Translations under genes and position numbers: made by a program
The notes under the pieces: model-generated
The model's database searches: none
What the model was told of the DNA's origin: nothing
What the model saw: the letters and a program-made list of their open reading frames with translations, nothing else
Part shown: positions 1-64,000 of the stretch, piece after piece
How positions within the stretch are numbered: position 1 is the stretch's first letter
Layout of the letters: each line of letters opens with the position of its first letter
NCBI GenBank assembly: GCA_044892525.1
Contig: CM097886.1
Coordinates: 76,570,001 to 76,634,000, forward strand
Source of the DNA: Schmidtea polychroa
Lineage: Eukaryota
Length of the DNA stretch: 64,000 nt
Reading direction: 5' to 3'

Positions 1-2779
1 TGCACATGCTTGTCCCAAAAACATGAACTTGCCCAAATCTTTTCCATCGTTTCTTATGTAGCTCTTGATAAGATGGTTTTTGTCGGCACAAGAAAAGCAT
101 GGGCGCAAGATTGGGGTAGTGGCTGGAGTCGTGGACATTCTGAAGGATCGAAAGAATTTTATTAATATCAAGTTATTCCTGAATCGTAGAACATTCCTCA
201 TACTCAGTCAGATGTTACTATGTCAAAAAAAGATAATAATAATAATAATAAAACGGAATAGCAATCAATCGATTCCATGTACATATGCGGGGGAAACATC
301 GGAGCTCTGGCTATTTTAAAATGAGAAAATTAAATTTATCATCATTATTCGAACTCATTTTACGCGCCCCAAAAATTTATTTGTTAATTTAACCTATAAA
401 ATTGGTCGAGAGAAAATCCATCGAAATTGGTATCGTGATCCCTAGATTTCCTATGCGGGTTCCCGTTTATCAATGGGAGACAATTTCTTCAAGCAAATAA
501 AAACGGAAAGAAACATTTAATCAAATTTGTACTATGAAATTATATATATTAGTTAAATTGTAATAATTTTTAGTCGAGCCCATTGATCGATATTTGTGAT
601 CTTATCATGGTAGGTGTAGTTTCTCGCAACGTGCTACTATTATCACCATGGTCTTGTCTACTTATCTATGAGATATCAGCGCCTGGCTATTTCGATTCTA
701 TGTGAAACTATATCTCGAGTTGGGCGCGGATAGACCGGTTGGAATACATGTACTTACATGTACTGATTAGGTGTTTGCTATCGGATGTAAAATTCGCGCG
801 CGTGAATTTTTAATCGCATGCGTTCAAGTAGTGCTATGGACGTGTAGGCAATGGTACCAAGACATTATCAAAATTCATGATAAGATTGACTCTTATGGCG
901 TTCACATCGCCTAAAAAATTTGATTCAACCACGGGTAATAATTGGTTAAAAGTACAACTTTAACTATTAGAAACTCGTCTTTCCTGGCGAGGTGAGTTTA
1001 GTCGTGCTGGGATATGAAAATTCTACCGTTTCTCCGGCTCGGGTTGTTCCTAGGATGAGTCTTAACGAGGTAAAACTATTGTAGTTTGAAATTCTCAAGT
1101 TCGTTGTGACGTGATTTATCAAAAAATGATTTTAGTCTAAATAGCACCGTTTGCCGTATTTACAATTTCTATCGCTCTGTGATGACGAGGATTCTTGCCG
1201 ATAAAGTTCGGAAAATCTTGTACCGGAATTTCTGCGAGGATGAATTGACGGTAAACGCGAATTTTTGACGATTATAACGATGATAGGTGAAAGTTGAAAA
1301 CTATAGATCTCTGGAGTATTACAAGACGAACGATATTTCGGTCACTTTAGTCATTGCGAAGGTTCATACATAATGTTGTTCGAAAAATCCTACCCATCTC
1401 AGTTGTGTCACTTTTACTTTGTCGATTTAAGCCTTTTCTCTCCTGTGGCGACAGATCAGTGAGGAAACCCCCACAATGACCCGATCCCAACCACTGCGCT
1501 GCTGATGTAACATCCGACCTTCTGGCAAGAGGAACAACCAGTGTCCCTCGAGCTATGGCCAGCTGAACCTCAGCTTCGCGGAATGCATTAGAATTTCATA
1601 AAACATGGTCTTATTTCAATATCGAAAAGTCATGAGCATTATCTATAACATAAAAATTTATCTAATTCATAAAAACTTTAAATTAATCAAATTTCAAGCA
1701 AGGAAAACATTTTTTAAAAATTATTTAATTTAAGAAAACTTCCATTTAATATACTAATCATATTCAAAATATTTAACTTAAGAAAAGTCTCTATTTCATA
1801 GATCATTCATAAAAATACAAACAAAATTTTACGTAGTTTCTCAACGATTGTTTCTCTTTGCGATGAATAATAGATCTCCGAGTGATTTGTTTCCTTGAAA
1901 GTTCCTCGAATTAGTCCTTGAGTTCCTTGAAATGCTGTATAACTGTGTCTTAAAAATTGGTTTAGTTAACACTGTGAACACTAATGTGTAGGACTTACCT
2001 TAAAAATTGGTTTGGTTAACACTGAAAATTTTATTTCAGTGTCTTACTTATATACTTAATTTTGTGTTTGTGCGGACCAATCAAAATTGGGCACTGTTTC
2101 ATTATTTATTTTTAATTCGCTTTCTTTGTTTTTTGTTGGTTTTCTTAGTGTTTCTTTATTTTTTATTATTTTCTTATTAATTATTTAATTTTTATATTAT
2201 TTTACTATTTTCCTCGGTCTTTTTATCTTGATTTTTGATTTTTGATTTTTTTTGTTTTAATTCTCTCTAGTCAATTTATTATTATTTATTTCTAGTGTTT
2301 GTTTGTCTTGGTTTTTAATTTATTTTCTAATTTATTCATGATTTTGTATTATTTGTTAGTGTTTTCCTTTTTTAATTTTTGCTTATGTTGATTTCTTTTC
2401 AGCCCAACAATGATTTAATTGTTTAAATGATTCAATCAACATTATATTTGTTAACAGAACTTGATTAATATTGATCTGACAGAAAAAGGGAAGGGATATT
2501 AGTGCTAAATGAATAATATCAACTGTTATTGTCGCAAATAATTTACAAAAAGAATTCACAATAGTGCCAACAGACAAATAATCCGATTGGCCTATTAAAA
2601 TTTGTAAATTATTCAAGCATTTTAACAAATGTACCGAAAACATTCTAATTTAGGAAAACTCACGTTGTTTTTTTATTTTAAATTAAGTCGACTTTTAGAT
2701 TTCCTCAAGACATACCACGACATTGGAGGTGATAAATCTTGTCAGATACAACACTCTCTTTACGTTTTATTGAATTCCA

Positions 2780-2784
2780 TGAGG

Positions 2785-2826
<42 letters not shown>

Positions 2827-2940
2827 TATTATAATTATTTTAGTATTATTATAATTATTTATTATTATTATAATCATATTATTATTATTTTTTAGTATTT
2901 TATTATTATTATTTTATTATCATTACTATTATTATTATTA
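2780..2940. repeat. (ATT)n microsatellite, degenerate
   Basis: Long run of attattatt..., followed by near-pure A/T low-complexity DNA to ~3740. Confidence 0.9.
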
Positions 2941-3929
2941 TTTTTGAATAAATAGTTAAACATACATGGCAATGATTTAATTATAAGATAACGCCAATCA
3001 AACATTCTTTTCTCGATATATTTCGACAGTTTTCCTGTCATCAGTAGGTGGGATATGATAACTAATTAAATTAAGGATTTTAAAACAAATTTATTAATTA
3101 TATATAAAAAAATTTTTATTTTATAAAAACATTTAATTATTTTTAAAAAATTTATACTTAAATTAATATATTATTTTTTAAAATTTTAGCAATCAAAATT
3201 TAATTTAAAAATTTAAAAATTTTTATTAATTATTTAATTTAATACAACAATCAATACATACAATATAAAAAAAACTTATTTAAATAATAACATTATAAAT
3301 AAATAATAACATTAATGATAATAATAAAATAATAAATAATAATAATAAAATATATCAATAAAAATATAATAATAATAAAATAATATTAATAAAAGTAAAA
3401 TAATATATAAATAAAATGTATAAAGATTAAAATAAAAAATAAAATTAATGATAATAAAAATAAAATTATTAAAAATAAAATTATAATAAACAAAAATTAA
3501 TAATAGATAAAAAATAACATTAATAGTAAAATAATATTATAAATAATAAAAATAATATAATAATAAAAAAATAAATATAAATAAATGATAAAAAATATTA
3601 ATAAAAATAAAATATATCAATAAAAATAAATAATAATAATAACATTAATAATAAAAAATATTAATAAAGATAAAATAATAAATAAAAAATAATAAAATAT
3701 AAAATAATAATTATAAAAATAATATTGATAATAATAATTGTTTTTGATAGCATCATAAATGAAATATAAAACAATCAATAAATGATAAAATAATCCTTTT
3801 CAATATCCTTTACAATTTTGATGGAATATTCAATATTAGCTTTTGTTTTCTTTAAAATTTATTTTTTGATTAAAAAATATATATAATCAAAAATATTCAT
3901 ATAAAAAAACTTGAGAAAATGATTAATTT

Positions 3930-4545
3930 ATCATTTATTGATCGTTTGATGTTCAATTCATGCTGATATCAAGAAACCATGATAATAAATCCTAAAGAAA
4001 ACATATGAATCTTATTAGCAATATAATCATAAAATCAAACTTAGATATTTTTGAAATGAATCAATACTTCACCTGTAGAATGAATCTCGTTTCCATTCGA
4101 GCATCGATCTCCTCAGTAACTAAAGAAAATTCAACATCACAGAAATCTTCGTTTGATCTTTGCGCTTCGTCGATTTTTTTATTAAGAAAATCTTCAATAT
4201 TATTGAACTTACAATGGCTTTTGTGCATTATATCATCTCCCAAATTTTCAATACCTTTCAACACATTCACCTCATTGAAACAATAGCTACATTTCATTGA
4301 TGATACTGAATTCGAGTTATAGGAAAGCAATTCGTAATTGTAATTCAAAAGACTGACTGTTATCTATAAAAGAAAATCCTTTCAGCGCAAAATATTTCAA
4401 ATCGGGATTGTCATCAAATGTTTTCTCACGATAATCGACATCTAAATTTTCGATCATGCGAAGTCCTTCTACCCAAATATCTGATTCCAGTTTGGGGATA
4501 ATTACTTCAACATTTTCACTGGGTTTCTTAACATCCGGACTTTGA
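3930..4545 (-). pseudogene. Spliced IAP-like (degenerate BIR) gene fragment
   Basis: Minus strand YREKTFDDNPDLKYFALKGFSFIDN joins in phase 1 across a 52-nt GT-AG intron (4306-4357) to ISSMKCSYC...H...HCKF; a further donor (CAG|gtgaag) lies near 4070. Confidence 0.45.
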
Positions 4546-4959
4546 AATATTATTAATAAAAATTAATTTAATATTATTTATATACTCTTCAACTGGAGAC
4601 TTTTCATTGTCATTATTAAATGGCTCGTTTCCTAAATGCTGTCAGTTAAAGTGGTTTTTAATCTTTTATTAAAATTGTAAAACTGATTTCCCGGGTGCTT
4701 TACAGAGGAAAAATTAAAAGTAAATCGATGGTTATCTTTTATATATTTAAAATAAGTTTATAAATGTTAAAATAGTTTTCTAAAGATTTTCAAGAAAACT
4801 AATACAAATAAATATGCTGAATTAAATGAAATAATGTATGACATAATATCATTTACAACAAAGTATAAAATTCACTGTATAATTGAATATTATAATATTA
4901 GATATCAGATGACATTATGATGATAATTATAATAATGATAATTGAGAGCTATTGTTTAA

Positions 4960-6869
4960 TTTTAATCTGGTCAGTGTTTAGCATTTCACTGCCCATCGAC
5001 AGATAATAGAAATTTCATGAAAGCTGTAGAAATGTTAGCTAAATTTGATCCGATAATAACAGAGCATGTAAGAAACGGACAAACTGCTAAACAAAAAAAG
5101 TCATATGCCACATTATTTGGGAATCCATTTTCACGTTTGTTGTTCGGTGTGTGAATTTGACGCAAAATAAAGCAACAGTCGAAGAGTATTTTCTTGTTTT
5201 TTCTACATTAGCTGATACGACTGGTGAAGGTTTATTTAATTTCCTTACTAACGAATTATTGCCTAAATTTAGTTTGAATGTACAAAATGTTCGTGGTCAA
5301 GTCTATAATAATGGATCCAACATGAGAGGTAAAAATATAGGATTTCAAAAAAGAATTTTAAATATTAACTCCAGAGCAACTTTTGTAGCATGTGTAGCAC
5401 ATAACTTAAATTTAGTTCTTAATGGTGCTGTTAATATTAATAATGAAACCGTTGGATTTTTCGATATTGTTCAGGAATTATTTAATTTTTTTTTCTGTCT
5501 CTCCATATAGATGGAATATGTTAAAAATCAAAATTAAAAATTTAACTGTAAAACCCTTAAGTGGTACTAGATGGTCAAGTTGTATTAACGCTATAAGACC
5601 CTTGCACCAAAATATTAAAGAAATTTCTGAAAGTATAATTAATTTAAGAGATGATCAAAGTAGAGATATAAGAACAAGAAATACGGCAAATTCGTTATCT
5701 GGAAAATTAAAGTCGTTTAAATTTTTATGTTCGTTAATTATCTGGCAAAATATACTCTCAAAAATTGACTTAGTTAGCAAAATGCTACAAAATTCCAACA
5801 TTTAAAAAGATTTTTTAAATGAGAAACGAAACGATGCCAGTTTTAATGAATATATAAGTGAAGCTACAAACCTTGCACAAGTTATTGATGTAGAAAATGA
5901 ATTTCCACAAACCCGCATAAGAAAAGGGCCTCGTCAATTTTTATATGAATCACGTGATGAGTTTGTAGAAAATCTTAAACAAAACTTTAAAATTAATTTT
6001 TATTTTCGTATTATAGATAGAGCGAATAATTCTGTAGAGGAAAGATTTACGTTATTAGATCAATATAATAATATCTATGGTTTGTTGTATTCTTTCCATC
6101 TAAAGGTTCAGATATTTAAAAAAAACATTGCTTGGATTTGGAAGTTTTCTACAAATAAATGTTAAGAATGTAATAGAAAAAGATCTTAATTGTTTTGAAT
6201 TATTTAACGAAATATTAAGTTTTAGGGGAAAATTTTCCACCGCGACAAAGCCTGTAATGACTTTGAATTACATCATACAAAACGACTTAATATCCTCATT
6301 TCCCAATTTTTCTATAGCGTTAAGATTTTTTTTCACACTGCCTGTAACTGTAGCATCTGGAGAAAGAAGCTTTTCTAAGCTAAAATTAATAAAAACTTAC
6401 CTCAGGTTATCGATGTCAGAAGAAAAACTAACCATTCTTGCTTTGATATCGATGGAAAAAGATATTTGTGAGAATTTAAACTTGATGATTTTGCTTCAGC
6501 AAAATCAAGAAGAGTAAAATTGTGTAATCTTTTTTTGGTACTTTGTTTTATATGAAACTAATAATTTTTTTTGTTTGTTGGAATAAAATATTAAACCATA
6601 TTTGTTGATTTACAAATTTTAGTTACATTTTATAAAAAAAATTAAAACAACTTTGGTTTTTTAATATAGCATGTTGTCGTAAATAAATAAAAACTTTTTC
6701 TTCACTCATTTTTATTAGGTTTTCAATTTCATAAGGGTTAATTTTTACGAAGATAATAATCCCCATCGGGTGATCCGCACATCAGCAAATTCTAATCAAA
6801 AAATTAAATTAATAGGGGTACCAATATTGTTATTGCACCTGAGCGGCCAGCAACGCAGGAATGGCACTC
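4960..6869 (+). mobile_element. Decayed hAT (ZMYM/DUF4371-type) transposon, 5' truncated
   Basis: Frameshifted ORFs with NFMKAVEMLAKFDP, GQVYNNGSNMRG, CVAHNLNLV, LSGTRWSS and the hATC dimerisation motif TLPVTVASGERSFSKLKLIKTYLR; TIR-like gcaggaatggcactc at ~6855-6869. Confidence 0.85.
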
Positions 6870-8223
6870 CATCTATGATATATTATATATTTAGGACCTG
6901 CATATTAGTAAAATCATAACAATGAATAAATACAATTTAGAGAGGAAGATCGAATTGTTTGCTTAATGTTAATTTTATAATTAATTTTATAATTAATAAT
7001 TAATTTTATAATTATTTTATAATTAATTTTAGATTTAGGTTTTATCCCTAAGATATTGTTCATTACTTAAACGATTCAGCCCAACAAAATTTTCGAATTT
7101 CTCTTCGTCAATTTCTAACTGGACGTCCACTTCTTTTTTCAACGAATCGAGACATATCTATTCGACACAAAATGACAGTTTTATCTCAGTGATCTAAACA
7201 TTTAAGGATTACCTACATATTGCTCAACACATGGATATAGATATCTTTTATAATTTTTTTATAATATGAAAATTTTAAGCAAAACTTGAAAAAAGAACAA
7301 AACAATGGATAGTGATCAAATTTTGACAAAGTGAAGAAAATAAAGGGATTAGTTGCAAATAAAGGAGTATTATTATAATTCTGCAGTAATTTATTAACAA
7401 ATACTATCACAGTTATAATTATGGGTTTGTAATGAAATTTTGAAAAAAAAATATGGCTCATAAAAAATTAGAAATATACCAAAAAATACTTACCGACGTT
7501 TAAATAAATCATAAATGGGCAGGTCGGAAAATTAAATTTGTGCAGTTTCATTGGAATATCATTTTTTTTCCAATTAGAAATAGTTCCTTGACAATAAATA
7601 CACTTTACTTGATCTGGAACCGTTGCATTCTATTAATAGAGAAATTTTTTTACGGATAATTACTAAGATCAATTTAGAAAAAAATTCAGAATTTCAATTT
7701 AACTAATTACAAATCGTACGACTGTAAAGAATGAAAAAGGAAAATAAAAAACTGATCGTTGTCAAAAAGGATTTCATTACTAAATTATATTATAAATTAA
7801 TAACATAATTTTAAATAATTAATTTATTTATAGTTGATTTTAAATATGACAATTGAATCAGTGATAATTAATAAAAATTAAATTAATTTCATGTTAAACA
7901 TCATACAGTGACAAAATTAAAAATACGCTATTACATAGATGTCAGAATTTTTAAATTTCTTAACAAAATGATTTAACTTTCATAAGAAAACTAATTCAGA
8001 GTCGATATATAAATATGATTAAATTATTAACTAATTTTTATTTATTATCATTATTATTAATATTATTTATTATCATGATAAATGACTGGACAGCATTAGT
8101 GATGTAAAAAATTATTTAAAACTTGCTAGACAGGTTTATATAAAACAAACAAGAAGATTAAAAAAGTCTGTCCATTTTTGCTCACTGAAGTCATCTATAA
8201 AATAAAATGCCACCTATCTGTTA

Positions 8224-10805
8224 CAGAGACGGATCTAGCTTTTTGGGGGCCCATGGCTTAAAAATATCATACATGTTTAAAAGAAAATTGTTTTCTTTTT
8301 CTTTATAGGCTTTGACTCACTCCTTCGCCATTGACTATAAATAATTTAAAAAACAAAAGACTAAAAGGTTAATTATTATTTATTACATTTTTATTAAATA
8401 CTCGTATATGTATTAAGAAGTACACACAAGGCTATTAAAGTACAATCACAATTATTTATTGGATTTTCATTAAACATATATTAAGTACAATCTCAATGAA
8501 ATTAAATACAATACAATTACAATAACAGATTATTAAATTTTAAAATTATTAATGACGCATTTTTCTGACTTTTTCTCGGCATATTCGTTAATAACTTCAT
8601 CATAGTTCAATGACTTCGTTAAATCACTTTCCACTGATAAAATTATCAAGTCCGCTAATCTCTCATTATTCATTTTATTTCTTTGTTTAGTTTAATGTAA
8701 CTCATTCTAGAGAATGATATTTCTGGTTCACAATTAGTAATAGGTATCGTAAGGAAAATTTTTAATAATGTATATAAATTTGGAAAAGTATTAATTAATT
8801 GTTTATCGTAAATAATTTTTAAAATTTGTGCATAATTAAATTGGGTTTGTTCGTCAACTGTTAATTATATCAATGTATTTTTTAAAATGAATACACTCAT
8901 TTTTCATTTTTCATTTTCGTCAACATCATCTTTAAAAAAATTATCTACTTTTTCAATACTGGATTCATTGATTTCTTTTGTTTTTTTGTTTACAATATCA
9001 AATAAAAATTTAAAATAGCTGGAATTTTCCTCGCAAATTTTACTTCGTTTTTTTAATTCAATTAGAAATTTATCTAAAACGACGTTCAAAACTTCAATTC
9101 AAAATTTATCTTTCCTTGTTAATTTATGTTCACCTCCTGTTGTTCTGTCTGAATATTTTAGTATTCTTCTTTTAACTTCGTATTCTTCACTGAGATCATT
9201 AGTTAAAATTTTTGCCGATATCTCGTATTGGGTCAATTTGGTGTCAATGTTATTTCTTTTTTCTTTAATAAACGATTCAAGTGAAAAAAGAAGAGTAGAA
9301 GCTTCTAATAAATCAAGCCCAGGTGTTTGTAATTCTTTATTTACTTTATCTATTCTTTCTAAAATTTGTTCCCAAAAAATAACTAAAATTTCATTTTCCA
9401 ATGTAGTCATTTTACTATATAATGTTTTTGCCTCTCTTTTTGGGTCCATTTTCTCATTGCTATCGTTTCCAATTGTTTATAAAACTGTCAAAATTACGTT
9501 AGAATTATGTTTTAAAGCTTTGACAGGTCCATCTAGTTTTCCCCAATTTTTTTAAAGAAAGTGTTTTCTCATTTAACTTTAACGCTTATATCATTGCATT
9601 CCATTTTTTAGTGGAATTTGAAAAAAATACAAATAATTTTTGGATTATACCAAAAAATGATACAACGTTTGCAGCTTTTACTCCGATTTGATTTAGACTA
9701 TGTGCTGCACACGGTGTGTATACAGCCAACTTGTTTTCGTTTTGAAGCAGTGCTCTCAAGCCGTTGTATTGGCCAGACATATTATTTTTGTTTAATACAT
9801 TTTTAACAACATTAAGTAGGGATAGGCCGGTATGAGATGTAATGGGTGTTACTGTTAAGAATCTTTCATAAATATTACCTTGGTAGCAATATCTTATTAT
9901 TATAGACAGTTGATCTATGTGAACCACGCACGCTTCGAAATATAGAATTTATTCAATTCCTGTTCTATTTCTTCTATTAATGGCCTGTCGATTGTATTTT
10001 TATTTTCCTTTCGCTTTCCTTTCCTTATTTTTTACATTTTGTTATTTCTTCTCGTTTCTGGCTTCCACTTTTGTACTAACGAACCGTCATCTCTAAGCCC
10101 ATGTAGAATTTTTATAATATAAATAAAATTTAAATAATTTTATTTAGTTTTTTCAAGATACTTTGCAGTTTTATTTCGGTGCTAGTTCCTAGTACAAAAA
10201 AAATACTTACATACATAAGGTGATTCAGAACACCTCGGTGAAAATTGAACTACGTGTTGCTGTCGTCATTACAAACTATTTTTGCAAAAAATATGTAGAA
10301 TAGCAATTAAGTAATTAAGTGATGAAAATTAATCACGTTTTAATGTTATATATTATTTTTTGTTGACTTTTAATAAATATTAGTAAATTTGTGTGCTTGG
10401 TATAGAAAATAATAGATATATGTCCGAAAGGTTGGAGCCCCTTGCGGATCTGGGCCCAGGACTATAGCCCAGAGGTCGCAACGGGTACCCGTGCCATACC
10501 CATACCCAACGGGTACGGGTAAAGTTTTTAAGAGTTGACAGTCGGGTAGGATAACATCTGTTTACCCGAAAATTATTCTGTTTTATATCATATTTTATAT
10601 CATAAAAATAGCTGGTGCGAGTACACACGCAAGCATAAATCACGTGAACACTGAAATCTAATCGGTTCAAAATTTCGTGTAAGCCAGAGGTCGCAACGGG
10701 TAAACCTAATATCAAGCTACCGAGTACGGGTAGAAGTCGAGTGAAAAAAAGGAAATTTGCGACCACTGCTATAGCCCTATTAGCCCATATGTAGATCCGT
10801 CCCTG
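8224..10805 (-). mobile_element. Internally deleted hAT transposon with both TIRs
   Basis: TIRs cagagacggatcta (8224-8237) / tagatccgtccctg (10792-10805) match 13/14; near-TSD atctgtta/catctgta; transposase fragments DQLSIIIRY, CAAHSLN, NERLADLIILSVE; subterminal gaggtcgcaacgggta repeats. Confidence 0.85.
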
Positions 10806-11082
10806 CATCTGTATTACTCACTACTATATGAAGAATTTGAAGAAAAGATTAGATGCGTATGATAATATTTGCCAGTTTTTTCTTTATTTTTCATTTTTTC
10901 CAGGGAAAAAAATAAAAAAAACCTCAAAGTGATCTGAATAATAATATAAAAACACTAACTAGTTTTTCAGTAGCTTATTTAAATTTAATGAGTTTTATTA
11001 AATTTCTTGAGAAATCCTTCACTGATTTCTATAAAAATTTTAATTTGTAGTAAATTAAATATGCTGATTCATATTCATAAAA

Positions 11083-11155
11083 AATAAAAGTCACCAATTC
11101 TGGGATTTGAAATCCTCACCCTTCAAAATCATAAAGAGTACTTGACCACTGAACA
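11083..11155 (-). pseudogene. Decayed tRNA-like / SINE head
   Basis: A-box-like CAGTGGTCAAG and B-box-like GATTTCAAATCC at tRNA spacing; stems do not pair. Confidence 0.4.
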
Positions 11156-12202
11156 TATAGAATTAAAAAAAAAGTTTATCATTTTATTATACATATATTT
11201 GTTAGATGATGAGGGTAGACGCATCACCACATTCACCTTAAACAAATACTACAGAAAAGGCCAGGAAAATATAGAGTAAATGTACACACTGAGGAACGGA
11301 TATAGTAGGACAATTCCCAGTTACAATCCCCAAACAAGCTCCAGTGATTCGGTTGAACAATGAATTATCTATGATCCATTATCACTTTACTCTTATTTAT
11401 CATCATTTTTATCTTAGTGTAAACAATTATTTATTCGGGACTGTATTCTTATTTTTATTGTAATAATTGAGTTTTTATAGTCGTTTTATCATTTTATTAC
11501 TTACACATAAAATATTTACATAATTTAGGGACGGGATTATTCTTAATCAATAACATTGGAATTAAAACATTGAATTTCTTAATAAACTTTTAAAACAACA
11601 AATGAATAATTTCGCGTAATAATAAACGAAATTAAAATAACAAATGAATAGCAATAAATAAAAATACAAAAATAAATAATAAATAGACTTTTAAATAACA
11701 AATGAATTTTTAACATAATTTCTTATAACAATAAATAAAATACATTAGCAAAAATAACTTTATAAGTTTTTCTTTGATATAAAATAAATATGATTATTCC
11801 CTAAAAATAATAAATAATATTAATAGATATTCAAGAATTGGTATAAATAGTGACATTAAAATCAGTCAACTTTCCCAAAAATTAGACTTAACCCCCGAAT
11901 CTCTTGAAGTCAATCTTTTCGAGGTTTAAAAATAAGACAGACAAAAACGTCTACAAATTCTTTTTGCACTCACAGCATAACACGCTTTACAAACAACAAC
12001 AAACACAGCATTCACAATCGATTTCAATAATTTTAGAACTGTAATAGTCGAAAGCAACCTTCATTTGGAAGATGAAATTGTATATTTTAAATGTGAATTT
12101 TTGTTTTAATAAATAGTTCAAAGTCTTGTTTATTGATTTTTATATATATAAACCAATAGCGAGACCTTAACATATTAATTTTATTATAATCATATAAGAA
12201 AA

Positions 12203-12275
12203 GATCACACCTGGGATTTGAACCCAGGAACATCGATAAATCCAAAGAATATGATAACCACTACACTACAAGTCT
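12203..12275 (-). pseudogene. tRNA-Val-like pseudogene or tRNA-derived SINE head
   Basis: GTAGTGTAGTGGTTATCA (tRNA-Val D-arm), perfect T-arm CTGGG-TTCAAAT-CCCAG; acceptor and anticodon stems do not pair. Confidence 0.55.
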
Positions 12276-13539
12276 CATAAAATTATTATTTTGTATCCTA
12301 AATACAAAGGTTTAGGTAAATTTTCGCAGTTCTACTCGCGTTATTTATTTCATGAATTATGTGGCAACTGTATTATGTAGCCCTAAATTACGAATCTGTG
12401 CTAATAAGCATTTTTGATGGAATGATTTAACACTTTTACAGTGTATTCTCATTTAAAATAATTAAATAATACTAGTATATATCAATTTGTTTTTAAAAGT
12501 CGGAACAACAATCTGAACAATAATCAAATCTAAATAATATGAAAATATTGTCAGATTTGTGGAACACAATCATAGATTTAGTTTACAATATGTGATACAT
12601 GCACATAAGGTGATGGATAATTCAAACACAAGAAATAAAAATAGATGTAAGAGCTTCTGAAGGAGCAATAAAGTGAGATAAATGGAACTGATGAGGTTTT
12701 ATTATATATATTTGAAGATTATTTAAAAATCTTGATTTTCTCGATTTTCTTTCAACAGAGAAACCAAAACAATCTGATAATTAGAATTTAGACAATCACT
12801 GATAATTCCAGTTTTTAAGAATTTTACTATACGGTAAATTTCCAGAAAAATGTCTCATCACAAAAAATATTTGAAATATGTAAAATCTCACATGTGTCTA
12901 ATCAAGTTAAGAAAATTGGGCGATTTATTTTTGAGAAAAAATTATAGAACTGAAAATTAAAAACGAAAATAATGTGATAAAAGTGAGATTAAGCAGACCT
13001 GAGTGAATCCTCAGTGAAAAACAGTTAATATCAACGAATCCAGATATTCAATCTAATGCCAACAGATAGCTAAAAATTTCCTTATATATATAATTTTTTC
13101 GCTTGCTAACTATTTTAGATAAATATAAAGCCTAATAAGTGCAAATGATTTGATCAGTTTGAGCCCGTGGCCTTAATGTCATTTAGTAACCTGAAAAGTG
13201 GATTCAATTTTCCAAGAAGCAACAATGACCACAGAATCCACTTAAAAATTCAATAAATTCAATAAACCATATGCTTAAAAAGTTAAATGTTTTTATTAAT
13301 GTTTTCAATTTATTTTTTGTTAAATTTGTGAAAATGATTTTTAGAAATTTGATTAAAAATCCATTCTTAACATTTGTTTAAATAATACATGGAGAATAAA
13401 TTGAGTTATGATACTTGTGACAATTTGTCATTTTTTGGAAATTTTGAAAGGGATAAATATTTTTTATAATTAGCTTATTTTGTGTTATCGGGATTCATTG
13501 GCACAAATTACCAAAGGATGCAGTTAAATTTAACGCATG

Positions 13540-14300
13540 CCAGTAGCGATTTCAACACTGTTATTAACAAGATGTGCAAAAATCTACAACTTGTTAAGCA
13601 TCGATTTTTATCATTTCTTTTGTAAGCTGTTGCAAAATCATTTAACAATCTTTCAATAATCAATTGTCCTATTTGCGGAAATTAACTGTTAATAACAGCA
13701 ACAGTAGCTGCGTGAACATAGGTTAAAGCTTGGGATTCTGTTTGAGCAACTATGATAGTTCTTGCCAAAATACCACGACCTCGCAGTGGTGAGCTATAGG
13801 AGGCTCACGAGGACTCGCGCGAGCTCTTTGTTAAATTATTCTATGATTTGCGAGTCCCTTGTTCTTCTTGGTGACTATTTTTTCAAAAAGAAAATATAAT
13901 ACCTTGAAATCATTTTCATTACATACATTTGTAAAGCGACGATTTTTGTGTAAAATAAACCATTTAATTAACATTATTTTGTTTTTTTATGTCAGTAGCA
14001 GTGACAGATTACTAGGGTACTAGTTCATACGATTCTCGAGGAAAAAAAGAGCGAGCCCTTTGTTAAAAATTTCATAGCTCACCTCGGCGACCTCGGATTA
14101 TATTTTCTGATAGTAATTTCTTAATAATTATGTCAAAATTTTCGATATTAATTTTGTTAATAAGAATATTTATTGTTTTCTTAAAGACATCCCATGCAAT
14201 TCTTTGAAAAGCTTCGGATGATTTATCAGTAATCTTTTCTTGCATTAATCTCAATTTAGCTGGTGGTATGTATGTCCCACCTGTAATCCTGTTTATATCA
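13540..14300 (-). pseudogene. CWC22: CWC22 splicing factor (MIF4G region) fragment, disrupted
   Basis: GGTYIPPAKLRLMQEKITDKSSEAFQRIAW...LLSENIIRGR, continuing beyond the MITE as GILARTII...AVINS*FPQIGQLIIERL...KRNDKNRCLT; intronless, with a stop, a frameshift and a deletion. Confidence 0.85.
13784..14087. mobile_element. 304-bp hAT MITE inserted in the CWC22 fragment
   Basis: TIR cagtggtgagctat / atagctcacctcgg (12/14); perfect 8-bp TSD cgacctcg (13776-13783, 14088-14095). Confidence 0.85.
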
Positions 14301-16959
14301 TTGATATCCATTCTTATAATCTTTATATTTATCTTTTCGAAATTACCAAAGGATGCAGCAAAATCTAACGCATATACATATACATATTTTTTATTGTTTC
14401 GTTTCAAAAAGTGGAATACCATTAATATTATATTTTTAATATTTTCACCGTCAGTAAACAATTTTTCAAAATTAGCAATCAGCTGTGCAATTTCGTAACT
14501 TAAGTTTTTGAACTTAAAAAGAAGTATTTCAAAAGATTTTATTTTCGAATTTTGAACTGAAATATAGATAGCAATCTTGTTTTGTGAAAAAAGTAGTAAT
14601 ATTTCTTTTGAAATAAATATCTTGGAAAATTTGACTTTGCCATTATATAATTAAAGCATATAAGTAACCAGTACATTCTTGACTATTCCTTTTTTGAGAA
14701 ATCAACAATAAACTAATTCAAAGATAGATTTCATGGAAATATATTCATAATTTGAATTATTGTTTAATATGGAAGTTAAATACGAGCAAAATAACGACTT
14801 TTCTTTGACCAACAAACATTACATTGGTATTCTCGTTAACATTTCCGACCTCCCAATATGATTTATCAAGAAAAACGTTGTCGCTGTGTATAAAGAATAA
14901 AGCAGTCGAAGGAACTAGAAAATAGGGCAAAGTTTTTGAGATAATGAAAGAAATTTAGATCTTTGAAATAGCATTGAAAATAATTCTGAAATTGTGATCT
15001 TTTTCGTCAGCAGAAGTTGTTCACAGGATCATACACGATTGAAAGAATAAAATGGTTTTTACGAATCAAAGCAAGAATATAGATAATTTCCAATGGAGTA
15101 AGCATTAAAAATATCGTTAATTTTAAGGAATATAAATGATTCATAAAATACCAATGATAGAATTATCCTGTAAATTAGTTTGATTTTGAAATTAACCAAC
15201 GAAATAATTTTGATTATTGATTCTGAATAGTTTATAATAGTCCCTTCTCATCATTGTATCCAAAATTTGATTACTCCCAAATTTATTCAATGAAGTAATT
15301 ATCCAAACTGTCCTTCCCCTTTTTTTTAAAAAATTGTTGCGTCCGCGTTAATTTTTGAAATAGTATAATTCGATTGTCCTAACCCTATGTTATGTAAACC
15401 ACATAAGCCTGTATATGTTTTGTTTGATTAATTAATCTTAGATGTCTGTATACTTAGTATGATATCATTGTTTATTATTTATCCTAATGATATATATGTT
15501 GTGGATACAAATGTAGTATATATGATCTGACTGTATTGAATCACATTACATAGGAACCACGCTTTCAACCCAAGAATAACTACGAATTTTCCACAACCAA
15601 AGACATTCAATTTTAGATAATTTGGATGAATTTCTCGACAAAATAGAATCCAATACAATCCAATACAATCAACGAAAGTTGTTCAAACTTATGTTGGGCA
15701 AAAACTAAGTTTGTCAAAAACAAAGAAAAAATTTGGGCGAAGAAAATAGCAAGAAAAAAAATAACACTAACTAAAGTTAAAATCAAATTTAACTTTAAAA
15801 TCAAAAATTTTCACGAATATTGATAAAAATTAAGTCAATAAATAAATTGATATAAAATAATTAGGTTTGTTATAATGGAGTAAAACAGTGCACTATTTCG
15901 CACACACAAATCAAACTGCATAACCCGAATCATCAATCTTGTGTACATACAAAAATTTTACTTTGCGACACTTCGAAATTTATTGAGGAACTTTGAAGTG
16001 AGTATGTTTGATTGTTTCTGTTCTAGTAAAGTAATTGCTACACTTGTGAAAAGTTAGTTGATTAAAAAAAATTTTTATCGAATTATCTCTGATTTTACTC
16101 TAATTCCGCAATCACCATCTTCTGGTTCACTGTTGAAGACAGATACAACTCTTTGCCAAAACTTTATTTTCAGTCATGACGATATCAGAAATTTTAGATA
16201 AGCAGTATGAGAAAATCAATTAATAAAGCCCAATAAAGGATGACGTATGCACGCACAGCAAATAACACTTTAATTCGCATTAGTGTTTAGGAATCAACAC
16301 ATGACATGCGCAATTATTCAACGTGATCTTTTTCTTTTACGTATAACTGAGTCATCGGCACCAATGATAATCTTCATCCAAATCACAGACTGAGTCATTC
16401 TGACTCCAGGCGCACATTTTAACATGGAAGACTAGTAGCGCGGTCGTGACTCCTTCGGGCCCACCCAAGACGAGGATTATACATTGACTTTTAAAAAAAA
16501 TCAAAATTTAAGAAAGGATCTGAGAATTTGCTCAATAATCGAAAAAGAGAAAACTATAAAATCGATACAGTGGGAAAATAGTTTCACACAAGTAGGATGT
16601 TACAAATGGCGAAAAAAATTCTAAAACTTCGTTTGTTAAAGTAAAAAAAATCCTTATTAACTCGTAACCCAAACGTCACCTTATAACTTTCTCATTACAA
16701 CATTTGCTTTTATGGGTATGTCACAAGATAAGTCAATGATATTTTGGTGGAAGTTACGCCCCTTCTACAATTATTTTTTAAATTCTACATTGAAAAACGG
16801 AAATTGAATTAATAGAACTATAATCATGTTGTTGGTCAATTATATTTCCGTTAAGATTCACAAACCTTAATGGTGCGTTTAACAAAACTGATTTTGTGTG
16901 AGGGAAATTCTGAAGAATGACGTTTTTAAATTTTATGAAGTTTTTTTAAAATTATGTAT

Positions 16960-17273
16960 ATGCTACTAAATCAACATATCCAAATTTTCGCCAAGTTAAT
17001 GGTAAAAATTTTAAATTGTTTGAATGAATTAATAAATTAAATTAAAGCTTGAATGCAAAAGATTTAAAGTGTATTTCTAATTTAAACTATATGTTATAGA
17101 AGATATACTCTATTATTGGAATTTATCTCATCATTAACTGTAGAATATTAGCTAAGAGTAAATGAAGTATAATTAACAATGATAAAAACATGCACAAATT
17201 GGATGTAAGGATGCATTTGTTCATTCAAAGATACATGCTACTAAATCAACATATCCAAATTTTCGCCAAGTTA
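16960..17273. repeat. 39-bp perfect direct repeat, 275 bp apart
   Basis: atgctactaaatcaacatatccaaattttcgccaagtta at 16960-16998 and 17235-17273. Confidence 0.85.
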
Positions 17274-18105
17274 CTTAGGTGGTAAAAGTTCTTATTAGTA
17301 ATAGATTTAAAAATAAGTGGCCTTTTTAACTATCATAAAAAGACGTTGCTGACATGTTTCTGTTTAATCGTATATAAATAAACTTTATTTCATAAAACCA
17401 ACATTATTTCGAAAGGCGCTTTCGGAAGAAGGAATAGAAGTATGAAAATAGCATCACAAACAATCAGCAACGGCTAATGTAGAAGGACTTATCTGATGAC
17501 CATGCATGGGAAATTGGGATAGATGAATGCAGCTAAAATATTTCGTGTGGTAGCAACCAATAAATAGATTACTACAAACAAAAAAACTAAAGCAACAGAC
17601 CTTATATTCTCAATTGCTTTTCTTTCGATATACGTACCAATTTCCAGTAACGGAGCAATTACGTGAAGCGAGAGATGAGTGTATTTTGAAGTAATTTTAC
17701 GTGCCAGACTCATAAAGTCTCATTTGTACATTAACGCTTGAAACTAATATTGTTGTTATAGCCACTTAATGTGGAACAAGTTTAATTATTAAAGTGTGAA
17801 TAATTGACAGACTGAGTTCACAATTTGGACAAAACAGGCCATTAATGAAATTTATGAAGATTTTTTATAAGATGGATTGAATTTGTAGCTCTATTATCGA
17901 TGAGATAATCAGACATTATGAAACTCCCACACTAATTCAAATTCATTTTTAATAATTTAATTAATTATTTTTTATTTTAATTCGTGTTTTAACATTGTTC
18001 AATAATTGCACACTTGAAAATTGAATAAATTAATGATGGTTCAAAAGCATGAAACTAAAATGGCCGATTCACGTGAATTAAGGGAAATTTAACTTAACCT
18101 TGGAC

Positions 18106-18625
18106 CAGAGCTCCGCAACCTTTTCTCACCCGCGGCACACCACAAACAAAAATTTTTAAAAATTTACGTGATAAGAAATGCAAAAACAGAAAATGTATTT
18201 TTTTTTATTTGATAAATTTATTATCGCCGTTAACAACTATTTTTTATTTATAACTATAACTAATATGAACAATCACTAATGAGATACCTGTGCTTGTTTT
18301 AAGGAACATAATAGTTTTATATTTTTATGATGTATTTATATTTACATCATAAAAATTTATTGTTCTTAAAAATAAATTTCTCTAAAATTTCTTGTATTTA
18401 TTGTTCAGGCTGTAAAACTTGGTAGCACAATATAAGACAATAAATTTAAATGTGAAAAACCTGAAATGTAATTTTTTTAAACCATGTTTATTGACCGAAT
18501 ATTTTGTCAACAACACAATTATTTGTAAACAAGATAGATATAAGCATAACGCACGTGTCCGTCATAAACCCTATATTTTTTCTCGGGTAGGCATTGCGCC
18601 GCGGCACACCGGTTGCGGAGCTCTG
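18106..18625. mobile_element. 520-bp hAT MITE
   Basis: Perfect 15-bp TIR cagagctccgcaacc/ggttgcggagctctg; perfect 8-bp TSD ccttggac. Confidence 0.92.
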
Positions 18626-19215
18626 CCTTGGACTATATATGATTTTATATCAAAACCAATACTATTTAATTTTTAGAGATTTCTTTTTATATAAGTGAAA
18701 CTCATTTTCATAGTTTTTTGGGTTTCGAACCAACCAATCAGTATGTAATTTTTGTTGCATTTATTTTAAGTATTTAATTTTTTAATTTAATCCTTTTGCT
18801 TGATTTAGGTTAATTTAATTTTTACTATATTTTTAATTTCTCGGTCAATCGCTTTCATACGCCATCTTTATTCAGAAGCGTTTTTTGTGTTTGTCTCTTT
18901 TTTGTGATTATTTTGTTTTACTGCTCTTATCATGTGTTTCTTGTGCAACTTCTTGTGACTTTCTCATTTTATTACTTTTGTTTTTATTTAATTTTCTTCT
19001 TGCGCTTTGATTTAGTTTGATTTGATGTTTTTATTATTATTTTAATTAACTTTGTGCTTTTTACCTGCTGCATTTCTACTCTCAGCCGACTTTTTATCTT
19101 CATTATTTGCTGATTAGACAACAAAAGAAAATATTCTGAAAGGGAAAAGAAAAACAAACGAAAAAAAGAAATTTCTCTTCTAGCCAAACACATTCAACGT
19201 TTAAAGTGATGTAAT

Positions 19216-19374
19216 NNNNNNNNNNNNNNNNNNNNNNNNNNNNNNNNNNNNNNNNNNNNNNNNNNNNNNNNNNNNNNNNNNNNNNNNNNNNNNNNNNNNN
19301 NNNNNNNNNNNNNNNNNNNNNNNNNNNNNNNNNNNNNNNNNNNNNNNNNNNNNNNNNNNNNNNNNNNNNNNNNN
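19216..19374. other. Assembly gap (N run)
   Basis: Run of N. Confidence 1.
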
Positions 19375-21628
19375 TGCTGTTAATATATTGCAATGTTAAG
19401 TGAGTCAAAAGAAACATGTTTCGAAGCATTGTGTTTGCGCCTCATCGAATGTTACATATGATTAAATGATAAAATAAAATCACGAATTTAATTTAAAATG
19501 TGATATTTATTTTGAATCACTCATATTGCTCAAATATCATAGTAGTTAATTTGAAAGAAAATTTCAAAAACAAGAATCCGATCTATGTGGATCCTTTGAA
19601 AGCGAGAAGATCAATAAATGGTTAACGATGACGAACATGCAATATTAGAGATTTGCGAATGAAAATTGATGGAAATAATTTGAAGTTAAGTAATGCATCA
19701 ATTTCTGAAGAAAAAGATATTGCAATCGTAAATTTGGATAGGCATTTTCAGTGTTCATGGGAAAATGAATAATTATGTGGAATAAAATGAAAATATAAAT
19801 ACTTTATTTCTATTTCCTATTTGACACTAGATTAAATTGTATTTTAAATACGTACCGATAATTAGTAAAACGCTATGAAAACTCATGCATAAATTATTTG
19901 ACAATAATTTCAATTTATTACTTAAAATATATCATTCATCATAGTCGTTAGTCAAATCAGTAGTTTTGTTTTTTTCTTTGCATTTTAATTTAACAACTTC
20001 TGTTTCGGCCGATATAGTTTACACTGTTTACCTGTTTGCACTGAAGAAACCCATCTATAATATGGGTTGGCATGTAAAACCAATTATAGATGCGTCATTC
20101 TTTATGGTGAAATTTTTTGGAATGCATGTGGTTAATCTACTTACTTGTATTTAGCTATTTTATTTAGCTATTTTAACTATTTGTATTTAGCCATTTTAGA
20201 AATGACTTTCAAGTAATTTATTTTTATTTAAAGTAAACTTTAAGGCTTGAATATTGATCCATATAGATATGAGATTCGAGCTCTTAAATAATACTTTTTA
20301 TCAACATTTTTTATTATAAATTATTTTTAATTAATTTTTCAGAAGTTTTAGATGTTGTTATTATTATTTGGAATTATTTCAATATAATGTGAGTTTATTA
20401 TTATTTTATTAAGTAATTAAGTACAATTTATTAAATACAATTTATTAATACAATTTATTAAATTTCATATATTTATAAATTATATTTCTGTTTGATTCTT
20501 TGGGAATTCCTAATAATCGCCCGAAATTATAAAAATCTATAGAAATATTAAGTTTTAAATTTAGGTTAATCTAATTTAGGATTTTCTAGTTTTTTCCCAA
20601 CATCGGACGACAAAGTTGAGATTTCAGGGCAATGTGAAATACTAAAAACTATTAAATTTATTAAATATTTAAGATAAATCTTACGAAATAATTTCTTCAT
20701 TATCTATAGAACTCAAAATTGAGTTTTCGGAATTTTTGTTAAAAATTTTTCATTCATTTTTTTCTAAAAAATTCTAAAAATGTCTGTAAATGATTTATTA
20801 TAGTGCGTTTATTCATTGCAACGATTCTACATATCGAAAATTTGCATGCATTTTTTACTATGTGTTGTGTTTTTGTTTGTCAGTTTATTTTTTCTACCAC
20901 TTTCTCATTTTCTATATTAAATGGGTTTATTCATTGCAACGCTAAAAATCAACACACATGTAAGTTTGTATGTTTATATGATATACACGTATTGATTTTA
21001 TTTTTACATTATAGGATGCGTTTATTCAGTGCGTACAGGTAACTAGATTTTGTGTTTGTGTGTTCGCGTCCGTGTGTGCGTTTGTTTTTGTGACATCTGT
21101 GAAATTATTTAGGTTATTCGATTCCCTGCTGTTGATTGTATTGGAGTTTTTTCCAAGTTGTTTGAGTGCATTAATTACATTATCGCGCTGATTTCGAAAT
21201 TTGGAATTGTTTTTATGTTTTGTGGATAAAATAAATTATTTTTAAAATTTATAAAGCTGAATTTTTCTTTTGTTCATTTAAAAGCATAAATTGGAATTTT
21301 CTGTGATCTTGAATTTCTTTTGGAATTTTTAAATGATTTTCGATATCAAAAATTTCTGTTTTATTTAAACTTTAACAAAAAAAAAGCGTAAACCGATTAA
21401 TTTAGAATCAAAATTAAAAGTTTTGAAACACTTTAAATCTGGAAGTACTTTAATGATAATAATGGAGTCACTGAGCATTTGGATAAAAAAAATTAAAATC
21501 AGCAGAGAATGTAATTGATCAAAATGGTTATTCAAAAGAAAGCACAAACTATTTATAAATTTCGTCTAGCGAAAGGATTTTGGAAACTTATATAATTTAT
21601 TGTAGATATTACTTTACTCTTCAGTTAA

Positions 21629-23520
21629 CTCTTTGGGTACATTTGACGAGACTCGTCATCGATATGCACAGTCAAAGTTACAGATGACGACTCTGATTCG
21701 TCATTTAAACTTAACATATTATGTGTGGTGATTTTCTTGCAGATATATGCGTGCGCATGCGTTGTGCCCACTCTAACACGACTAGTGTTCGCGTAACAAT
21801 TGACGCACGGAAATATATATGTTTCAAAATGTTTACATCTTCATTTTTATTTCATGTATACTACTCTAAAATGACGGAAATGAAAAATTTAGTTTATTAT
21901 AGTGATAAGGTGAAAGATCTTGAGCAATCAGATGTAGAATTTAGTAGTGATTACAATGAGCCAGAAGGTGAGTATGGTAGTGATAGTGGCAGTGACATAT
22001 TACCGATACGTCGTTAATGTACAAGACTGTTATCCAGCAGTAATGATGAATTTTCTGATAAAGAAATCCAAGAAGACTGGATTTGGGAGAGAAAGTAAAA
22101 TATACCTGATATAGGTGGAATCAATCCTTTATGATACGGAAATTGAACGACAATTTTACACCTTTGAAAGTGCTGCAACAAGTTCTTACTGAAGAATTTT
22201 GGAGTATTGTAGAAGAGACAAATAGATATGCAAGACAAATAATAAAAAACGAAGGTACTGCAAACAGAAGAAATCTAAGATGGTTTTCTGTAACTTCAGA
22301 CGAAATAAAAGCATATATTTCATTATGCATTAAAATGTCAAAAAATCAAAACTACATATGTATTGGTCGAAAAGAAATGTTATAAATACTCCAGTGTTTG
22401 CAGATAGGTTTTTTGATATTTCAAGATTTTTACACTTTGCAGACAATGAAAACTTTAATTAAGATGACAGAACTAGGAAAATCAGAAAATTAGTGGATTA
22501 TTTCAACAAAAAATTTAGTTATCTTTGCGTCCAAGAAAGTAAAGTATCAATTGATGAATCTCTGATGAAGTTCAAGGGACGATTGAATTACGTTCAGTTC
22601 AATCCTATTTGGCCTAAAGTTTTATAAACTATGTGAATCGTCTTCAGGTTATTGCATTCGCTTCAAAATTTATGTTGACAAGGATAAAGTGCAAGAAACT
22701 GATACACCTGGTTCGGCAAGTGTCATCATGGAAGTGGCTCGACCAATTCTAAACAAAGGTTATACCTTGTATTTGAACAATTGGTATTCATCGCCACAGT
22801 TATATCTAAATTTATTGCAACAAAACACAAATGTAGTTGGAACTGTTCGAAAGAACAGCAAACATGTGCCAAAAGAGCATGGTTTGACAAAACTAAAAAA
22901 GGGGAAATGAACGTGTTATCATTTCGTGGTTTATTGGCCCGAAAATGGAGAGATAAAAAATATGTTTACATACTTAGTACAAAACATTCAAAAATTGAAT
23001 TAATAGATTCAGGGAAGCGAAAAAAGTACAATGCTAATTTTGAAAATATTATCAAACAACCATGTATCGTAAAGTACAATACCGGAATGGATGGAGTTGA
23101 TAAGCACGATCAAATGCCAGCGTGCTTTCATGTTATGAGAAAATGTCTGAACAGATATAAAATTTGGCTTTTATCTATTGGACATGACAATTTTCAATGT
23201 GAACGTTCTCTTTACGAAAATCAATTACTCTAATAGAACAAGGATTGTGTCATATCGCTTAGCAATTACTGAGTAATTATTGGAGCAAGTGTCCTTGCAG
23301 AGTTACAACTGCCATGAACGTCCCTCAATTAGCGATACGCCACTTCGTTTACAGACGAAGAATTTGGGACATTTTCCGGAGAATATTCTACCAACCGACT
23401 CAAAGCAGCATCCTACGAAAAGATGTCCCGTTTGTATCACCATAACATCAGAAAAGAAATTACCTGGCAATGCAAACAATGCAAAGTACCTTTGTATCTA
23501 CCAAGCTGTTGATAAGTTGT
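21629..23520 (+). mobile_element. Decayed piggyBac (PGBD4-like) transposon
   Basis: Left end ttaa|ctctttgggtac; frameshifted transposase with IDESLMKFKGRL, LYLNNWYSS, GTVRKN, YNTGMDGVDKHDQ and C-terminal HPTKRCPVC; right TIR not found. Confidence 0.85.
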
Positions 23521-23799
23521 GAAGATCGTTGAATCTGAAAATTAATGTGCAAAAAGCTGTGAACATTTGTGGTTTGAAAGTTTTAATATAGTTTTGTTAT
23601 AAAATTGAGGCTATTTAAATTGTTTATAGTATATAAACATTATACCAACAAAGTCTGAACTTAAAGCAAAACATCTGAACGAATATTTAGGCCAATTAAT
23701 CATTTATGAACTAAAAAAGAACAATAATAATATTCAAGATGTTTTAATTGTTTATAAAAACGCAGTTGGATTTTTAAAATGATGGTCTTGAATATTCTC

Positions 23800-25460
23800 A
23801 AATGGACGCTGAAGAAGCTCCAAGATTTATTCATGCCAGCGACTCTGAATCAAGCTATCTAGATAATGACGTCAACCTATCGGATAAAATGGACGAAGTA
23901 ATATCGGAGATTATCAATGAAGAAGATGATGACATGTTATTTCATAGTGAAATTAAACCAGAGATGAAGAGAAAAATGGAAAAATTGGTATCATAATCCT
24001 ACAATGAATGAGAGACGAACTTTTCAAGAGAACACATTTCGTGGAAAAATAGTATTTTCAAAATCTTCACTCTCATGTCCCAATATTCCGGTAAGATTTT
24101 TTAGTAAATTTCAATTAACTTTTAATGCTTGAAACTATTATAAAATGTACTAATTAATACACTGAGGGCGAATAAACTCCTATAACAAAGATTGTCATGG
24201 AAGGATTCAATATATATTTATAGGATCTCTTTATATTTAATAAAAAGAAGAAATTGCAACCTGCGAGAAACTATGGCCCTTCCTCAATAAAGAATAGAAT
24301 TTCTAGAAATAGGTTTGAATTAGATTTTTTTATCAATTCAATAAAGCCTACGAAGTGAATTATAATTCTTCTGACCAACTAACAGTTGATGAACAATTTG
24401 TCGCTTTTAGAGAACCTTGTTCATTCAAGATGTACATTCCGTCAAAGTCAGGAAGAAATGGCATCAAGATTTTGGTTCTTAGCAATACAAAATATGCGTT
24501 TTTGTGCAATTCTAAAATCTACTTTGGCAAAGCGTATCAGCGAGACAATCATGGTGAAAATGTATTGAAAGGTCTCATTATTCAACTTTATTTGAAGAAA
24601 GGTAGAACTGTTAAAGGTAGAAATGTTAACTTTTTTACCACTCTGTCATTGACATTATGCAGACAACAATTGTTGGAACCGTGAGGAGGAACAAAATAAA
24701 TTTAATTCCAGAATTCAAAACTCAAAGAAGCAAAGAGAAAGACAATAAATATCATTTTTAAGAAAAAATAACCCTTGTGAATTTCAACTCAAAAAAGAAC
24801 AAATATGTTACCCTACTTAGCACTTGACATAAAAGATGTGAAATATATAATGTGGCCTGAAAGCCTGAAATCATAATGTATTACCAACTCGACAAAAGCA
24901 AGTATTGATACATTAGATCAGCTAATTCGATGTAATTCGACTAAAAAGACTACTAGACGTTGGCATATGGTTATTTTTTTAAAACATCCTTGATGTGGCT
25001 GTATATTTCACTTTTCTATTAAACGTTGAAAAAATTCAAGATTTTCAATAAAAACAGAAAAACAGTTGCAAGTTTTAAAAATGTTATCCGAGGAAATTCT
25101 AGGGGATAAGGTCAAAAGAAACAGAAAAATTATATAGAAAGGTGATGTGCGAATATGGATCAAACAGGAGAAGCCGAACAACTTGTCATTAGTACAATGA
25201 ATAGGTTTGTGATATAATTAAAACAAAACAAAAATAGGAAAAAGAAAACGTAGATAAAACAGCAAAAACGAAAAGATAAAATTGTTTAAAAGAAAAAAAA
25301 TCGAGAAAATTAAATAAAAGAAATAAATAGGCCGATTAAAACAAGCAATTTAAGTAGAAAAAAATAAAACATTGATCACGATGATCAAGTTAGCACCCAC
25401 AGAAAATTGGTCACAAAGCTATGTAATAGACCACAGTGAACAGATTGACACCTACAGAAG
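23800..25460 (+). mobile_element. Second decayed piggyBac transposon
   Basis: LTVDEQFVAFREPCSFKMYIPSKSGRNGIK, NFFTT, TKASIDTLDQ-like segment; right end ...cctacagaag|ttaa. Confidence 0.8.
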
Positions 25461-28400
25461 TTAAAAGGGATATACAAGAAGAAAGCAAACAGAGTACCAG
25501 GACTTTGAACTAAACTCAAACTCTAAAAAATCTGAGAACAGAATTCTACGCTCTGAACTAAAAATGTCAAAACTCAAACTCACACTCAATTAAAAAACTC
25601 GTTAAACAAAGCCAACTCTATACAACTCCAAGCAAATAAGTTAGAAGTAGATAGATTTTAAATAATTCAAGAAAAAAATCTCAAGTCAACGATTCCGAAG
25701 ATAATTATCGACTCTAAGGGAAATCGAACGAAAACGACGTCAAGAAAAGCGACGATAGATCGAAAAGAGACAAGAGAACAGAAGAAACAAAACTTGAACC
25801 AAAGAATTTTTCATCGAAGTTGTGACTTGAAATTAATTCCAGAAACAGAAAAATAAATTACAATCAATTTTATTCATGATGTGTATTTTATTGTTTGCTA
25901 TAATAATTGTTAAAACCCTTAATATTATTTTATATAACCAATTTTTAAGGTTTTATTATATAATAATTTATTATAAATAAAGTTAGAAATAATTTTTGGC
26001 TCACATTTCGATAGTCATTTAGGAATTTCGACTTCTTATCTCGGTGAATACATGAATAGTTTGAGAATTCTATATACTAATTTTAATGAACTTATGTGCC
26101 GAATTCGATAACAAATATAGGAATTTCAATGGTCCACATCTTGGATGAAATAATGCGATAAAAAAATAAAAGTTATTTGGCGGTTCGATTGTAATAGAAC
26201 TCGTTTAGGAATTCGATAGAAAGTCTAATGTGATAATCGTATTCTGATGAGATTGCTTATGGATTCGAGAGTGAAGGACATTCGGAGAATATTTCTGAAT
26301 TGACGATTCGATGAAAAAATTTAAAAGTTGCGAATTGAACCATTTTAGGGGTTTGAGGAAGCTACCATTGTGTTGGCTAAATACTAAGGAATTTAATTAT
26401 TGTTTCACTAGATAAAAAACAACCAGGACAAAAACGCAAAAAATTCAAATTAATTAAATTCAAAACGAGTGGAAAAATACAACAAATAAATAAAAATATA
26501 TTAAATAAAATGAGAAAGAAAAGAAAATACAAAAGTTAATTAAAAAACAAAATACAAATAGAATAAGAATAAAGATTAAATACCGAAAATACAGACAACA
26601 CCAATTAAAACAAAAAATCAATGAGCAAAAATTACAAAAATTTCAAATATAACTCCAATAAAGTCGATAAGCGACAAATAAAAGATGAAAAATAAGAAGT
26701 AACAAAAAATAGATAAACTATCGGTGTTGACATTTTTGAGGAAAAGTGAAGGAACTAAAATTTCAAAAAATCGACGGAAAATGCTCAAAAAAGAAACCAT
26801 AGAAGACGGAAGGAATAAAAGAGAAGCAGTACAGAGGAAAAGAGATTTGGAGCAAAGGGGAAGAGAAATGGGGCCGTAAAAAATCATATTTCTATGTCTA
26901 AATTTAGACTTTATTGAATAAGAATTTTTTATCTTTAAAAAAGTAAGTGCTGATTCAACGGCACCAACCTGAACTTTTGCAAATGACTGCTCGGGTGCTC
27001 AGAATGACACGCTGAGCACCCGTGAAAAATCTAAAAACAAAACTCAGGTAGCGTGGAGTCCTATCTGAGTTAAATAAAGGGTATAAACAAAAAATAATAC
27101 TAGACAATACCAAACAAAAATAAAAGATTGATAGTAAAACAACTGTTCAGACAAATAGTAATTTTAAATAATCATGGTTCTTAACAGTTCTCGACAATTT
27201 GCAATACATACTCTCATATGCTCTTACGAGACATGGAAATGAACAAGCTCATATTGACAAAAAATATATAATTGTAATTAATACAAAAAACATTAAGGCA
27301 ATAATTTTAGAATACAAAAAATAATTAAGGGGCATATAATAATGATTTTTTTTTTATATAACAAGATAATATTATTAATAACTCTTATAATAACATTAAG
27401 GGCTCTTATAATAATATTAATGTGATTTCTATAATAACAGAGACCTAAAGAAATGATATAAATAGTGGTACAAAATCATTATTTATCGCCCAAAATTTAA
27501 TTCACATTTTTGTAAGTGCAAAAGGTCAATCCTTATTAGTTTTAAATATCCGACAGGCATAGCATAACGCAAACATAACATTCTCACACACTACATAACA
27601 CGCAAAGTTTATTTATCTGAATTTTAAGAACCTTGTAAAGAAATTATCGTGATTTAAAAGTTAGTTGTTTAAGTAAATTTTTTGATGAAATAACTATTTT
27701 AAACAGTGTTTCACTTTGTCTATATTTTATCTATATTTGAATAAACATACCAGTCCAACGTTGAGAATCACAAGCTCTTTATATTTGAGACCTCAACACT
27801 ATGATCAGCTAAAAGGATTCCAGTTTTTAGTTCGGTCTATTTTGTTTTGATGCGTTTAGATCAGAAGAAACATTGACTGAAAAGATGACTGCGAAATGGT
27901 AGGAAAGGTAAGCAAGATGTATATCTAAAAAACAATTAGAAAGAGAAATCCTTTGCTGTTATTTAAATAAAAGTTTATGTCTTACTATTCATCTATTCTT
28001 GTTTAATAGTTTTGTTGATAATAAGATTTTAAGAGAAAAACGATTAAATAATAAAGTGGAACAAACAATTGTCTCTGATAGATAGGAATTTGTAACTAAT
28101 ATAAAGAAATAGGTAAATTAAAAGTACACAAAAAAATCTTTTGACTTCGAGATGAAGTGACATGCATCAATAAAATAATTTTTATAACTATAAATTTTGT
28201 AAATTAAAACTAAATTATGAATTTTTTTTGTGATTATGAAATCTTTTAATAGTCAAAATAAATATTACTATTATTTATTAATATTTTCTTATCGCGAATG
28301 TAGATGGCAGTATGAATACCATCTGCGCAATTAACATAAATTTAATAAATGTAATTGCAGTGGACCAAATGGAAAATTTCGAGACGTAGCTCGGTATACT

Positions 28401-31400
28401 TCAGAAGCGGCTCGGTAAGCAGAGGGAGCAGTCGATGGTACAGATATGTCGTCGAATGGAGCTTACATGGTTATATGTACGGCAGTTAAATCAAACACTA
28501 GAAACTATCGTGAAGTTTCGAGTAGAGGATCAGGGGATAATTCACGATCTGAGAACAAGCAGATCCTGGAACTGCGAGCAGGCGCTCACATAAATACTGG
28601 AGTCAGTCGCGTTCCGACCTAATCCGAGAATGAATTATTCCCAGACAACTTTTAGGGGTGCCAGTAGCTAAAAAGGTTAAGAACTATTGATATTTATTAT
28701 TTTATTATTTTTTACTTTAATTATATTAAATATTTTTAATTATTTGTTTATTTTATTTAATTTTTTTAATTTAATTATTTAATTATTTATTACATTAATT
28801 ATTTTTAATTATTTATTTAATTTTTTAAAATTAATTATTTTATTATATTTATTTTAATGACATTTAATATTTTAATTTTTTATTTAAAATTTATTAATTA
28901 ATAGATTTTACTATTTTTATATTTATTTCTTAATTTTTTTTAACTATAATAAATATTTTTAATTATTTGTTTTATTATATTTTAATAATTACCATTATTT
29001 TTTTAAAATGCATTTTAACATATCTAATTTGCATCTACTCAATACTGTTAGATTTTGTTCTTAATGCGAAGAAATGTTTATTAGCAATACAACTATAGTA
29101 GATTAGTTTTTAATGCAACGAACATCTATTGTTATTTTGGTACTTCTCTGATATACCGCAGCTGGAAAAGTTATTTTTTATGAAATATAAATTTGCATCA
29201 TCACCTAAAATACTCATAAGACCGTTACTAACACAAACAGAATATATTCTGACAGGATTATTTTCGAAAATTATCGATTAATTTCTTTTACCCTTGAATT
29301 ATTTAAAGAAGTTAAAGAATTATTTGAAGAAATTAAAGAAATTTTCGTGGTTTTGATTGGTGGCGCCCAACCGCGATTGAAAAAAAATTCTAAAAAAAAT
29401 CTATGTAGCTATCAAGGTTTATTTATATCTGTGTGCGGCCTCCTATGAAATGATCTATCTAGTTATTCTAAATATGTGGCACTAGCCTACATTTGTATGC
29501 TGTGACACTGCGGAATGCGACTACTTAGTCTAGAAAATAGATGCTCACGCAACTTTGTCATTTAGGATACCTCAGCCTCGGCTTTCAGCTGCTTATTTCA
29601 TTTCGTATAGGATATTGTGATGTGAAAATATCGTGACAGATTATTTTAACTGAATTATTTTAATCATTTTGTGTAAACTTTTTGAAAAGATATCTAAAAA
29701 CTAACACCAAGGTAAGTGGATAGTTCAATAATTTGTAATAAAATATACCAAACATCTTTGATTTTTGTAATTGTAATTATCTGTCTATGATACAAATGGA
29801 GAATACTTTTTAGCTACGTATGTATAAACGTATATCAAATATCCCAAAAGAGAAATATGCCTTTGGAAGTTTATACATCTAAGAAGCAAAAAAGGTGTGT
29901 ACGTGGAAAAGCAAAACAGGTTATATATTGATGAAGTTCAAAGCATATTTGGATCCATCTTCAAATATGTTACAAAAACTGATATTACCCAAAGTTCATC
30001 AAAAGAAACAGATTCTAATTCTTACGTTGATGTAAGGAATGATTAAAATAACAGCGACATTACAAAAATGACAACAATCCATGAAAAAGACGAATCACCA
30101 TGGAAAAAGGTAATAATATGAATAAATCATTAACTATGCGGGGCTTGAGAAACGTCTCACATTGGAGTATACCCGTTTCTAACTATGTTTGAATTGAAAT
30201 CATAAACAAAGGAAGTGAACATTTCCAAAACAGAGCAGGACCATTTAGACCTGTATCTAGGTACTGATTAAATACTAAAGGCAATGATCGACATCTTTCA
30301 AAAGAATTGTTTTATAAAATGCCTGATGGTGAAAATATTCTGCGATCGTGGATGGTTTACTCTTCTATCACTAAAAATCTGTACTGCTTCTATTGCGTTT
30401 GTTTGCTGCCACCAATAGCACTAATATACAAGATCTGCATTTGTGACTGGATTTCAGAAGTGGTGAAAACTAAATCCTAAAGTGACCGACCATGAAACCT
30501 CAAATGAACATCTGGAAATTGTTGAAAAGTTGAAAAAACTTTAGAAATGAAGCTAAAATTGAAGAAAACAATAGATGACACTGCCTTGCAATTAATTGAT
30601 ACTGAAAAACAGAAGTGGAAGGGTCTTTTATCCAAATTTTTAGATTTAACTTTGTTTCTGGTTAAACAAAACCCAGCATTTCGTTGAAGGAGAAGGCTCT
30701 ACAAATAAAGGCAACTTTTTAGAACTAGTCAAACTACTTTCAATGTATGATGTAGTGCTGAAAGAACACATCTTGAATTTGAAGCATGGTAAATCATCAA
30801 AAGTATAATATCGCCAGATATATAAAATGAATTCATAAGTGTTTTATCGAACAATGTAAAATGTAAACTTGTCAACAAGATTAGCAAAATATTTGGTGGC
30901 CGGACAAAATGTCACGGACAAAATGTCGTGGACAAAATGTTATGTGGACAAAATGTCACGGACAAAATGTCATGGACAAAATGTCATGGACCAAATGTCA
31001 TGGACAAAATGTAATAGACACAATGTATTGGACAAATTCTGGGTTGGGAATGACTATACAATGTTTTGCCATTCTATATCCTTGTTTTACAAGCCGACAC
31101 CAAAGTTCAATCGGCCGGCCGAATGAAGACGGCCACACGGGGTCCACATCTACAACCGCACGTTGTACAGTGGACATGTGTACACATAATTATATAGTAT
31201 CACCCATCCCAAATCAATAAACGCACAGACTGCGAGCCTTCGCAGTAGGGGAGAAAAGAAAACAATTAAGCAGAGGGCAAAATTCAATGGAAAAAGTCCC
31301 CACTGCGGAGTTTTAGAGCATCGTTCTTAAAATTTCCCAAAACTTTGGTTTGACACTTTTTTGGGCATACAAATTCACCTTGGCCTTCGCAATAAAGTCC

Positions 31401-31707
31401 TCAGGGATAAACAAATTAACAAAAGTACATACTAAGAAACCAACCAACAATCAACCAGCCACACTCCAAATAACTTGTGTTACTTCAAAATATAGAAAAA
31501 TGTATGGTATGTTATACTGTATCAGCTGAAAATGTAAAGGTAACAAGATTTGTGATTAAAAATTTGGTCATTCATTTATTTTTGTAAAGCCAGATAAACA
31601 TATTGAAGTTGTTAGTTATAAATTCAATTAATTTAAAATTTGGTAAATGATTTTTAATTGGCATTTTGATATAAAATTTTAGAAAAACATTTTTTAGAAC
31701 GACCATC

Positions 31708-32259
31708 ATGTTAGAATTTATCACTTCACAGAAGGGAACTAGAAAACTAGTAGTATTAGGATATTTATTTACAAATAACTCTGAAGGCAGTGATGGCAAG
31801 GAATACTGGCGTTGTGAGATAAGAACACGTAGGGCACGTTCATTAAAAAACGATAGAAAATATTATTCTATATCAAATCAAAGTAAAAGAAGACGTGGAA
31901 ATTCTAGAAACAAAGAAAGAAAACGTAGAAGTTCTTCAAATAATAAAAGAAGGCGCAGGGATGGCTCTCGTGAAAGCAATAAACGTGAAAGAAATCGATC
32001 TAACGACAGAAAATATAGAGATAGGTCTAGAAATAGAGAGAATAAATATAAATCTCTTGAAAGGTCACGTTCTATAGATAGAAGAGGTAGAGGTAGAAGA
32101 CAAAGAGATTCTTCAAATGATAGTAGAAGAAGGAATCGAAATGACAATTATTCTCGTAGAAACAGATCAGATAGTCGAAGCAAATATTATGCAGCTGATG
32201 TTAAGGAGATACAAAAGACGCCAGAACTGTTAACGTGTGGCAGCTTTCTAACTGAGTGA
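31708..32259 (+). CDS. FLYWCH N-terminal half fused to an inserted Arg/Ser-rich sequence
   Basis: MLEFITSQKG..KLVVLGYLF..YWRCE, then an RS-rich tract; the FLYWCH HNH resumes ~32325 in another frame. Confidence 0.6.
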   Translation: MLEFITSQKGTRKLVVLGYLFTNNSEGSDGKEYWRCEIRTRRARSLKNDRKYYSISNQSKRRRGNSRNKERKRRSSSNNKRRRRDGSRESNKRERNRSNDRKYRDRSRNRENKYKSLERSRSIDRRGRGRRQRDSSNDSRRRNRNDNYSRRNRSDSRSKYYAADVKEIQKTPELLTCGSFLTE

Positions 32260-32424
32260 GAAATACAATGAAATGTATTTCTTCAATGTATTCTTCAATA
32301 TTCTTCAAACTCCTTGAAATTGGTGTTCACAATCATACTGTAATTCATGGTCGAGTTACTGTTAAAGCAACACGCTGCAGTATGAAAGGAAGAGCTGAAG
32401 AAACAGAGGAAGCAAACCGGTCGA

Positions 32425-33495
32425 TTGTCCATAACGAACTGCTCAACATTCCGGATACAGCAGCTCATCTACTTCCGAGCAGACAGTCACTGTCGTCATC
32501 GTCAGAAGGCTGGACTAAACGATTTTCAGGATATAACAGTGTATTCTCAGACACAAAGTGGTCAACCTTTTCTTCGAATTGAAAGAGACGCGATGCTCAT
32601 CTTTGCTTCCGATGATGATCTACATTTCCTCTCTAGATGTGATCATTGGTTTGCCGACGGAACATTCAGAGTCACTCCGTCTGGATTCGATCAGCTTTAT
32701 ACCATCCATGGTTTCGTCAACGGTGAAGTTTATCCAGCAGTTTATGCCTTGTTAACTGCGAGAACTGAATATATCTATCAACGTTTCCTGCAAGAAATCA
32801 TGACCTTGAAACCTGATCTCAATCCAGTCTCGCTTGTCGTCGATTTTGAGCTGGCTTCAATTCGAGCTTTTCAGCACACATTTCAAGCAGCAACCGTCAC
32901 TGGATGCATGTTTCATTTTGGTCAGTGTGTTTGGAGAAAGTTACAATCAGAGGGTTTATCTGCAAAATATCGAGATGAACCCAATTTTGCACTTCGTGTC
33001 AAACGTCTTCTCGCCCTAGTATTTGTTCCAATCCCAGAAGTCATTGAAGTTTATGAAAGTCTGACAGCGGATCCAACATACCGTGACCTCGATGTTATCT
33101 GTGATTACATGGAGGATAACTTCATCAGTAGAGAAAGGAGGGGAATCAAAAGACAGCCCATATTCCCAATAGAACTTTGGAACCAATATTTGAGAGTCAT
33201 TCACAACTTGCCACGCAGCAACAGCAACATCGAAGGGTGGCACAACGCTTTCAACAATGTTGTTGGTTTTGCCCACACAATACCGACAAAACTTGCGCGC
33301 AAACTGCAACAAAAACAACACAGCACCCAACTACTGCGTCGTCAATTGGAATTAGGTATGCCGACGGGAAAGAAGAAGAAAATGTACATCCGCATAAACG
33401 ATGCACTACACACTATGGTCTCATACTACGTCAATCGAGACCCAGTAACATATCTGGGTGATGTTGCACGTGTTCTAAATATCAACGTCGTATAA
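32425..33495 (+). CDS. MULE DDE transposase (catalytic region)
   Basis: WFADGTFRVTP, QLYTIHG, VVDFELA, GCMFHFGQCVWRK, SNSNIEGWHNAFN. Confidence 0.92.
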   Translation: MSITNCSTFRIQQLIYFRADSHCRHRQKAGLNDFQDITVYSQTQSGQPFLRIERDAMLIFASDDDLHFLSRCDHWFADGTFRVTPSGFDQLYTIHGFVNGEVYPAVYALLTARTEYIYQRFLQEIMTLKPDLNPVSLVVDFELASIRAFQHTFQAATVTGCMFHFGQCVWRKLQSEGLSAKYRDEPNFALRVKRLLALVFVPIPEVIEVYESLTADPTYRDLDVICDYMEDNFISRERRGIKRQPIFPIELWNQYLRVIHNLPRSNSNIEGWHNAFNNVVGFAHTIPTKLARKLQQKQHSTQLLRRQLELGMPTGKKKKMYIRINDALHTMVSYYVNRDPVTYLGDVARVLNINVV

Positions 33496-34807
33496 CGTTT
33501 CATTATAATTTTTACTAAAACCTATTTATACTTTTGATTTAACAAAACATTTTAACTTGTTTTTAAAAAACAATCAAGTATTGTATAAATGTTATTACTT
33601 TGAACCATTTGGCACATTCATTTATCCTTTTGCTTCTTTGCATGCTACTAGATGTGAGGTTCAAAAATAACAGTTCAATTAAATTTGTTTTAAATAAATG
33701 GTATAGTTAATCTTGATTATTAAGACAGAGACTGAGATATCTATTTTACAACTGCTGCTGCACGAATCAGCTTATTTTACACACGACAATATCGCCAGAA
33801 CATGTTGGCTAGAACATTTTGAGTAGGAAATTTTGACCACGACATTTTGTCCACGAAATTTCGTCCCGTGACATTTTGTCCTAGAACCAAATATTTCAGT
33901 GTCATATTTGATAGCACACCCGATATTTCACATGTTTATCAAATGTCTGAAGTGATTCGTTTTGTGAAAATTGATAATAGAAAAGTGGAAGTATTCCTTG
34001 GATTTATTCACTTAAAAGGAAAAAGAGCCGCTGATCTTATTGATAAAATTCTTAGGCTTAGATATTATAATGTGTTCTTCTCAAGGCTATGAAAATGCAG
34101 TTATTGTGAGCGGGATACATGGAGGAGTACAAGCCATTAATAAAACAAAAAAAACTGTATTTTGTGTATCTTTTCTTACATTTTTTACATTTTTTTCTGC
34201 TTCCACTAGCCGCTGGCAAGTGCTTATTAAAGACTTTTTCAACAACGCGTTGGAAAGCTCATTGTGCTGCAATAAAATTATTAGCAATTTTTGATGAGTT
34301 TGTGATTGCAATTTGGAAATTAAATGATCAACAAGAGAATGTAGACACCAGAGGTATATAATGTCACATTTTTCTGTGTTACCTTTTCATTTAGAATGAT
34401 ATATTAATATATAGCGCTCATATAACGCATCAATAAAATATTTGCTAGATTTTGATAATTTTAAAAATTTATAAAAAAAATTAATTTTTTTTAATTTTAA
34501 AAAATAATTTTGAATATTTTTTTTTAATTTTTAAAAATTTTTTTTGAATTTTTTGTGTGATAATTTCAGGCAATTTTAAAAATATTTTTAATCTGATCAA
34601 TATTCATTAAACTCGTATTTAAAATTAGTCATATTGATTGATAAATATTGTTGGGTATTTTGTGCAAGTCGGTATTACTGTCTGACTCCTTTGTGTTCTT
34701 TTCGAAATTAAATAAACAACCCAACACAAAATCTTTATTTGAGACTAATACACTTTTATTAATTCAATCACACTTGATACAACCCTTTTTTGTCTAATAC
34801 TAATACT

Positions 34808-34937
34808 NNNNNNNNNNNNNNNNNNNNNNNNNNNNNNNNNNNNNNNNNNNNNNNNNNNNNNNNNNNNNNNNNNNNNNNNNNNNNNNNNNNNNNNNNNNNN
34901 NNNNNNNNNNNNNNNNNNNNNNNNNNNNNNNNNNNNN
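34808..34937. other. Assembly gap (N run)
   Basis: Run of N. Confidence 1.
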
Positions 34938-35555
34938 TTCGACTTTAGTCGAAATAATTCAATTTTTGATAAAAATAATATTTCATTAGCGGAGATAACT
35001 CAATTTTCCAAAAAGAAATTTTTATTTTTATTGTGAATTTGGTGTTTTTATTGATTTTTATCTCATTTTTGTGCCTCTCCTGTTGAACACCAACAATATG
35101 CTTCTTTTCCCAATATTTTAATTCTAAACATTTATGAAAAAATGTTTTTCAAATTGTAAGCTTTTTTAAAATTTTAAAATTTTTATTTTAGTTTAAATTT
35201 TTAGCATGTTGTGTGGAAAAATATATGAATTAACAGATTTTTTATTTTTAGTTATAATCTAATTTAGAAGTTTATTGATTTCTACAGATTTGATTTTGAT
35301 TAGTTATAGGTTTGAATAATGTTCATATCAGAATTATAAATACTATAATTGTTTTCATTTGAATTTGATTTTGTAGCTAAAATCAAATTATTGCATAGAC
35401 TCATCCATCAATAGATGCTAATTTTGATGTTATACGTTGATTGTTAATCATATTGGAAATTCTTCGTTTTCAAAATTTAATAATTGTGAATATATATCAA
35501 AATTAGTGCAACTGTAATAATGCATGATAAAGTAAAACTTTTTGTTAAGAAAAAT

Positions 35556-35879
35556 TTAAAACTTATTATTATTAAATAAATATTGAACTTTAAAATCATT
35601 TACCTCTCTATAATAGAAACCAGATTTTGCCAAAATTTTTATTTGACAGTCATTGAAAATCTCGGAATTTCCAAATGAATTAATACGTTCTGACTCTTTG
35701 CGATATTTCTCATCATAAACTTTCATTTTGCTATAATCAACTTTTCGCTTAATAAAATTTTCCGGATTTGCAAAAATATTTCGATAATGTATAAGATTTG
35801 CAGCGGTCGGTGTTTGACAAACTTTGTACGAAGAAATTGACATTATTAAAATATTCGAGTTTTCAGAATGATCCATCAA
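35556..35879 (-). pseudogene. BIR N-terminal half (IAP-like exon or fragment)
   Basis: ESERINSF...ILAKSGFYYRE followed by a donor-like GAG|gtaaat; no CxxC/H/C half found. Confidence 0.35.
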
Positions 35880-36479
35880 AGATGAAACTATTTTAAAAAT
35901 TTTAAATTTAAAAATTTAATAATTGCAATTTTTTAACATAGTATACTTTATATCTTTCGTATTTTAAAATAATATTTAAACATAATATACATTGGTATTA
36001 GTAAAACACTAGTTTATCATCTTATTTTATTTACTTAATTAATTAAAATTGATTTATTAAATAATAAAGTTATGTTTAAATTTAGTTTAGATAACTGATT
36101 ATTTGATATTGCAACTCATGAACAGAAACCACAATATAAAAAAGGTTGGTTATTAACTGTGCACATAAATTTATTAATAGGAAGGATAAACTAACTGTGC
36201 CCATAACACAATTTAAAGTGTATCACACATTGTGCTAAAAAAAAATTAAACAAGTGCTCAAAATTTTACAAAAGTGTGCTTAAAAACATCTTTTATCCAC
36301 AGGAAATTAATTTTAAGTAAGTGAAAAAACACCTTATTTTTTAAGGATTTGAACACTTGAAGTTCGATTGTTGCCATTGTCGATTGGCAATTATCAATAT
36401 ATTATAATGTGTCACCATTTTTTTGTACGACATCCCTTTCGGTATTGAAGGGTCATTCAATTAAAAATCTTATTAGAAA

Positions 36480-37230
36480 AAGATCATGTGATCAACCCTA
36501 GATAATGACTGTCGCCATAATTTTATTTACTACTTGCAGGCTTTCAAACACGAATTGAAAATCTTCTTGTCTTTTATTTGCGCATACTAAAATTCCAAAT
36601 GGATGAAACACTTTATCCATGGCACTGATTCCAAATTAGTATGTAAGTGCTATCTGCATGAATGAACTTTACTGTTTATGAGATTGATAACAAGCGCTAG
36701 TGATTTTGAATTTGACCCTTTTAAAGTTTGAAGAAAGTTAAAAGTTGTCTATCATTTGGAATTTCAATTTCAGCATCTAAGAGCTTCTCTTTAAACAAAT
36801 TCTGGTTGATGAGCTTCGGTTTCTTGACTCCAAGTTGACAAAGCTTTTTGATGGCTTCTTTTGTTGCTGAATCAATCCCTCTTTTGGTTTGGTTTTCTAA
36901 GATTTCGTCATGATTGTGATTGCAGGTGGTTTCAAAGTGGACAACACCATGTTTGTCACTGTTCATAACAATCCCTGTAGCGTTTCTTGTATTCTGGTAT
37001 TATTGCTGTGGTTTTGTTGAGAGGTTGCAAAGGTCCTTTGTTGGTTTGAATTTTGTTGTTAGAAGGGTTGTGTGTTGCTTGGTTGTTGTATTGATATGGT
37101 TTAAATCTGCGAATGTTTATTCTGACTTTTTGTTATTTATTTGTAGTGTACTCATATTTTTGTTCAGATCGATTAGTTTGTCGGGGTCCTTCGTATCTTG
37201 ATTCAAAACCGCTGGTGTAAGGAATTTTTA
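36480..37230 (-). mobile_element. Second MULE transposase remnant
   Basis: CNHNH, FIHADSTY.LIW, MDKVFHPFGILVC, IMGDS motifs, with stops and frameshifts. Confidence 0.7.
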
Positions 37231-38169
37231 TTAGTACTGTATCGACGATTAATTTTGGTTGTTTACTTTTGTCGTCTTTTGTTTTTTGACAATGTAAGTG
37301 TTTTACGATTTTCCAAATAATTTATATTAACGAGTGCTGACTGTAATTATCAAAAAAATTATAATAAATAACTTAGTTGGGGTATAACATAGGTAATGTT
37401 CTAGGCCCCTAAGCGGTAGTTCATCATTCAATTGTAACGTGTCAAGCGTGACGTAGTTTAGGGGTTAGTCTGGTGCGAGTGCGCCAAAATGTATGCTTTG
37501 TCTAGGGCGCCATTTTGGCTAGGGCCGGCCTTGAATAATAATAAACATCAATATCTTTACTGATTCATAGTTAATTTTTTACTAAATTCAATGTCAATTG
37601 AAAAGAAATTAGAGGTGAAAATTGAAAGAAGCTCTTATAAGAAAAATAATAATATTAATATTAAAAAAATGGATTTAACTATAGTAAAAGCTGAAAGTTT
37701 CTCAACTAAAATGTGCAATTACATTGCTCCTAATATTATTTATATTTAGTTAAATTCTCCACATATATTACTGGTGGGTTACTGGTGGTTGAATGATTGA
37801 GTGCTGTTACCAGCGTAACCCAAAATACAACATTGTTTTTCCGCTTGGTACCCGTTGAGTGATCAACGTTGGTACTGTACCAAGGGTTGAGTACTCGCAA
37901 AAAGTGAGCGCATCAAAGCACTATAGTTGTCGAGTACTCCGTGGGTTCACGGACTACCGATAGAAGGTGTGTGTCCGATTTCTCAGGTCCCTTTATCAAA
38001 ATTGTTTTCCCAACCTTATGCACAAACTCTCATTTCCCAGGCAATCATAAACTGTACTAGTCATTATTTTATCACTACGAAACGTGCAGTATTTTAACAA
38101 GGAACATATTATTTGAAGACTACCACAATACATAAAAATACTACAAAACACCTAAAACCGAATATAAGT

Positions 38170-38673
38170 TCAAACAGGCTTATTGGTAGGACTGGCCAAT
38201 TCCGTCGCAGCTGCTAGTGACGAATTTGCTTGTCGCTCGTATTCGGCCAGTCTAGCTTTCTTCAATTTTTCCCGAATATTTCGGCCTAACCGCTTTCTTT
38301 TGGGTTTCTCTTTCGCGGCCGGGGGGTATATTGCTGCTAGTTCCACGGTCAACGGCCGGATTTGGCTTATGGCGGCTCCGTGAACTACTTGTTCATTACG
38401 TTCGGTTTTTAACGCGCGGAGCTGGAGTTTCAGTGCCCGGATCTCCATCTGATCCTGCGCAGCTTGAGTCTGCAGTTGAAGGACCTGCGCCACCTTCTTT
38501 TTCATATCCTCGGGACTAAACCAGGTGCTTTCTAGTTCCCGGCACCGTCCCTTGAGCTTGTCTACTCGTATGCGGAGCTCCTCGGACTGTTTTTGAGCTT
38601 CTGCCCTATCTCTTCGCAGATTTTCCAATAGTTTGAACACTAGATAAATTCAACGATTATATTCTTGCAGCAT
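38170..38673 (-). CDS. Coiled-coil, basic (NLS-like) accessory protein; in-frame TGA at codon 8
   Basis: aatag-t-ATG at 38673; MLQEYNR*IYLV is in frame with the 156-aa ORF; KPKRKRLGRNIREKLKKAR. Confidence 0.55.
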
Positions 38674-38849
38674 ACTATTCATTCAATTATAAAATAAAAT
38701 CAATATTATAAATAAACATAGTTTCGGATGTTAAGCACGCAATACACAAGATGATTTATTAAAAGGACTGAAATAATTATCACTAAAATCAAAGTTTAAT
38801 AAAGTCACAACTGAATGATAATTTGCAAAAACAAAATTTTGACGATGAG

Positions 38850-39215
38850 TCAGTTCAGTCGCTTGCGAGGCCTTCCCCTCTTCCGCGGGGTTGCCTCGGC
38901 CTCTTCTAGGTCCTCCACGGTTTTTCCCTCTTTTTCTGCTTGGATTTGTAGCTCGATCTTCTTGAGTCGCATCTGAGCTGCTTCTACCTCGATGGCCGCT
39001 CGGTCGCGGGCCTCTTGCAAAAAATCGTTTGTGGGCTCTGTTTTTACCCACGCCGGAGCGTCCGGCTCCGGCCCACTCCTGATTACTGGGCCAAAGTTGT
39101 CGAGGTCCAAACCCCGATTCCAATCATGGATACGGTGCCATATGTACCGTGTACGGAGTCTGGTAAGCATCTGTCGGTCGGCTTCTTCGTGGCTATCGCT
39201 GTCAGAGTAGGACAT
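38850..39215 (-). CDS. 121-aa AT-hook/coiled-coil protein
   Basis: ATG preceded by attattttgtag-aa; C-terminal RKRGRPRKR AT-hook; VKTE SUMO consensus. Confidence 0.65.
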   Translation of the reverse strand: MSYSDSDSHEEADRQMLTRLRTRYIWHRIHDWNRGLDLDNFGPVIRSGPEPDAPAWVKTEPTNDFLQEARDRAAIEVEAAQMRLKKIELQIQAEKEGKTVEDLEEAEATPRKRGRPRKRLN

Positions 39216-40164
39216 TTCTACAAAATAATAATCAAGCCCCTCTATACTGATTGAGATACGACGTCAACCACAAGAGTTTGTTGACCCTTTTTCCCTAAAA
39301 AAAAAATATTTTATTTTAAGACTAACATCTATAAGCTTAGGAGCAGTGGAATAAGATTTCCTACTTTATCAAAACAAACACAAAAAAAAAAAGGAATTCC
39401 GTCAAAATTCGTTTGTTTAAATTAATCATTTCCATTCAAAATTTTGTTTACCACTGAGTGGTAATTTTAATTACTATTTATAAATTTTAATTTATATGTT
39501 AATAAAATGTGAATTTTTTTTTAGATCGTCATTTTTAGGCCACTAAATTCGGGCACGCTGGGGCGACAGGTACTAGCAACGAACTAAGCTCTTCGTCTGC
39601 TTACCTTTCCTTCGGTTGTGCTCGTTATGAGTGGTTTGCTCTACATGCAAGTAATTTATTTGATTTTTCTACTTCCTTATTTTTTAGGCGATAACATTAG
39701 GAACCTCGATCGAGTAAGGGGAATATATTAGCTTGGAGTAGTCTTCCCATAGTTCTTCCCAGGGAATGACATTTCATGCCCAATATTTGATTTGGACCCG
39801 CAATTTGTCCCTCGCAGAAAATTGGAAATTTTTCGGGAATATTTGTATTCTGTATGTAGGTAAATCTCTGCGAATTATGGCTTATTTATTCAATTGCATG
39901 GTTCGCCGGAGTCATCCTCACCATCTCCTGGAAACTCTTGATTGTCATAGCCCCGTCTTGAATTTTTCCTTAAGGTTTCTCTGGGGGGGGGGGGTGTTGC
40001 TAAATATAGATTTTCAGTTAGGAACGTTTTTATTGGGCAAAAGAATTGACTCCAAATCTAGATATGGGGAAAAATCAATAATTGATTTTTTGCTTTCCTA
40101 GTAAGTAATACTAATTATGATCATAACCGTAAAAATGGAGATAACGAGGATAACAAATGATCGT

Positions 40165-40310
40165 AGTGGTAATAATAATAATAGTAATAGTCATAATAAC
40201 AATAATGATAATAATAATAATGAGAATAATAAGGATAGTAATAAGAACAATAATAGCAATAATAATAGTAATAATGATAATGGCAACAATAATAATAATA
40301 GTGATAATAT
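40165..40310. repeat. (AAT)n-like degenerate microsatellite
   Basis: aataataatagtaat... run. Confidence 0.85.
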
Positions 40311-40559
40311 AACTTTATATTTTACCATTCGTATTTTGGCTTTCACCATTTAGGGATTCATATTTTATGAGTTCGAAGGTTACATTTTGCACTTTACAGG
40401 TTTTCGTCTACGATTTTCAATTTTTTATCTTACAGTTTATAAATTCATACTTTAGAAGTTCTCATCATACACTTTATAATTTATAAATTGTTTATTTAAC
40501 ATTTTACCATTTTATATTTTTTACTTCCTAATTTTCTATTTTCAGATTTATAGTTTCAT

Positions 40560-41000
40560 GGTCTACCATTTAGAAATTTGGATTCTTGATTTATGATTAT
40601 ATGGTTTAAATTTTTTGTTCAATATTTTACGACGTTATGTTTTCGACTTAATGGTTATGATTTATACAATTATAGTCTACTATTTAGAAATTTAGATTTT
40701 TACTTTATGATTATATAGTTTTTGCTGACAATTTATATTCAACATTTTACGATCTTACATTTCAGACTTCATCGTTATGATTTGCCCTTTTATGATCTAC
40801 AGTTTAGATTTTTGATCCATAGTTGTATAGTTTATAACTTATAATACTATATTCGGTATTTTAGACTTTATGATTATACTTTACACTTTTAAAGTCTACA
40901 ATTTAGAAATTTAGGTTTTTAATTTATAGTTGGTAGTTTTATATTCAGTAATTTACGGTTTTAGGTCTATAATTTATCAATATAATTATCTCCAAGCTAT
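40560..41000. repeat. Degenerate ~100-120-bp tandem repeat, ~4 copies
   Basis: gtctac(c/t/a)atttagaaattt(a/g)g anchors at 40561, 40675, ~40795 and 40894. Confidence 0.65.
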
Positions 41001-42908
41001 TATAGTTATTTATAAAAGTTATAATCAATTATTTATACCTTTAGGAATATGTTACAGTGAGAATTTAGATTCGGGATTCTTTTAAATTTATAACTTTTTC
41101 CTTTACGTTGGATTCATTAAGTCGGTGATTTATTCACAGGTCTATCCAAATTTAAGCTCTACTTAGACATAGGCCGAAGAATTTTACCATTTCTATTATT
41201 CCAATTACCATGGGCTCCTATTACCAAACCTAATTCGGCATATGTCCAAGTGTACCAAAATATTATTATTGATCAACCAACTACATTAATGTGCTTGCAG
41301 AATTGTGTAAGTTTAGGTATGAGCTCTACTCAATTTAGGACCTTAGTGTGGAGTCGTTGTTTATGATTTTGAATGTGGATTTTTCATGTGTATTAAACGA
41401 AAGTCGGGAAGAATATTGCTTCCATGGCCCCACTGTGACCACTTCTACAAACCTTAGTGTTGTGTGCTGAGTCAACCATTTACGGTTGACCTTGAATAAA
41501 TACAAAGAGTCAGGCGGAGGGTTTCCTCGACCTAACTCCATGGCAGGACCATGAAGTAGTTCGACCTCCGGCTGACCCGAACAAAAAGAAATCATATAAT
41601 AAATATCACTATAATAATGATAATGCGTGTCTGCATGTCCTGTTAATAACGATTTTAATAACTTGGATGCAGGACTGAACAACGACGCAGGAATACCAGT
41701 ACGCCGTTGATCACTCATACATCGCAAAAAATTTTAAGCAAAAATAGATTTAAAATACCATCTATATAATTAAACAATTAATATACAAATAAAGATCAAT
41801 GCTTACTATCGATTTTGGAAATTTCGTCACAAAAATTTGGCATAAAAAGTGATTGATTGTGACTGAAACGTGTCAGTATATATACCTATTTTGTACACGT
41901 GTATGTATTGATGCATTAAAACAAACTCGAATTCTTTTTATTCCAGAATTTTCTATTTTACGATTTTGCTATTTTTAATGGCAATTTTTGTGCCATAATT
42001 TTTGTTTTTATTTTTATATTTTTATTTTTTAATTATTTTTCATTAATTTTACGTCCATGATGGATTTGGAACGGTTCCAGAACATTCTATTTTACTTTTA
42101 ATTTAATTTTTATTTTAACTGATGTTTTTATGAATTCTTTTTGAGATTTTTTTTTTTTTTTTTTTTTTTTATTTTTAATACTAATTTATTTATTTTCCTT
42201 AACTTTTGTTGTTCTAGATAACTTTTGTGATGGTCATCGCCATTTTTATAGAATGTTCTGGGTTTTTCTGGAATGTTTTACTGTTTTTATCGTCTTTTAA
42301 GTTATTCGAGTCTGTTTTTTGTAACTCTGTGTTTATTTGGTTATTTTTGAGTTAGATTTTTGCATCACTTCTTGCTTTTGTATAATTTTGTTTAATTTCT
42401 TTGTTTATGTTTTTGTTGCTTTCTCCTTTAGTTAATATTGTTTATTTGATGTAATTTTAATATTTAGCTAAACGTCTTGCTTTTGCATGTTGTGTACCTG
42501 CACCTTTCAGTCACAATTCAAGTTTGGGTCTAGAAGTCAGTTCTAGCCCAACATAAAACACTCGGGGGCCCATAAAATTGCGACCCGCAATTTAAATCAC
42601 AAGATGAAGAAAATTATTTTTCAGAATACTTGCACTATATTACAAGTGCCTACATGCAAATTGGGTCTACGAGCTACAGGGTCGTGACCTCAATACCCAC
42701 ATACATAAAAAGGCTACTATTATACTACATTCTACGGATGGGTTGAAAGATGAAGAAAAAGAACGACCGAGGTCGGTCCACACAAAAATAAAATTATCAT
42801 GCTCAAGAATCAATGTTATTAGTCACAATCAGTCTCAGTCTTTGAAATCATGATTGTTTGATAATGTTTTATAATGTCATGAAATGTTTATACTGTCGTG
42901 ATGTCACA

Positions 42909-43883
42909 TTAATAAAATTCGGTTGTTCGGGATCTCGTCTCGATGACGGCTCTGGTTTCAATGTTTGGGGAAGATTTGAAGTAGCTTGGTTGGTTCGTTG
43001 TTTGGACTAGCTGTTCTTCCATTGGGATACGAATACTTCTTGATTGTTCCTTTAGTTTGAGGGTTTTGTTTCTTTCTTTACTGGAATTGGGTTTGAGTGC
43101 AATCAGGCTCAGTACGGTGATGTTTATCATTAGGCTCGCCGCTAATAGGATCAATATTGTGAGGGATTCAGACTCTCTCGGTTCTATTACTTTGGGTTTG
43201 TTCATAATTTCTTTTAATTGGGTTGTATCCGCCGTTTCTGATTTTTCGGGCTTATTGAATTTGTTTTCTTCTGAGGTGACAACTTTCTTTATTGCCTCAA
43301 GGGTTTTAATCATCTTCTCGGAGTTCGTTGGGTTTTTGTTTATGGTAGTTAGGATTTCCCTTGTCATTTCTTTCAAGGTTTTCGTTACCTCATTTTTAAT
43401 GCTGGGTTCCTCTTTGATGATGGAAGTTATTTTTCCTTTCATTTCCTCCAAAGATTTTACTACTGTTTCGCAATTGCTTGAACGTCCATAGGCGGTTGCT
43501 GTTACCTGTTGTTTTATTTCCTCTAATATTATTACCATCATTCTCATTGCGGCTGGATCTGTTTGGGATTCTCTCTTTGATTTCTGACTTTGACATTGTT
43601 TGGCTAATGTTGCTATCTGGGTTCTGATAACTTTCATTTCTTGTTCTAACATTGTTTTTATTGTCTGAGCCATTTGCACTTCCGTCGAACTTTCAGTTGT
43701 TTGTGGACATTGCGAACATTGTAACTTGATTTGTTCGCATTCCTCATTGGGTTTTTCGCAGATCGATTTAAAGCTACTACATCTGCGATATGGGTATTCT
43801 TTCTGGCATCTGATCATTGATTCTTCTGCTTGCAGGATTTTTGGCATTGTCATTATAATCATCATCACGATTAGGCTTCTCAT
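42909..43883 (-). CDS. 324-aa type I membrane protein (signal peptide, Cys-rich N-terminus, coiled coil, TM)
   Basis: MRSLIVMMIIMTMPKILQA signal; 6 Cys within 31 aa; TM LTILILLAASLMINITVLSLIAL; aag|ATG. Confidence 0.75.
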   Translation of the reverse strand: MRSLIVMMIIMTMPKILQAEESMIRCQKEYPYRRCSSFKSICEKPNEECEQIKLQCSQCPQTTESSTEVQMAQTIKTMLEQEMKVIRTQIATLAKQCQSQKSKRESQTDPAAMRMMVIILEEIKQQVTATAYGRSSNCETVVKSLEEMKGKITSIIKEEPSIKNEVTKTLKEMTREILTTINKNPTNSEKMIKTLEAIKKVVTSEENKFNKPEKSETADTTQLKEIMNKPKVIEPRESESLTILILLAASLMINITVLSLIALKPNSSKERNKTLKLKEQSRSIRIPMEEQLVQTTNQPSYFKSSPNIETRAVIETRSRTTEFY

Positions 43884-43959
43884 CTTTACATATACATATA
43901 TGTTAATAATAATTACTTGGCTTTATTTACAATTTATTTACACGGTTATTTTGTCTCAT

Positions 43960-44727
43960 TTATTGGGAGCCACCGACCTCATCCCTTAATTTTACGGGAG
44001 GTTCAGGTGCTCGTCTTTTGCTCAACTCGTTCATTCTTATTACTTCGAGTTGCGTTGCTATCAACTGTCTCTTTAATTCTGGTATTTCTTGTAATTGCTT
44101 CTCTTTACTTTTCCATTTTCTCTGCTTGATGGTTATTGCCGTCTGCAATGCTTGCATGCTTCGTCGTTTTTGATTTAAGATTCTCCGGTAATTTTCTTTC
44201 AACTTCCATTGTTTTTCTGTTTCCTCTCTTTGTTCCTTGATCTCTTCCTTGAGTTTTACATTTCTCTTCTCGACTTTTTTACTTTCTCGCACTCTTGTTT
44301 TTGCATAAGCATATTGTGCTTCTAACTGCTCGATATAGACTTGGTCGATATTCACAATCTTTTTCAACTTCCTTGTTTCTGATTTCCAATAATCTTCGAT
44401 TACTGCCTGAGCTCTCAACTCTACTATCTCTTGTCTCAGGTTTTTATTTTCTGTCTCTTTTCGTTTCGATTCCTTTATTTCCCTCAAAATTTCTTGCTTG
44501 ACAGTGTTTATTAATCGTCTTGATTGAACAATATGCTGCCTCAATCTCGTAATCTCTACATTTTGATTTGCAATCTTTAATTTGAACAACTTCTTGCTGA
44601 CTCTCCATTTATTGCTATAATATTTCATCGGTTCTTGCTTGATTGGTATCATATCCTGGTTTTGTTCAGGTTGGTCGTTTGACTTTCCTTCGTTACTCGT
44701 TGATTCTCTTTCTTTTAAATAATTCAT
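43960..44727 (-). CDS. ~255-aa basic coiled-coil accessory protein
   Basis: Intact ORF; likely start MNYLK after tatttttgtag-at; heptad-rich in K/E/R/Q. Confidence 0.7.
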   Translation of the reverse strand: MNYLKERESTSNEGKSNDQPEQNQDMIPIKQEPMKYYSNKWRVSKKLFKLKIANQNVEITRLRQHIVQSRRLINTVKQEILREIKESKRKETENKNLRQEIVELRAQAVIEDYWKSETRKLKKIVNIDQVYIEQLEAQYAYAKTRVRESKKVEKRNVKLKEEIKEQREETEKQWKLKENYRRILNQKRRSMQALQTAITIKQRKWKSKEKQLQEIPELKRQLIATQLEVIRMNELSKRRAPEPPVKLRDEVGGSQ

Positions 44728-44818
44728 ATCTACAAAAATATACATATCATATTTCCTTTTGTCTTCTTTTTATTCTGAATTTTTCGGTTTTGTAATTTTT
44801 ATTTGGTTTTGGTTTTAT

Positions 44819-44819
<1 letters not shown>

Positions 44820-44862
<43 letters not shown>
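44820..44862 (-). repeat. 43-nt poly(A) tract (element sense strand)
   Basis: T43 on the plus strand, ~33 nt past the stop of the 44895 ORF. Confidence 0.9.
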
Positions 44863-44894
44863 CATTCTTATTTACAGGCAACATCTCCCTTCGA

Positions 44895-46493
44895 CTAAAT
44901 CCATGTTGCGTTATTTTGTTCGTTATTTTCATCGAAGCCTTCATCTGTGGTGACTTCGGCAGGCTGTGGCACTTGCAACGGGAACGGGTAGAGTGGCATT
45001 AATAATATTGGTGGTTGTCTCCTTAACCGATCTATTTCCTCTCGTAGTTCCGTTGAGATGTTTATTTCCTCATCCAATAAAAACGTTAATCTACCTTCGT
45101 TTTCTATCATTTCGTTTAATTCCTCTTCCAATCGTTGGGTTCTTTCGAGCGTTTTTAGTTTCTCAATTTCCGCTCTCAAATTTGCTTCATTTTCTTCGAA
45201 GCATCGTTTTATTATCTCGGTTTCCTGTTTGGTTTGTTGAATTGTCTTGTCGCACTCCTCTCTATATTTCGCATTAAGCTCAATCTGGTGCTTCCAATTC
45301 ACATCCCTTTGGGTGTACATACCTTTATATCCGTTCATCTCTTGATTGGCTTCTTCCACTTCGGTTTGTAATTGTCGGATCTGTCGATCTTGGTCTGTCA
45401 ATTGTTGTTCCCATCTCTTTTCCTGGAATTCATACCTTCTTATTTCTCGAGTCTGTTTCTTTATGATTCTCTGTCTACCGTCGCTGATCCGCGTCTTGAT
45501 TCTATATTCTCTACTCAATCGGCTGATCTCATCTTTTTGGTTTTCTATCGTTTCCCATATTTTAAATTCGTCTCTTTCCATCAGTTTTATTGGTAACTGT
45601 CTTAACTCCTCTTTGGTCTCTTTCCAATTCTTTTTCCATTTTCGGGCTTGATGCTTGAGACACTTTTCGGTTTCCTCAGTTTTCTGCTGTCGTTTTCTCC
45701 ACTCTACTTCCTCTTCTTCTCGCTGTGCAGCTCTTGTTTCGTAAAATTCTTGGTCTGCTTTTCGTAATCGCAGTTGTTCCTTGCTACTGATTTTCCAATA
45801 GAGCACTTGAGTTTGACTTCCTAGGTATTTATACTTCCATTTCTGGGCTTGTATCTTTATTTGTGTGTTAATTCGCTCTAATACGTTATCTCTAACAATT
45901 GGTTCTCTATGCGGTGTTCTCCTCCCTTGCCCTCTGACTTCGTTTAGGGTCTTTTTGCATCTTTCCCATTTTTCTTTCATCATTGCGCATTTGCCCTTTA
46001 CTTCTTCTAGTTCGGCCTTGTAATTCCGTATTTGATGTTCGTGACTATCATTCTGCCTTGTCTGGAGGGTTTCGTACTTTAGCTTCCATTGTTGCGCTTG
46101 TAGTTTTATTCGTTCCGTTTTACGCTGTTCCTCCTCGTATTGCTCCTTTGCTTCCCTAATTTGTGCCTTCTGCATTATTATCTCTCCGCATAACCCAACT
46201 ATCTCCATAATCCGCTGAGTTCGTAAATTCGAGAGCTCTTCCTCCAATTCTTGGTATGTTGAGGTATTTCTCACATCCTCGGTTAATTCCTCTACCTGTT
46301 TCATCCACTCCTCCTTTGTTGCTAGTGCTTCCGCCTTCTCCGCTTCTAATTCTTGTTGCTTTTTCTCATACATGGTTTTGTACATTTCTATTTCTCTCTT
46401 TACTCTTTCTGCTTCGTATGTTTGTATGATGGATTTGTACTGTTCGAGTTGTTGCATCTCGGTTTCCACATAGGTTTGTGATTCTTTATTCAT
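44895..46493 (-). CDS. 532-aa long coiled-coil accessory protein
   Basis: Intact ORF, E/K/Q/R-rich, repeated QAxxWKxK motif; attatttag-aca-ATG. Confidence 0.8.
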   Translation of the reverse strand: MNKESQTYVETEMQQLEQYKSIIQTYEAERVKREIEMYKTMYEKKQQELEAEKAEALATKEEWMKQVEELTEDVRNTSTYQELEEELSNLRTQRIMEIVGLCGEIIMQKAQIREAKEQYEEEQRKTERIKLQAQQWKLKYETLQTRQNDSHEHQIRNYKAELEEVKGKCAMMKEKWERCKKTLNEVRGQGRRTPHREPIVRDNVLERINTQIKIQAQKWKYKYLGSQTQVLYWKISSKEQLRLRKADQEFYETRAAQREEEEVEWRKRQQKTEETEKCLKHQARKWKKNWKETKEELRQLPIKLMERDEFKIWETIENQKDEISRLSREYRIKTRISDGRQRIIKKQTREIRRYEFQEKRWEQQLTDQDRQIRQLQTEVEEANQEMNGYKGMYTQRDVNWKHQIELNAKYREECDKTIQQTKQETEIIKRCFEENEANLRAEIEKLKTLERTQRLEEELNEMIENEGRLTFLLDEEINISTELREEIDRLRRQPPILLMPLYPFPLQVPQPAEVTTDEGFDENNEQNNATWI

Positions 46494-46575
46494 TGTCTAA
46501 ATAATTACACTATTACTACCACTATTATTTCATACATTTATTATCTACACTTTATACACGGAATTTTAATTTTTG

Positions 46576-47754
46576 TTATTGATCGGCGTAGCGGAATCCT
46601 TTGATTCGCTGCGCAATCCTCTGTCTGCACATCGGACATTCCTTTACTTTTCTACTACATGTGGCACATGCGATCAAATGTCCGCATGGCATATGAATAA
46701 CTTCTACACTCCTCTCCCAACACATAGTACATTTGATATCTCGTAAGATAGCTGTTTTGACCATTGATTCTTCTTTTATTTTTGTTTCAGGTTTTTCTCT
46801 ATACTGGGTTATCGCTCTGATCATATCGTACGTTGTTGTTGGTATATGTACATTTTTCTGTAGTTTCTCTCTAATCATGTTCTTTGCCCTTGTCGTGCCT
46901 ATTCCGGCTGCTTTCAACGCTCTGCACATGTTGGGTTTGTCTACCACTTCGTCAACCTCTTCCTCTGTTACTAGTACTTCCGGATATTCGGTTTCTTGTT
47001 CGTTGTGATATAGGCACCATGCTTGATGTCTAATTTCTGGTATGCCTTCTTCCGGTAATCTCTGTTGGCTTTCGCATCTTTCACACTTTAGTATTTGATT
47101 TTCTGTTAGGTAGAACCCTCTTATTGCTAATTCAGGTCCTCTCGTATCATCTCCGAACGTTTTCATTCTATTATCTGCTATTTGCGTGAGGAATTCCCCT
47201 TCACAAGTTGGAACATACTCATCAACGATTCTGGTTATCGCGATGCTCATTTTCCCTCCTTTTTCGTCTTCAGTTTTCAATTTCTCCAAGGCTTCGTATT
47301 TGATTTCCGGTTTGTTGTGTACATCAAATCCCAGTACGAATAGACAAGTTGGGAATCGTCTACGATGTTCCTCCTTTGGGTGTTCTCCTTTTTTCCATTC
47401 TGCTAATTTCCCTTTACAGAAACGACATGTTACTTGATCGGGTATCTCTGGTTTTCCGGAGAAGAAAAATCCGTCGCGTGCTAGCGCTCGGCTCTGTTCC
47501 TTGGTGAAAATGGTCTGATGTTCAAATGACAGATATCTCTGGTTCTCACATCTGAATTGTTCATTATCTCCCAGTTTCAAATTTTCGTGTACCCAATTAT
47601 AATCGTTTCCCATTCTCCGATAATATGCGTAACTACTTGGTTTTGTTTTGCTGACTTCCGCATCCTTCACTCTTTCTCTAGGTGACATATTGTCCTCTTC
47701 CTCTCTCATTGTGATCGTTTTCTTTCGGATATTCGGTCTCTCTTGATTAATCAT
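46576..47754 (-). CDS. Inhibitor of apoptosis protein (BIR + degenerate BIR + UBA-like + RING), intronless
   Basis: LARDGFFF...VTCRFC...W..GEHP.EEHRRRFPTCLFV; C-terminal RING CTMC...PCGHLIACATC....CPMCR. Confidence 0.92.
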   Translation of the reverse strand: MINQERPNIRKKTITMREEEDNMSPRERVKDAEVSKTKPSSYAYYRRMGNDYNWVHENLKLGDNEQFRCENQRYLSFEHQTIFTKEQSRALARDGFFFSGKPEIPDQVTCRFCKGKLAEWKKGEHPKEEHRRRFPTCLFVLGFDVHNKPEIKYEALEKLKTEDEKGGKMSIAITRIVDEYVPTCEGEFLTQIADNRMKTFGDDTRGPELAIRGFYLTENQILKCERCESQQRLPEEGIPEIRHQAWCLYHNEQETEYPEVLVTEEEVDEVVDKPNMCRALKAAGIGTTRAKNMIREKLQKNVHIPTTTYDMIRAITQYREKPETKIKEESMVKTAILRDIKCTMCWERSVEVIHMPCGHLIACATCSRKVKECPMCRQRIAQRIKGFRYADQ

Positions 47755-47894
47755 CTATAATAAATTTCATCATTTCTTTTTACATTTTCTTTTTCTAATT
47801 TTTATGGTTTTGGCAAGTTACTTTACTGTATACAATAACTTTATATTTACTTTACGTCGTTTTTACAAAATATTTACAGTTCCCTCCTATCCGT

Positions 47895-49319
47895 CTATCG
47901 TATTTCTATTGTTGGTCCTTCCTCATCTAGTTCGATTAGGAAGAATATAGTGTCCTTTTCTATGTAGGACCCTTCATTAAATTGGTATAGCTGCATAAAC
48001 TCTGCTACTCCTACCGCAGGATTAACCTCTGTAATCGGTTTATTCCCTGCTGGACTGGATGCTCGAAAACACATTATATGTGTCTTTTTTGCTCCTAAGA
48101 GAGATATTTTTAATCTATGTCGGAATGGCCATGCTATTAGGTCGTCAAAATCTCCTTTACAAATTTGCATATATATGGACATGCACCGATCTTTAAACTT
48201 TCCTTCACCATTTGGAAACCATCTCAATTTCATCTTGTATCCATGTTTCTTGGCGTAGAATGGTTTGCTCACTATCGTTGTCTGGATTCCTTGCTTTGCT
48301 TGCTCCATTATTTCCGTTATTCCTTGGATTTTCCACATGTATGGTAGTATTGGTAGTTCCTCTGTTGTCAGTTCCTTTGTAGTCCATTTGGTTTGTAATT
48401 TAGTTACTTCGACTAATTTGTCGTCTAATTTCAACATCCTTTGTGTTACGGCTTCTCTCGTATTTTCGAAGCTTTCCTGTGAGCTCAGCATTTCTTTTAT
48501 CATGATTTTATGTGATTTGAGTTCGTCTTTGACGTCTTCAATTGCTCTTGCTGTTAACTCTATTGCTCTCATCATCTTTTGCATGTGCTCGAATGTATTC
48601 TCCTCCACATGCTTCTTCATTTCTTCTGCTGGTAATTGTGCTCTACAGTCGAATGTCACCATTGGGCATTTTATTGCTTTTCTCGTGCATATCTCCCAAT
48701 GTTCATTTAATCTGACGTTGTTAATTTCTCCACACTCGTTTGGGCATTTCCCTGTATATTCGTCGCAAATCCGTCTTTCTACTGCGTTTCGATGTTCCAT
48801 TTCGATTTCTCTCCAATTAGCAGTTTCTCCGCAAAATTCGCATTTTTCCGTTCGCGCTTTGCATTCCCCTTTATGTTTGGTTTTCTCTTTTCGTAAAAAC
48901 TTTACCGTGCATGCTTCGCATTCCGATTCTAGATATTCGCATACGTCTGTATGGGCTCTTAACTCCTTTACTCGGCCTGTCCATTCGCATGACCTTTGGG
49001 TGCATCTTATTTTCACTTCTCTGATTTCTCGGTTCATTGCTCTATCCGGTATCGTACCAGTGGGGACCAACTTAAATGCTTCTCCACATCCTGGACAAGT
49101 TTCTCGTTTTAGTCTGGCTAATCTTATATCACACCCTCGGCACAATCTACACCCGCATCGAGTTTGACTTGCTCCAATTAATAATCTTCTACATGCTGTA
49201 TCGGCACATAATAATCTCTCTTCGAACTCGTCCGGCTCGGCTTGGTATTTTCTCATCAACTCATAGTTAATCTTTTGTTCCTCTGCTTCTCTCCGGTTTT
49301 CCTCTGCTTTGTTTTGCAT
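47895..49319 (-). CDS. TRAF-like protein (RING, TRAF zinc fingers, coiled coil, MATH), intronless
   Basis: CGCRLCRGC..TCPGC, DRAMNREI, CEWTG...H..VC, MATH YMWKI..SKPFY..GYKMKLRWFPNG..SIY..ICKGDFDDLIAWPF. Confidence 0.93.
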   Translation of the reverse strand: MQNKAEENRREAEEQKINYELMRKYQAEPDEFEERLLCADTACRRLLIGASQTRCGCRLCRGCDIRLARLKRETCPGCGEAFKLVPTGTIPDRAMNREIREVKIRCTQRSCEWTGRVKELRAHTDVCEYLESECEACTVKFLRKEKTKHKGECKARTEKCEFCGETANWREIEMEHRNAVERRICDEYTGKCPNECGEINNVRLNEHWEICTRKAIKCPMVTFDCRAQLPAEEMKKHVEENTFEHMQKMMRAIELTARAIEDVKDELKSHKIMIKEMLSSQESFENTREAVTQRMLKLDDKLVEVTKLQTKWTTKELTTEELPILPYMWKIQGITEIMEQAKQGIQTTIVSKPFYAKKHGYKMKLRWFPNGEGKFKDRCMSIYMQICKGDFDDLIAWPFRHRLKISLLGAKKTHIMCFRASSPAGNKPITEVNPAVGVAEFMQLYQFNEGSYIEKDTIFFLIELDEEGPTIEIR

Positions 49320-49408
49320 TCTACAATGATGATTTTTAATCTTGGGATTTCTACTTGATTATAACTCTATTTATTTACAGGATTATTTACATTTCACTCC
49401 TTTTTCTC

Positions 49409-49864
49409 CTACACATCTACCGTCGAGTCCGGTTCCCCTGTTCCTGGTAACCCGGTCATCCACTCGACTAAACTGGTAATATCATCATGTTGTCGATTTT
49501 CATGCAACCTTCTAATTTCTTCCGCTTGCCATCTGATTTGGCTTATTAACTGATTGTTATTATACTCTAGTTGCGCGATTATTTGGTGTTGTTCCTCTAT
49601 TTTTGTAATATATATTGCATTTCTATTAATACTCTCTATCAACGCCGTTTGGTTTCGTACCCAGTGCTCTTGAGTCTGATTTGTCAATTGGGTCATTAAT
49701 TCACACTGTACCCTCCACATGGATCCTGTTGGCTGACTCGGCTGGTTTGGCACGTTCATTTCCATCATGTCTACTGGATGTACATTCATAAGCGGCTGTT
49801 CTCTTACTTCAACAACATGTGGTATCCTATTTGGGTGTTCTTGCTCTTCGTTTCTCTGGTTCAT
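49409..49864 (-). CDS. 151-aa small coiled-coil accessory protein
   Basis: Intact ORF, Q/N/E-rich heptads; tattataaatag-ga-ATG. Confidence 0.6.
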   Translation of the reverse strand: MNQRNEEQEHPNRIPHVVEVREQPLMNVHPVDMMEMNVPNQPSQPTGSMWRVQCELMTQLTNQTQEHWVRNQTALIESINRNAIYITKIEEQHQIIAQLEYNNNQLISQIRWQAEEIRRLHENRQHDDITSLVEWMTGLPGTGEPDSTVDV

Positions 49865-50012
49865 TCCTATTTATAATACATGGTCATCATACTTGTTTTT
49901 GATTTTTCTACATATTGTTTTAATTTACTACTTTTATTTTGTACATACTACTACTATTATCACTACTTTTATTATTTCATTTATACATTATTTACAACAA
50001 CTCCTCCTCTCG

Positions 50013-51407
50013 TTATACCAGTGTCGCCATGGGGCCGGAATGCAGCGTGCGCATTCCCCCATATCTTTCGTCCGTTATTCGGTATATATCGACTTCGTGT
50101 GTCCATTCGTTCGGTGTGGGTATTCTTGGTAGTTCCGACATCCACAATCCGCTGGATCCGGGATCCTCTACCACCTCGTATTCTTCTAGATTCAGATTCT
50201 CTGTTGGAATACCGTATTCAAATTTTTCCACTTTGGGCCATTTTCTTTGGTTTCTCGGTTTTTGTTTACATCTTTTGGTGGTTCTTATCCACTGAATCAT
50301 TGCTAACGCTATTATCGTGCTTACTATCGCGCTAGTTATCCATATCATCTTTGTGATGATCGTTGTTCCATTATTTGTTTTTTCTGTCGTTAATATTGTA
50401 CTACCTGTGGTATTTGTTTCTGGTGCTTTGATTTTCTTGAATGCTTGATGTAATCGTTCCTTCTCTTTTTCTGTTAGGTGACTGTGATTTTCCCGTTTCT
50501 CTCCCCCTTCTTGATCTCGGGGTATCCACGGTATGTTTATTAATTGGGGTTTTTGTCGAGTTATTGGTTGACATACGCTGGTTCCTCTTCCTTTCTTAAG
50601 GATACATACTTGGTATCGTTCTTTCCGTTTCCCTGTCTCCATTTTAACGTCTGTACCTTTGTCTATCGGTGTTGTTGTACAGTCGATTATTCCCGTCTTA
50701 TCCATTACACATATCCTTATGATTGGTTCTCCTTCCTGGTTTTTGACTGTAATTACCTCTTCACCTTTCTTGTTGAGGTTAATAGTTATCTGCACTTCCC
50801 GTCTTTCGTCTTTAATTACTTCGTTAATCCATGTTGTTGTTGTTATTAATTCGGTTTGATTTTGCTCTGTTGTTGTTTTTGTACTAACTGATTTGTTTGG
50901 CTTCTTGGTTGTTATCCCCCTCAATGGATCTTGTTTCATTGCCATACTCTTTGGCTTGTCTTTTCTTGGTGCAGTTCTTGTTCCTTTACATACTACTATC
51001 CCTTGTGTTCCTGCGCATACCACAGTAGGGGTATTTGGTTTGACCTCTCCCCAGAAGAATTTGTGGTCTTGTGTCATATCAGTTATTATGCATATGTCTC
51101 TGTCTTCTCTGATGCATACATGTGTAATTGATCGACTCCCTTTATCTTCTATTTCGATACCTTCTTCCAAAATGTTGAGTTGAAAATGTACTCCGGTTTC
51201 GTTGGCTCTTTCTAGCTCCATTTCCTCTGTTGATATGTCTCTACAGATGTCATAATCTCCACATAGCCTGGGATCTCTTTTTTGGCTGCTAAAAATCTTT
51301 CCTTTTGTTATCGATCTGAAATCACAACTTACTCCTGTTCCTTCCATTAGTTGCACACATATTCCGACGGCATTTCCGTCGTAATCCTGACTTTTATCAT
51401 AAATACT
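50013..51407 (-). CDS. Type I membrane glycoprotein-like ORF overlapping the polyprotein end (-1 frame)
   Basis: Frame open from 51407; Cys-paired ectodomain, Thr-rich stalk, TM MIWITSAIVSTIIALAMIQWI, tail with Tyr motifs; no own signal peptide or upstream ATG. Confidence 0.75.
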   Translation of the reverse strand, partial: SIYDKSQDYDGNAVGICVQLMEGTGVSCDFRSITKGKIFSSQKRDPRLCGDYDICRDISTEEMELERANETGVHFQLNILEEGIEIEDKGSRSITHVCIREDRDICIITDMTQDHKFFWGEVKPNTPTVVCAGTQGIVVCKGTRTAPRKDKPKSMAMKQDPLRGITTKKPNKSVSTKTTTEQNQTELITTTTWINEVIKDERREVQITINLNKKGEEVITVKNQEGEPIIRICVMDKTGIIDCTTTPIDKGTDVKMETGKRKERYQVCILKKGRGTSVCQPITRQKPQLINIPWIPRDQEGGEKRENHSHLTEKEKERLHQAFKKIKAPETNTTGSTILTTEKTNNGTTIITKMIWITSAIVSTIIALAMIQWIRTTKRCKQKPRNQRKWPKVEKFEYGIPTENLNLEEYEVVEDPGSSGLWMSELPRIPTPNEWTHEVDIYRITDERYGGMRTLHSGPMATLV

Positions 51408-54400
51408 TCACCTTCTTGGGAAGCTTCTCTTACGATTCCCATATTTTTTGTTTCTGTTAAACAGATGGATGTTAATATTATAAATATTCTTTGTAGTAGG
51501 ATTGGCTGGATTTGATTTCGACACACTATGCTATGTAGTGGGGACTTTCGTTTTTTGTTCTCCGTTTTGTCGAATCCTTGATCTTCACCTCGACATTGGT
51601 CTTCTTCGTCTTCTTCCAATTCCTCATCATCACTCGTTGTTTCTCCGCCTTCCGGATTCTGTTCTCTGTCGTTTTCCTCTGGGTTGTTATCGTTATCCCC
51701 CATCCTTTCGTCGTCGTCGTCGTCGTCATTCCTCTCACCCGGGGTTTTCCTGAAAATGTCGTCCTCGACATTTGCTGCTTTGATCATCTCCTCGTATTTT
51801 TTAATTATCTCTTTTTTGTCGTTGTGGATACTTTCTCGTTCTTCTTTGGTTCCTTGATATTTCCGTTGTTTCCGGTGCCATTCCCACACTAGTATTTCTA
51901 GTTGCTTTTTCATCGCATGTGTTTTTGTGCATTCCCACCAATTACCTGTCAATTCTGTTCTATTTCTCTGTAATATTGCTTTAATGGTTTTTGGCATTGG
52001 TGGTCTTGAGTATATGGCGCTTCTTAGTACGATATTTTCGTTGTTTTGGAATTGATTTATATCAATTACTTCCGCTCTTAATTCGTTTTGTTTCCATTTG
52101 ATTAATATTGCTGCGGTTCTGTCTAAGTTTCCTCTGATGGCTTCCAGAATTGGTTCAATGCTCTGTCCCAACACCTCGGCTTCTTCGGTTGTTGCATTTC
52201 CTGTGATAAAGTTCACTATACTAGGTCTTTTTGACCTGACGGCATAACGTAATACGGTTCGTTGTTTGTTATCTTTTTCTTTCAGCGTGGATCCCGTTCT
52301 TAATAATTCTCTGAGTACATCTCTTGACGCGCCTATTGCTATGGCTTTCATCAGTGGAGTTTTTCCTTTACTGTTTTTGACGTTTGTTGATTGTTTGCAG
52401 TTTTCCATTATTCGTATAATCTCTAAAGCTCGTTTTTCTTGTCCTGCTTTCACTGCATGATGGATTGGCCAGTTATTACTCAAATCACTTGTTAGGAACA
52501 TGATTGGTAATCTCCGGATTAGTTCATATATTTGAGTCGGTATTTGTAATCCTTCGGCATATCTTCGTCCTTTCGCATATCTTTCTGCTACTAACATTAG
52601 TTTGCCCAATACTTGGTATTTATTGGTTATATCGGCCCATTCTGGTACAATTTCTCGTGCTATTTTTATTGTCATATTCCATGTTGCTTGGCTCCTTGCC
52701 ATTGCGTCAGCTTCGCTTTCTGCTTCAGTTCCTTTATGGGCGCTGCTGCTTGTTTCTCCTCTCAACATGAATATTCGTCTTGTCTGTGATCTAGTTAATC
52801 TACCGCTTACTTCTGGTTCCGTTGTGGCATTTGTTTGTGATCTCGTGATTATCCTTCTTGTTTCTGGGTCTTTAGTGGCAGTTTTCGCTACTGCTTTGCA
52901 TCGACATGTATTCACATAAATGGGTCTAATTAGTGGATTGTTAACCAACTTCACTCTAGCGTTGTTCTCGTTTACATAGATGATTTCATATGGCCCTCTG
53001 CCATTACGTTGTAATTTCTTTGCTGTTCCTGGGATTAATTCGGGTGTTTCTATAATAACCCAATCTCCGATTTTAAATTGATGGTTTTGCACGTTCTTCT
53101 TTTTATCATGTAATTCCTTATAACTCTCTTGGTTGAATCGGATGTTCATCCCTGCGGTTTTCCATATTTCTTGCATTCTCTCCTTGAACTTTGTCACATA
53201 ATCATCTATCTCCATATATTGTGAGATTGGCGGTTGGTATTCGAGATCCATCGGCATGTTGCATTCCCTTCCATACATGAGTTTAAACGGACTCATTTTC
53301 GTTGCTGAGTGTATTGACATTCGATAAGCCATTAGACACAACTTAATATATTCATCCCAGTCCTTTTGATGTTTACTCACGTAATTGGACATCATGTCTA
53401 TTAGTATGCCGTTAAATCTTTCTGTCTGACCATTCGTTTGCGGGTGGTATGGTGAGGTTCTCAATTTGGCAATTCTAAAATAATTTGTCACTTCATTTAT
53501 TATCTCGCTCATGAAATTAGTTCCTTGGTCAGTTAAGATTTGTTTTGGTGTTCCATATCTGCAGCAGATCTCTTCCACTAATATCCTTGCAACCGTTCGT
53601 GCTTTCTGGTCTGGCATCGCAAATGCTTCAGGGAACTTAGTCAGATAATCAGTTATTACCAATATATACACATTTCCACTGTTAGTCTCTGGTAGTGGTC
53701 CAACTACATCCATTGCAATCATTGTCATCGGTTCTGGCGGTATCGGCATTGGTTTCAATGGTGGCTTTAGTTTACTGCCCGTTGTTTTTCTGGTTGCGCA
53801 TATCAGGCAGTTCTTTATCCATTCTTTCACGTCATCGCTCATATTTGGCCAGTAATATTTCTGTTTGAGCCTTGCTTCTGTTTTCTTGGCTGACATATGT
53901 CCGCCCAATTTACCATCGTGGTATTGAATCATAATTTCTTTCCGTCTACTTTCTGGTAGACACATCAATCGTTTGTCGCCATCCATTACCAATAGCCATC
54001 CTTTCTCGATCGTATATCTGTGACGATTTTTCTCCATGTGTTCTTTTAGTCGATCATCGTTGTTGAATATTTTCATATCGTTTTTTTCCAGGAACTCAAT
54101 TATTAGTTTTAATTCATTGTCTTCCTTTTGTTCGTTCTTTAGATTGGTAAAATCGATATCTTCCGCGATTATCAGGCATATTCGTCTGACGTCATGATCC
54201 ATGAGTTCTTCAAATACAAATCTCGACATGCAGTCTGCATTTGCGTTTGCTTTTCCTGACTTGAATTTGATGTATGGGGAATATTCTTGTAACTGCATTG
54301 CCCATCTCATCAATCGACTAGATGCCTCTTTATGTTGGCCCAACCAAACTAGAGGTTGATGGTCCGTAGTAATAATTATCTCGTGTCCCCATAATAAATA

Positions 54401-57400
54401 TTTGAAATGTTTTATCGCCTGAATTATTGCTAAGGCTTCTCTTTCTGTGACCGAGTAATTCTTCTCGTGTTTTTTGAACGTCTTGCTATAATATCCGATG
54501 ACTCTTTCTCTTTTCTCCTCATCCCATTGTCCTAGCACAGCTCCTGATGCGTATCCACTTGCATCAGTTGCTAATAAAAAAGGCTTTTTGAAATCTGGGT
54601 GGATTAAGATAGGCGAGGCTATTAGTTTATCTCTGAGCGATTCGAAAGCTATTTGCTGTTCCCTTTCCCACAGAAATGGAGTATCTTTTTTTGTTAGTTC
54701 TTGAATTGGTTTTGCGATAGTTGCATAATTTTTGATAAACTTGCGGTAGTATCCGCATAATCCCAGAAATTCTTGTACCTGAGTCACGGTTTTTGGTATC
54801 GGACAATTCTTTATTTTCTCAACGTTTCTCGGATCTGGTTCTTTTCCTTTTGCCGACACAATGTGTCCTAAAAATGTGACTCTCTCCTTTGCCCAGTCGC
54901 ATTTTGACGGTTTCAATTTCAGCTTCCATTGTTTCAGTCTTATGAATACGTTTCTGATGTCGATTAAGTGTTGCTCGAAAGTACCTGAATAAATTAACAG
55001 ATCATCGATATACACCATACATTGTTTGATCCCGTGTGTCACAAAGTTCATACATCTCTGAAACGAAGCAGGTGCGTTTGTTAATCCAAATGGCATCTTT
55101 TTAAACTGATATAAATCTTTTCCGATGGTAAAGGCTGTCTTTTCTCTATCTTCCTCTTTAACTTTAATTTGCCAGTATCCACTCTTTAGATCTAAAGATG
55201 TAAAGTATGCTGCTCCATGTAACATCTGTAACATTTCGTTAATATCTGGCAGTGGGTATGTATCCCTTTTTGTTACTGCATTCAACCTCCGATAATCGAT
55301 ACAAAATCTCTGTGTGCCATCTTTCTTTTTGACCATTACTACTGGAAATTGCCAGGGTGAACAGCTAGGTTCGATCACTCCGGCATCTAACATCTTTTGT
55401 ACCTCCTCCTCTGCTACCGTTTTCTGTGCTTCGGCTAATCGATATGGTCTCAAAGTTATGGGTGTCTCATCCGTTAATGGTATAATGTGTTGCGTTACAT
55501 CGCTGGTACCCAAATCCAAATCTGAAGCCGCAAAAATATCTTTAAACTCAATCAGTAGCTGTCTGAGTTGTTCCTTTTCGTCTTCATTTAGGAGTTCGCT
55601 ATCGATGGTCCATAATTCTTTTTCGTCTGCTCCCTCGCTTTTGATCTCCGGCAGCTCAATGTTCATCATTGGTGTGAGTTTTCCAAGTCTCTCGTTTTCG
55701 TAGATTACTTTATCTTCCTCATCAAAATTGGTGATGTTGATGGGTATCTCGTTATCCTCATTTATACTGACAATTTCTCTTGCCAATGGCAGCTCCCTTC
55801 TCTTCTCGAATTTTTGACTTGGTTCAAATATCATATCTCCTTTGGCTTCGTTATCGACCTTGACATAACATATTGTCTGGGTACGTGCTGGTATTATCAT
55901 TTTTTCGGAGCATCTCACTTCTGTTCTCATTGTGCATATCTGTCCAGTTTTATCTTTTAATTTCATGGAACTTAAATCAATCACAATTTCTTTCAATAAT
56001 TCCGGCATTACATCTGTTCCAATTATACATGATACGCTTAGCTGTCTAATGACTGCGAGGTACGTTGTAACTTTAACCCCTTTGTATTCGATCGTTGACC
56101 ATACTCTTCCTACTACCGCTATGGATTGTTTGCTGCATGTTATTACATCCATGGTTGTCTCCTCAATGCATGGCCATAGTCTTCCTGGTAGCATATTCAT
56201 ATTTATTGCTGAGATATTTGCTCCGGTATCAATCATTGCATCCATCTCTATTCCGTTTACTTCGACCGTGATAGTTAACGATGGTCCTGCTGGTGTCTGC
56301 AATACCGCAATCGTTCGTGTCTCCACCTCTTGCCCCACATTTTTAACTGGCTTGATCATTGTTGGGTCCATTGCTGCCCAATTTGGTTCATACGCCGTTG
56401 GGTAAATATTTGGTACGGGTAATCTCCCGGTTCCCATTCTTATCCGTTCTCTCATTGTCCCTGGTCGTCGCATTGGCCCATTGGTTGGTGCCTGTAAATA
56501 TGGTGATCCCCATGGTTTCCTTTTTTCGTTTTCCCAAGTGTCTGTATTTTTGTTTATCAACATTACTCCTCCTTGATTATTATCGTCATCGTCGAAATCA
56601 TCATTGTCATCACTATCATCGTCTCGTCTGAGATTCATCCACTTTTTCCACTTCCCGGTTCTTTTCGCTTTCTCTTGAGTTCTTTCCGCTTCCAATCTCA
56701 TTATCACTTTGAACTTACGTCCGACTTCTTCATCTGTCCCTTTCATTTGCGTTAATATTTTCAACAATCTTTTTATTCGATGAATATCCTTTGAGTGTCC
56801 ATGCAACACCATTGTTTTCGCTAGGAACGGTAAGAATCCAATTGCAAGTTTCCAATTTACTTTTCTCTCGCGCTTATAGATGTCAAAACATGCTAGCATC
56901 TGAGTTAGTATCACTCTAACTATTTGTATTATCAGAATTATTCCGAGTATCCCTGCCATCATTTGGCCAAATACCAAAAATCTACCCCACATAGCCTTCA
57001 TCATGTTTGCTGTTGCTTGTTGGTAGTGACTTGGTGATAATAATAGCTCGTAGTTCGGGCTCTCCCCATAATTATTTCCTCCAGAAATAGTCACTATATT
57101 TGATAAGATTGCTTGTCTTTGCGCTGGGAATAACAGGTGGGCTCTTGCTGATTCGAGATCTTTTGGTGTATATAATCCACTCTGGGATACGTCTATCGGC
57201 TTGAACTCTAGTTCTGTTGTTAGTTCCGTCAATCCAAATTTCTTGGGCGTTACTACGATTGTTTTACTTGGGAATTGAACCCATTGTCCATCTTCTTTTT
57301 CATACATTGGTCCATATGCATTACTACAATTAAACAGATTTGGTTGAAACCCTACCGGGTTCATTACCCTAGTGACTGCTTGCACAAACCTGGGTTTACC

Positions 57401-60400
57401 TTCGTGGATAATTTCGAGTTCGTTTGCACACTTATCTCTTGGTATTGTAGGGTTTTCTGGCAATCTTGCCATTATCTTTTTGCATTGGTAGGTGTACATC
57501 ACTTCGCCCACGATTCGTCCGAAATATCCTTCCTGTAATGGTAGTAACGGAATTGCGTTATCTGGATTTGTAATCGCCATTGCTAATTTGGTTCTCAGTA
57601 TTTCTTTGTTGAGCAGGCAATCGTTTCTTAACAGATCATGGTAGACTTTTTCCGTGGATGTTAATCCTCTGTGATATAAGAAATCCATCTTATTATTAGC
57701 GTATAAATATAGTTTGACATCCTTTTCGCTTAGTCTTCCGACTGCATTTGCTAGGGTTCTCCGCGACAAGTAGATCCCTTTATAATTGGTGCTGATCACC
57801 ATCTCATCGCATTTACTCACCATTTTGTTCTTTATGAACCTCATTCCTATTCCATCGTCTTTGGAGATTATCGCTGTGGGTGTTACTTCCGATTCCAATT
57901 TCGATGTTATTACGTCTTCTCTGAATCCTTTCCTTGCTCTCAACTCTTCCATCGCTCGTTTTTCTGCTTCTCCTTTTGGTTCACTGTATACTTTCCCTTG
58001 GATTTCTTCGAATATTGCTGTTTTGAGCAACATTAGTCGACATACCTTCTGATCCGCATGGTATACCAGAGTTGACATTCCGGTTGAACATGATCGATCT
58101 GATGCGAGACAACTTGGGTATTTCTTCATTGCTTGCGTGTCAGGGTCGAAATAACCTTGATACCTTTCTAATTTAGCTTCGTAGCTTTCTATCACGACCA
58201 CTCCACTAACCAGTTGTCCGTTCAAGGTGTACGTTCCTGTCTCACATGTTCCGTCTCCTTTAGTGATTCTGCCTGCCGTATACACACGAGTCGTTTTTAT
58301 TTTTCCTGGTTCTGCAGCAATTTCAATCCCTTGCCTTAAGTGGATTCTCCCCGATCGGAATCCTTCCTCGCATTCCTCTCTTGATAGTAATATTACTGTC
58401 GATTCCAATCCCGGTTCTATGATTGTTGAGTGAGAGGATGAACCGCAGTGATGTGCAAATATCTTTCTGGTTACCGTACATTCTTGGACCATAGTTTTGA
58501 TGAAATCTGCTTCTTGATATACGTTGTACGAGACTGATGCCATGACTGTTTGTAATTTTCTTGGGTTTGCCGCTTTACAGTCTTCCGTATCCTTTAATGA
58601 ATATTTCTCATGGATTTTTATGTTGTCGCAGTCGTATACTGCAAATGACTCCGTTCCTTTGATACACATCATCCATATCAATATCGTGGTTATTATGGCA
58701 TTCATTCCCTTTCGACTTGCTCTTGGGTCGTTTATATTGATTGTTCCTTCGAATTCAGTTAGCAAATCGCGTAACTTTGCTTGCATCATTTCCGTTTGAT
58801 CTTTCTTCCCAGTTGATTCGATGAAGCTTCTCCATCCCCCTTGTTCAAGTATATATGGTTCTATTGATCGTTTAATTATTTCTGTTACTGTGAATTCGTA
58901 ACCCGTTGCGTTATATTTTGGCATTCGTTTTTTATATTGGCCGATAACGTTATATACTAAATATGCTAATCCCACTAAAAATCGATTTTGGTCCTCTGAT
59001 CTGCTTAATAGATGTTCCACAATTAATCTGAGTTCCACGGGATCTTTTAACGTTAATCGAATTTTATTATCCATGATTTTCATTATTATCGGTTTCAATA
59101 CTGCCCATAATTGTTTGGCTTCGGTCGGAATATTATCCTTCCTCATGACTCTTTTCACTTCTGGATTTGCTAATGCTAACATGTTGGCTAATAGGTCATT
59201 TATCCATCGTGTCCCTTGTTCTCGGACGCTTGTCTTCACTTTCACTTGTTTTACTAATGCACTTAGTTTATCCATTTTAGTTTTTACCTGCTCCATTTGC
59301 GCCTGAACTTTGGATTTTGGTTCGATCTCTGCTTTATCTGTTTTTGGTCTTCCTCTTGTTCGTCGATCCATAGCTGTTCCGGTTTCTTTCCGTTTTGGCG
59401 GATTGTAAGTTGTATCTTTTGACGTGGTCGCTCCTGGATCTACTCTCCAGTTGCTCCATTCATCGGTTGTGGTTACATCTTTATTGGCATCTCTTTCCAC
59501 GTTATCTAAATCCGTCTCGGCTTCCGTCGTTTCCACTGGTTGTCTCTGCGCGCATACAAATCCATCTAAATCATCAGTTGTCAGTTCACCTTCGTCGATA
59601 AATAGATCTCCTGATTGCGATGCTCTCATAATCTCGCCTGCTTCTACTATCTCTTGTAATTCATCCAGTATTTCGTCTTCTCCCGTTGTTTCGATCGTCA
59701 CTTCACTAACCGCATTTGGAACTTCTGGTGTGTCCAAACTTCCTGGTTGTTGGGTGGATGATTTTTGCTTTATCTCTCTTCTCCTTAGCTCTCTACCTGC
59801 AATTTTACTCACCGTTAATCTGTTCACAATTTCTCCTTGGAGTGGTGTCACACCGATCTCAATATCGTCGTCTAATGATCGTCCCTCGTGTTGTAAGTGG
59901 AATGGGAGTTCATAAGGTATTCTCTTTTTAACTTCTCTGACTTTAGCTGTCGTATAGAATTCCTTTTCCATTGGTTCAAAATCTGGCATGAATATTTTTA
60001 ATTGATATTTCTCAGGTGAGTTTTCGGCCCACTCTTGTTGTTTCCATTTCCGGATGATTTCACCAAATTGTTCAGGGTACCATACGTATACCCGTCGATA
60101 TTCTTCAATCGCTTTAACGATCTTTCGTAGATTTTGAATCCTTTTGCATGATTCGGCTATCCATTTTGCTAGTTCTACCACCGCTCGTCGACGATTTTTC
60201 GCCCCGTTTTGTAATATCTCCATCAACTCCTTACATTTTTGTGCTTCCAACAATGTTGCTGCTTCTTCCTCATCTGCGTCGGCGTCTATTGGTAGATGTC
60301 CTGAATCAGACACTCTTCTCCTCATCATACAGATTCTCGGTTGATTTTCTGGTATGTTCAGTCGTTGGTTCATTTCTTGTTCTGTTTCAACTTCTACTCT

Positions 60401-63400
60401 GATCTGGATAGCATTGTTTTTCACAAATTTTGACTGCTCATTCTCAATGTAACTTAGACGTATTAATTTAGGTGTCCCAGAAGCGATATTTTCTGATGTT
60501 GTTGGTCGTTGATAGCAGGCGCTCCTTGGATCTGGTTTCAATGTTTCTTTATGCATGTTAAGGCTATCTTTCAATGGTTCGATTGCTATCGTCACTTTTC
60601 TGCTAAACGGCCATGGTACCTTGTCGTCATAATTTCCTTTGCAGATGACGAAGAATGCCGACACATAATTTCCTTTACCTATCCCGTCTCCGTTCGGGTA
60701 TATTCGCAATTTCATCTTGTACTCACCTAATCCTGAGTAGAACGGTGGACTTACTAATCGTGTGATTTTCTCTTCCTTTGCTGATTTTATCTTTTCCATC
60801 CAATTCTCAATTTTCCACGTGAATGGTGCTAACCTTACTGGTTCTCGTATCTCCTCATCTTCTCCTGATGGTAATTCATTTTGGAATTCTTGTGGTAATA
60901 TATCCTGGTAAGTATCGATCGGTTTCTCTCTTACCCATACTGCTGCGATCTCTTCGGGTATATTATCTATCCAATTTGGTTCCAACTTTTGCTGCTCCCA
61001 ATCCCATCGAGCTTCACTTTCGATCCACACTTTTTTCCATGGTATCAGTTTGCAATCTTCGTCATTGAAGGCTGCTAGTTTTAGTTTATCATCCTTTAGC
61101 CAATGGTTATAAATATCTATTATTCGATCCATCTTTGCCCTCATTCCCCATTGGAATCTTTTAATTTGTTGCTCGGTTTTCGTGGCGTTTTTGTGCCCAC
61201 CAGATGGTTCATCCATCGCGATTATATTGATGACGGCTCCATCTTCCCAGATTCCTAGTTCGTAAATTACAGTTCGGTCTCCTCTTTCTAGCATGTGCCG
61301 GTTGTACATTATTATCACATCTTCGATCATTCCATCCTCACTATTTTCTCGAGCTTTTTGGATGATCTCTTGATCTATGATTTGCACTAACTCGTCAACT
61401 TGGCAATCGGGATTAACTTCTATTATTTGTTTCTCTTCATTTGGCAACTTCACCTTTATTTTTATCGTTTCATGCTCGCATTTGGTTCTCTCGTATTCTC
61501 CGTATTTAGATATCAATTCTGTCGCTCGTTTGTCTTCGAATCTCATAATTTCCGTGTCTCGTACGTCTTTAACAAATTGTTTCATTAGTTGTGGCCATCT
61601 TTCTCTCAATCTATTAATGTATTTCCTTGTCTGATCGATAGCTTGTTTGACTAAAATTATTTGGTTTTCTTTCATTATTTTTCGTTCGATCTTTTCCAAT
61701 TCTGGTTCTACTTCATTGTTAAACACTTGTTGGATTTTCTTGAACATCTCTGCTACCGAGTCGTCATCCCTGGTTTTCTCTAAGGTTAAGATGTTAGTTT
61801 CGTTTGGCCATATCATCGCATCTACCAAATGTATGCCTATTTTAACTTTGTAACCATCGACATATAATTGTTTATTTTTATGGCTCGTTCCCATTTTTTC
61901 CTGTACCCAGTTGTACAGTTCATCGGTATTTGTTCCTTTTAATTCGATAGTCTGTATCTGAATCTCGGGGTGTTGAATGCTTACTTGATATTGATCTGGG
62001 CCTGCTTCCTTTAGTTTCTCTTTATATTTTGTTGCTAAATCTTTCCATGCTGCCGTTATTATACCTCCTTCACACTGGTATACTTGAGTTATAAATTTTA
62101 AGCATTTTCTGTATGTTAACTCGTTGATGTAGCTCTCATTTCGCTCTATTTCTGTTACTGTGTCGAGAATTTCCTCGAATATCTCTTCTTCATCTTTTTC
62201 TATCATTGATTTCATGTCATCATTTTCACTCTCCTCACTACTTTGAGGTGTTTCACTGTTTGGAGGTGTTTTTGGTTCGTTATTTTCCTCACTTGACTGA
62301 AATAATTCGCCTCCCAGGCTACTCACCTCACTTTTCTCATCTTCCTGATCCGTCTGATCGCTCCGCATTTGTCTCAGCATGTTTATTTTAGCTTTGGTAT
62401 GTGGTTCCTTCTTTTCAAACCACTCATTTTTCCTGAACCAATGCTCTTTCACTTTTTCTTTTATTTGTTCCTCAGTTAATGTAGGATTTTCGTTTTTGAT
62501 TCTGTCCTCGATTTTTTGTAGTAGTACCCTCTGAATTCGATTTTTTGTAACTATCTCATTGCTTTTTGGTTCGTCTTTACTCTCATCTCTCTTTTGTCTC
62601 CTTTCTTTCTCCTCTTTGGTAAATTCTTTAATCAATTGTATTTTCTCTTCACTGCTCAATTCTGTTCGTGGATCGATCTCATTTTCTTTTGTCGTTTTTA
62701 TCTCCTTGTTTATTATCGGTTCACTCCCGTCGTTGTTAACACACTGCTCCGCAGTGTGCGATTCCTCTTTATTTGTTAATCTCATCATATTTATTCTTCC
62801 GGGATTCGCTTCCCGTTGTTTCCATCTTTCTTGAATTTCTCTGGCTTCCTCGTTTTGTAATCTTTGCCATTCGACTCGTTGCTGATCTTGTTGTTGCTTA
62901 CTTGGTTGGTTCCGGATTTCCTCGGTGCTCTGCATCATGTTGATTCGTTGTTGTTGGTTATTAGTCGGTATTCGCAGGATCATATCTTTTAATTGTTCGA
63001 TTTCCTGCATGAGGTTGATTTGTGTGTTCTGAACTGGATTGTTTGATCCTGGTTGATTTGGTTTGGTTCTCATCGTGCATTCTCTTGCCATGTGTCCAGG
63101 CTGATTACAATTGTAGCAGGTTCTGGTTCCTCCTCTGCTCATAGACATCATGGGTCCTCTGCAGACATTTTCCGTGTGGCCTCTTCTCCCACACTTTTGA
63201 CACATCCTTGCTTTATAACATTCATTGCTCCAATGCCCTGGTCGTTGGCATATGTTGCACGTTCGATTGTTGATGTCGTTGTTCCTGAAATTATTAGTAA
63301 AATTTTGAATATTACCTCCATTGTTTTGGTTTCTTGTTTGTGGAGTTTTGAACAACTGTTGCGATCCTGGGATGAATTGATTCATTACTGGATTTGCATT

Positions 63401-64000
63401 ATTGACTTGGTTGTTTGTGGTTGTTGCTGTTGCCGCTGGAGCTGCTGGAGCTGCTGTCATTGCTGCTACTTGTATTGGTGTTAAGTAGGTTTCACATTTG
63501 TTAGCGATTTTTAGTGCTTCTTCCAGCGTCTCTGGTGCTCGGCATCCCAAAGTTGCTCGTATATCCTCCCGTTTCATGCCATCTACGAATACGGCTATTA
63601 TTTTGTCTTCCGGAACTGGTTGATTTGAATCGAAGGCTTCTCGTGCTAGTCGTCTCAATTCGCATGCGTACAGTGCGTTGGATTCGTTATATTTCTGCTT
63701 TCGATGCAGAAAGTCTAACATTTTTCGATTTCCCTCTTTTTCGGTACCGAATGTTTTTATTAAAAATTCCTTGATCTCTTTCCACGTTCTCAACTTAGTT
63801 GCATCACATTTCGCCTCCAAGTATACATCTTGGGCGCTTCCCTTTAGATATAGGGGTATTCGTTCTCGTACGACTATGTCTGGCCAGTGACATATCGTAA
63901 TGTATACTTCGAATTCCTTTATAAACGTTTCCAGCTGGTTTATATTTCCATCGAATGGCTCTCCTCGAAATTTCTCTCTGAATTCTCCAATGTTGACGTG
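51347..64000 (-). CDS. Giant Gag-Env-Pol polyprotein (>4217 aa, 5' end beyond the window)
   Basis: The 4157-aa ORF stays open for 60 more codons to the window end (HVNIGEFREKFRGEPFDGNINQLETFIKEFE...IPLYLKGSAQDVY, capsid-like). Confidence 0.97.
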   Translation of the reverse strand, partial: HVNIGEFREKFRGEPFDGNINQLETFIKEFEVYITICHWPDIVVRERIPLYLKGSAQDVYLEAKCDATKLRTWKEIKEFLIKTFGTEKEGNRKMLDFLHRKQKYNESNALYACELRRLAREAFDSNQPVPEDKIIAVFVDGMKREDIRATLGCRAPETLEEALKIANKCETYLTPIQVAAMTAAPAAPAATATTTNNQVNNANPVMNQFIPGSQQLFKTPQTRNQNNGGNIQNFTNNFRNNDINNRTCNICQRPGHWSNECYKARMCQKCGRRGHTENVCRGPMMSMSRGGTRTCYNCNQPGHMARECTMRTKPNQPGSNNPVQNTQINLMQEIEQLKDMILRIPTNNQQQRINMMQSTEEIRNQPSKQQQDQQRVEWQRLQNEEAREIQERWKQREANPGRINMMRLTNKEESHTAEQCVNNDGSEPIINKEIKTTKENEIDPRTELSSEEKIQLIKEFTKEEKERRQKRDESKDEPKSNEIVTKNRIQRVLLQKIEDRIKNENPTLTEEQIKEKVKEHWFRKNEWFEKKEPHTKAKINMLRQMRSDQTDQEDEKSEVSSLGGELFQSSEENNEPKTPPNSETPQSSEESENDDMKSMIEKDEEEIFEEILDTVTEIERNESYINELTYRKCLKFITQVYQCEGGIITAAWKDLATKYKEKLKEAGPDQYQVSIQHPEIQIQTIELKGTNTDELYNWVQEKMGTSHKNKQLYVDGYKVKIGIHLVDAMIWPNETNILTLEKTRDDDSVAEMFKKIQQVFNNEVEPELEKIERKIMKENQIILVKQAIDQTRKYINRLRERWPQLMKQFVKDVRDTEIMRFEDKRATELISKYGEYERTKCEHETIKIKVKLPNEEKQIIEVNPDCQVDELVQIIDQEIIQKARENSEDGMIEDVIIMYNRHMLERGDRTVIYELGIWEDGAVINIIAMDEPSGGHKNATKTEQQIKRFQWGMRAKMDRIIDIYNHWLKDDKLKLAAFNDEDCKLIPWKKVWIESEARWDWEQQKLEPNWIDNIPEEIAAVWVREKPIDTYQDILPQEFQNELPSGEDEEIREPVRLAPFTWKIENWMEKIKSAKEEKITRLVSPPFYSGLGEYKMKLRIYPNGDGIGKGNYVSAFFVICKGNYDDKVPWPFSRKVTIAIEPLKDSLNMHKETLKPDPRSACYQRPTTSENIASGTPKLIRLSYIENEQSKFVKNNAIQIRVEVETEQEMNQRLNIPENQPRICMMRRRVSDSGHLPIDADADEEEAATLLEAQKCKELMEILQNGAKNRRRAVVELAKWIAESCKRIQNLRKIVKAIEEYRRVYVWYPEQFGEIIRKWKQQEWAENSPEKYQLKIFMPDFEPMEKEFYTTAKVREVKKRIPYELPFHLQHEGRSLDDDIEIGVTPLQGEIVNRLTVSKIAGRELRRREIKQKSSTQQPGSLDTPEVPNAVSEVTIETTGEDEILDELQEIVEAGEIMRASQSGDLFIDEGELTTDDLDGFVCAQRQPVETTEAETDLDNVERDANKDVTTTDEWSNWRVDPGATTSKDTTYNPPKRKETGTAMDRRTRGRPKTDKAEIEPKSKVQAQMEQVKTKMDKLSALVKQVKVKTSVREQGTRWINDLLANMLALANPEVKRVMRKDNIPTEAKQLWAVLKPIIMKIMDNKIRLTLKDPVELRLIVEHLLSRSEDQNRFLVGLAYLVYNVIGQYKKRMPKYNATGYEFTVTEIIKRSIEPYILEQGGWRSFIESTGKKDQTEMMQAKLRDLLTEFEGTININDPRASRKGMNAIITTILIWMMCIKGTESFAVYDCDNIKIHEKYSLKDTEDCKAANPRKLQTVMASVSYNVYQEADFIKTMVQECTVTRKIFAHHCGSSSHSTIIEPGLESTVILLSREECEEGFRSGRIHLRQGIEIAAEPGKIKTTRVYTAGRITKGDGTCETGTYTLNGQLVSGVVVIESYEAKLERYQGYFDPDTQAMKKYPSCLASDRSCSTGMSTLVYHADQKVCRLMLLKTAIFEEIQGKVYSEPKGEAEKRAMEELRARKGFREDVITSKLESEVTPTAIISKDDGIGMRFIKNKMVSKCDEMVISTNYKGIYLSRRTLANAVGRLSEKDVKLYLYANNKMDFLYHRGLTSTEKVYHDLLRNDCLLNKEILRTKLAMAITNPDNAIPLLPLQEGYFGRIVGEVMYTYQCKKIMARLPENPTIPRDKCANELEIIHEGKPRFVQAVTRVMNPVGFQPNLFNCSNAYGPMYEKEDGQWVQFPSKTIVVTPKKFGLTELTTELEFKPIDVSQSGLYTPKDLESARAHLLFPAQRQAILSNIVTISGGNNYGESPNYELLLSPSHYQQATANMMKAMWGRFLVFGQMMAGILGIILIIQIVRVILTQMLACFDIYKRERKVNWKLAIGFLPFLAKTMVLHGHSKDIHRIKRLLKILTQMKGTDEEVGRKFKVIMRLEAERTQEKAKRTGKWKKWMNLRRDDDSDDNDDFDDDDNNQGGVMLINKNTDTWENEKRKPWGSPYLQAPTNGPMRRPGTMRERIRMGTGRLPVPNIYPTAYEPNWAAMDPTMIKPVKNVGQEVETRTIAVLQTPAGPSLTITVEVNGIEMDAMIDTGANISAINMNMLPGRLWPCIEETTMDVITCSKQSIAVVGRVWSTIEYKGVKVTTYLAVIRQLSVSCIIGTDVMPELLKEIVIDLSSMKLKDKTGQICTMRTEVRCSEKMIIPARTQTICYVKVDNEAKGDMIFEPSQKFEKRRELPLAREIVSINEDNEIPINITNFDEEDKVIYENERLGKLTPMMNIELPEIKSEGADEKELWTIDSELLNEDEKEQLRQLLIEFKDIFAASDLDLGTSDVTQHIIPLTDETPITLRPYRLAEAQKTVAEEEVQKMLDAGVIEPSCSPWQFPVVMVKKKDGTQRFCIDYRRLNAVTKRDTYPLPDINEMLQMLHGAAYFTSLDLKSGYWQIKVKEEDREKTAFTIGKDLYQFKKMPFGLTNAPASFQRCMNFVTHGIKQCMVYIDDLLIYSGTFEQHLIDIRNVFIRLKQWKLKLKPSKCDWAKERVTFLGHIVSAKGKEPDPRNVEKIKNCPIPKTVTQVQEFLGLCGYYRKFIKNYATIAKPIQELTKKDTPFLWEREQQIAFESLRDKLIASPILIHPDFKKPFLLATDASGYASGAVLGQWDEEKRERVIGYYSKTFKKHEKNYSVTEREALAIIQAIKHFKYLLWGHEIIITTDHQPLVWLGQHKEASSRLMRWAMQLQEYSPYIKFKSGKANANADCMSRFVFEELMDHDVRRICLIIAEDIDFTNLKNEQKEDNELKLIIEFLEKNDMKIFNNDDRLKEHMEKNRHRYTIEKGWLLVMDGDKRLMCLPESRRKEIMIQYHDGKLGGHMSAKKTEARLKQKYYWPNMSDDVKEWIKNCLICATRKTTGSKLKPPLKPMPIPPEPMTMIAMDVVGPLPETNSGNVYILVITDYLTKFPEAFAMPDQKARTVARILVEEICCRYGTPKQILTDQGTNFMSEIINEVTNYFRIAKLRTSPYHPQTNGQTERFNGILIDMMSNYVSKHQKDWDEYIKLCLMAYRMSIHSATKMSPFKLMYGRECNMPMDLEYQPPISQYMEIDDYVTKFKERMQEIWKTAGMNIRFNQESYKELHDKKKNVQNHQFKIGDWVIIETPELIPGTAKKLQRNGRGPYEIIYVNENNARVKLVNNPLIRPIYVNTCRCKAVAKTATKDPETRRIITRSQTNATTEPEVSGRLTRSQTRRIFMLRGETSSSAHKGTEAESEADAMARSQATWNMTIKIAREIVPEWADITNKYQVLGKLMLVAERYAKGRRYAEGLQIPTQIYELIRRLPIMFLTSDLSNNWPIHHAVKAGQEKRALEIIRIMENCKQSTNVKNSKGKTPLMKAIAIGASRDVLRELLRTGSTLKEKDNKQRTVLRYAVRSKRPSIVNFITGNATTEEAEVLGQSIEPILEAIRGNLDRTAAILIKWKQNELRAEVIDINQFQNNENIVLRSAIYSRPPMPKTIKAILQRNRTELTGNWWECTKTHAMKKQLEILVWEWHRKQRKYQGTKEERESIHNDKKEIIKKYEEMIKAANVEDDIFRKTPGERNDDDDDDERMGDNDNNPEENDREQNPEGGETTSDDEELEEDEEDQCRGEDQGFDKTENKKRKSPLHSIVCRNQIQPILLQRIFIILTSICLTETKNMGIVREASQEGEVFMIKVRITTEMPSEYVCN
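52090..52480 (-). other. Ankyrin repeats (polyprotein domain after integrase)
   Basis: WPIHHAVKAG, NSKGKTPLMKAI, KDNKQRTVLRYAV, EPILEAI. Confidence 0.85.
52900..53930 (-). other. pol: Integrase domain
   Basis: HHCC (H.GKLGGH...CLIC), IAMDVVGPLP, LTDQGTNF, YHPQTNGQTERFN. Confidence 0.97.
54220..55480 (-). other. pol: Reverse transcriptase and RNase H domains
   Basis: RFCIDYRRLN, LDLKSGYWQ, MPFGLTNAPASFQR, YIDD (55001-55012); RNase H TDASG, EREALAI, TDHQPL, NANADCMSR. Confidence 0.98.
55950..56300 (-). other. pol: Aspartic protease domain
   Basis: AMIDTGANIS (Asp at 56228-56230), CIIGTDVM. Confidence 0.95.
56780..58705 (-). other. env: Envelope glycoprotein, chuvirus/Monjiviricetes class III fusion-like, in frame between Gag and PR
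   Basis: Signal MNAIITTILIWMMCIKGTES, then FAVYDC..YSL.D..C, HCGSSSH, C.LNKEIL..KLAMA..NPD, GEVMYTYQC, TRVM..C..GPMY..W, SGLY..DL..LLFP; TM at ~56890-56990. Confidence 0.85.
58814..59225 (-). other. Bcl-2-like domain in the polyprotein
   Basis: BH2-like IEPYILEQGGWRSFIES (58814-58864), BH1-like HLLSRSEDQNRFLVGLAYL, upstream amphipathic helices. Confidence 0.65.
59795..60007 (-). other. Ubiquitin-like domain 3
   Basis: YQLKIF...KVREVKKRI..FHLQHEGRSLDDD. Confidence 0.5.
60385..60826 (-). other. TRAF-type MATH domain in the polyprotein
   Basis: FTWKIENW, SPPFYS..GEYKMKLRIYPNGDG..GNYVSAFFVICKGNYDDKVPWPF. Confidence 0.93.
61220..61468 (-). other. Ubiquitin-like domain 2
   Basis: IKIKVKLPNEEKQIIEVNPDCQVDELVQ...IMYNRHMLE..RTVIYELGIWEDGAVINII. 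Confidence 0.65.
61781..61990 (-). other. Ubiquitin-like domain 1
   Basis: QEKMGTSHKNKQLYVDGYKVKIGIHLVDAMIWPNETNILTL parallels ubiquitin [39 protein letters not shown]. Confidence 0.55.
63075..64000 (-). other. gag: Gag capsid and three CX2CX4HX4C zinc knuckles
   Basis: LHRKQKYNES...Y...LRRLA capsid motif; CNICQRPGHWSNEC, CQKCGRRGHTENVC, CYNCNQPGHMAREC. Confidence 0.95.

Follow-up and report, generated by a model that had tools for sequence, protein, structure and literature searches.

We found that the seven accessory genes behind the giant polyprotein of a retroelement of Schmidtea polychroa form an array in which six start codons lie 0-3 nt after an AG closing a T-rich tract, ORF447 being the exception. 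The array also carries a gene-end motif that is new here, TGTAAATA, confined to the spacers of the element strand. The best explanation overall would be a modular seven-gene array, acceptor-led and operon-like, a reading that we prefer tentatively, at not quite even chances. The window, i.e. the whole stretch of DNA that was analysed, comprises 64,000 nucleotides (GenBank assembly GCA_044892525.1, contig CM097886.1, positions 76,570,001 to 76,634,000), and the comparison set consisted of the window and nine distant relatives.

Identity of the element

The domain architecture places the element among the giant Ty3/gypsy retrovirus-like elements of Burro type. The window holds the 3' half of the element, the 5' LTR and leader lying beyond the window edge, and its polyprotein shows neither stop nor frameshift inside the window.

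51347..64000, minus strand: giant polyprotein ORF, truncated by the window edge, with an open frame of more than 4217 codons

The domains of the polyprotein follow the order gag CCHC knuckles, MATH/TRAF-C, Monjiviricetes-type class III fusion glycoprotein, aspartic protease, RT, RNase H, integrase and ankyrin repeats. The Pfam matches PR-RT-RNase H-IN occupy aa 2517-3460 in Ty3/gypsy order, and the fusion glycoprotein (PF24664 Monjiviricetes_fusion, E=1e-67) lies in frame between gag and pol. The CCHC knuckles sit toward the N-terminal part, as in the gag-first polyprotein of more than 4000 aa by which Burro elements are recognized, and the MATH_TRAF, BIR and ankyrin modules of such elements are all present in the element. 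Elements of this type, with MATH, BIR and ankyrin cargo, are known from earlier work (PMC6431247). BCL-2-like and dUTPase-like modules, which differ between the described Burro elements, gave no Pfam match with the whole ORF at E up to 0.01 or with its N- and C-terminal pieces at E up to 1.

The search of the window for an LTR pair found none and returned only low-complexity repeats, and Rfam and tRNA scans of the whole window gave no match. Rfam with more permissive settings, applied to the 38-43 kb region, found neither SL RNA nor snRNA. An SL-RNA-like gene near 39.6 kb was considered and dropped.

The accessory gene array

The seven accessory genes follow the polyprotein, all on the minus strand, and are listed here in the order of transcription.

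50013..51347, minus strand: ORF447, orphan with a C-terminal membrane span, without acceptor-like AG
49409..49864, minus strand: ORF151, orphan
47895..49319, minus strand: ORF474, TRAF-like, with RING/TRAF zinc fingers and a TRAF-C MATH domain
46576..47754, minus strand: ORF392, IAP-like, with a BIR and then a C-terminal RING
44895..46493, minus strand: ORF532, charged, repetitive, coiled-coil-like by eye, no family match
43960..44745, minus strand: ORF261, charged, repetitive, coiled-coil-like by eye
42909..43883, minus strand: ORF324, hydrophobic N-terminus and one membrane span, final array gene

The ATG of ORF447 overlaps the polyprotein stop by one base, and the spacers that separate the array genes measure 148, 89, 140, 82, 167 and 76 nt. 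Exact-protein look-ups for ORF392, ORF151 and ORF474 returned no record, and since homologue searches (ORF392, ORF474) and a full HMMER scan (ORF447) gave remote matches or none, the collections searched contain no closer copies of the array.

A sequence-only reading of this DNA had proposed eight genes, all of them with an AG directly before the start codon. The six contexts that it quoted inside the array are correct (ATGs 49864, 49319, 47754, 46493, 44727 and 43883, with gaps of 2, 1, 0, 3, 2 and 0 nt). Five of them are the first ATGs of the 151, 474, 392, 532 and 324 aa ORFs, whereas 44727, the ATG directly after the acceptor-like AG, is a later ATG of the 261-aa ORF, whose first in-frame ATG is at 44745. 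The start given at 39215 is that of a real ORF (121 aa) in the context quoted, but it belongs to a separate unit 3.7 kb past the last array gene, from which AT-rich tandem repeats divide it, and in sequence of differing composition, where the only strong donor-like site is at 39604, 385 nt upstream. At 38673 an in-frame stop follows after 7 codons, so that no gene starts there, and ORF447 had been overlooked; the count is therefore 6/7 and not 8/8.

Acceptor-like sites at the gene starts

The sites consist of a 12-nt tract and the AG, and the gap is the distance from the AG to the ATG.

49867..49880, minus strand: acceptor-like site of ORF151, 6 T in the tract, gap 2
49321..49334, minus strand: acceptor-like site of ORF474, 5 T, gap 1
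47755..47768, minus strand: acceptor-like site of ORF392, 6 T, gap 0
46497..46510, minus strand: acceptor-like site of ORF532, 7 T, gap 3
44730..44743, minus strand: acceptor-like site of ORF261, 8 T, gap 2
43884..43897, minus strand: acceptor-like site of ORF324, 5 T, gap 0, the weakest tract

An AG alone is weak evidence, considering that 35-42% of all ATGs on the purine-rich coding strand have one 0-3 nt upstream; the AG-only signal at the array starts gives a P of about 0.002-0.03. The T-rich tracts stand out on the otherwise A-rich coding strand: counted over the 12 nt ahead of the AG, the six sites have 5-8 T, compared with a mean of 2.2 for the 1896 AGs of the strand, among which the 8 T of the ORF261 site tie for the top count. 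The combination of T-rich tract and AG is found at none of the 20 other ATGs within the window spacers. When the window and the relatives are taken together, an AG within 0-4 nt preceded by at least 5 T is present at 15 of 22 post-pol ORF starts; among 2825 other ATGs the share is 5.0% (P=4e-15). The relatives alone present it at 9 of 15 post-pol starts (P=8e-9).

Both the T-tract/AG start and the TGTAAATA end recur in these distant relatives, whose accessory genes form an unrelated DEDD/RNase_T-like family, and orthologous ORF trios in the relatives retain the AG adjoining the ATG. The earlier proposal that the AGs are splice acceptors is thus well supported at the sequence level, by the T-rich tracts, by their recurrence in distant relatives and by the orthologous ORFs that keep the signal. 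One relative (L002) was excluded downstream of ~17.1 kb, where its contig becomes high-GC, bacterial-looking sequence. A wider alignment of the relatives' accessory protein was too divergent for use, and viral contigs scanned with this protein for subgenomic forms yielded no relatives.

The window spacers contain 20 upstream ATGs and would therefore make poor 5' UTRs if left unspliced. They are unstructured (z-scores from -0.8 to +2.5), and no strong donor-like site was found within them. In 16 of 20 cases the gap between AG and ATG would suit an upstream exon with AUG as its last three letters (P=0.003), in a post hoc test of frame bias that was devised after inspection of the data.

A gene-end motif in the spacers

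The motif TGTAAATA occurs 7 times on the 21.4-kb element strand, where 0.13 copies are expected, and every copy is in a spacer. Five of the six spacers carry it 17-19 nt past the preceding stop, two of them with a further copy.

49989..49996, minus strand: TGTAAATA after ORF447, 17 nt past the stop
49372..49391, minus strand: two copies after ORF151, 18 and 30 nt past the stop
47871..47878, minus strand: one copy after ORF474, 17 nt past the stop
44869..44876, minus strand: one copy after ORF532, 19 nt past the stop
43924..43942, minus strand: two copies after ORF261, 18 and 29 nt past the stop
44820..44862, minus strand: 43 consecutive A on the coding strand, beginning 6 nt past the motif of ORF532

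All eight positions of the motif are conserved, the linker between stop and motif is purine-rich, and TGTAAATA is the most enriched 8-mer among 21 pooled spacers. Three distinct relatives (L004, L005/L011 and L009) have it at the same post-stop distance, and half of the relatives are without it. The 5' splice-site octamer, the poly(A) hexamer and the PRE entered the motif scans as generic consensus strings.

The spacers had earlier been described as short and mostly endowed with AATAAA. They are indeed short, at 76-167 nt, but the hexamer is at chance level (8 observed, 6.9 expected from composition) and was dropped as a spacer signal. The 43-A run is possibly a fossil poly(A) tail. Considering that AATAAA is not enriched and that planarian poly(A) sites have no UGUA element (PMC5068929), it is this one A run that would suggest a role of the motif in 3'-end formation. 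TGTAAATA is also an exact match to a common variant of the Pumilio recognition element, UGUANAUA (PMC11602169), and may therefore, additionally or alternatively, tune the stability of each message. Its site in the would-be 3' UTR is in agreement with such an element, whereas PREs are not known to keep a set distance of 17-19 nt from the stop.

Proposed mechanism and alternatives

The AGs are probably working 3' splice sites that make subgenomic mRNAs. A long LTR-driven precursor RNA would span the polyprotein and the accessory array, splicing at the AGs would remove the spacers with their upstream ATGs, and each accessory ORF would thereby become the first ORF of its own message. The 5' partner could be the host spliced leader, with the upstream cistrons ending near TGTAAATA as in flatworm and nematode operons, for which we see a chance somewhat below even. 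SL trans-splicing is present in S. mediterranea, every reported flatworm SL ends in AUG, and flatworm operons, resolved by SL trans-splicing, are defined with a spacer limit of 300 nt (PMC12582326), which the same-strand array genes with their spacers of 76-167 nt fit; an acceptor lies just upstream of the downstream cistron, by sequence, at six of the seven genes. ORF447, without the signal, counts against the operon-like array, as do the donor-like sites in the LTRs of L001 and L003, which favour cis-splicing. A fuller version, in which the retroelement would hold a true operon with SL-resolved cargo, a Pumilio-like gene-end motif and cassettes acquired as polyadenylated RNAs, is more doubtful.

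Retroviruses and errantiviruses usually express their post-pol genes by cis-splicing, and a scheme of this kind would share all the acceptor evidence. It would join one LTR-leader donor to alternative acceptors before each accessory ORF, and its messages would end either at the 3' LTR or, in the manner of the adenovirus major late unit, at internal poly(A) sites. We regard it as a serious candidate of rather low probability. L001 and L003 have a donor-like AG/GTAAA in the LTR, between a TATA-like box and a shared primer-binding-site-like motif; this site occurs only in these two leaders, its match is barely beyond chance, and its exon ends are not AUG and so do not account for the frame bias. 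The C. elegans element Cer1 does produce a cis-spliced subgenomic mRNA (PMC3315495), and flatworm acceptors are often common to cis- and trans-splicing (PMC12582326). The scheme nevertheless needs introns of 13-21 kb that bypass up to six competing acceptors, and 3'-coterminal messages need no conserved gene-end motif after each ORF. Both conserved motifs would be explained by one mechanism if the spacers were ordinary small introns, with GTAAAT in TGTAAATA as donor and the AG as acceptor; the RNA would then stay polycistronic, its ORFs ~20 nt apart and translated by termination-reinitiation. The implied lengths of 47-148 nt are plausible, the first spacer of L009 has a perfect donor-like site, the linker before the motif is purine-rich and the polyprotein stop already overlaps the ORF447 start. 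However, with an invariant T before GT and an A at intron position 5 the donor would be weak, eight conserved positions fit a protein-bound 8-mer better, half of the relatives do without the motif, and reinitiation after ORFs of 150-530 codons is inefficient in eukaryotes; small introns are improbable.

We consider it just as improbable that each spacer holds its own promoter and yields an unspliced mRNA, the T-tract and AG being promoter or initiator context. The spacers are AT-rich with TATA-like strings, and some Oikopleura Tor elements transcribe env via an internal promoter; yet spacers of 76-89 nt would have to accommodate a promoter together with a 3' end and a 5' UTR, the 20 upstream ATGs would separate any such start site from the ORFs, and the invariant AG adjoining the ATG, seen in unrelated genes and in distant relatives alike, lacks a promoter rationale. 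Two further readings, chance combined with composition and internal ribosome entry on an unspliced polycistronic RNA, are together very improbable. The general frequency of AGs near ATGs on this strand speaks for the former, and A-rich unstructured leaders can support cap-independent initiation; against both stand the significance of the tract-AG combination and its conservation in relatives, the absence of structure in the spacers and the fact that an entry site requires no invariant AG. Mononegavirus-style gene junctions, considered because the glycoprotein is mononegavirus-like, were dropped, as the host polymerase transcribes the integrated element and the A run is found in one spacer only.

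Significance

Planarian genomes are rich in Burro elements, and RNA of BURRO1 has been found in differentiated planarian tissues (PMC6431247, PMC8532177). In the literature searched we found no description of the expression route of a cargo-gene tail in a retroelement of 25-30 kb. Paired signals for the start (T-tract, AG, ATG) and the end (TGTAAATA), shared by relatives whose cargo is unrelated, would define a modular expression grammar, and such a grammar would explain the continued gene gain by these elements. If the host SL is used, the array would amount to an operon carried by a retroelement and would be a clear example of SL trans-splicing being put to use by a mobile element. Both motifs may also serve as simple sequence handles for the annotation of accessory genes in the element family.

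Comparison with known systems

The closest known elements are Burro/GYPSM1 of dugesiid planarians (Grohme et al. 2018; PMC6431247), which likewise have a giant polyprotein with CCHC gag, MATH_TRAF, an in-frame mononegavirus-like glycoprotein before pol, PR-RT-RH-IN and then ankyrin repeats, and accessory ORFs that include BIR; the window element differs by its lack of a BCL-2-like or dUTPase-like match. Acceptor-led starts and TGTAAATA were not found described for Burro elements in the literature searched.

Cer1 of C. elegans likewise belongs to Ty3/gypsy, and its host has SL trans-splicing. The sequence-only reading knew of no retrotransposon that uses SL trans-splicing in this way, which was overstated, since the spliced subgenomic mRNA of Cer1 occurs with and without SL1, its full-length RNA requiring the skipping of consensus splice sites (PMC3315495). 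Cer1 nevertheless makes a single subgenomic message of several cis-spliced exons, whereas the window element has seven separate cistrons in an acceptor-led array with a gene-end motif.

With the SL operons of flatworms and nematodes (PMC12582326) the array shares the single strand, spacers below 300 nt, the putative acceptor just before the downstream cistron and possibly, within the spacer, a 3'-end region. In contrast to them, it is part of a mobile retroelement and follows a polyprotein that spans more than 12 kb; it is a candidate for SL use, and its conserved spacer motif is another than the canonical poly(A) signal.

In complex retroviruses, and in the adenovirus major late unit with its several internal poly(A) sites, one promoter serves many alternative acceptors just before accessory ORFs, which the array would resemble. 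Retroviral accessory ORFs mostly overlap and share the 3' LTR end, whereas the window genes are discrete cassettes with noncoding spacers.

Element and accessory array

The Burro-type giant Ty3/gypsy retrovirus-like element contains a polyprotein in which Pfam recognises, in this order, CCHC zinc knuckles, MATH/TRAF-C, a fusion glycoprotein, an aspartic protease, RT, RNase H, integrase and ankyrin repeats, the glycoprotein being of the Monjiviricetes-type class III (E=1e-67, Pfam). It is followed by seven more intact ORFs, all on the minus strand. The 5' part of the element and its 5' LTR lie beyond the window edge, and an LTR search found no recognisable 3' LTR within the 64-kb window.

Features of the element, the array and the neighbouring DNA (window coordinates)
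64000 (window edge) to 51347, minus: giant polyprotein ORF, >4217 codons, stop-free
50013-51347, minus: ORF447, orphan, one membrane span
49409-49864, minus: ORF151, orphan
47895-49319, minus: ORF474, full TRAF architecture
46576-47754, minus: ORF392, BIR and RING, IAP-like
44895-46493, minus: ORF532, charged, repetitive (coiled-coil-like by eye)
44820-44862, minus: A43 run, begins 6 nt after one TGTAAATA copy
43960-44745, minus: ORF261, charged, repetitive (coiled-coil-like by eye)
42909-43883, minus: ORF324, hydrophobic N-terminus and one membrane span
42147-42170, minus: A24 run, ~740 nt past the last gene, ~20 nt after an AATAAA
40300-42500: AT-rich block with the array on one side and the GC-richer unit on the other; its low-complexity repeats include tandem units of ~100-120 nt (40526-40927)
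38170-39700, minus: separate GC-richer unit, no family match

Neither base composition nor strand skew changes between ~44 kb and ~64 kb, by which the accessory cargo looks like a long-time resident of the element. The two A runs are the only homopolymer runs of at least 15 nt in the whole window, both on the coding strand of the element. Their appearance is that of fossil poly(A) tails, a hint that the cassettes may have been captured from polyadenylated RNA.

A T-rich tract and an AG precede most accessory starts

The sequence-only reading had placed all eight array starts 0-3 nt after a splice-acceptor AG. Six of the start contexts it quoted are correct, while those at 38673 and 39215 lie outside the array: the former meets an in-frame stop after 7 codons and the latter opens an ORF of 121 aa that is separated from the array by 3.7 kb and set in DNA of differing base composition. 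The claim also fails for an overlooked array gene, ORF447, whose ATG has neither an acceptor-like site nor an AG nearby. Its start overlaps the polyprotein stop by one base (a stop-start pentanucleotide at 51345-51349, minus strand), and the arrangement suggests coupled termination-reinitiation, or an acceptor farther upstream within pol.

The AG alone is little proof, since 35-42% of all ATGs on the purine-rich strand of the element (42% A, 19% T) have one within 0-3 nt. Averaged over all 1896 AGs, the preceding 12 nt contain 2.2 T; for the six AGs at the array starts the number is 5-8. For each of the six, between 2 and 108 of the 1896 reach the same T count or a higher one. The T-rich tract, and not the AG, stands out as the distinctive part of the start signal. 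None of the 20 other ATGs inside the window spacers, the non-coding stretches between adjacent array ORFs, carries this signature of AG and T-tract. The spacers are unstructured and, with these 20 ATGs, would be very unfavourable 5' UTRs.

Relatives were found in metagenome assemblies via a pol-region search and an RNase H-integrase alignment. Polyproteins retrieved by the pol-region search are 43-47% identical and share the architecture, and nine distinct loci among the contigs have sequence downstream of pol. The post-pol ORFs of these loci belong to a DEDD/RNase_T-like family, present as a single copy or as two paralogues, that has no relation to the window cargo. Most of them begin right behind a T-tract and AG, a start that is kept among orthologues at 34-48% protein identity. 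A combined signal was counted over the window and the nine loci together: an AG within 0-4 nt of the ATG, and 5 T or more among the 12 nt before that AG. It marks 15/22 post-pol starts, whereas its frequency at the 2825 remaining ATGs of these strands is 5.0% (P=4e-15); in the relatives only, the count is 9/15 (P=8e-9).

Among these contigs, L003 covers a whole element of ~16.7 kb, since it extends between the TATA region of the 5' LTR and the corresponding part of the 3' LTR. An identical 13-nt primer-binding-site-like motif follows the 5' LTR at L001:3003-3015 and L003:323-335. Contig L002 turns high-GC with bacterial-type gene calls at 17100-24948 and is probably a chimeric assembly. The first spacer of L009 (10282-10617) has a perfect donor-like AG|GTAAGT ~105 nt past the pol stop and, ~230 nt after it, an acceptor abutting the next ATG; it could hold an ordinary intron. 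L009 also has a small ORF, charged and repetitive (coiled-coil-like by eye), which has a proline-rich tail and is similar in type to ORF532 of the window.

A conserved 8-mer follows the stops

A second signal, not noticed in the earlier reading, is the 8-mer TGTAAATA. It has 7 copies on the 21.4-kb element strand, 7/7 of them in the spacers, which total 702 nt, for an expectation of 0.13. The first copy lies 17-19 nt past the stop in 5/6 spacers, the sixth having a degenerate version, and the same distance is found in L004, L005/L011 and L009, where the motif follows 3/3 ORFs in its only three copies. It is the top enriched 8-mer in 21 pooled spacers, with acceptor-like words among the enriched 6-/7-mers. 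AATAAA, which the earlier reading had noted in most spacers, occurs at the level expected from composition. The 16-18-nt linkers between stop and TGTAAATA (e.g. 49997-50012) are purine-rich, with GGAGG-/GGGAG-like cores in 4/6 spacers.

The motif is an exact Pumilio recognition element (PRE) (PMC11602169), and this identity would best explain the conservation of all eight positions. As another of three readings, it may be part of a 3'-end signal, which is supported by the A43 run starting 6 nt after one copy and weakened by planarian poly(A) sites having no UGUA element (PMC5068929). Containing GTAAAT, it might also act as a weak splice donor.

Proposed expression of the accessory ORFs

Splicing most simply explains why a conserved acceptor-like site lies directly before each ATG, and it probably takes place. 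The spacer with its many ATGs would be spliced out at the acceptor-like AG, and each accessory ORF would become the first ORF on its own message. Minor alternatives are internal promoters, a spacer that is itself the intron, and either chance or ribosome entry.

That the 5' partner involves the host spliced leader (SL) is a tentative proposal, its likelihood falling a little short of even. In its favour are a cassette layout with short dedicated spacers, in agreement with the flatworm-operon criterion (PMC12582326), the gene-end motif that every cistron possesses, and a scan of the spacers that found no strong donor-like site. Flatworm SLs end in AUG (PMC12582326), and in 16/20 cases the acceptor-to-ATG gap would fit an upstream exon whose last three bases are AUG (P=0.003, post hoc test). 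Some of the statistics, this frame bias above all, were designed with the data already in view. Pure cis-splicing from a leader to the acceptors before the accessory ORFs is the general retroviral rule, and a donor-like site is present in the LTR leaders of two relatives, L001 and L003. Also on its side, Cer1 shows that the two modes can coexist (PMC3315495). We regard pure cis-splicing as somewhat doubtful, and as less likely than SL involvement.

DNA beyond the array

In the GC-richer unit, which may belong to the 3' LTR of the element or to flanking DNA, AG|GTAAGC at 39604 is the only strong donor-like site of the region; it lies 385 nt upstream of 39215, where an acceptor is followed by an ATG. 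ORF121, which starts at 39215, has an AT-hook-like C-terminus; read most simply, it would be a normal spliced exon in a unit distinct from the array. Another acceptor-like site of this unit, at ~38642, leads into an ORF of 156 aa whose sequence is charged and repetitive (coiled-coil-like by eye). On the two strands of window 1-38000 lie several ORFs, 110-356 aa in length (e.g. 5151-6517, 9099-9927, 32425-33495), which look like remnants of other mobile elements. N runs occupy 19216-19374 and 34808-34937.

Comparison with known elements

The element type and the cargo classes are already known. In the literature searched we found neither the start/end grammar of the accessory cassettes, nor its conservation across relatives with unrelated cargo, nor a PRE-identical motif at fixed position. 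The sequence-only reading knew of no retrotransposon that uses SL trans-splicing in this way; SL addition to a retrotransposon message has a precedent in Cer1 (PMC3315495). The architecture of the window element matches what has been published on Burro/GYPSM1, giant gypsy-like elements of dugesiid planarians (PMC6431247). The match extends to the env in frame between gag and pol, an otherwise unique arrangement, and to modules of the MATH, BIR and ankyrin types.

Follow-up and report, generated by a model that had tools for sequence, protein, structure and literature searches.

The window, that is, the whole 64,000-nucleotide stretch of Schmidtea polychroa DNA analysed, carries on its minus strand a very young Burro-type Ty3/gypsy giant of ~35 kb. 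We place it by size, LTRs, domain order and cargo; its closest RT-IN relatives in the library are at most 54% identical, and its 5' and 3' LTRs are 99.92% identical. Like the planarian Burro/GYPSM1 giant Ty3/gypsy LTR elements, as described in the available part of PMC6431247, it exceeds 30 kb, has many copies and encodes Gag, MATH, a fusion glycoprotein, PR-RT-RH-IN and ankyrin in a single polyprotein, together with a BIR-containing and further accessory ORFs. A RING ORF is present in its leader. The features, in the direction of the element, are:

51347..64000, running on past the window, minus strand: polyprotein, Gag-MATH-fusion glycoprotein-PR-RT-RNaseH-IN-ankyrin (Pfam)
50013..51347, minus strand: A1, membrane-protein segment at the C-terminus of the polyprotein, split off only in the window's copy
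49989..49996, minus strand: UGUAAAUA, 16 nt past the polyprotein/A1 stop
49867..49868, minus strand: acceptor-like AG, 2 nt before the A2 ATG; AG within 3 nt in 18/18 copies
49409..49864, minus strand: A2, 151 aa, without Pfam family
49384..49391, minus strand: UGUAAAUA, first copy of a tandem pair, 17 nt past the A2 stop
49372..49379, minus strand: UGUAAAUA, second copy of the tandem pair after A2
49321..49322, minus strand: acceptor-like AG, 1 nt before the A3 ATG; 19/19 copies
47895..49319, minus strand: A3, 474 aa, TRAF-like, zf-TRAF and MATH (Pfam)
47871..47878, minus strand: UGUAAAUA, 16 nt past the A3 (TRAF) stop
47755..47756, minus strand: acceptor-like AG, abutting the A4 ATG; 19/19 copies
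46576..47754, minus strand: A4, 392 aa, IAP-like, BIR and RING (Pfam)
46542..46549, minus strand: UGUAGAUA, 26 nt past the A4 (IAP) stop
46497..46498, minus strand: acceptor-like AG, 3 nt before the A5 ATG; 19/19 copies
44895..46493, minus strand: A5, 532 aa, without Pfam family, by eye charged and coiled-coil-like
44869..44876, minus strand: UGUAAAUA, 18 nt past the A5 stop, then a genomic A-run
44820..44862, minus strand: A43 homopolymer in the A5/A6 spacer, its length differing among copies
44730..44731, minus strand: acceptor-like AG, 2 nt before the likely A6 start (ATG 44727); 16/16 copies
43960..44727, minus strand: A6, about 255 aa, without Pfam family
43935..43942, minus strand: UGUAAAUA, first copy of a pair, 17 nt past the A6 stop
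43924..43931, minus strand: UGUAAAUA, second copy of the pair after A6
43884..43885, minus strand: acceptor-like AG (AAG), abutting the A7 ATG; 18/18 copies
42909..43883, minus strand: A7, 324 aa, final accessory ORF, in family A without the motif behind it
37772..42553, minus strand: 3' LTR, 4.78 kb, TG...CA ends, 4-bp target duplication

The fusion glycoprotein lies in frame within the polyprotein, whose frame of 4,791 codons is open in most copies and is broken near 51350 in the window's copy. The 444-aa A1 ORF continues the Pol frame in all nine near-identical sister copies whose locus spans the junction, so the first stop (50013) is that of the polyprotein and not an accessory one; A6 is a 255-aa ORF in sister copies. 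The conserved AG before all accessory ATGs (A2-A7) is acceptor-like and marks candidate splice acceptors; no spliced-leader junctions at them were present among the matches listed, which came from contig-only runs whose RNA status was guessed.

The six spacers between ORFs (76-167 nt each, 684 nt in total) hold 1, 2, 1, 1, 1 and 2 copies of TGTA(A/G)ATA. All eight coordinates at which the original prediction placed this motif match on the minus strand, and its estimate that chance would supply well under one copy in ~700 nt was borne out: 0.48 are expected, none of 20,000 dinucleotide shuffles gave eight or more, and the antisense strand of these spacers has none; as a control for post hoc choice, 118 of 5,000 shuffles yielded some gapped 8-mer common to all six. 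That the motif follows six consecutive stops also held, amended in that these are one polyprotein and five accessory stops, not six accessory ones. The first copy lies 16, 17, 16, 26, 18 and 17 nt behind its stop (6/6 spacers; P ~1e-5 under random placement). The signal is restricted to spacers, since the looser TGTANATA is not enriched over the whole window (23 versus 16.3; at least 23 in 9/100 shuffles). One more match, the ninth, lies at 44727-44734, where it overlaps both the acceptor and the start codon of A6; the motif is absent after the last ORF (42909) and from both LTRs. The 5' leader, outside the window, holds two further copies that no long ORF precedes, and no exact site was found after the stop of the leader RING ORF.

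Across subfamilies of this element (family A), 723 of 728 motif positions are identical (99.3%) versus 8155 of 8820 other spacer positions (92.5%), counts that are non-independent because the copies are interrelated; the conservation across copies suggested as a check on the motif is therefore seen. Of 110 subfamily spacer copies, 106 have the motif no more than 45 nt from the stop. At 49989..49996 the 16-nt spacing is kept in all 18 copies recovered, one of 17 near-identical copies carries a mutated site at 49372..49379, and the sites at 47871..47878, 46542..46549, 44869..44876 and 43935..43942 are present in 17/19, 18/19, 16/17 (once as TGTATATA) and 18/18 subfamily copies, respectively.

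Family B, with accessory proteins sharing no more than 25-34% identity with those of family A, has the motif again 13-26 nt past homologous stops, its spacer sets holding 7 copies versus 0.64 expected and 13 versus 0.71. The counterpart of the 49989..49996 site is TGTATATA, 13 nt from the stop; a tandem pair matches that behind A2 (18-19 and 28-29 nt); and the homologue of the 43935..43942 site is found in 17/18 copies at 15-22 nt. After B6, where 17/18 copies have a site, identities among 12 distinct sequences are 83/84 within the motif versus 318/456 outside it, and in the following ORF identity falls to 47-89%. In the B5/B6 spacer the first 75 nt are free of sites, and the sites that it does hold are conserved no better than their surroundings (175/210 versus 1964/2325). 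Several family B motif copies stand 3-7 nt upstream of an acceptor and are not placed behind a stop. After the last ORF the motif occurs in 8/18 family B copies and in none of family A, and three of three compact single-ORF relatives lack it over 260 nt past the stop. Taken as a comparison of sequences, this pattern indicates that the motif is under selection.

Pooling 15 spacers across families gave 28 sense sites versus 1 antisense. Position 5 is A at 16 of the 28, T at 10, C at 1 and G at 1, and one homologous site switches between A and C there (12 versus 6); single changes at positions 1-4, 6 and 8 are unenriched in the same spacers. A motif free only at position 5 and confined to the sense strand has the signature of Pumilio. 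The first site lies 13-26 nt past the stop in 13 of 15 spacers, and none is nearer than 13 nt.

The same features bear on whether the motif is a DNA element, namely a forkhead site or TATA-like core promoter acting as internal promoter for the downstream ORF. Each of A2-A7 has a copy upstream, as has the RING ORF with the two leader copies, but the strand bias and a spacing fixed to the upstream stop rather than the downstream start speak against a promoter. The forkhead consensus RYAAAYA has an AAA core, takes T/C at position 7 and occurs in both orientations, whereas the 15 spacers contain no TGTAAACA variants, and T, C or G at position 5 replaces the core A at 12 of 28 sites, which disrupts a TATA box as well as the AAA core. 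The forkhead site named in the original prediction thus goes unsupported, and we regard a DNA element as the least probable of the readings considered.

Splicing could involve the motif either as a 5' donor (T|GTAAATA, each ORF then being a cassette exon or each spacer an intron) or as a protein site tuning a nearby acceptor, as the family B copies beside acceptors would allow. Of 94 host donors, 5 read GTAAAT, and 49 of the 94 host introns are no longer than 60 nt; however, all eight sites score under the host-donor median and seven at or below the 10th percentile of those 94 donors, only one of which matches T|GTA.ATA. The share of host donors with T at -1 is 9%, and with A at +5 it is 26%. 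Four of the six spacers hold a better-scoring GT and a fifth an equal one; we rate a splicing role as very unlikely.

The motif might also belong to a signal for 3'-end formation, a CFIm-type UGUA together with an A-rich hexamer, with Pumilio binding possibly added; each ORF would then have a short 3' UTR and poly(A), and the next would be capped by trans- or cis-splicing, in the manner of nematode/flatworm operons or the adenovirus late unit. Compatible with this are the fixed stop distance, the absence of the motif after the last ORF, where the LTR can serve, the genomic A-run directly after the A5/A6 site, the TGTA count in spacers (21 versus 10 expected) and a CFIm25 gene in the host genome; position-7 variants are mildly enriched (7 versus 1.7 in family A, 3 versus 0.7 in B1), hinting at a looser UGUA-plus-A-rich signal. 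CFIm reads UGUA, which leaves the invariant AUA unexplained, and ten family B sites are TGTATATA. AATAAA is unenriched in the three spacer sets (8 versus 6.45-6.8, 5 versus 4.8 and 5 versus 4.9; P=0.31-0.37, 0.53 and 0.56); its reported overlap with the motifs is within chance (8 versus 6.45, P=0.31), and the spacer at 47755-47894 has none. Over the 50 nt that follow a motif, A makes up 44-92% and U 2-36%, and each of the six first motifs is followed by A-rich sequence; in eight host TRAF/MATH 3' ends, by contrast, U accounts for 37-51%, seven of the eight being U-rich. Planarian poly(A) sites are reported, in the available part of PMC5068929, to be U-rich with no upstream UGUA. Like flatworm and nematode spliced-leader operons (PMC12582326, in part), the element has same-strand ORFs ~100 nt apart (the S. 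mansoni median is 99 bp, in agreement with our spacers) and an acceptor just before the ATG; unlike them it has neither an enriched poly(A) hexamer nor a U-rich element, and a retroelement also needs full-length RNA, with which six internal poly(A) sites would probably compete. The 3'-end formation originally proposed therefore keeps a footing in the CFIm25 gene and loses it on AATAAA, the A-rich spacers and the planarian poly(A) data; we consider it unlikely.

We favour, as somewhat probable, the motif behind stops being a putative binding site on element mRNAs through which host Pumilio would dose the cargo; a forkhead site, a poly(A) hexamer or a splice donor matches the data less well. In four host exon frames the Pumilio repeats carry the triplets SRQ, NYQ, CRQ, NHQ, CRQ, NYQ, SNE and NYQ, which we take to match the human/fly recognition code with its canonical eight-repeat base mapping. 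With a host PUF of canonical code, sense-only sites, position 5 alone varying and conservation across families, the Pumilio control suggested earlier gains in weight. The Pumilio response element (PRE) is given as UGUANAUA, with a flexible position 5 and best activity in 3' UTRs (PMC5758885, in part), and DjPum is described as essential for planarian stem cells in the title of a work cited in PMC3868585. Our sites resemble those described for human PUM1/2 and Drosophila Pum (PMC5758885; PMC11182014; both in part) in having the same 8-mer, free position 5, sense orientation, location past the stop and AU-rich setting, and in sometimes being paired within 100 nt. They differ from host PREs, which lean toward the 3' end of UTRs in flies (PMC11182014), in standing one or two per cistron in a mobile multi-ORF element, pinned 13-26 nt past the stop.

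We infer a model of spliced mRNAs and Pumilio repression. The leader would be spliced onto each acceptor, in cis or by spliced-leader trans-splicing, placing each accessory ORF first on its own mRNA; the motif would then open that ORF's 3' UTR, immediately beyond the position of the terminating ribosome. There Pumilio would hold translation down and accelerate deadenylation via CCR4-NOT, so that cells rich in Pumilio, for example stem cells, would make only a limited amount of TRAF, IAP and other cargo. Should these RNAs all have the same 3' end, sites would be graded from 8 on the genomic RNA through 7, 5, 4, 3 and 2 to 0 for A7; the 3'-end bias of fly PREs fits separate short UTRs better than such nested ones.

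Several observations run against the Pumilio model. Predicted unpaired probability is 0.49-0.77 at six sites, and 0.11 (47871..47878) and 0.16 (46542..46549) at the two that are mostly paired. Neither leader copy has a long ORF ahead of it, an exact site is missing behind the leader RING ORF, the mildly enriched position-7 variants hint at a looser signal, and family B has its B5/B6 exceptions and its copies beside acceptors; nor is there an evident reason for a selfish element to retain repressive sites.

A protein behind the stop, Pumilio or a same-code reader, could instead shield long-3'-UTR RNAs from nonsense-mediated decay or block re-initiation on the next ORF, without repressing. The Rous sarcoma virus stability element, a cis element behind a stop, is the analogue, and in complex retroviruses accessory mRNAs are spliced to a leader. 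Our element likewise has an acceptor before each accessory ORF and a cis element just past a stop with a very long 3' UTR behind it, but it is Ty3/gypsy and carries a short PUF-type 8-mer at each junction rather than one long pyrimidine-rich element. Protection would account for the tie between site and stop, for the site at the polyprotein stop, and for its absence or variability behind the last ORF and its absence from the compact relatives; the leader RING ORF and the family B B5 stop, which has no nearby site, do not fit, and Pumilio is documented as a repressor (PMC5758885, PMC11182014; both in part). We judge it distinctly improbable.

The element family and the motif were known already; new is the stop-anchored, per-cistron layout across families ~30% identical in protein. 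We found no published account of this layout in a search that did not extend to the 2026 Burro1/B-IAP paper (PMC13047482); the available part of the Burro description (PMC6431247) mentions neither spacer motifs, acceptors nor accessory-ORF expression, and the literature searched does not address how 30-kb multi-ORF retroelements express or dose their cargo. Work cited in PMC13465017 reports a protective effect of the Burro IAP on planarian stem cells. A bolder and rather doubtful extension of the Pumilio model is that an acceptor before and a Pumilio site behind each cistron yield graded nested mRNAs (8 to 0), that the relative amounts of capsid, TRAF and anti-apoptotic IAP are thereby governed by host Pumilio, and that hundreds of expressed copies could form a NORAD-like Pumilio sink in neoblasts. 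A Pumilio site at nearly all junctions would link transposon cargo to host stem-cell RNA control.

The sites belong to the 3′ half of an LTR retroelement that lies on the minus strand, spans about 35 kb and is flanked by a 4-bp target duplication. By Pfam, its polyprotein carries zinc knuckle, MATH, Monjiviricetes-type fusion glycoprotein, protease, RT, RNase H, integrase and ankyrin domains, and the same-strand ORFs 3′ of it include A3 (TRAF-like) and A4 (IAP-like); this combination of polyprotein and accessory ORFs corresponds to the one that PMC6431247 reports for Burro/GYPSM1 of planarians. All 105 scored matches to A4 in its own genome were 99–100% identical, indicating that the family is young and abundant. 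An Rfam scan of 36000–52000 gave no credible match.

Features of the element's 3′ end and of a separate neighbouring element
37772–42553, minus strand: 3′ LTR, 99.92% identical to the 5′ LTR outside the window
38170–38505, minus strand: ORF within the LTR
38850–39215, minus strand: ORF within the LTR
42546–42711: short segments around the 3′ LTR boundary
30902–33881: 14-nt tandem array, inverted at the two ends
31708–33495: ORFs flanked by the array

The 3′ spacers of both LTR ORFs are U-rich and lack the motif. The segments at 42546–42711 are matched at very high depth by many otherwise unrelated contigs, which suggests a motif common to many elements, and the ORFs at 31708–33495 look like a MULE-type transposase of a separate DNA transposon. 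Outside the window, in L019, the locus covering the 5′ part of this element, the leader between the 5′ LTR and gag holds a RING-like ORF of 160 aa (L019:3751–4233), with two TGTAAATA about 400 nt upstream and a homologous ORF in family B, a second, divergent family of the same genome. Directly after the 5′ LTR lies a candidate primer-binding site (L019:4933–4950), which by eye we take to be complementary to the 3′ end of tRNA-Pro.

All eight copies of TGTA(A/G)ATA that the original prediction placed in the spacers between successive ORFs are present, against 0.48 expected in these 684 nt (20,000 shuffles); in a post-hoc control, a gapped 8-mer of any kind was common to all six spacers in 118 of 5,000 shuffles. 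The distance from stop to first site is 16, 17, 16, 26, 18 and 17 nt in the six spacers (P about 1e-5). A site does follow each of the six consecutive stops, but these are not all accessory as had been proposed: the C-terminal segment A1 shares its reading frame with Pol in all nine near-identical sister copies that span the junction, and the first stop closes the polyprotein. The window's copy has this frame broken ahead of A1 (window near 51350, and L019 about 1060–1400), leaving 4,340 codons open, whereas most copies have 4,791. Three of three compact single-ORF relatives that were read have no site within 260 nt past the stop, a link between the motif and arrays of several ORFs.

Sense/antisense occurrences of TGTANATA by part of the element
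Each LTR: 0/0
Leader: 2/0
14 kb of polyprotein: 1/2
Accessory block: 10/2
After A7: 0/0

The 17 near-identical copies were too young to gauge conservation. In 19 subfamily copies, whose accessory proteins are mostly 87–100% identical, 106 of 110 recovered spacers have the motif no more than 45 nt from the stop. The fixed positions of the motif, seven in all, are identical at 723/728, compared with 8155/8820 for the rest of the spacer, a test that overstates significance because the copies are related. Family B is 57–60% identical to the window's element in Pol and 25–34% in accessory proteins; its two spacer sets hold 7 sites against 0.64 expected and 13 against 0.71, and the tandem pair behind the A2 homologue is retained. 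Twenty further family B loci, retrieved by the last family B ORF and thus covering the last two spacers, place a site 15–22 nt past the B6 stop in 17 of the 18 copies with a B6 gene (the two loci lacking it were left out of the counts, as was L079, which is not this element). In these copies the next protein is down to 47–89% identity; over 12 distinct sequences, identity is 83/84 in the post-B6 site and 318/456 outside it. Counter to this conservation, a stop-proximal site is missing from the B5/B6 spacer, whose sites show turnover (175/210 versus 1964/2325 identity); kept instead (L056, copies L117–L136) are two short inverted-repeat-like segments that contain GGGAC, together with an A-run and a GC-rich segment. 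Once the motifs are masked, alignment continues to exceed shuffles for three of five homologous spacers of families A (the window's element and its subfamily copies) and B (P 0.033, under 0.004 and 0.007), indicating shared spacer ancestry rather than independent origins. The comparison took in two families of one genome: searching for additional families with a composite pattern yielded no matches, a search for A3 homologues likewise, none of the seven proteins was present in a cluster collection, and an RT-IN search returned distant relatives only.

Across 15 spacers of both families (the B6/B7 spacer of the B1 set, which spans two loci, was omitted) there are 28 sense sites and 1 antisense. 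Position 5 is A in 16, T in 10, C in 1 and G in 1, while single substitutions at positions 1–4, 6 and 8 occur at background and those at position 7 are mildly more frequent. These stop-anchored PUF-type 8-mers of the sense strand are under selection. The repeats of the host PUF (Pumilio-type) gene read SRQ, NYQ, CRQ, NHQ, CRQ, NYQ, SNE and NYQ, which we take to be the code of human and fly Pumilio; two additional copies of one Pumilio exon (repeats 3–4) are located 13 Mb away from the main gene (G000:C4:88412964 and C4:88553481). PMC5758885 gives the Pumilio response element as UGUANAUA, its fifth base being flexible, and the spacer sites match this pattern in sequence. In pairing predictions, six of the eight sites come out roughly half unpaired or more, the other two predominantly paired. 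The sense-only bias, the free fifth position, conservation and the cognate host code support the Pumilio half of the original prediction; the sites are real, selected and probably Pumilio sites.

Its other half, coordinated 3′-end formation, is weakened, and a per-gene poly(A) signal now appears doubtful. A CFIm25 gene is present, the spacer lengths suit flatworm operons as described in PMC12582326, and fly Pumilio elements are reported to lean towards UTR 3′ ends (PMC11182014). However, AATAAA, with which the sites had been associated, is not enriched in any of three spacer sets, this element's included; the sequence downstream of the sites is A-rich, whereas seven of eight host TRAF/MATH 3′ ends are U-rich, and the motif is absent within 120 nt at those ends. 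Planarian poly(A) sites are moreover reported, in the text available, without upstream UGUA (PMC5068929), which together with the hexamer counts and A-rich downstream sequence also demotes an operon-like reading combining poly(A) and trans-splicing. The proposed forkhead site is lost, no TGTAAACA being found and the core A being replaced in 12 of 28 sites, and any role as a DNA element is highly improbable. Splicing roles for the motif itself are scarcely more credible: as a donor it matches one of 94 host introns, and seven of eight sites do not exceed the 10th percentile of host donor scores (a profile of 94 dynein introns, kept from 98 with a margin of at least 15).

Acceptor-like AGs lie 0–3 nt ahead of each accessory ATG and are retained in every recovered subfamily copy (18, 19, 19, 19, 16 and 18 of 19 loci for A2–A7); these candidate acceptors are anchored to starts. 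Comparable AGs precede the leader RING ORF and, by 2 nt, the ATG of the LTR ORF at 38850–39215; host single-exon TRAF-like genes (L101, L103, L104, L108) also have one shortly ahead of the ATG. Five contig-only runs (X1–X5), whose RNA status was guessed, are roughly 5% diverged from the window. Among the joints listed (6 of 6 and 15 of 22) none fell at a motif or acceptor, and among the loose ends listed (23 of 87 and 24 of 286) none was leader- or tail-like, in contigs of this guessed type. Several contigs extend across the A2/A3 and A4/A5 spacers, as genomic RNA or DNA would alike. One run shows A-tails and very high depth near 42200 within the LTR, possibly a real poly(A) site or else internal priming, given a genomic A30 run behind overlapping AATAAA hexamers (42147–42200, about 360 nt into the LTR).

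Neither the element family nor the motif is new; our literature search, in the text available to it, found no Pumilio-type sites described in Burro spacers, and a 2026 Burro1 paper beyond its reach (PMC13047482) could cover transcript structure. We lean, on sequence evidence, towards a model in which splicing and Pumilio repression dose the element's cargo. Splicing from a common leader would put each accessory ORF first on its own mRNA, and the site would then stand at the start of that ORF's 3′ UTR. A terminating ribosome's footprint is about 15 nt, from microRNA work, and the sites, always at least 13 nt from the stop, fit exclusion from it; protection from decay or re-initiation is another conceivable role for a motif so placed, though an unlikely one. 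Under the splicing and repression model, Pumilio would repress and deadenylate these mRNAs through CCR4-NOT, as described for it elsewhere (PMC5758885, PMC11182014), and the TRAF, IAP and other cargo would thereby be dosed in Pumilio-rich cells.

Follow-up and report, generated by a model that had tools for sequence, protein, structure and literature searches.

Known relatives

The Burro elements of planarians are retrotransposons of more than 30 kb with an internal region of about 25 kb, in which MATH, BIR, Bcl-2-like and ankyrin motifs as well as an in-frame env have been described, and they have been suggested to meddle with apoptosis and ubiquitination (PMC6431247). As cited in the accessible part of PMC13465017, Lee et al. 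2026 showed that the 'B-IAP' of Burro1, a protein with a RING and a BIR, protects stem cells from caspase-mediated apoptosis, within an expansion that spans Geoplanidae and Dugesiidae. In the accessible part of a further study, BURRO1 is characterized as abundant, active and PIWI-controlled, and BURRO1 RNAi did not rescue the smedwi-2 phenotype, though the question asked there was a different one (PMC8532177).

We analysed a stretch of 64,000 nucleotides from Schmidtea polychroa (assembly GCA_044892525.1, contig CM097886.1, positions 76,570,001 to 76,634,000), referred to as the window, for which a sequence-only reading had proposed a retrotransposon-encoded IAP. Its features are collected in Table 1. 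An element-borne IAP in Burro elements is an already published phenomenon, and the window locus is an instance of it. Like B-IAP as far as the accessible text describes it, the window IAP is an element-borne BIR and RING gene in a giant planarian retrotransposon; B-IAP is described there with one BIR and a RING, whereas the window IAP adds a divergent BIR and a likely UBA in between. The second BIR, the UBA and the acceptor-like sites before five of seven accessory start codons are possible additions to the published picture, though the original report may already cover BIR2, UBA or transcripts. A literature search returned no further description of a Burro-type IAP, which does not by itself establish novelty.

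Among animal IAPs, XIAP, cIAP1/2 and DIAP1 show the same BIR(s)-UBA-RING order, and the first BIR of the window protein resembles BIR2 of XIAP including the Q197/K206 pair. The window IAP differs from these proteins by its two BIRs, one of them degenerate, by the absence of a CARD and by a longer RING tail. With the IAPs of baculoviruses (IAP3), nudiviruses, malacoherpesviruses and nimaviruses it shares two BIRs and a RING on a mobile genome; it differs in its carrier, an LTR retroelement, in its likely UBA and in sequence, with 10-28% identity in the listed fold matches. The many fold matches to viral IAPs are generic and give no sign of special kinship.

Table 1. Features of the IAP gene and of the element carrying it. 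Positions refer to the window unless a genomic position is given.
Feature	Position	Strand	Remarks
3' LTR (TG...CA)	37772..42553	minus	
Accessory ORF, 324 aa	42909..43883	minus	hydrophobic N-terminus and C-terminal hydrophobic stretch, seen in the sequence
Accessory coiled-coil-like ORF, 261 aa	43960..44745	minus	
Accessory coiled-coil-like ORF, 532 aa	44895..46493	minus	downstream of IAP
IAP gene, 392 aa, intronless	46576..47754	minus	BIR, divergent BIR, likely UBA, RING
C3HC4 RING (aa 340-382)	46609..46737	minus	Pfam; all eight ligands present
Likely UBA three-helix domain (aa 268-320)	46795..46953	minus	dN/dS ~0.06
Divergent BIR2 (aa 195-247)	47014..47172	minus	four candidate Zn ligands, groove Trp lost, dN/dS ~0.04
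BIR1 (aa 70-140)	47335..47547	minus	Pfam; closest single-domain match XIAP BIR2; invariant groove residues
T-rich YAG, splice-acceptor-like	47755..47764	minus	directly before IAP ATG, conserved in 29/29 diverged copies
TRAF-like gene, 474 aa (TRAF zinc fingers, MATH)	47895..49319	minus	directly upstream of IAP
Accessory ORF, 151 aa	49409..49864	minus	no Pfam match; purifying selection
Accessory ORF, 444 aa	50013..51347	minus	no Pfam match over cut-off
Polyprotein, 4,237 aa	51347..64000	minus	start 60 bases past window end
Second IAP-type RING gene, BIR-less, 160 aa	G000:C2:76636751-76637233		upstream of gag; Pfam E 3.5e-12
5' LTR	G000:C2:76637957-76642735		beyond window

The element

The IAP gene resides in a Ty3/gypsy element of 34,964 bp with an internal region of 25,403 bp and LTRs of 4.78 kb. 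The two LTRs are 99.9% identical, differing by one substitution and one 3-base indel, and a 4-bp target duplication, TTAC, flanks the element on both sides. Near-identical LTRs, TG...CA ends and the duplication therefore indicate a recent insertion, and with pol domains also surrounding the gene, the claim that the IAP is retrotransposon-encoded is confirmed.

The polyprotein is ordered as Gag (with CCHC knuckles), MATH, a weak Bcl-2-like stretch, a mononegavirus-type fusion env, PR, RT, RNase H, IN and ankyrin, the env lying in frame ahead of PR-RT-RH-IN (Monjiviricetes_fusion, E 9.7e-68). MATH, BIR and ankyrin motifs are thus all present in the element. Burro1/GYPSM1 and Burro-2, -3 and -4 fall into the same size class and share the huge gag-MATH-env-pol-ankyrin polyprotein, the BIR motif and accessory ORFs, while their Bcl-2-like stretch has only a weak match here; the window polyprotein compares with 4,873 aa in Burro1 and 5,140 aa in the Dugesia tigrina element (PMC6431247). 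Set against Burro1 by description, the element may be a Burro sister family or the sister-species counterpart.

The Bcl-2 BH2-like stretch (window 58718-59317) matches Bcl-xL weakly over about 30 aa (E 0.5-1.4), and by its sequence it is a possible second anti-death module. Ubiquitin-like matches in the element proteins are weak as well (E 0.007-0.15). The dUTPase position of the element gave no match, nor did a word-index protein search with the TRAF-like protein. The 160-aa protein is composed of a helical N-terminal part followed by the RING, and an acceptor-like site precedes its ATG. The ATG of the 444-aa ORF overlaps the polyprotein stop codon (window 51345-51349), which we take to be a termination-reinitiation layout.

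Further observations concern the non-coding parts and the surroundings. A G-rich, primer-binding-site-like 18-mer lies 8 bases past the 5' LTR end (extended window ~67930-67950) and may resemble tRNA-Pro primer sites. The LTR interior holds two short minus-strand ORFs (window 38170-38505 and 38850-39215), one of them with an arginine-rich tail. A T run of about 40 bases (A on the element strand; window 44789-44862) lies between the ORFs of 532 and 261 aa and may be what remains of a captured poly(A) tail. The flank at window 4000-34400 contains decayed pieces of DNA transposons that by eye resemble hAT, piggyBac and MULE elements, and tandem repeats of 14 nt near 30902-31044 have an inverted partner near 33790-33866. 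A search of the 64-kb window for tRNA genes found none.

Domain architecture of the IAP

The coding region is one unbroken ORF whose ends coincide exactly with 46576 and 47754, so the gene is indeed intronless. Pfam recovers the canonical BIR at aa 77-140 (E 9.5e-16) and an IAP-type RING (zf-C3HC4_3) at aa 340-382 (E 3.2e-12), both over the cut-off, which confirms the proposed combination of a canonical BIR and a C-terminal RING by the very check suggested for it. The Cys3His zinc motif of BIR1 consists of C110, C113, H130 and C137. Against PDB sequences, 110 distinct matches were obtained at E <=0.01, led by NAIP, cIAP and XIAP. A word-index protein search returned two mollusc IAPs, and ESM Atlas matches of aa 180-335 were IAP clusters at <=0.84, taken as a lead only. 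For structure comparison, a single-sequence AlphaFold model (pLDDT 35) was discarded and an alignment-guided model was used instead.

Neither a second BIR nor a UBA is called by Pfam on the IAP, and the BIR2 fragment yields zf-C3HC (E 0.006). Against a BIR profile made with 200 of the 289 BIR segments of homologs, aa 195-246 score 12.4 bits, a value reached by none of 1000 shuffles, in line with the degenerate second BIR that had been proposed. R196, G213, C224, C227, H243 and C247 fall on columns invariant in 94 IAPs (MAFFT alignment); C224, C227, H243 and C247 are the candidate zinc ligands, their spacing is shortened, and the conserved groove Trp is absent. Judged by its sequence, the second BIR is real but degenerate. 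Its peptide groove would be lost, and its likely role is that of a structural or protein-binding surface.

The UBA region, the least certain of the four domain assignments, scores 1.7 bits against its profile, which 10 of 1000 shuffles reached (p ~0.01), and the profile matched none of seven other element proteins. The region has no match among PDB sequences and none to Pfam UBA. In the alignment-guided model, aa 268-320 form a three-helix unit (pLDDT ~90) which superimposes on the XIAP UBA (2kna) with a middling Z of 4.8 and an rmsd of 2.7 over 53 residues; this fold match is partly circular because the AlphaFold alignment included UBA-bearing IAPs. The loop reads A-G-I, where UBA domains commonly have M-G-F. 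On the strength of the model, aa 268-320 are likely a UBA, which may bind ubiquitin chains. Thus, the proposed BIR-BIR-UBA-RING layout holds for both BIRs and the RING, while its UBA is likely and not proven.

A BIR+RING tree of 136 sequences was built, as had been suggested; the donor, host or viral, is not settled by it because the IAP sits on a long branch (1.28) with support of 0.5-0.86. No host RING-IAP parent was found among 150 scored BIR matches, which are swamped by element copies; the search for such a parent gave a BIRC6-like exon, a truncated fragment of an element and a survivin-like gene interrupted by one short intron. The survivin-like gene and the BIRC6-like exon are the sole non-element BIRs among these 150 matches.

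Copies, linkage and selection

The genome searched is AT-rich, comprises 781 Mb and has four large contigs. At the DNA level, 315 candidate copies were found; the 40 that were scored are all 99.9-100% identical, 17 of them exact, including the window. The BIR family search yielded 309 candidates. Of 150 that were scored, 122 occupy an open frame of 387-400 codons. The other 28 are found in short frames and represent 26 apparently broken element copies and two host genes. Among the top 30 BIR loci, 29 match the TRAF-IAP-coiled-coil stretch of the window at 91-98%, and one is the BIRC6-like host exon. The codon analysis used the 20 of these 29 loci that have full-length ORFs, and nine broken loci were left out.

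Pairwise dN/dS between the window IAP and 19 distinct diverged full-length copies ranges from 0.08 to 0.25, where the pairs share branches and the choice of copies by BIR score and full length biases the set to intact genes. Fisher p values for two single pairs are 2e-18 and 5e-13. By region, dN/dS is 0.04 in both BIR2 and the RING, 0.06 in the UBA, 0.19 in BIR1 and 0.33 in the N-terminal 60 aa; a linker of 14 codons reaches 1.42, on very few changes. The 'degenerate' BIR2 is hence under tighter constraint than the canonical BIR1. Across subfamilies dS is about 0.13-0.29, and in each of the four domains dN/dS stays far below 1. Judged by selection, the IAP is functional.

Linkage was followed in 20 copies, 10 identical and 10 diverged: in all 20, the next 10 kb run colinearly into TRAF, integrase, RT and protease. 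In the 10 diverged copies, accessory ORFs and the ankyrin tail show dN/dS of 0.06-0.21, with 0-0.09 for the pol control. Near-identical young copies carry seven non-synonymous and four synonymous variants, and both variants common to two copies are synonymous. These counts are small and fit selection during element replication followed by drift after insertion; the simplest view of the selection between subfamilies is that it works on lineages of the element as they replicate.

The window copy itself is a mosaic. Compared over 47755-57700, it hardly differs from the main young subfamily between the IAP and ~55200; past this point, over the RT start, the protease and env, divergence is about 5% (dS ~0.23), a pattern suggestive of recombination between subfamilies.

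Peptide groove, RING and function

BIR1 finds its best single-domain match in BIR2 of XIAP (51.5 bits). In the alignment, Q107, K116, L117, W120, E124 and E129 correspond to Q197, K206, L207, W210, D214 and E219 of XIAP BIR2, and H223 is replaced by R133. As given in the accessible part of PMC6360406, Q197, K206, L207, E219 and H223 shape the IBM groove of XIAP BIR2, the BIR3 equivalents W310 and D/E314 do so likewise, and type I BIRs carry Lys or Arg at the E219 position. Apart from the exchange of H223 for R133, the residues of a type II, IBM-binding groove are therefore present in BIR1; BIR2 is without the Trp. The groove residues of BIR1 are invariant in 31 distinct copies, as are the eight ligands of the RING and its R377 and F387; C227 of BIR2 is changed in one of the 31.

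RING-IAPs bind processed caspases or their antagonists via the groove and ubiquitinate them via the RING, as stated in the accessible part of PMC3972657. BIR1 keeps a peptide groove of the XIAP BIR2 type and therefore likely binds caspases or their antagonists. By analogy to IAP biochemistry, the groove would catch active caspases or IAP antagonists by their exposed N-terminal IBM peptide, and the RING, together with an E2, would ubiquitinate what has been caught. Our analysis thus favours, as the probable reading, a purifying-selected accessory IAP of a Burro-type giant Ty3/gypsy element that acts as an anti-apoptotic ubiquitin ligase and keeps the host cell alive. The earlier proposal that the protein keeps host cells alive during retrotransposition or infection is upheld in its anti-apoptotic part, given the intact BIR1 groove and the reported B-IAP of Burro1; its timing is conjectural, as is a joint action with the TRAF on components of the TNF pathway.

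The IAP could act mainly in signalling: in a pair with the adjacent TRAF, comparable to cIAP and TRAF2, it would rewire innate-immune or stress signalling of the host by ubiquitination. The TRAF-like gene adjoins the IAP, is co-inherited in 20/20 copies and shows dN/dS of 0.10-0.17 to the 10 diverged ones; a second MATH domain occurs in the polyprotein, Foldseek ranks cIAP1 BIR3-UBA-CARD-RING (3t6p) as the top match of the IAP model, and BIR2, despite having no peptide groove, is under strong constraint, which would suit a surface for protein contacts. However, BIR1 carries the type II Glu (E129) and not the type I Lys/Arg of TRAF-binding grooves, and adjacency proves no partnership, as all accessory genes tested are co-inherited under similar selection. 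We consider a mainly signalling role unlikely.

Less probable still is a decoy or adaptor role, in which the protein by itself would have little E3 activity and would soak up antagonists or need the 160-aa RING protein as a heterodimer partner. The separate RING ORF is intact in 150/150 scored copies and its RING is 36% identical to that of the IAP over 44 aa. The RING tail of the IAP is extended, with 16 residues past the last Cys compared with 13 in 109 of 134 homologs, and a longer tail might alter dimer-dependent E3 activity. Against such a lack of activity, none of the RING ligands varies, nor do R377 and F387, and dN/dS of the RING is as low as that of BIR2; moreover, the result would be anti-apoptotic all the same.

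That the gene is a passenger, i.e., a captured host cDNA hitchhiking without function, is highly improbable: it is intronless, it has short-frame matches and its young-copy changes look neutral, but after insertion copies are expected to break and to gain private neutral changes, every zinc ligand is kept at <=45% identity to each of the 150 relatives listed, and the low dN/dS to the 19 diverged copies, in all four domains across subfamilies, refutes it. The gene is not confined to this copy, and the passenger view fails because the IAP is multi-copy, pol-linked and under purifying selection.

Expression route

A T-rich YAG 0-3 bases ahead of the ATG occurs in five of the seven stand-alone accessory ORFs, among them the IAP, compared with 75 of 662 element ATGs (binomial p 3e-4; 5e-7 under a stricter rule that was set post hoc). 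The eighth ORF is not part of this count, as its ATG overlaps with the stop of the polyprotein. Ahead of the IAP ATG, the site looks like the acceptor of a host intron. Planarians use spliced-leader trans-splicing, and according to the accessible part of PMC12582326 it resolves flatworm operons with gaps of <300 bp.

The accessory acceptors predict spliced subgenomic RNAs, either in cis from an LTR leader or by spliced-leader trans-splicing. The IAP would then have a separate spliced RNA as its template for translation, with the junction at the acceptor-like site ahead of the ATG, a route suggested by sequence alone. Contigs of four runs, guessed to be RNA and possibly DNA, cover the region; among the matches listed, none is joined at a predicted acceptor, which speaks neither for nor against this route. 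A more far-reaching and rather doubtful scheme combines an operon-like cassette, having one acceptor per start codon and possibly served by the spliced leader, with a ubiquitin ligase complex of the element for death and immune signalling, made up of the IAP with a repurposed BIR2, the TRAF and the second RING protein.

Implications

By carrying an apoptosis inhibitor and keeping it conserved, a retrotransposon acts like a large DNA virus. The element-borne IAP bears on transposon-host mutualism in planarian stem cells, a point published for Burro1. The detail of the present locus, i.e., a candidate IBM-binding BIR, a constrained non-canonical BIR with a likely UBA, a second RING and a predicted splice route, makes the mechanism testable.

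Follow-up and report, generated by a model that had tools for sequence, protein, structure and literature searches.

Purifying selection on the cargo of a Burro-type giant LTR retroelement in Schmidtea polychroa, including a Bcl-2-like domain with a divergent BH1 position

Published Burro elements and the element in the window

The closest described systems are the Burro elements of the planarian Schmidtea mediterranea (Burro1/GYPSM1 and Burro2-4; Jurka 2007 and Grohme 2018, via PMC6431247), which exceed 30 kb and have a 25-kb internal region. Section 7 of the 2019 review (PMC6431247) names MATH, BIR, ankyrin, BCL2-like, ubiquitin-like and env domains in Burro, and already proposes that this cargo meddles with apoptosis and ubiquitination. 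The window analysed here is a stretch of 64,000 nucleotides from Schmidtea polychroa (contig CM097886.1, positions 76,570,001 to 76,634,000). The element that it carries has similar dimensions and, as far as that section describes Burro, the same features: a Gag with three CCHC knuckles, the order protease (PR), reverse transcriptase (RT), RNase H (RH) and integrase (IN), an env in frame amid gag and pol, MATH, ubiquitin-like, BCL2-like, ankyrin and BIR domains, a coiled-coil ORF, and a high copy number in the planarian genome. The first long open reading frame (ORF1) has 4,873 aa in published Burro, versus 4,791 codons from stop to stop in the family of the window element (6 of the 13 listed ORF1-MATH rows) and 4,340 in the window copy.

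An earlier note on this DNA had put the locus forward as an undescribed system. Its domain set agrees with the annotations in section 7 of the review, where the idea of apoptosis and ubiquitination as targets also stands, and since both system and hypothesis were in print between 2007 and 2019, the finding is not a discovery. What is supplied beyond section 7 is purifying selection on the cargo and structural backing of the Bcl-2 call. That section also does not carry the loss of BH1, the number of three ubiquitin-like domains (UBLs) or the cleavage-like motif described below; these details may already stand in Grohme 2018 or Jurka 2007.

The locus is a single LTR element of 35.0 kb on the minus strand, with 25.4 kb of internal sequence and a 4-bp target duplication. 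Its backbone consists of the following features.

37772..42553, minus: 3' LTR, about 4.78 kb, TG...CA
67957-72735 in window-extended coordinates, minus: 5' LTR, outside the window
50013..51407, minus: predicted type I membrane protein, corresponding to the end of ORF1 in other copies
53441..56272, minus: protease, reverse transcriptase, RNase H and integrase, in Ty3/gypsy order
56873..58705, minus: Env, PF24664 fusion glycoprotein (E 1e-67), in frame in the gag-pol interval
63074..64000, minus: Gag, with a capsid-like region and three CCHC knuckles; its ORF starts just outside the window

ORF1 occupies 51347-64000+ on the minus strand in the order gag-cargo-env-PR-RT-RH-IN, with Gag, env and PR-RT-RH-IN sharing one frame, which is broken near 51.35-51.41 kb in the window copy. 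The Env region has a predicted internal signal sequence (about 58646-58705) and a transmembrane segment at its C-terminal end. Between PR and RT is a conserved block of 97 codons (omega 0.00) at the place of the published dUTPase-like domain; the 70-aa part of it that was scanned gave no Pfam match to such a domain. The two LTRs are 99.9% identical (one mismatch and one 3-nt gap over 4782 columns), and all 105 IAP matches scored, among 3374 first-look candidates, are 99-100% identical. The family is very young, and the window element, which matches the published description, is almost certainly a giant Ty3/gypsy LTR retroelement of Burro type that carries env and was inserted recently.

In the ESM Atlas, neither the membrane protein nor the Bcl-2 region yielded a usable lead. 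A set of 5.8 billion proteins returned zero matches, TRAF included, and because even TRAF went unmatched there, an absence of relatives cannot be read from this null. Contigs of four sequencing runs, the RNA origin of which is a guess, cover the stretch and are used neither for nor against expression.

Cargo domains and accessory genes

All six module types that the earlier note had recognised (Bcl-2-like, IAP, TRAF, MATH, ankyrin and UBL) are real and lie on the minus strand of the one retroelement, together with several accessory ORFs.

42909..43883, minus: accessory ORF of 324 aa, no family, with a predicted signal sequence and one transmembrane segment
43960..44745, minus: accessory ORF, likely coiled-coil, with a 25% identical counterpart in a second giant family
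44895..46493, minus: accessory ORF, likely coiled-coil, followed by a 43-nt A run
46576..47754, minus: IAP ORF (BIR E 9.5e-16, RING E 3.2e-12)
47895..49319, minus: full-length TRAF with RING, zinc fingers, linker and MATH (zf-TRAF and MATH, E 8e-27)
49409..49864, minus: small accessory ORF, no family, 29% identical in the second giant family
52202..52465, minus: ankyrin repeats, about 3 by Pfam (E 6e-8), in ORF1 downstream of integrase
58805..59230, minus: Bcl-2-fold domain (profile and predicted structure), BH2 kept, BH1 Trp-Gly replaced
59342..59365, minus: basic RGRP motif in an acidic linker, presumably AT-hook-like, retained in 5 of 7 alignment rows spanning it
59804..60277, minus: helical hairpin domain and UBL3, the UBL itself at 59804-60010
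60389..60823, minus: MATH domain inside ORF1 (E 4.7e-29)
61205..62005, minus: UBL2 and UBL1, at 61205-61480 and 61760-62005

As a single sequence the Bcl-2-like domain has no match in Pfam, and its match to Bcl-xL is only BH2-sized (E 0.44); a profile of four sequences reaches Bcl-2 at E 2.5e-5. With an alignment-based AlphaFold model, Foldseek lists the Bcl-2 family in 39 of 39 rows (best E 3.3e-3, probability 1.0), the top row being a poxviral Bcl-2; a single-sequence model was discarded (mean pLDDT 43). Structure comparison of the model gave VIA Z 13.6 (rmsd 2.7, 139 residues) and Bcl-2 family members in all of the 23 top rows. The structure searches therefore do not reject the Bcl-2 call, and the helical fold is confirmed at the level of the predicted model. 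The viral Bcl-2 proteins FPV039, A179L, BHRF1, KsBcl-2 and F1L share this fold across about 130-140 residues (Z 11.9-12.9 against the element model for A179L, KsBcl-2, BHRF1 and CNP058) and likewise carry a hydrophobic segment after the domain. Unlike them, the element domain sits inside a Gag-Env-Pol polyprotein, its anchor is the predicted signal sequence of Env, which, like the Env start, lies 48-82 residues past BH2 in 11 of 11 sequences examined, and the window domain has no BH1 glycine, which even F1L keeps. The BH1 position reads D-Q-N-R in the window (canonically NWGR); among 15 element domains the glycine is present in one and the tryptophan in none, while 12 retain a basic residue at the arginine position. 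Mutation of the BH1 glycine abolishes the pro-survival activity of Bcl-2 and of KSHV Bcl-2 (PMC2836074).

The UBLs are weakly matched or missed by Pfam when each is scanned alone. A profile of seven sequences, four of them from sister families and window UBL1 the weakest, reaches ISG15/ubiquitin at E 8e-8, and the model of UBL3 has a predicted beta-beta-alpha-beta topology; the call is thus not rejected, and as judged from sequence profiles the UBLs are beta-grasp homologues. Three are real in the window, just one of which (59804-60010) falls within the span that the earlier note had assigned to the toolkit. The C-terminal diglycine of conjugatable modifiers is not conserved, GG following UBL2 alone in the window and being absent in the sister family. 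By eye, a helix-plus-UBL unit occurs three times in ORF1. A death fold for the helical domain before each UBL is unsupported, given generic helical matches (Z <=9.5) with one domain filling the list. The MATH domain inside ORF1 is 47% identical to a host-type TRAF.

The IAP has an intact C-x2-C-x16-H-x6-C BIR (47335-47526), a C-terminal RING (46609-46737) and, by eye, another BIR-like segment that is degenerate. With cellular and baculoviral IAPs it shares the intact zinc ligands of the BIR and the C-terminal RING; the combination of one clear and one degenerate BIR, the retroelement setting and the absence from the sister giant family set it apart. The element TRAF has the RING-zinc finger-MATH layout of the expanded planarian TRAFs (PMC6109357, PMC7586133), yet is just 26-29% identical to full-length host-type TRAFs. 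Its N-terminal half matches TRAF6 chains, and its RING carries Cys in place of the usual His ligand, as in 8 of 8 host-type TRAF frames in which the RING is covered. Burro as sole cause of the planarian TRAF expansion can be set aside, the best 50 of 150 MATH rows not being of the window element's family; the one of them that was inspected with its surroundings lies outside a Burro-like element. The coiled-coil ORF at 44895..46493 is probably the published Burro "Smc" motif.

Selection on the cargo and its distribution among families

Omega (dN/dS) was estimated, with correction for transitions, from variants common to at least 2 of 19 copies. Purifying selection is found on all cargo: omega is 0.07 for the Bcl-2 domain, 0.13, 0.06 and 0.04 for UBL1-3, 0.32 for MATH, 0.13 for ANK, 0.18 for TRAF and 0.24 for IAP, next to 0.00 for RT, RH and PR and 0.04 for Env (p <= 0.008 for all deficits). 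The unnamed linkers are as constrained as the cargo (0.07-0.24), and the ORF at 42909..43883 has an omega of 0.39. Choosing the copies through BIR/IAP matches biases both the presence of IAP (19 of 19) and its omega. The cargo is conserved across copies, and it is very likely functional for the element. The direction of the effect cannot be read from purifying selection.

A second giant family, with an RT 91% identical and synonymous sites near saturation, keeps the open frames and gene order, with UBLs, Bcl-2, ANK, TRAF and small RING at 28-49% identity; no IAP ORF or in-frame MATH was found in it. TRAF and ankyrin are confined to the two giant families examined, with IAP in one of these, and no TRAF, IAP, MATH or ANK match came from three smaller families whose polyprotein frames are long and open. 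Even relatives of 14 kb carry the UBL plus Bcl-2-like module, directly ahead of the signal sequence of Env. As far as sequence comparison goes, this distribution shows UBL, Bcl-2 and Env to be ancient modules and the others add-ons. The "coherent toolkit" of the earlier note is weakened by it, because the parts are layered unevenly among families.

Readings of the cargo

We favour a putative role in which the cargo acts for the element itself, dampening stress signals and death signals where its particles are being made; an anti-death or anti-immune direction of the effect is only slightly more likely than not. The ORF1 product would weave through the ER membrane. Ahead of Env, the signal sequence would keep the stretch from Gag to Bcl-2 in the cytosol, anchored by its tail, and the transmembrane segment of Env would bring PR-RT-IN-ANK back to the cytosol. 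The element protease could then cut at a recurrent motif, releasing UBL-UBL-MATH, UBL-Bcl-2-anchor and ANK modules. This cleavage-like motif, which was picked after the sequence was seen, occurs 8 times (shuffle mean 0.21, maximum 3 in 2000). Its sites include the PR/pol, RH/IN and IN/ANK borders, and at the 5 sites covered the copies show either no change or conservative changes; elsewhere it is found at just 3 sites in the second family and at 0 in the family famA. TRAF, IAP and small RING may act on the TRAF-TAK1-JNK/p38 and caspase axis of the host, either as ubiquitin ligases or as decoys, with a target that would not chiefly be NF-kB, and the Bcl-2 domain would most likely act via a non-canonical surface. 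In a study of TAK1/MKK/p38, the tissue degeneration that infection drives is modulated by traf2-1 and xiap homologs (PMC4993586).

A different role for the Bcl-2 fold is possible but doubtful: it may be a part of particle assembly, a matrix-like membrane tether that holds Gag by Env until protease maturation, so that only the later TRAF/IAP/ANK layer touches host signalling. The fixed position of the domain, just ahead of the Env signal in every element family seen (14-35 kb), the loss of the BH1 Trp-Gly, a Bcl-2 omega close to that of Env, and a first Met of Gag without an N-terminal Met-Gly are consistent with a tether. Retention of BH2 and of the basic residue at the BH1 arginine position argues against it, as does F1L, which binds Bak in spite of highly divergent BH domains, and the identity between the giant families, 34% for the Bcl-2 domain versus 57% for Env, fits host-facing evolution. 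Similarly tentative, taken as a whole, is a reading at the level of the clade, in which an env-bearing Ty3/gypsy-like clade fixed a captured Bcl-2 fold before Env, with Burro as its swollen extreme. The Env signal would serve as tail anchor, the domain, lacking its groove glycine, would have taken on a new role as matrix-like tether or as non-canonical regulator of death, and TRAF, IAP and ankyrin would have come later; independent Bcl-2 capture by Polinton-like elements in the same genome would point to Bcl-2-gated death as a flatworm defence against mobile elements.

Less likely still is the proposal of the earlier note, a coordinated kit like that of large DNA viruses, in which vBcl-2, vIAP and an IkB mimic block mitochondrial apoptosis, caspases and NF-kB and bias cell survival in a regenerating host. 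Every domain type is present and constrained, and the best Foldseek row is poxviral; yet the parts are uneven among families, and because 14 of 15 element domains lack the BH1 glycine on which canonical anti-apoptotic activity depends, a block of mitochondrial apoptosis is weakly supported. The same holds for the ankyrin repeats as an IkB mimic, because there are no IkB or NF-kB chains among the best 60 of 78 and best 60 of 397 PDB matches, which are generic ankyrins and DARPins, and because the seven Rel-domain genes of S. mediterranea are highly divergent, with no clear NF-kB homolog (PMC13563047). A search of the genome for the Rel homology domain gave no signal, which is not evidence of absence. 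In favour of a mimic, the ANK domain of the planarian nidovirus PSCNV has been proposed as one, and RHD-ANK proteins exist in planarians (PMC6211748). By description, PSCNV ANK likewise has about three repeats in the giant polyprotein of a planarian parasite; where it differs from Burro ANK is in being nearest to host RHD-ANK proteins. As to host survival, three PIWIs keep Burro1 silent in neoblasts, and Burro1 RNAi gave no improvement of the smedwi-2 phenotype (PMC8532177); this silencing in stem cells argues against a benefit to host regeneration. Blocking of mitochondrial apoptosis and NF-kB by Burro cargo is unproven.

Passive capture of host sequence as a functionless hitch-hiker, which the youth of this fast-spreading family and the A run after one accessory ORF might suggest, is largely refuted by the marked shortage of amino-acid changes that each cargo domain shows among its shared variants, and by frames that stay open, in the same order, between families at near-saturated synonymous distance.

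Telling ancient modules from add-ons, together with the non-canonical Bcl-2 groove, sharpens the question of function. Burro copies also bring TRAF, MATH, BIR and Bcl-2-like sequences into planarian genomes, where they can inflate gene-family counts and confound RNAi targets.

A known retroelement and its cargo

The earlier note had correctly read a Bcl-2-like domain, an IAP (BIR and RING), a TRAF, a MATH domain, ankyrin repeats (ANK) and ubiquitin-like domains (UBL1-3) in one retroelement, and these modules are real. Its proposal of an undescribed system does not hold, as section 7 of PMC6431247 lists MATH_TRAF_C, BIR, ankyrin, BCL2-like, Ubi2/SUMO-like and dUTPase-like domains and an in-frame env for Burro/GYPSM1, and suggests, pending experiment, that the apoptosis and ubiquitination domains meddle with host systems. 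The system is already known, and what is added here is evidence on the cargo and a sharper question on the Bcl-2 domain. Titles and abstract openings, with most subscription journals outside coverage, held nothing on Burro cargo selection, small Bcl-2-env families or Polinton Bcl-2.

The A-rich minus strand is coding from 42.9 kb to the window end, with the polyprotein frame ORF1 (at least 4,217 codons in the window) and seven more ORFs. Pfam matches in ORF1 are CCHC knuckles, MATH, a fusion glycoprotein (PF24664, E 1e-67), protease, RT, RNase H, integrase and ankyrin repeats, with TRAF (zf-TRAF, MATH) and IAP (BIR, RING) downstream. The LTR at 37772-42553 has a second copy within 20 kb past the window. 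The two copies are near-identical (one mismatch and one 3-nt gap over 4,782 columns), and the insertion is thus recent. The element has TG...CA ends, is flanked by a 4-bp target duplication, carries a primer-site-like stretch (presumably tRNA-Pro) and measures 35.0 kb, of which 25.4 kb are internal. An IAP protein query of the assembly gave 3,374 first-look candidates; all 105 scored are 99-100% identical and stop-free. Six of the 13 ORF1 MATH matches listed lie within a 4,791-codon frame, as against 4,340 codons in the window copy. ORF1 therefore stops short here (near 51.35-51.41 kb); elsewhere, and likewise in a second giant family, the membrane protein at 50013-51407 forms the tail of ORF1.

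Features of the window and related loci (G000, the assembly; C1, C2 and C4, its contigs; L, fetched loci)
G000:C2:76570001-76634000, the window, in a 781-Mb assembly
L001 2754-3233, the small RING, an ORF of 160 aa between 5' LTR and gag
G000:C2:35.889-35.920 Mb (L103-L107), element of 30.1 kb from a second giant family, its two 3.9-kb LTRs identical to each other and its RT 91% identical to the window's
G000:C1:113.81 Mb (L041), C4:73.22 Mb (L008-L009) and C2:120.41 Mb (L018-L019), three smaller env-bearing LTR families
Window 30902-33866, Mutator-like DNA transposon (FLYWCH, MULE), inverted ends made of 14-bp subterminal repeats
Window 22587-24684 and 6104-6517, transposase fragments, piggyBac-like (DDE_Tnp_1_7) and hAT, respectively

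Two predicted membrane proteins, at 50013-51407 (omega 0.20) and 42909-43883 (omega 0.39), belong to no known family and are under purifying selection; they are possible receptor-binding or decoy proteins. Both LTR copies contain small ORFs without a Pfam family (window 38170-38649 and 38850-39263), one a likely coiled coil and one with a terminal RGRP (AT-hook-like) motif.

Identity of the Bcl-2-like and UBL domains

Since Pfam did not call the window's Bcl-2 region and gave weak calls or none for the UBL regions, both assignments needed further tests, and these uphold the original calls. A profile built from seven UBLs, among them the three of the window, matches ISG15 (E 8e-8), and one of the window Bcl-2 domain with three smaller-family domains matches Bcl-2 in the PDB (E 2.5e-5). 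Against 1.84 billion representative proteins the latter found 12, of which six have an env match, six a Pfam Bcl-2 match and one a Gag knuckle with ubiquitin; one is a canonical Bcl-2, and none of the 10 looked up is named. A PF00452 search of the genome (150 scored of 909) placed Bcl-2-like matches within frames of about 3,050 codons. Structure searches agree, using a model built on a 15-row alignment without any canonical Bcl-2 row (pLDDT mostly 70-84 across the domain, loops down to about 59). All 39 rows listed by Foldseek belong to the Bcl-2 family (FPV039 is the best at E 3.3e-3, short of 0.001), as do the top 23 of a VIA search (Z 13.6, rmsd 2.7, 139 residues), where unrelated rows have Z of 9.5 or less. 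The BH1 signature is altered: of 15 element rows, one has the Gly and none the Trp, a count excluding three rows where the trimming pattern did not apply.

Layering of, and selection on, the cargo

Loci with Bcl-2-like and env matches yielded the three smaller families (13.6 kb, 14.5 kb and 23.7 kb, the last including a non-LTR-type RT frame). Their order is Gag-UBL-Bcl-2-Env-PR-RT-RH-IN, with RT 48-52% and Env 34-36% identical to the window, and the Bcl-2-like domain directly precedes env in all three (Pfam E 0.022 and 6e-5; 29 bits). TRAF, IAP, MATH and ANK were not found there by tblastn (E 1e-3), which is not very sensitive as it missed these families' Bcl-2 domains as well; Pfam covered part of the frames. 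The second giant family keeps three UBLs (42-49%), Bcl-2 (34%), TRAF (29%), the small RING (28%) and a duplicated ANK block (29%), with no BIR and no in-frame MATH. The simplest reading, in which we infer the order, is an old UBL-Bcl-2-Env core that later gained TRAF, ANK, IAP and MATH. In two smaller families the polyprotein is followed by a long ORF (777 and 1,046 codons) that belongs to no known family.

A Cys-for-His RING ligand is common to the element TRAF and all eight RING-covering frames among 19 host-type frames fetched, and with one host-type TRAF frame the ORF1 MATH shares 47% identity. These similarities point to capture of TRAF/MATH from the host lineage, although the tree does not resolve their position.

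Per-gene dN/dS, named in the earlier note as a check, indicates purifying selection across the cargo (omega 0.04-0.32). Nineteen copies, 92-99% identical and drawn from BIR and IAP match lists, were compared pairwise with the window, covering Bcl-2, MATH and UBL3 in 15, UBL1 and UBL2 in 13, ANK in 16, TRAF in 18 and, by construction, IAP in 19. From variants seen in at least two copies (kappa 7), counted against a single reference in related copies, omega is 0.07 for Bcl-2 (5 non-synonymous, 30 synonymous), 0.04-0.13 for UBLs, 0.32 for MATH, 0.13 for ANK, 0.18 for TRAF and 0.24 for IAP, with 0.04 for Env and 0.00-0.02 for the enzymes (p ≤ 0.008 throughout). Third codon positions hold 55-100% of shared changes, and unnamed linkers are also constrained.

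Proposed action, and other Bcl-2-like genes

In all 11 sequences spanning both regions, BH2 is followed within 48-82 residues by a signal-like hydrophobic run and the start of Env; by established rules of membrane topology, this would keep the Bcl-2 domain cytosolic, tail-anchored via this run. A five-residue motif, picked after viewing the sequence, occurs eight times in ORF1, against a mean of 0.21 and a maximum of 3 in 2,000 shuffles. It is found past the knuckles, ahead of the UBL block and directly after MATH, and the PR/pol, RH/IN and IN/ANK borders have it too. These may be cleavage sites of the element protease.

The ankyrin domain had been read as an IkB mimic, as proposed for nidoviral ANK (PMC6211748, in part). 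Among the 60 matches listed it resembles generic repeats only. PMC13563047 reports that the seven Rel-domain genes are divergent and that none is a clear NF-kB homolog. Because BH1 is altered and the ankyrin generic, we lean slightly towards RING ligases and decoys that would damp TRAF/TAK1/JNK-p38 and caspase signalling cell-autonomously, with a Bcl-2 domain that would act non-canonically. According to excerpts of PMC2836074, a BH1 glycine mutation abolishes pro-survival activity of Bcl-2 and KSHV Bcl-2, and F1L can bind Bak despite divergent BH domains. BURRO1 is PIWI-repressed, and it takes a triple knockdown for it to appear in neoblasts; RNAi of BURRO1 gave no improvement of the smedwi-2 phenotype (PMC8532177, in part).

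Bcl-2-like genes of a second kind, dispersed and multi-copy (L012 788-1322, L015, L016/L017, L070, L073, L076, L078; protein P0012), adjoin Polinton/Maverick-like genes (A32 ATPase, rve integrase, an endonuclease-VII-bearing ORF) in the three loci covered widely. Genes of this type have the BH1 Trp in 6 of 6 and are closer to host Bcl-2 than the retroelement domains are (weak FastTree); one type has an in-frame stop ahead of BH2, which may be a short intron. Seven host-type copies of the Bcl-2 family, almost identical to one another, lie at G000:C4:89.9-90.8 Mb (L020); their NWGR is intact, and they carry a BH3-like motif.

Follow-up and report, generated by a model that had tools for sequence, protein, structure and literature searches.

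A complete TRAF gene beside an IAP gene in a giant planarian gypsy element, maintained in sister families without the IAP

Introduction

Burro1, or GYPSM1, is said to be a giant gypsy element of the planarian Schmidtea mediterranea, going back to work by Jurka in 2007 and Grohme in 2018. As far as the part of the account drawn on here goes, the element exceeds 30 kb, has long LTRs and a high copy number, carries BIR and SMC-like motifs and encodes one polyprotein (ORF1, 4,873 aa) with gag, three CCHC knuckles, MATH_TRAF_C, an env between gag and pol, PR-RT-RH-IN and ankyrin repeats; BIR, BCL2-like and in-frame env are recorded for it in planarians, and a D. tigrina element has an accessory ORF with a MATH domain that is placed upstream (PMC6431247). 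Burro1 also encodes B-IAP, an element-borne BIR and RING protein that has been reported to shield stem cells against apoptosis mediated by caspases (Lee et al., 2026, Dev Cell, as summarised in PMC13465017); in the part of that summary available, the protein is given a single BIR and a single RING, and a TRAF is not mentioned. The giant element, its MATH and BIR domains and its anti-apoptotic IAP, which is also reported to aid regeneration, are thus already known from these partial accounts.

In vertebrates, a RING-zinc finger-coiled coil-MATH TRAF and an IAP with BIRs and a C-terminal RING are paired as TRAF2-cIAP1/2 (PDB 3M0A; PMC6360406). According to the portion of that source used here, cIAPs bind TRAF2 through a type I BIR1, which carries K/R where type II BIRs have E219/E319, and the TRAF2-binding surface lies on the face opposite the IBM groove. 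Because the two surfaces are opposed, a BIR of type II might in principle bind TRAF2 as well as IBM ligands. Planarians have TRAFs of their own, and knock-down of host TRAF raises cell death (PMC7586133, in part). A further source, again as far as the part at hand goes, describes host TRAFs as TBK1-dependent wound and immune response genes and states that S. mediterranea has so far yielded no clear NF-kB homolog, although divergent RHD genes exist (PMC13563047).

Here we describe a locus of Schmidtea polychroa in which a TRAF gene adjoins an IAP gene. An earlier interpretation made without database searches (the sequence-only reading) had proposed that one element carries both partners of a single TNF/NF-kB signalling module as adjacent genes, with a second MATH domain inside the polyprotein.

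Results

A young Burro-type element with TRAF and IAP in its 3' part

The window, a stretch of 64,000 nucleotides, contains on its minus strand a young Ty3/gypsy LTR element of ~35 kb, which extends beyond the window and holds the TRAF and IAP ORFs in its 3' part. We refer to the element's own family as A, and to two sister families as B and D.

37772..42554, minus strand: 3' LTR, 4783 bp, 99.9% identical to the 5' LTR beyond the window
42909..43883, minus strand: 324-aa accessory ORF, hydrophobic stretches at both ends
43960..44745, minus strand: 261-aa accessory ORF, weak homologs in B and D
44895..46493, minus strand: 532-aa accessory ORF, charged and coiled-coil-like, homolog directly after TRAF in B and D
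46576..47754, minus strand: IAP ORF with BIR and RING, 392 aa
47895..49319, minus strand: TRAF ORF, full length and intronless, 474 aa
49409..49864, minus strand: 151-aa accessory ORF upstream of TRAF, syntenic in A, B and D
50013..51347, minus strand: 444-aa ORF
51347..64000, minus strand: polyprotein, 4237 aa, starting 60 bases beyond the window, frame broken near 51350-51390
60389..60823, minus strand: second MATH domain, inside the polyprotein, absent from B and D
L031:4751-5233, minus strand: RING-only ORF of the same element, ~2.7 kb beyond the window end

The element has TG..CA termini and a 4-bp target duplication, TTAC, when adjacent genome stretches are included. Its polyprotein reads gag/CCHC knuckles-MATH-fusion glycoprotein-PR-RT-RH-IN-ankyrin in Pfam; from stop to stop the frame spans 4340 aa in the window copy versus 4791 aa in other copies, both differing from the published ORF1. 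Judging from these frame lengths, the 444-aa ORF is likely the C-terminal part of the polyprotein, split off in the window copy. The contigs of all four runs that were compared differ from the window at 51350-51390, so that the break is either specific to this copy or an assembly error; across the region, no strand, level or credible splice joint was visible in these contigs. Pfam assigns no family to the 324-aa ORF.

A length above 30 kb with long LTRs and a target-site duplication, together with a single gag-(MATH)-env-PR-RT-RH-IN-ankyrin polyprotein, is what characterises Burro/GYPSM1, and the combination of a MATH domain in ORF1 with a BIR-RING IAP, both of which the sister families lack, is that of Burro1. 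The element therefore matches the description of the Burro1/GYPSM1 kind, an assignment made by description and not by sequence comparison, and its IAP is likely the published B-IAP. The available part of the published account names MATH_TRAF_C only, whereas a complete RING-ZnF-coiled-coil-MATH TRAF ORF is present here. The TRAF-IAP stretch has 360 candidate matches in the genome; 40 of them were scored, and all 40 are ~100% identical over the full length.

Within the 3' LTR, two short ORFs of 111 and 121 aa lie at 38170-39215 (minus strand) and degenerate tandem repeats of ~120 bp at 40480-40980; the LTRs of families B and D contain a repeated frame of 320 or 253 aa. To the left of the element, at 30900-33860, lies a broken MULE transposase (FLYWCH and MULE), accompanied by tandem repeats of 14 bp and by inverted arms at 30944 and 33786.

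The TRAF ORF encodes a complete TRAF

49086..49208, minus strand: RING-like domain, aa 38-78, eight cysteines
48600..49004, minus strand: zinc fingers, aa ~106-240
48366..48596, minus strand: coiled coil, predicted helix, aa 242-318
47925..48341, minus strand: MATH domain, aa 327-465, loop shortened and S-G-x-P altered relative to host and human TRAFs

The ORF has the layout by which TRAFs are recognised, an N-terminal RING with TRAF zinc fingers and a C-terminal TRAF-type MATH domain after a coiled coil, and thus bears out the architecture that the sequence-only reading had assigned to it. In this ORF, Pfam detects zf-TRAF and TRAF-mep_MATH (E 8e-27) without a RING, whereas the family-B ortholog does obtain RING matches. 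The N-terminus matches the TRAF6 RING-ZnF (3hcs, E 8e-10) and the TRAF2 RING (3knv, E 1e-5), with eight aligned cysteines (C38, C43, C55, C57, C60, C63, C75 and C78); the cysteine at the usual place of the histidine is a trait shared with planarian host TRAFs. In an AlphaFold monomer model (mean pLDDT 84), residues 242-318 form a helix and residues 327-465 a beta-sandwich, and every Foldseek match listed is a TRAF. The coiled coil gave no match at E<=10 to TRAF2 coiled-coil chains in the PDB, which for a coiled coil is weak evidence. The closest database matches are TRAFs of Dendrocoelum and Dugesia at ~30% identity, and the zinc ligands are retained among TRAFs at about this level of overall identity; a word-index protein search with the TRAF returned nothing at 1e-10.

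The IAP has a type II BIR

47335..47556, minus strand: first BIR, type II (XIAP-BIR2-like), C110/C113/H130/C137, with K116, L117, W120, E124 and E129
47014..47169, minus strand: probable second, shortened BIR, aa 196-247
46609..46737, minus strand: C-terminal RING, aa 340-382, dN/dS 0-0.06

The IAP starts 140 bp after the TRAF stop, on the same strand, as the sequence-only reading had noticed. This proximity is explained by the tight packing of all accessory ORFs between the polyprotein and the 3' LTR. A BIR with CCHC zinc ligands and a C-terminal RING place the protein in the IAP family in general. The resemblance to the vertebrate TRAF-binding IAPs goes less far. K116, L117, W120, E124 and E129 of the first BIR correspond to XIAP BIR2 positions 206, 207, 210, 214 and 219, XIAP BIR2 is the best single-domain PDB match (51.5 bits, with cIAP2 BIR1 3m0a_D at 43.1 bits), and the top fold matches are also XIAP BIR2-like. 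E129 aligns with E219 of XIAP BIR2, where type I BIRs carry K/R, and the first BIR is thus not the type I BIR1 of TRAF-binding IAPs of the cIAP1/2 type. A domain search of the IAP returned one clear BIR, one probable shortened BIR and the RING, with no match to CARD or UBA, in place of the three BIRs-UBA-CARD-RING of cIAP1/2. By its residues, the first BIR would fit caspase or IBM binding and the function reported for B-IAP. A PxQxT string (aa 105-109) belongs to a strand of the BIR itself, ahead of the zinc cysteines, and was set aside as structural.

Residues 196-247 are probably a second, shortened BIR, which would distinguish the protein from the single-BIR B-IAP of the published summary. 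The top ESM Atlas match of this region is a BIR cluster (0.90), with 10/10 best matches in agreement, and a BIR-like pattern, written after the residues had been seen, occurred in 0/20,000 shuffles. Secondary-structure prediction gives a BIR-like arrangement, with low confidence, and the HMM score is only 0.8 bits, a value reached by 1/500 shuffles. The region (dN/dS 0.04-0.16) is more conserved than the first BIR. The structure model of the whole IAP is of low confidence (pLDDT 42), and only the first BIR was used from it. Word-index protein searches returned two mollusc IAPs for the IAP and none for the BIR region, and a metagenome scan returned one unrelated BIR only.

Sister families carry the TRAF without the IAP

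Families B and D were found by a MATH profile search and by a search with a Dendrocoelum TRAF. Identity to the window element is ~90% in the RT, compared with 27-36% in the ubiquitin-like, Bcl-2-like, ankyrin, TRAF and other accessory parts. In family B, 88 of 89 scored TRAF copies are free of stops, and in family D a 479-aa frame is present in ~62/91 rows (counted by hand). Both families have the gene order 151-aa ORF, TRAF, coiled-coil ORF, with nothing in between and no IAP. A BIR profile detected a BIR in 0/30 B loci and 0/26 D loci (0/56 TRAF loci in all), compared with 35/35 family-A loci; it likewise found none in five B or D sets of three 10-kb stretches each, three of which are bracketed by the repeated LTR-borne frame. 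This profile included the family-A BIR, and a profile built without it still scores that BIR at 57 bits. A MATH domain was found in 0/8 stretches of B and D polyproteins. In one family-D copy (L195:2716-8082, plus strand), the TRAF lies in a 1789-aa frame that is continuous with integrase and ankyrin, that is, fused to the polyprotein end.

Retention of the TRAF is thus not tied to retention of a BIR. Since B and D carry a TRAF of the same lineage and no BIR, the TRAF is shared cargo, maintained without the BIR-IAP in these families. This distribution may reflect gain of the BIR-IAP in A or loss in B and D.

All three families share a further ORF, a RING-only protein of 160-168 aa between the 5' LTR and gag (in the stretches of the other families, L106:3710-4213 and L191:4375-4869). 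Its best PDB matches are the RINGs of cIAP2, cIAP1 and XIAP, it has no BIR, the ESM Atlas assigns only a generic C3HC4_3 RING, and its dN/dS is 0.07 (B-vs-B2).

Family C, a more distant gypsy group that is smaller, abundant and env-carrying (stretches L148-L153), has 3334-aa frames with ubiquitin-like and Bcl-2-like domains; MATH, TRAF, BIR and the RING-only ORF were absent from the six stretches searched.

The two MATH domains differ at the presumed groove

The second MATH domain is indeed inside the polyprotein, at residues 967-1111 (Pfam), but it is only 34% identical to that of the TRAF. The sequence-only reading had emphasised shared motifs, and ICKG.(F/Y)DD...WPF and YKMKLR.(F/Y)PNG.G do occur in both domains; the G that was said to precede the latter is not shared, the polyprotein having E instead, and much of the former is pan-TRAF since the general motif [KR]G.[FY]D....WPF is present in 60/74 MATH rows. 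More restricted are 'CKG' (12/12 element MATH rows versus 2/62 others) and 'YKMKL' (6/6 family-A MATH rows and one host row), among rows that are not independent.

In the polyprotein MATH, a host-like KPDPRSACYQRP loop and the IASG motif are retained, and identity to a host TRAF2A-like gene reaches 47%. In the family-A TRAF, by comparison with human TRAF1/3/5 and host TRAFs, the loop is five residues shorter and S-G-x-P is changed, residues that we take to line the receptor-peptide groove. The higher identity to the TRAF2A-like gene speaks for derivation of the polyprotein MATH from the host, the CKG/MK residues for a duplication within the element. A MATH-only tree left it unplaced, and AU tests rejected neither a grouping with family-A TRAFs (p 0.50) nor one with all element TRAFs (p 0.48). 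The domain is present in 7/8 stretches upstream of diverged family-A copies, with a dN/dS of 0.19-0.35.

Both ORFs are under purifying selection

Among the 30 closest copies, the TRAF is intact in 30/30 and the IAP in 29/30. Comparison of the window copy with diverged family-A copies gave a dN/dS of 0.12-0.19 for the TRAF (four copies; coiled coil 0.03-0.24) and 0.12-0.23 for the IAP (seven copies); all these pairs include the window copy and are not independent, and none approaches neutrality. Between B and D, where dS approaches saturation, the TRAF has a dN/dS of ~0.07-0.1. Purifying selection acts on both ORFs. As the TRAF and the IAP are real, adjacent, element-borne and selected, an unselected capture, which the sequence-only reading had set against its own proposal, is refuted.

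Element TRAFs form one clade

A phylogeny with host TRAFs, which that reading had also suggested, recovered the element TRAFs as one clade, with support of 100/99 in a 42-row tree and 100/98 in a 24-row tree under a mixture model; the rows of families A and B have an odd letter make-up in these trees. In the 42-row tree, this clade lies on the side of the named triclad TRAFs and 11/12 host rows, a wider grouping that is weaker under the mixture model. The element TRAF is therefore no ortholog of vertebrate TRAF2 but groups with planarian TRAFs. It shares the architecture, the Cys-for-His RING and, with several members, the intronless state of the planarian host TRAF expansion (PMC6109357 and PMC7586133, as far as these were covered); element TRAFs, however, form a clade of their own. 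No sampled host TRAF nests inside it, and the notion that element TRAFs seeded the host expansion is unsupported.

Large clusters of host TRAF MATH exons at ~105-124 Mb and 1-5 Mb of C2 belong to a clade of their own, separate from the element TRAFs. Several intronless full-length host TRAFs exist, some in tandem (L068, L109, L203, L112-L115), and the stretches examined around them contain no Burro-like neighbours. Searches of the genome for the RHD and TNFR families were blank and, run without a positive control, carry no evidential weight.

Discussion

Why a retroelement should keep both a TRAF and an IAP can be explained most plausibly by parallel host-survival cargo, in which the two proteins are separate tools rather than a TRAF2-cIAP complex; we consider this explanation probable, though by no means secure. 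A single capture of a host-type TRAF likely took place in the ancestor of three Burro-type gypsy families, which have since retained the gene under purifying selection. Since the TRAF occurs in three families, and the BIR-IAP and the polyprotein MATH in one, the proteins likely act in parallel. From the observed architecture, synteny, family distribution and selection, we infer each biochemical step as follows. The IAP would hold caspases via its type II BIR, and its RING would ubiquitinate bound targets. The TRAF would join host TRAF signalling through its coiled coil and its RING and zinc fingers, as a competing scaffold or ligase, and the polyprotein MATH would serve as a decoy, intercepting TRAF-binding motifs through its host-like groove. 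Overall, cells that express the element would survive, with their stress or immune signalling damped. The label 'TNF/NF-kB', in contrast, is an imported one, because the host has no clear NF-kB homolog, its TRAFs are TBK1-dependent and their knock-down raises cell death, according to the partial accounts cited above; survival and stress-kinase signalling would be the likelier target.

Some points speak against the parallel explanation. The absence of the IAP from B and D leaves room for a TRAF-IAP interaction specific to family A, the first BIR, although of type II, could in principle still bind a TRAF with its opposite face, the MATH groove is most altered in the family-A TRAF, an effect that a new partner could have, and the RING-only ORF of all three families could be the ligase partner of the TRAF. 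A bolder proposal, which we regard as doubtful, is that the family-A element encodes a multi-part ubiquitin-signalling machine, in which a TRAF with a rewired groove would recruit an element E3 (the two-BIR IAP or the RING-only protein) while the polyprotein MATH would decoy receptors. If this were true, a retroelement would have built its own counterpart of TRAF2-cIAP in an animal that has no clear NF-kB, and would offer a way to learn what planarian TRAF signalling does.

A narrower possibility, and in our view an unlikely one, is that the coiled coil of a family-A TRAF trimer contacts one or the other BIR of the IAP, which would thereby be recruited as E3 ligase in the manner of TRAF2-cIAP1/2. 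The two genes are adjacent, co-oriented and found together in all family-A loci, both are selected, the coiled coil included, cIAP BIR1 chains are among the matches of the first BIR (3m0a_D, and rank 8 among the fold matches), and the second BIR lies in a region of low dN/dS. However, two families keep the TRAF without a BIR-IAP, and the first BIR has type II groove residues, whereas vertebrate cIAP binds TRAF2 by a type I BIR1 (PMC6360406, in part). The coiled coil does not match TRAF2 coiled-coil chains, and no CARD was detected in the IAP. Of the cIAP2 residues L30, M33, E47 and R48, only R48 may be kept in the BIR. A planarian host without a clear NF-kB homolog also differs from the vertebrate setting (PMC13563047, in part). 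Hence the claim that the element carries both signalling partners stands as far as adjacency, element-borne location and selection are concerned, but is not supported as a single TRAF2-cIAP-type module.

It is possible instead, with about the same low probability, that the conserved pair consists of the TRAF as scaffold and the BIR-less RING-only protein as ligase, the BIR-IAP being a later add-on. The RING-only ORF accompanies the TRAF in A, B and D, has IAP-type RING matches and a low dN/dS, and neither gene occurs in the six family-C stretches. Yet this protein has no BIR or known TRAF-binding surface and resembles a generic RING in the ESM Atlas, and its co-retention with the TRAF is unspecific because all accessory ORFs, such as the 151-aa and coiled-coil ORFs, are co-retained.

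We think it quite improbable that the TRAF works for the cycle of the element itself (in the trafficking, turnover or processing of gag and env, or in particle release) and not for host survival signalling. The element does have a fusion glycoprotein, ubiquitin-like domains and several RINGs (compare PMC6431247, in part), and the TRAF is common to all three close families; but the abundant family C has env, ubiquitin-like and Bcl-2-like domains and yet no TRAF in six stretches, and a cargo set of IAP, Bcl-2-like protein and TRAF points to cell-death control. That the TRAF is a neutral passenger is scarcely credible: young copies might be intact merely through youth, given their nearly identical LTRs, but this is contradicted by a dN/dS of 0.07-0.19 across subfamilies and families and by zinc ligands retained at ~30% identity.

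What the present analysis adds to the known element is a complete TRAF as the more widely shared cargo, of one lineage and intact in at least three high-copy families, together with an IAP-type RING ORF that lacks a BIR, in all three families, and a second BIR that is probable and shortened, in the IAP. The literature searched yielded no complete TRAF borne by a retroelement, although Jurka 2007, Grohme 2018 or Lee 2026 may already show one. The TRAF is the obvious next accessory gene to consider for host benefit or immune interference, and a natural control is at hand, since one genome holds families that have the IAP and others that lack it. Finally, with hundreds of MATH-bearing element copies in the genome, counts of planarian 'TRAF' genes and RNAi directed at them may partly hit element genes.

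Follow-up and report, generated by a model that had tools for sequence, protein, structure and literature searches.

How can a reading frame of more than 12 kb stay open amid decayed transposons, how recently was the element that carries it inserted, and how could the genes behind it be expressed? We studied this in a window of 64,000 nucleotides of Schmidtea polychroa (contig CM097886.1, positions 76,570,001 to 76,634,000), in which the frame, ORF1, lies on the minus strand and is 5′-open at the window edge (coordinates of the features see Table 1). The first-pass annotation had noticed 4217 codons without a stop, and this was confirmed, as a span of this base composition should contain ∼288 stops and its two other minus frames hold 400 and 258. 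Downstream of ORF1, seven further minus-strand ORFs of 151–532 codons reach 42,909. The annotation called these seven intact, which is correct in that none has a premature stop, but is not confirmed for ORF2, which overlaps ORF1 by 61 nt out of frame and has neither spacer nor acceptor. The whole block from 42,909 to 64,000 is 21,092 nt long and 96.6% coding, and its coding strand is 40–47% A throughout; the DNA flanking the element is AT-rich.

Extent, setting and age of the copy

Element-assigned DNA is only the 21.1 kb shown here, because an LTR cannot be defined in the window: a second copy was absent both among the repeats listed and in a self-BLAST of the 64 kb, nor could a pair of LTRs, a PBS or a clear junction of PPT and LTR be found. 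The size of more than 26 kb given at first is thus not borne out by the window, in which 38–42.9 kb is not assignable, and a total length of >26 kb is likely only if the unseen 5′ part and the LTRs are added. TG...CA end pairs of 42,908 with ∼41,858 or ∼37,805 were weighed as LTR limits and neither was proven, there is no purine tract before 42,908, the candidate start of the LTR, and an Rfam scan of the 64 kb returned no match. Base composition shifts past ORF8, where two GC-rich short ORFs differ in composition, and the region 37.8–42.9 kb may be the 3′ LTR.

These two short ORFs (38,170–39,263, minus strand) are also CpG-rich and come after a donor-like site at 39,606 and acceptor-like sites at ∼39,295 and 39,217; one of them ends in what we take to be an AT-hook-like motif, and they are possibly LTR-encoded regulators. 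In the same region, an A-rich 650-bp stretch lies between imperfect inverted repeats (41,858–42,515; a MITE or an LTR end), a run of 30 A occupies 42,147–42,176 on the element strand, and short hairpins cluster at 37,770–37,900, where GC drops to flank level and the element possibly ends.

All neighbouring DNA transposons except the catalytic ORF of a MULE had been described as broken. The hAT and piggyBac-type transposases beside the element are indeed fragments. The MULE has an open catalytic ORF, but its transposase seems to be broken as well, because its FLYWCH ORF and the next upstream piece sit in separate ORFs. This MULE (∼30,895–33,888, plus strand) has 14-nt terminal repeats, which form an array at each end, and is flanked by a duplication of 8 nt, and its FLYWCH ORF continues into an R/S/N-rich low-complexity stretch. 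Elsewhere in the window, a fragment of a CWC22 splicing-factor gene (14,075–14,300, minus strand; E 7.5e-26 to human CWC22), whose upstream frame is unrelated, is a host exon or pseudogene, and a weak BIR-like fragment outside the element (35,556–35,915, minus strand; Pfam E 0.17) is possibly part of a host IAP gene.

For the age of the copy, a random point change creates a stop 5.9% of the time, and the lack of any premature stop over 20,367 coding nt therefore bounds neutral divergence at about 0.25%, a value that ignores indels and mutation bias and fails if the assembly collapsed copies. Together with the full set of catalytic motifs, the absence of premature stops supports the earlier proposal of a recent insertion of an active family, unless copies were collapsed, and speaks for a giant retroelement that was active recently and of which this is a young copy. 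We consider it rather unlikely that the intactness is instead an assembly artefact, with many copies collapsed into one and the frame switch between ORF1 and ORF2 being a sequencing indel. Two N gaps in the window show that the assembly is scaffolded, and Burro-type elements are multi-copy, with short-read limits on large repeats discussed in the available part of PMC6431247. However, the closest published family is listed as a single copy at >98% identity (PMC13524379, available part), and a collapsed sequence would still imply a recently active family of low divergence.

Table 1. Features of the element, in 5′ to 3′ order of its coding strand (positions in the window)
Feature	Position	Strand	Remark
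ORF1, Gag-cargo-Env-Pol-ankyrin polyprotein	51,347–64,000	-	4,217 codons; N-terminus past window edge
Gag capsid (Ty3_capsid, Retrotrans_gag)	63,482–63,958	-	Pfam E 7.6e-7 and 4.4e-7
Three CCHC zinc knuckles, aa 248, 267, 295	63,077–63,259	-	
Two probable further helical plus ubiquitin-like modules	61,205–62,200	-	Alignment; OTU1_UBXL E 0.008 for the second; weak
MATH/TRAF-C domain in ORF1	60,389–60,823	-	Pfam E 4.7e-29; 34% identical to ORF4 MATH
Helical bundle plus ubiquitin-like domain, between MATH and Bcl-2-like region	59,783–60,253	-	Ubiquitin/ISG15 profile matches
Bcl-2-like helical region	58,766–59,293	-	BH2-like stretch only (aa 1709–1738)
Probable internal signal peptide of Env, aa 1768–1786	58,643–58,699	-	By eye
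Env, gB/Monjiviricetes-type fusion glycoprotein, in frame before PR	56,801–58,642	-	Pfam PF24664 E 1e-67
Env membrane anchor	56,906–56,956	-	Hydropathy
Aspartic protease (PR), DTG at aa 2591	56,006–56,272	-	
Conserved domain between PR and RT	55,646–55,945	-	27–34% identical to 6 relatives
Reverse transcriptase (RT), YIDD at aa 2997	54,857–55,333	-	Pfam E 6e-35
RNase H with catalytic motifs	54,281–54,670	-	Pfam E 2.2e-38
Integrase: HHCC, D-D35-E, GPY motif	52,871–53,956	-	
Ankyrin repeats past integrase	52,202–52,465	-	Pfam E 1.3e-9
Hydrophobic signal-like segment, aa 4166–4182, near ORF1 end	51,455–51,505	-	Hydropathy
ORF1/ORF2 overlap, 61 nt, holds frame switch	51,347–51,407	-	Codon likelihood
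ORF2, Cys-rich ectodomain, six sequons, one membrane anchor (50,295–50,345)	50,013–51,407	-	464 codons
Spacer 2>3, 148 nt	49,865–50,012	-	Purine tract, TGTAAATA at +17, acceptor-like AG before ATG
ORF3, no family	49,409–49,864	-	151 codons
Spacer 3>4, 89 nt	49,320–49,408	-	Purine tract, TGTA at +18, acceptor-like AG before ATG
ORF4, TRAF-like: RING-like, zf-TRAF, coiled coil, MATH	47,895–49,319	-	Pfam MATH E 8e-27, zf-TRAF E 1e-6
Spacer 4>5, 140 nt	47,755–47,894	-	Purine tract, TGTA at +17, acceptor-like AG before ATG
ORF5, IAP: one complete BIR, one degenerate BIR-like stretch, C3HC4 RING	46,576–47,754	-	
Spacer 5>6, 82 nt	46,494–46,575	-	TGTA at +18, no purine tract
ORF6, coiled-coil-like	44,895–46,493	-	532 codons; no significant family
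Spacer 6>7, 149 nt	44,746–44,894	-	TGTA at +19; 43-nt A run (44,820–44,862, element strand)
ORF7, basic, coiled-coil-like	43,960–44,745	-	Acceptor-like site precedes second in-frame ATG (44,727)
Spacer 7>8, 76 nt	43,884–43,959	-	TGTA at +18, no purine tract
ORF8, N-terminal signal-like segment, Cys cluster, one membrane anchor	42,909–43,883	-	
3′ region, possibly 3′ LTR	37,805–42,908	-	120-bp tandem repeat, AAT microsatellite, donor-like site 39,606, two GC-rich short ORFs

The ORF1 polyprotein and its junction with ORF2

ORF1 has a Gag capsid and the PR-RT-RH-IN order of Ty3/Gypsy elements, with all catalytic motifs present in RT, RNase H and integrase, and it has a gB-type Env between Gag and Pol, as in the GAG-ENV-POL errantiviruses of HSV/gB type. 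Against the sequences of solved structures Env gave no match, and a scan of bacterial and archaeal genomes for Env gave 27 pattern matches, none of which was confirmed. The signal-like segment of Env is under the hydropathy cut-off, yet it aligns with hydrophobic segments in three of four relatives. Moreover, a model of the ubiquitin-like domain behind MATH (pLDDT 70) resembles Ubl folds with Z 10.5 and rmsd 2.4 Å over 71 residues. In the Bcl-2-like region, ∼34 of the 36 matches to the BH2-like stretch are Bcl-xL chains, at weak E values of 0.47–1.1, and for the single-sequence model (pLDDT 46) Foldseek gave nothing at E ≤ 0.001 and the highest VIA Z, 7.4, was reached with helical proteins that are unrelated. 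A profile built from five sequences of the domain between PR and RT returned seven chance matches, with no dUTPase among them. C-terminal to the ankyrins, ORF1 continues with an acidic stretch and then a second hydrophobic segment.

The motif [RKQ]I[NCF][MLT][MLI] occurs eight times in ORF1 compared with 0.2 times in shuffles, a statistic that is optimistic for a motif defined post hoc from the same sequence, and sites are found past the knuckles, past MATH, past PR, between RNase H and integrase, and past integrase. We infer that these domain borders may be where the viral protease cleaves. Unspliced RNA would be translated into a single polyprotein with no Gag-Pol frameshift, the internal signal peptide would thread Env into the ER, and the Env anchor would put Pol back in the cytosol, and the hydrophobic segment of the Env signal could leave the Bcl-2-like domain tail-anchored. 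Replication would proceed by ordinary LTR reverse transcription and integration.

At the end of ORF1, the frame preferred by codon likelihood is that of ORF1 up to the overlap and that of ORF2 beyond it, with both frames equal inside it, and ORF1 ends 35 residues past the hydrophobic segment. ORF2 has no signal peptide, spacer motif or acceptor of its own. For comparison, four of 5,691 candidates are polyproteins of 3,036–4,029 aa with an Env 36–40% identical to that of the window (P0001–P0004). Past integrase, a signal-like segment and ectodomain are in frame in four of the five relatives of the same integrase branch that extend well beyond integrase, namely P0001, P0002 and P0004 (hydropathy) and P0008 (by eye), but not in P0003. 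Hence ORF2 is probably the out-of-frame tail of ORF1 and not an intact separate gene, an argument that rests on topology because ORF2 has no sequence relatives, and our reading of the junction is one frame break, either real or an assembly error. The second signal past the ankyrins would be the start of a further membrane protein, namely ORF2, put out of frame either in this copy or in this assembly.

In searches with ORF2, the one match among 1.84 billion representatives was a tandem-repeat protein and was rejected as spurious, and the Atlas search gave no usable match. By eye, the C-terminal ectodomains of P0001, P0004 and P0008 are FN3-like. P0008 is a eukaryotic Gypsy Pol of the same clade that is labelled as a Turicibacter MAG protein, probably by contamination.

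If ORF2 were a separate gene, or were reached via programmed recoding, the copy would be fully intact, and ORF2 is open for 464 codons with an ATG that overlaps the ORF1 stop. However, the lack of its own signal peptide, spacer motif and acceptor, and the relatives that keep the C-terminal membrane module in frame, make this improbable. A programmed −1 frameshift was rejected, since no slippery heptamer lies in the overlap and an upstream one would meet a stop.

Spacers and expression of the accessory genes

The accessory genes ORF3–8 include an IAP, ORF5, with Pfam matches to BIR (E 9.5e-16) and RING (E 3e-12), and a search for its relatives gave two mollusc IAPs only. The IAP, the TRAF and the Bcl-2-like domain of ORF1 would keep the expressing cell alive.

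The six spacers between these genes have a regular layout. TGTA is located 17–19 nt past the stop in all six, compared with 17 of 1,125 other stop triplets of the block, all seven occurrences of TGTAAATA in the block fall within spacers, and in four of six spacers a 9–14-nt purine run stands closely before TG. At the downstream side, a T-rich AG lies 0–3 nt upstream of the first ATG in five spacers, and upstream of the second in-frame ATG in the sixth, compared with 89/1,256 control ATGs in the flank and 0/147 inside ORF1 (local-shuffle P 2e-6); by a stricter YAG rule the counts are 4/6 spacers and 14/147 (P 0.002). The acceptor rule and the TGTA window were set after inspecting the sequence, hence these P values, like that of the border motif, are optimistic. 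The spacer motif UGUANAUA is also the Pumilio element. The layout, as we read it from the nucleotides, was not found in the published work consulted on this element type. No published account of Burro accessory-gene expression was found there either, and Grohme 2018 and Lee 2026 may already describe LTRs, accessory ORFs and mRNAs.

The acceptor-like sites suggest, with somewhat better than even probability, that ORF3–8 are expressed from subgenomic mRNAs spliced to acceptors directly before each ATG, and these mRNAs are possibly trans-spliced. The donor-like heptamers AGGTAAG and GGTAAGT are both absent from 42,909–64,000. A tentative extension, which we hold to be possible and less probable than splicing as such, is that the six accessory genes form a host-style operon with fixed 3′-end signals and spliced-leader acceptors, in which the element would use the planarian trans-splicing machinery. 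If this were true, the anti-death cargo of a retrovirus-like element would be expressed apart from its genomic RNA. Each spacer would end the upstream mRNA by UGUA/AAUAAA-like signals and provide the downstream gene with a trans-spliced leader, and put in this form as a host-type operon we judge it somewhat unlikely. The spacers of 76–149 nt are inside the ≤300-bp definition for flatworm operons, and SL trans-splicing has been reported in S. mediterranea and S. polychroa (available parts of PMC12582326 and PMC10899757), the acceptor-like sites adjoin the ATGs, and the missing donor heptamers point in the same direction. However, 3′-end formation inside the element would cut the genomic RNA that is required for packaging, and a cis donor may sit in the unseen 5′ region or in the LTR, with a donor-like site present at 39,606. 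Moreover, UGUANAUA, taken as a Pumilio element, requires no operon.

The other far-reaching reading takes the purine tracts for several origins of the plus strand: a purine tract with TG past the stops would be an internal polypurine tract priming plus-strand DNA, or else a remnant left where genes were captured at the border of PPT and U3. The purine run followed by a close TG in four of the six spacers does resemble a PPT-LTR junction, but the two spacers with no purine tract still have TGTA at the same distance, the purine-tract sites are concentrated in the 3′ 7 kb, a place in which additional priming is of little use, and the candidate LTR start at 42,908 has no such tract; we therefore regard this origin of the tracts as quite unlikely. 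Spliced subgenomic mRNAs remain our preferred reading of the spacers.

Relation to Burro and to planarian errantiviruses

The window element is almost certainly a Burro-type giant Ty3/Gypsy errantivirus of GAG-ENV-POL order, and our overall account, in which the window holds at least 21 kb of the 3′ part of a young Burro-type copy, of a family sister to Smed_errantivirus_6, that would work by the mechanism proposed above, is in our view likely. Its value is that of a near-intact representative of a divergent Burro-type family, with a polyprotein map whose membrane topology and cleavage sites are testable, and with a regular spacer layout that gives a direct RNA prediction for the expression of a row of captured survival genes (IAP, TRAF).

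According to the available part of PMC6431247, Burro of S. mediterranea is >30 kb long, with an internal region of up to 25 kb and an ORF1 of 4,873 aa that comprises Gag with its three knuckles, MATH, Ubl, BCL-2, an Env placed in frame between gag and pol, a dUTPase-like domain and ankyrin, and BIR is described as well; transcript length, RT processivity and packaging are already named there as size limits. The giant ORF is real, but the size that the first-pass annotation presented as raising questions of capsid and processivity is no surprise, and the ORF alone is not news, because the element type is already known. That annotation did not note the family, the probable frame break between ORF1 and ORF2, or the recurring layout of the spacers.

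Compared by published domain description and not by sequence, Burro1–4/GYPSM1 and the window element both have a huge ORF1, a three-knuckle Gag (two or three CCHC knuckles in Burro, three here), MATH (MATH/TRAF-C in ORF1 and ORF4 here), Ubl after MATH, Env before PR-RT-RH-IN, ankyrin repeats, BIR-type cargo (a BIR/IAP gene here), accessory ORFs and an internal region >20 kb (PMC6431247, available part). Burro ORF1 has ∼4,900–5,100 aa with Env in frame; here Env is also in frame, and 4,217 aa are visible of a frame that is 5′-open. Where Burro has a BCL-2-like domain before Env, the window element has a helical region in which a BH2-like stretch with weak Bcl-xL matches is seen, and where Burro has the dUTPase-like domain, between PR and RT, it has a conserved domain with no dUTPase match. 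The window element differs from Burro1–4 in a second TRAF gene, which is complete and lies downstream, in its Ubl modules, of which there are probably three, and in an ORF1 that ends at the frame switch.

Six GAG-ENV-POL errantiviruses of S. mediterranea, of 14.5–18.0 kb and 1–215 copies, are described in the available part of PMC13524379. By eye, against rows of its supplement, Env aa 1820–2079 is identical to Smed_errantivirus_6 at 173 of 260 positions with no gap, and to Smed_2 at 83 of 251, and Env identity among the six families is 27–64% over 15 pairs; therefore, Smed_errantivirus_6 marks a sister family. This nearness to an S. mediterranea element and the AT-rich flank fit a triclad planarian host, as in Burro. 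Both elements carry an Env of HSV/gB type in GAG-ENV-POL order, but one third of the Env residues differ, which means a distinct family or a different host species. The main text of the paper on Smed_errantivirus_6 does not contain the words ‘accessory’ or ‘ankyrin’, whereas the window element has both. The name Burro likewise does not occur in PMC13524379, and we infer that the Smed_errantivirus families are Burro.

The polyproteins P0001–P0004 are like the window element in their RT (53–56% identical), in a helical plus Ubl module and in the integrase branch. In a quick tree of 44 of the 124 integrase matches (a length filter and a maximum of 44 removed the other 80), the window and the four Env-in-frame polyproteins fall in one 8-row branch with SH-aLRT 99; the best integrase matches among shorter proteins are 54–57% identical, with no close planarian sequence among them. 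Unlike the window ORF1, three of the four polyproteins keep the C-terminal membrane protein in frame, and they have no MATH, Bcl-2-like or ankyrin match, and therefore this cargo is something the lineage added to a GAG-ENV-POL plan of wider occurrence. P0001–P0004 also differ in having two or three protease-like domains.

Burro expansion spans land and freshwater planarians, as PMC13465017 states second-hand, Burro1 expression is under PIWI control (PMC8532177), and Burro is mentioned once in PMC11410931, in the available parts of these papers. A functional parallel is the B-IAP of Burro1, a BIR plus RING protein that is reported to aid planarian stem cells by protecting them from caspase-mediated death (Lee et al. 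2026 Dev Cell, via the available part of PMC13465017). Compared by domains only, ORF5 is likewise an element-borne BIR plus RING gene, and a similar survival function is predicted for it.
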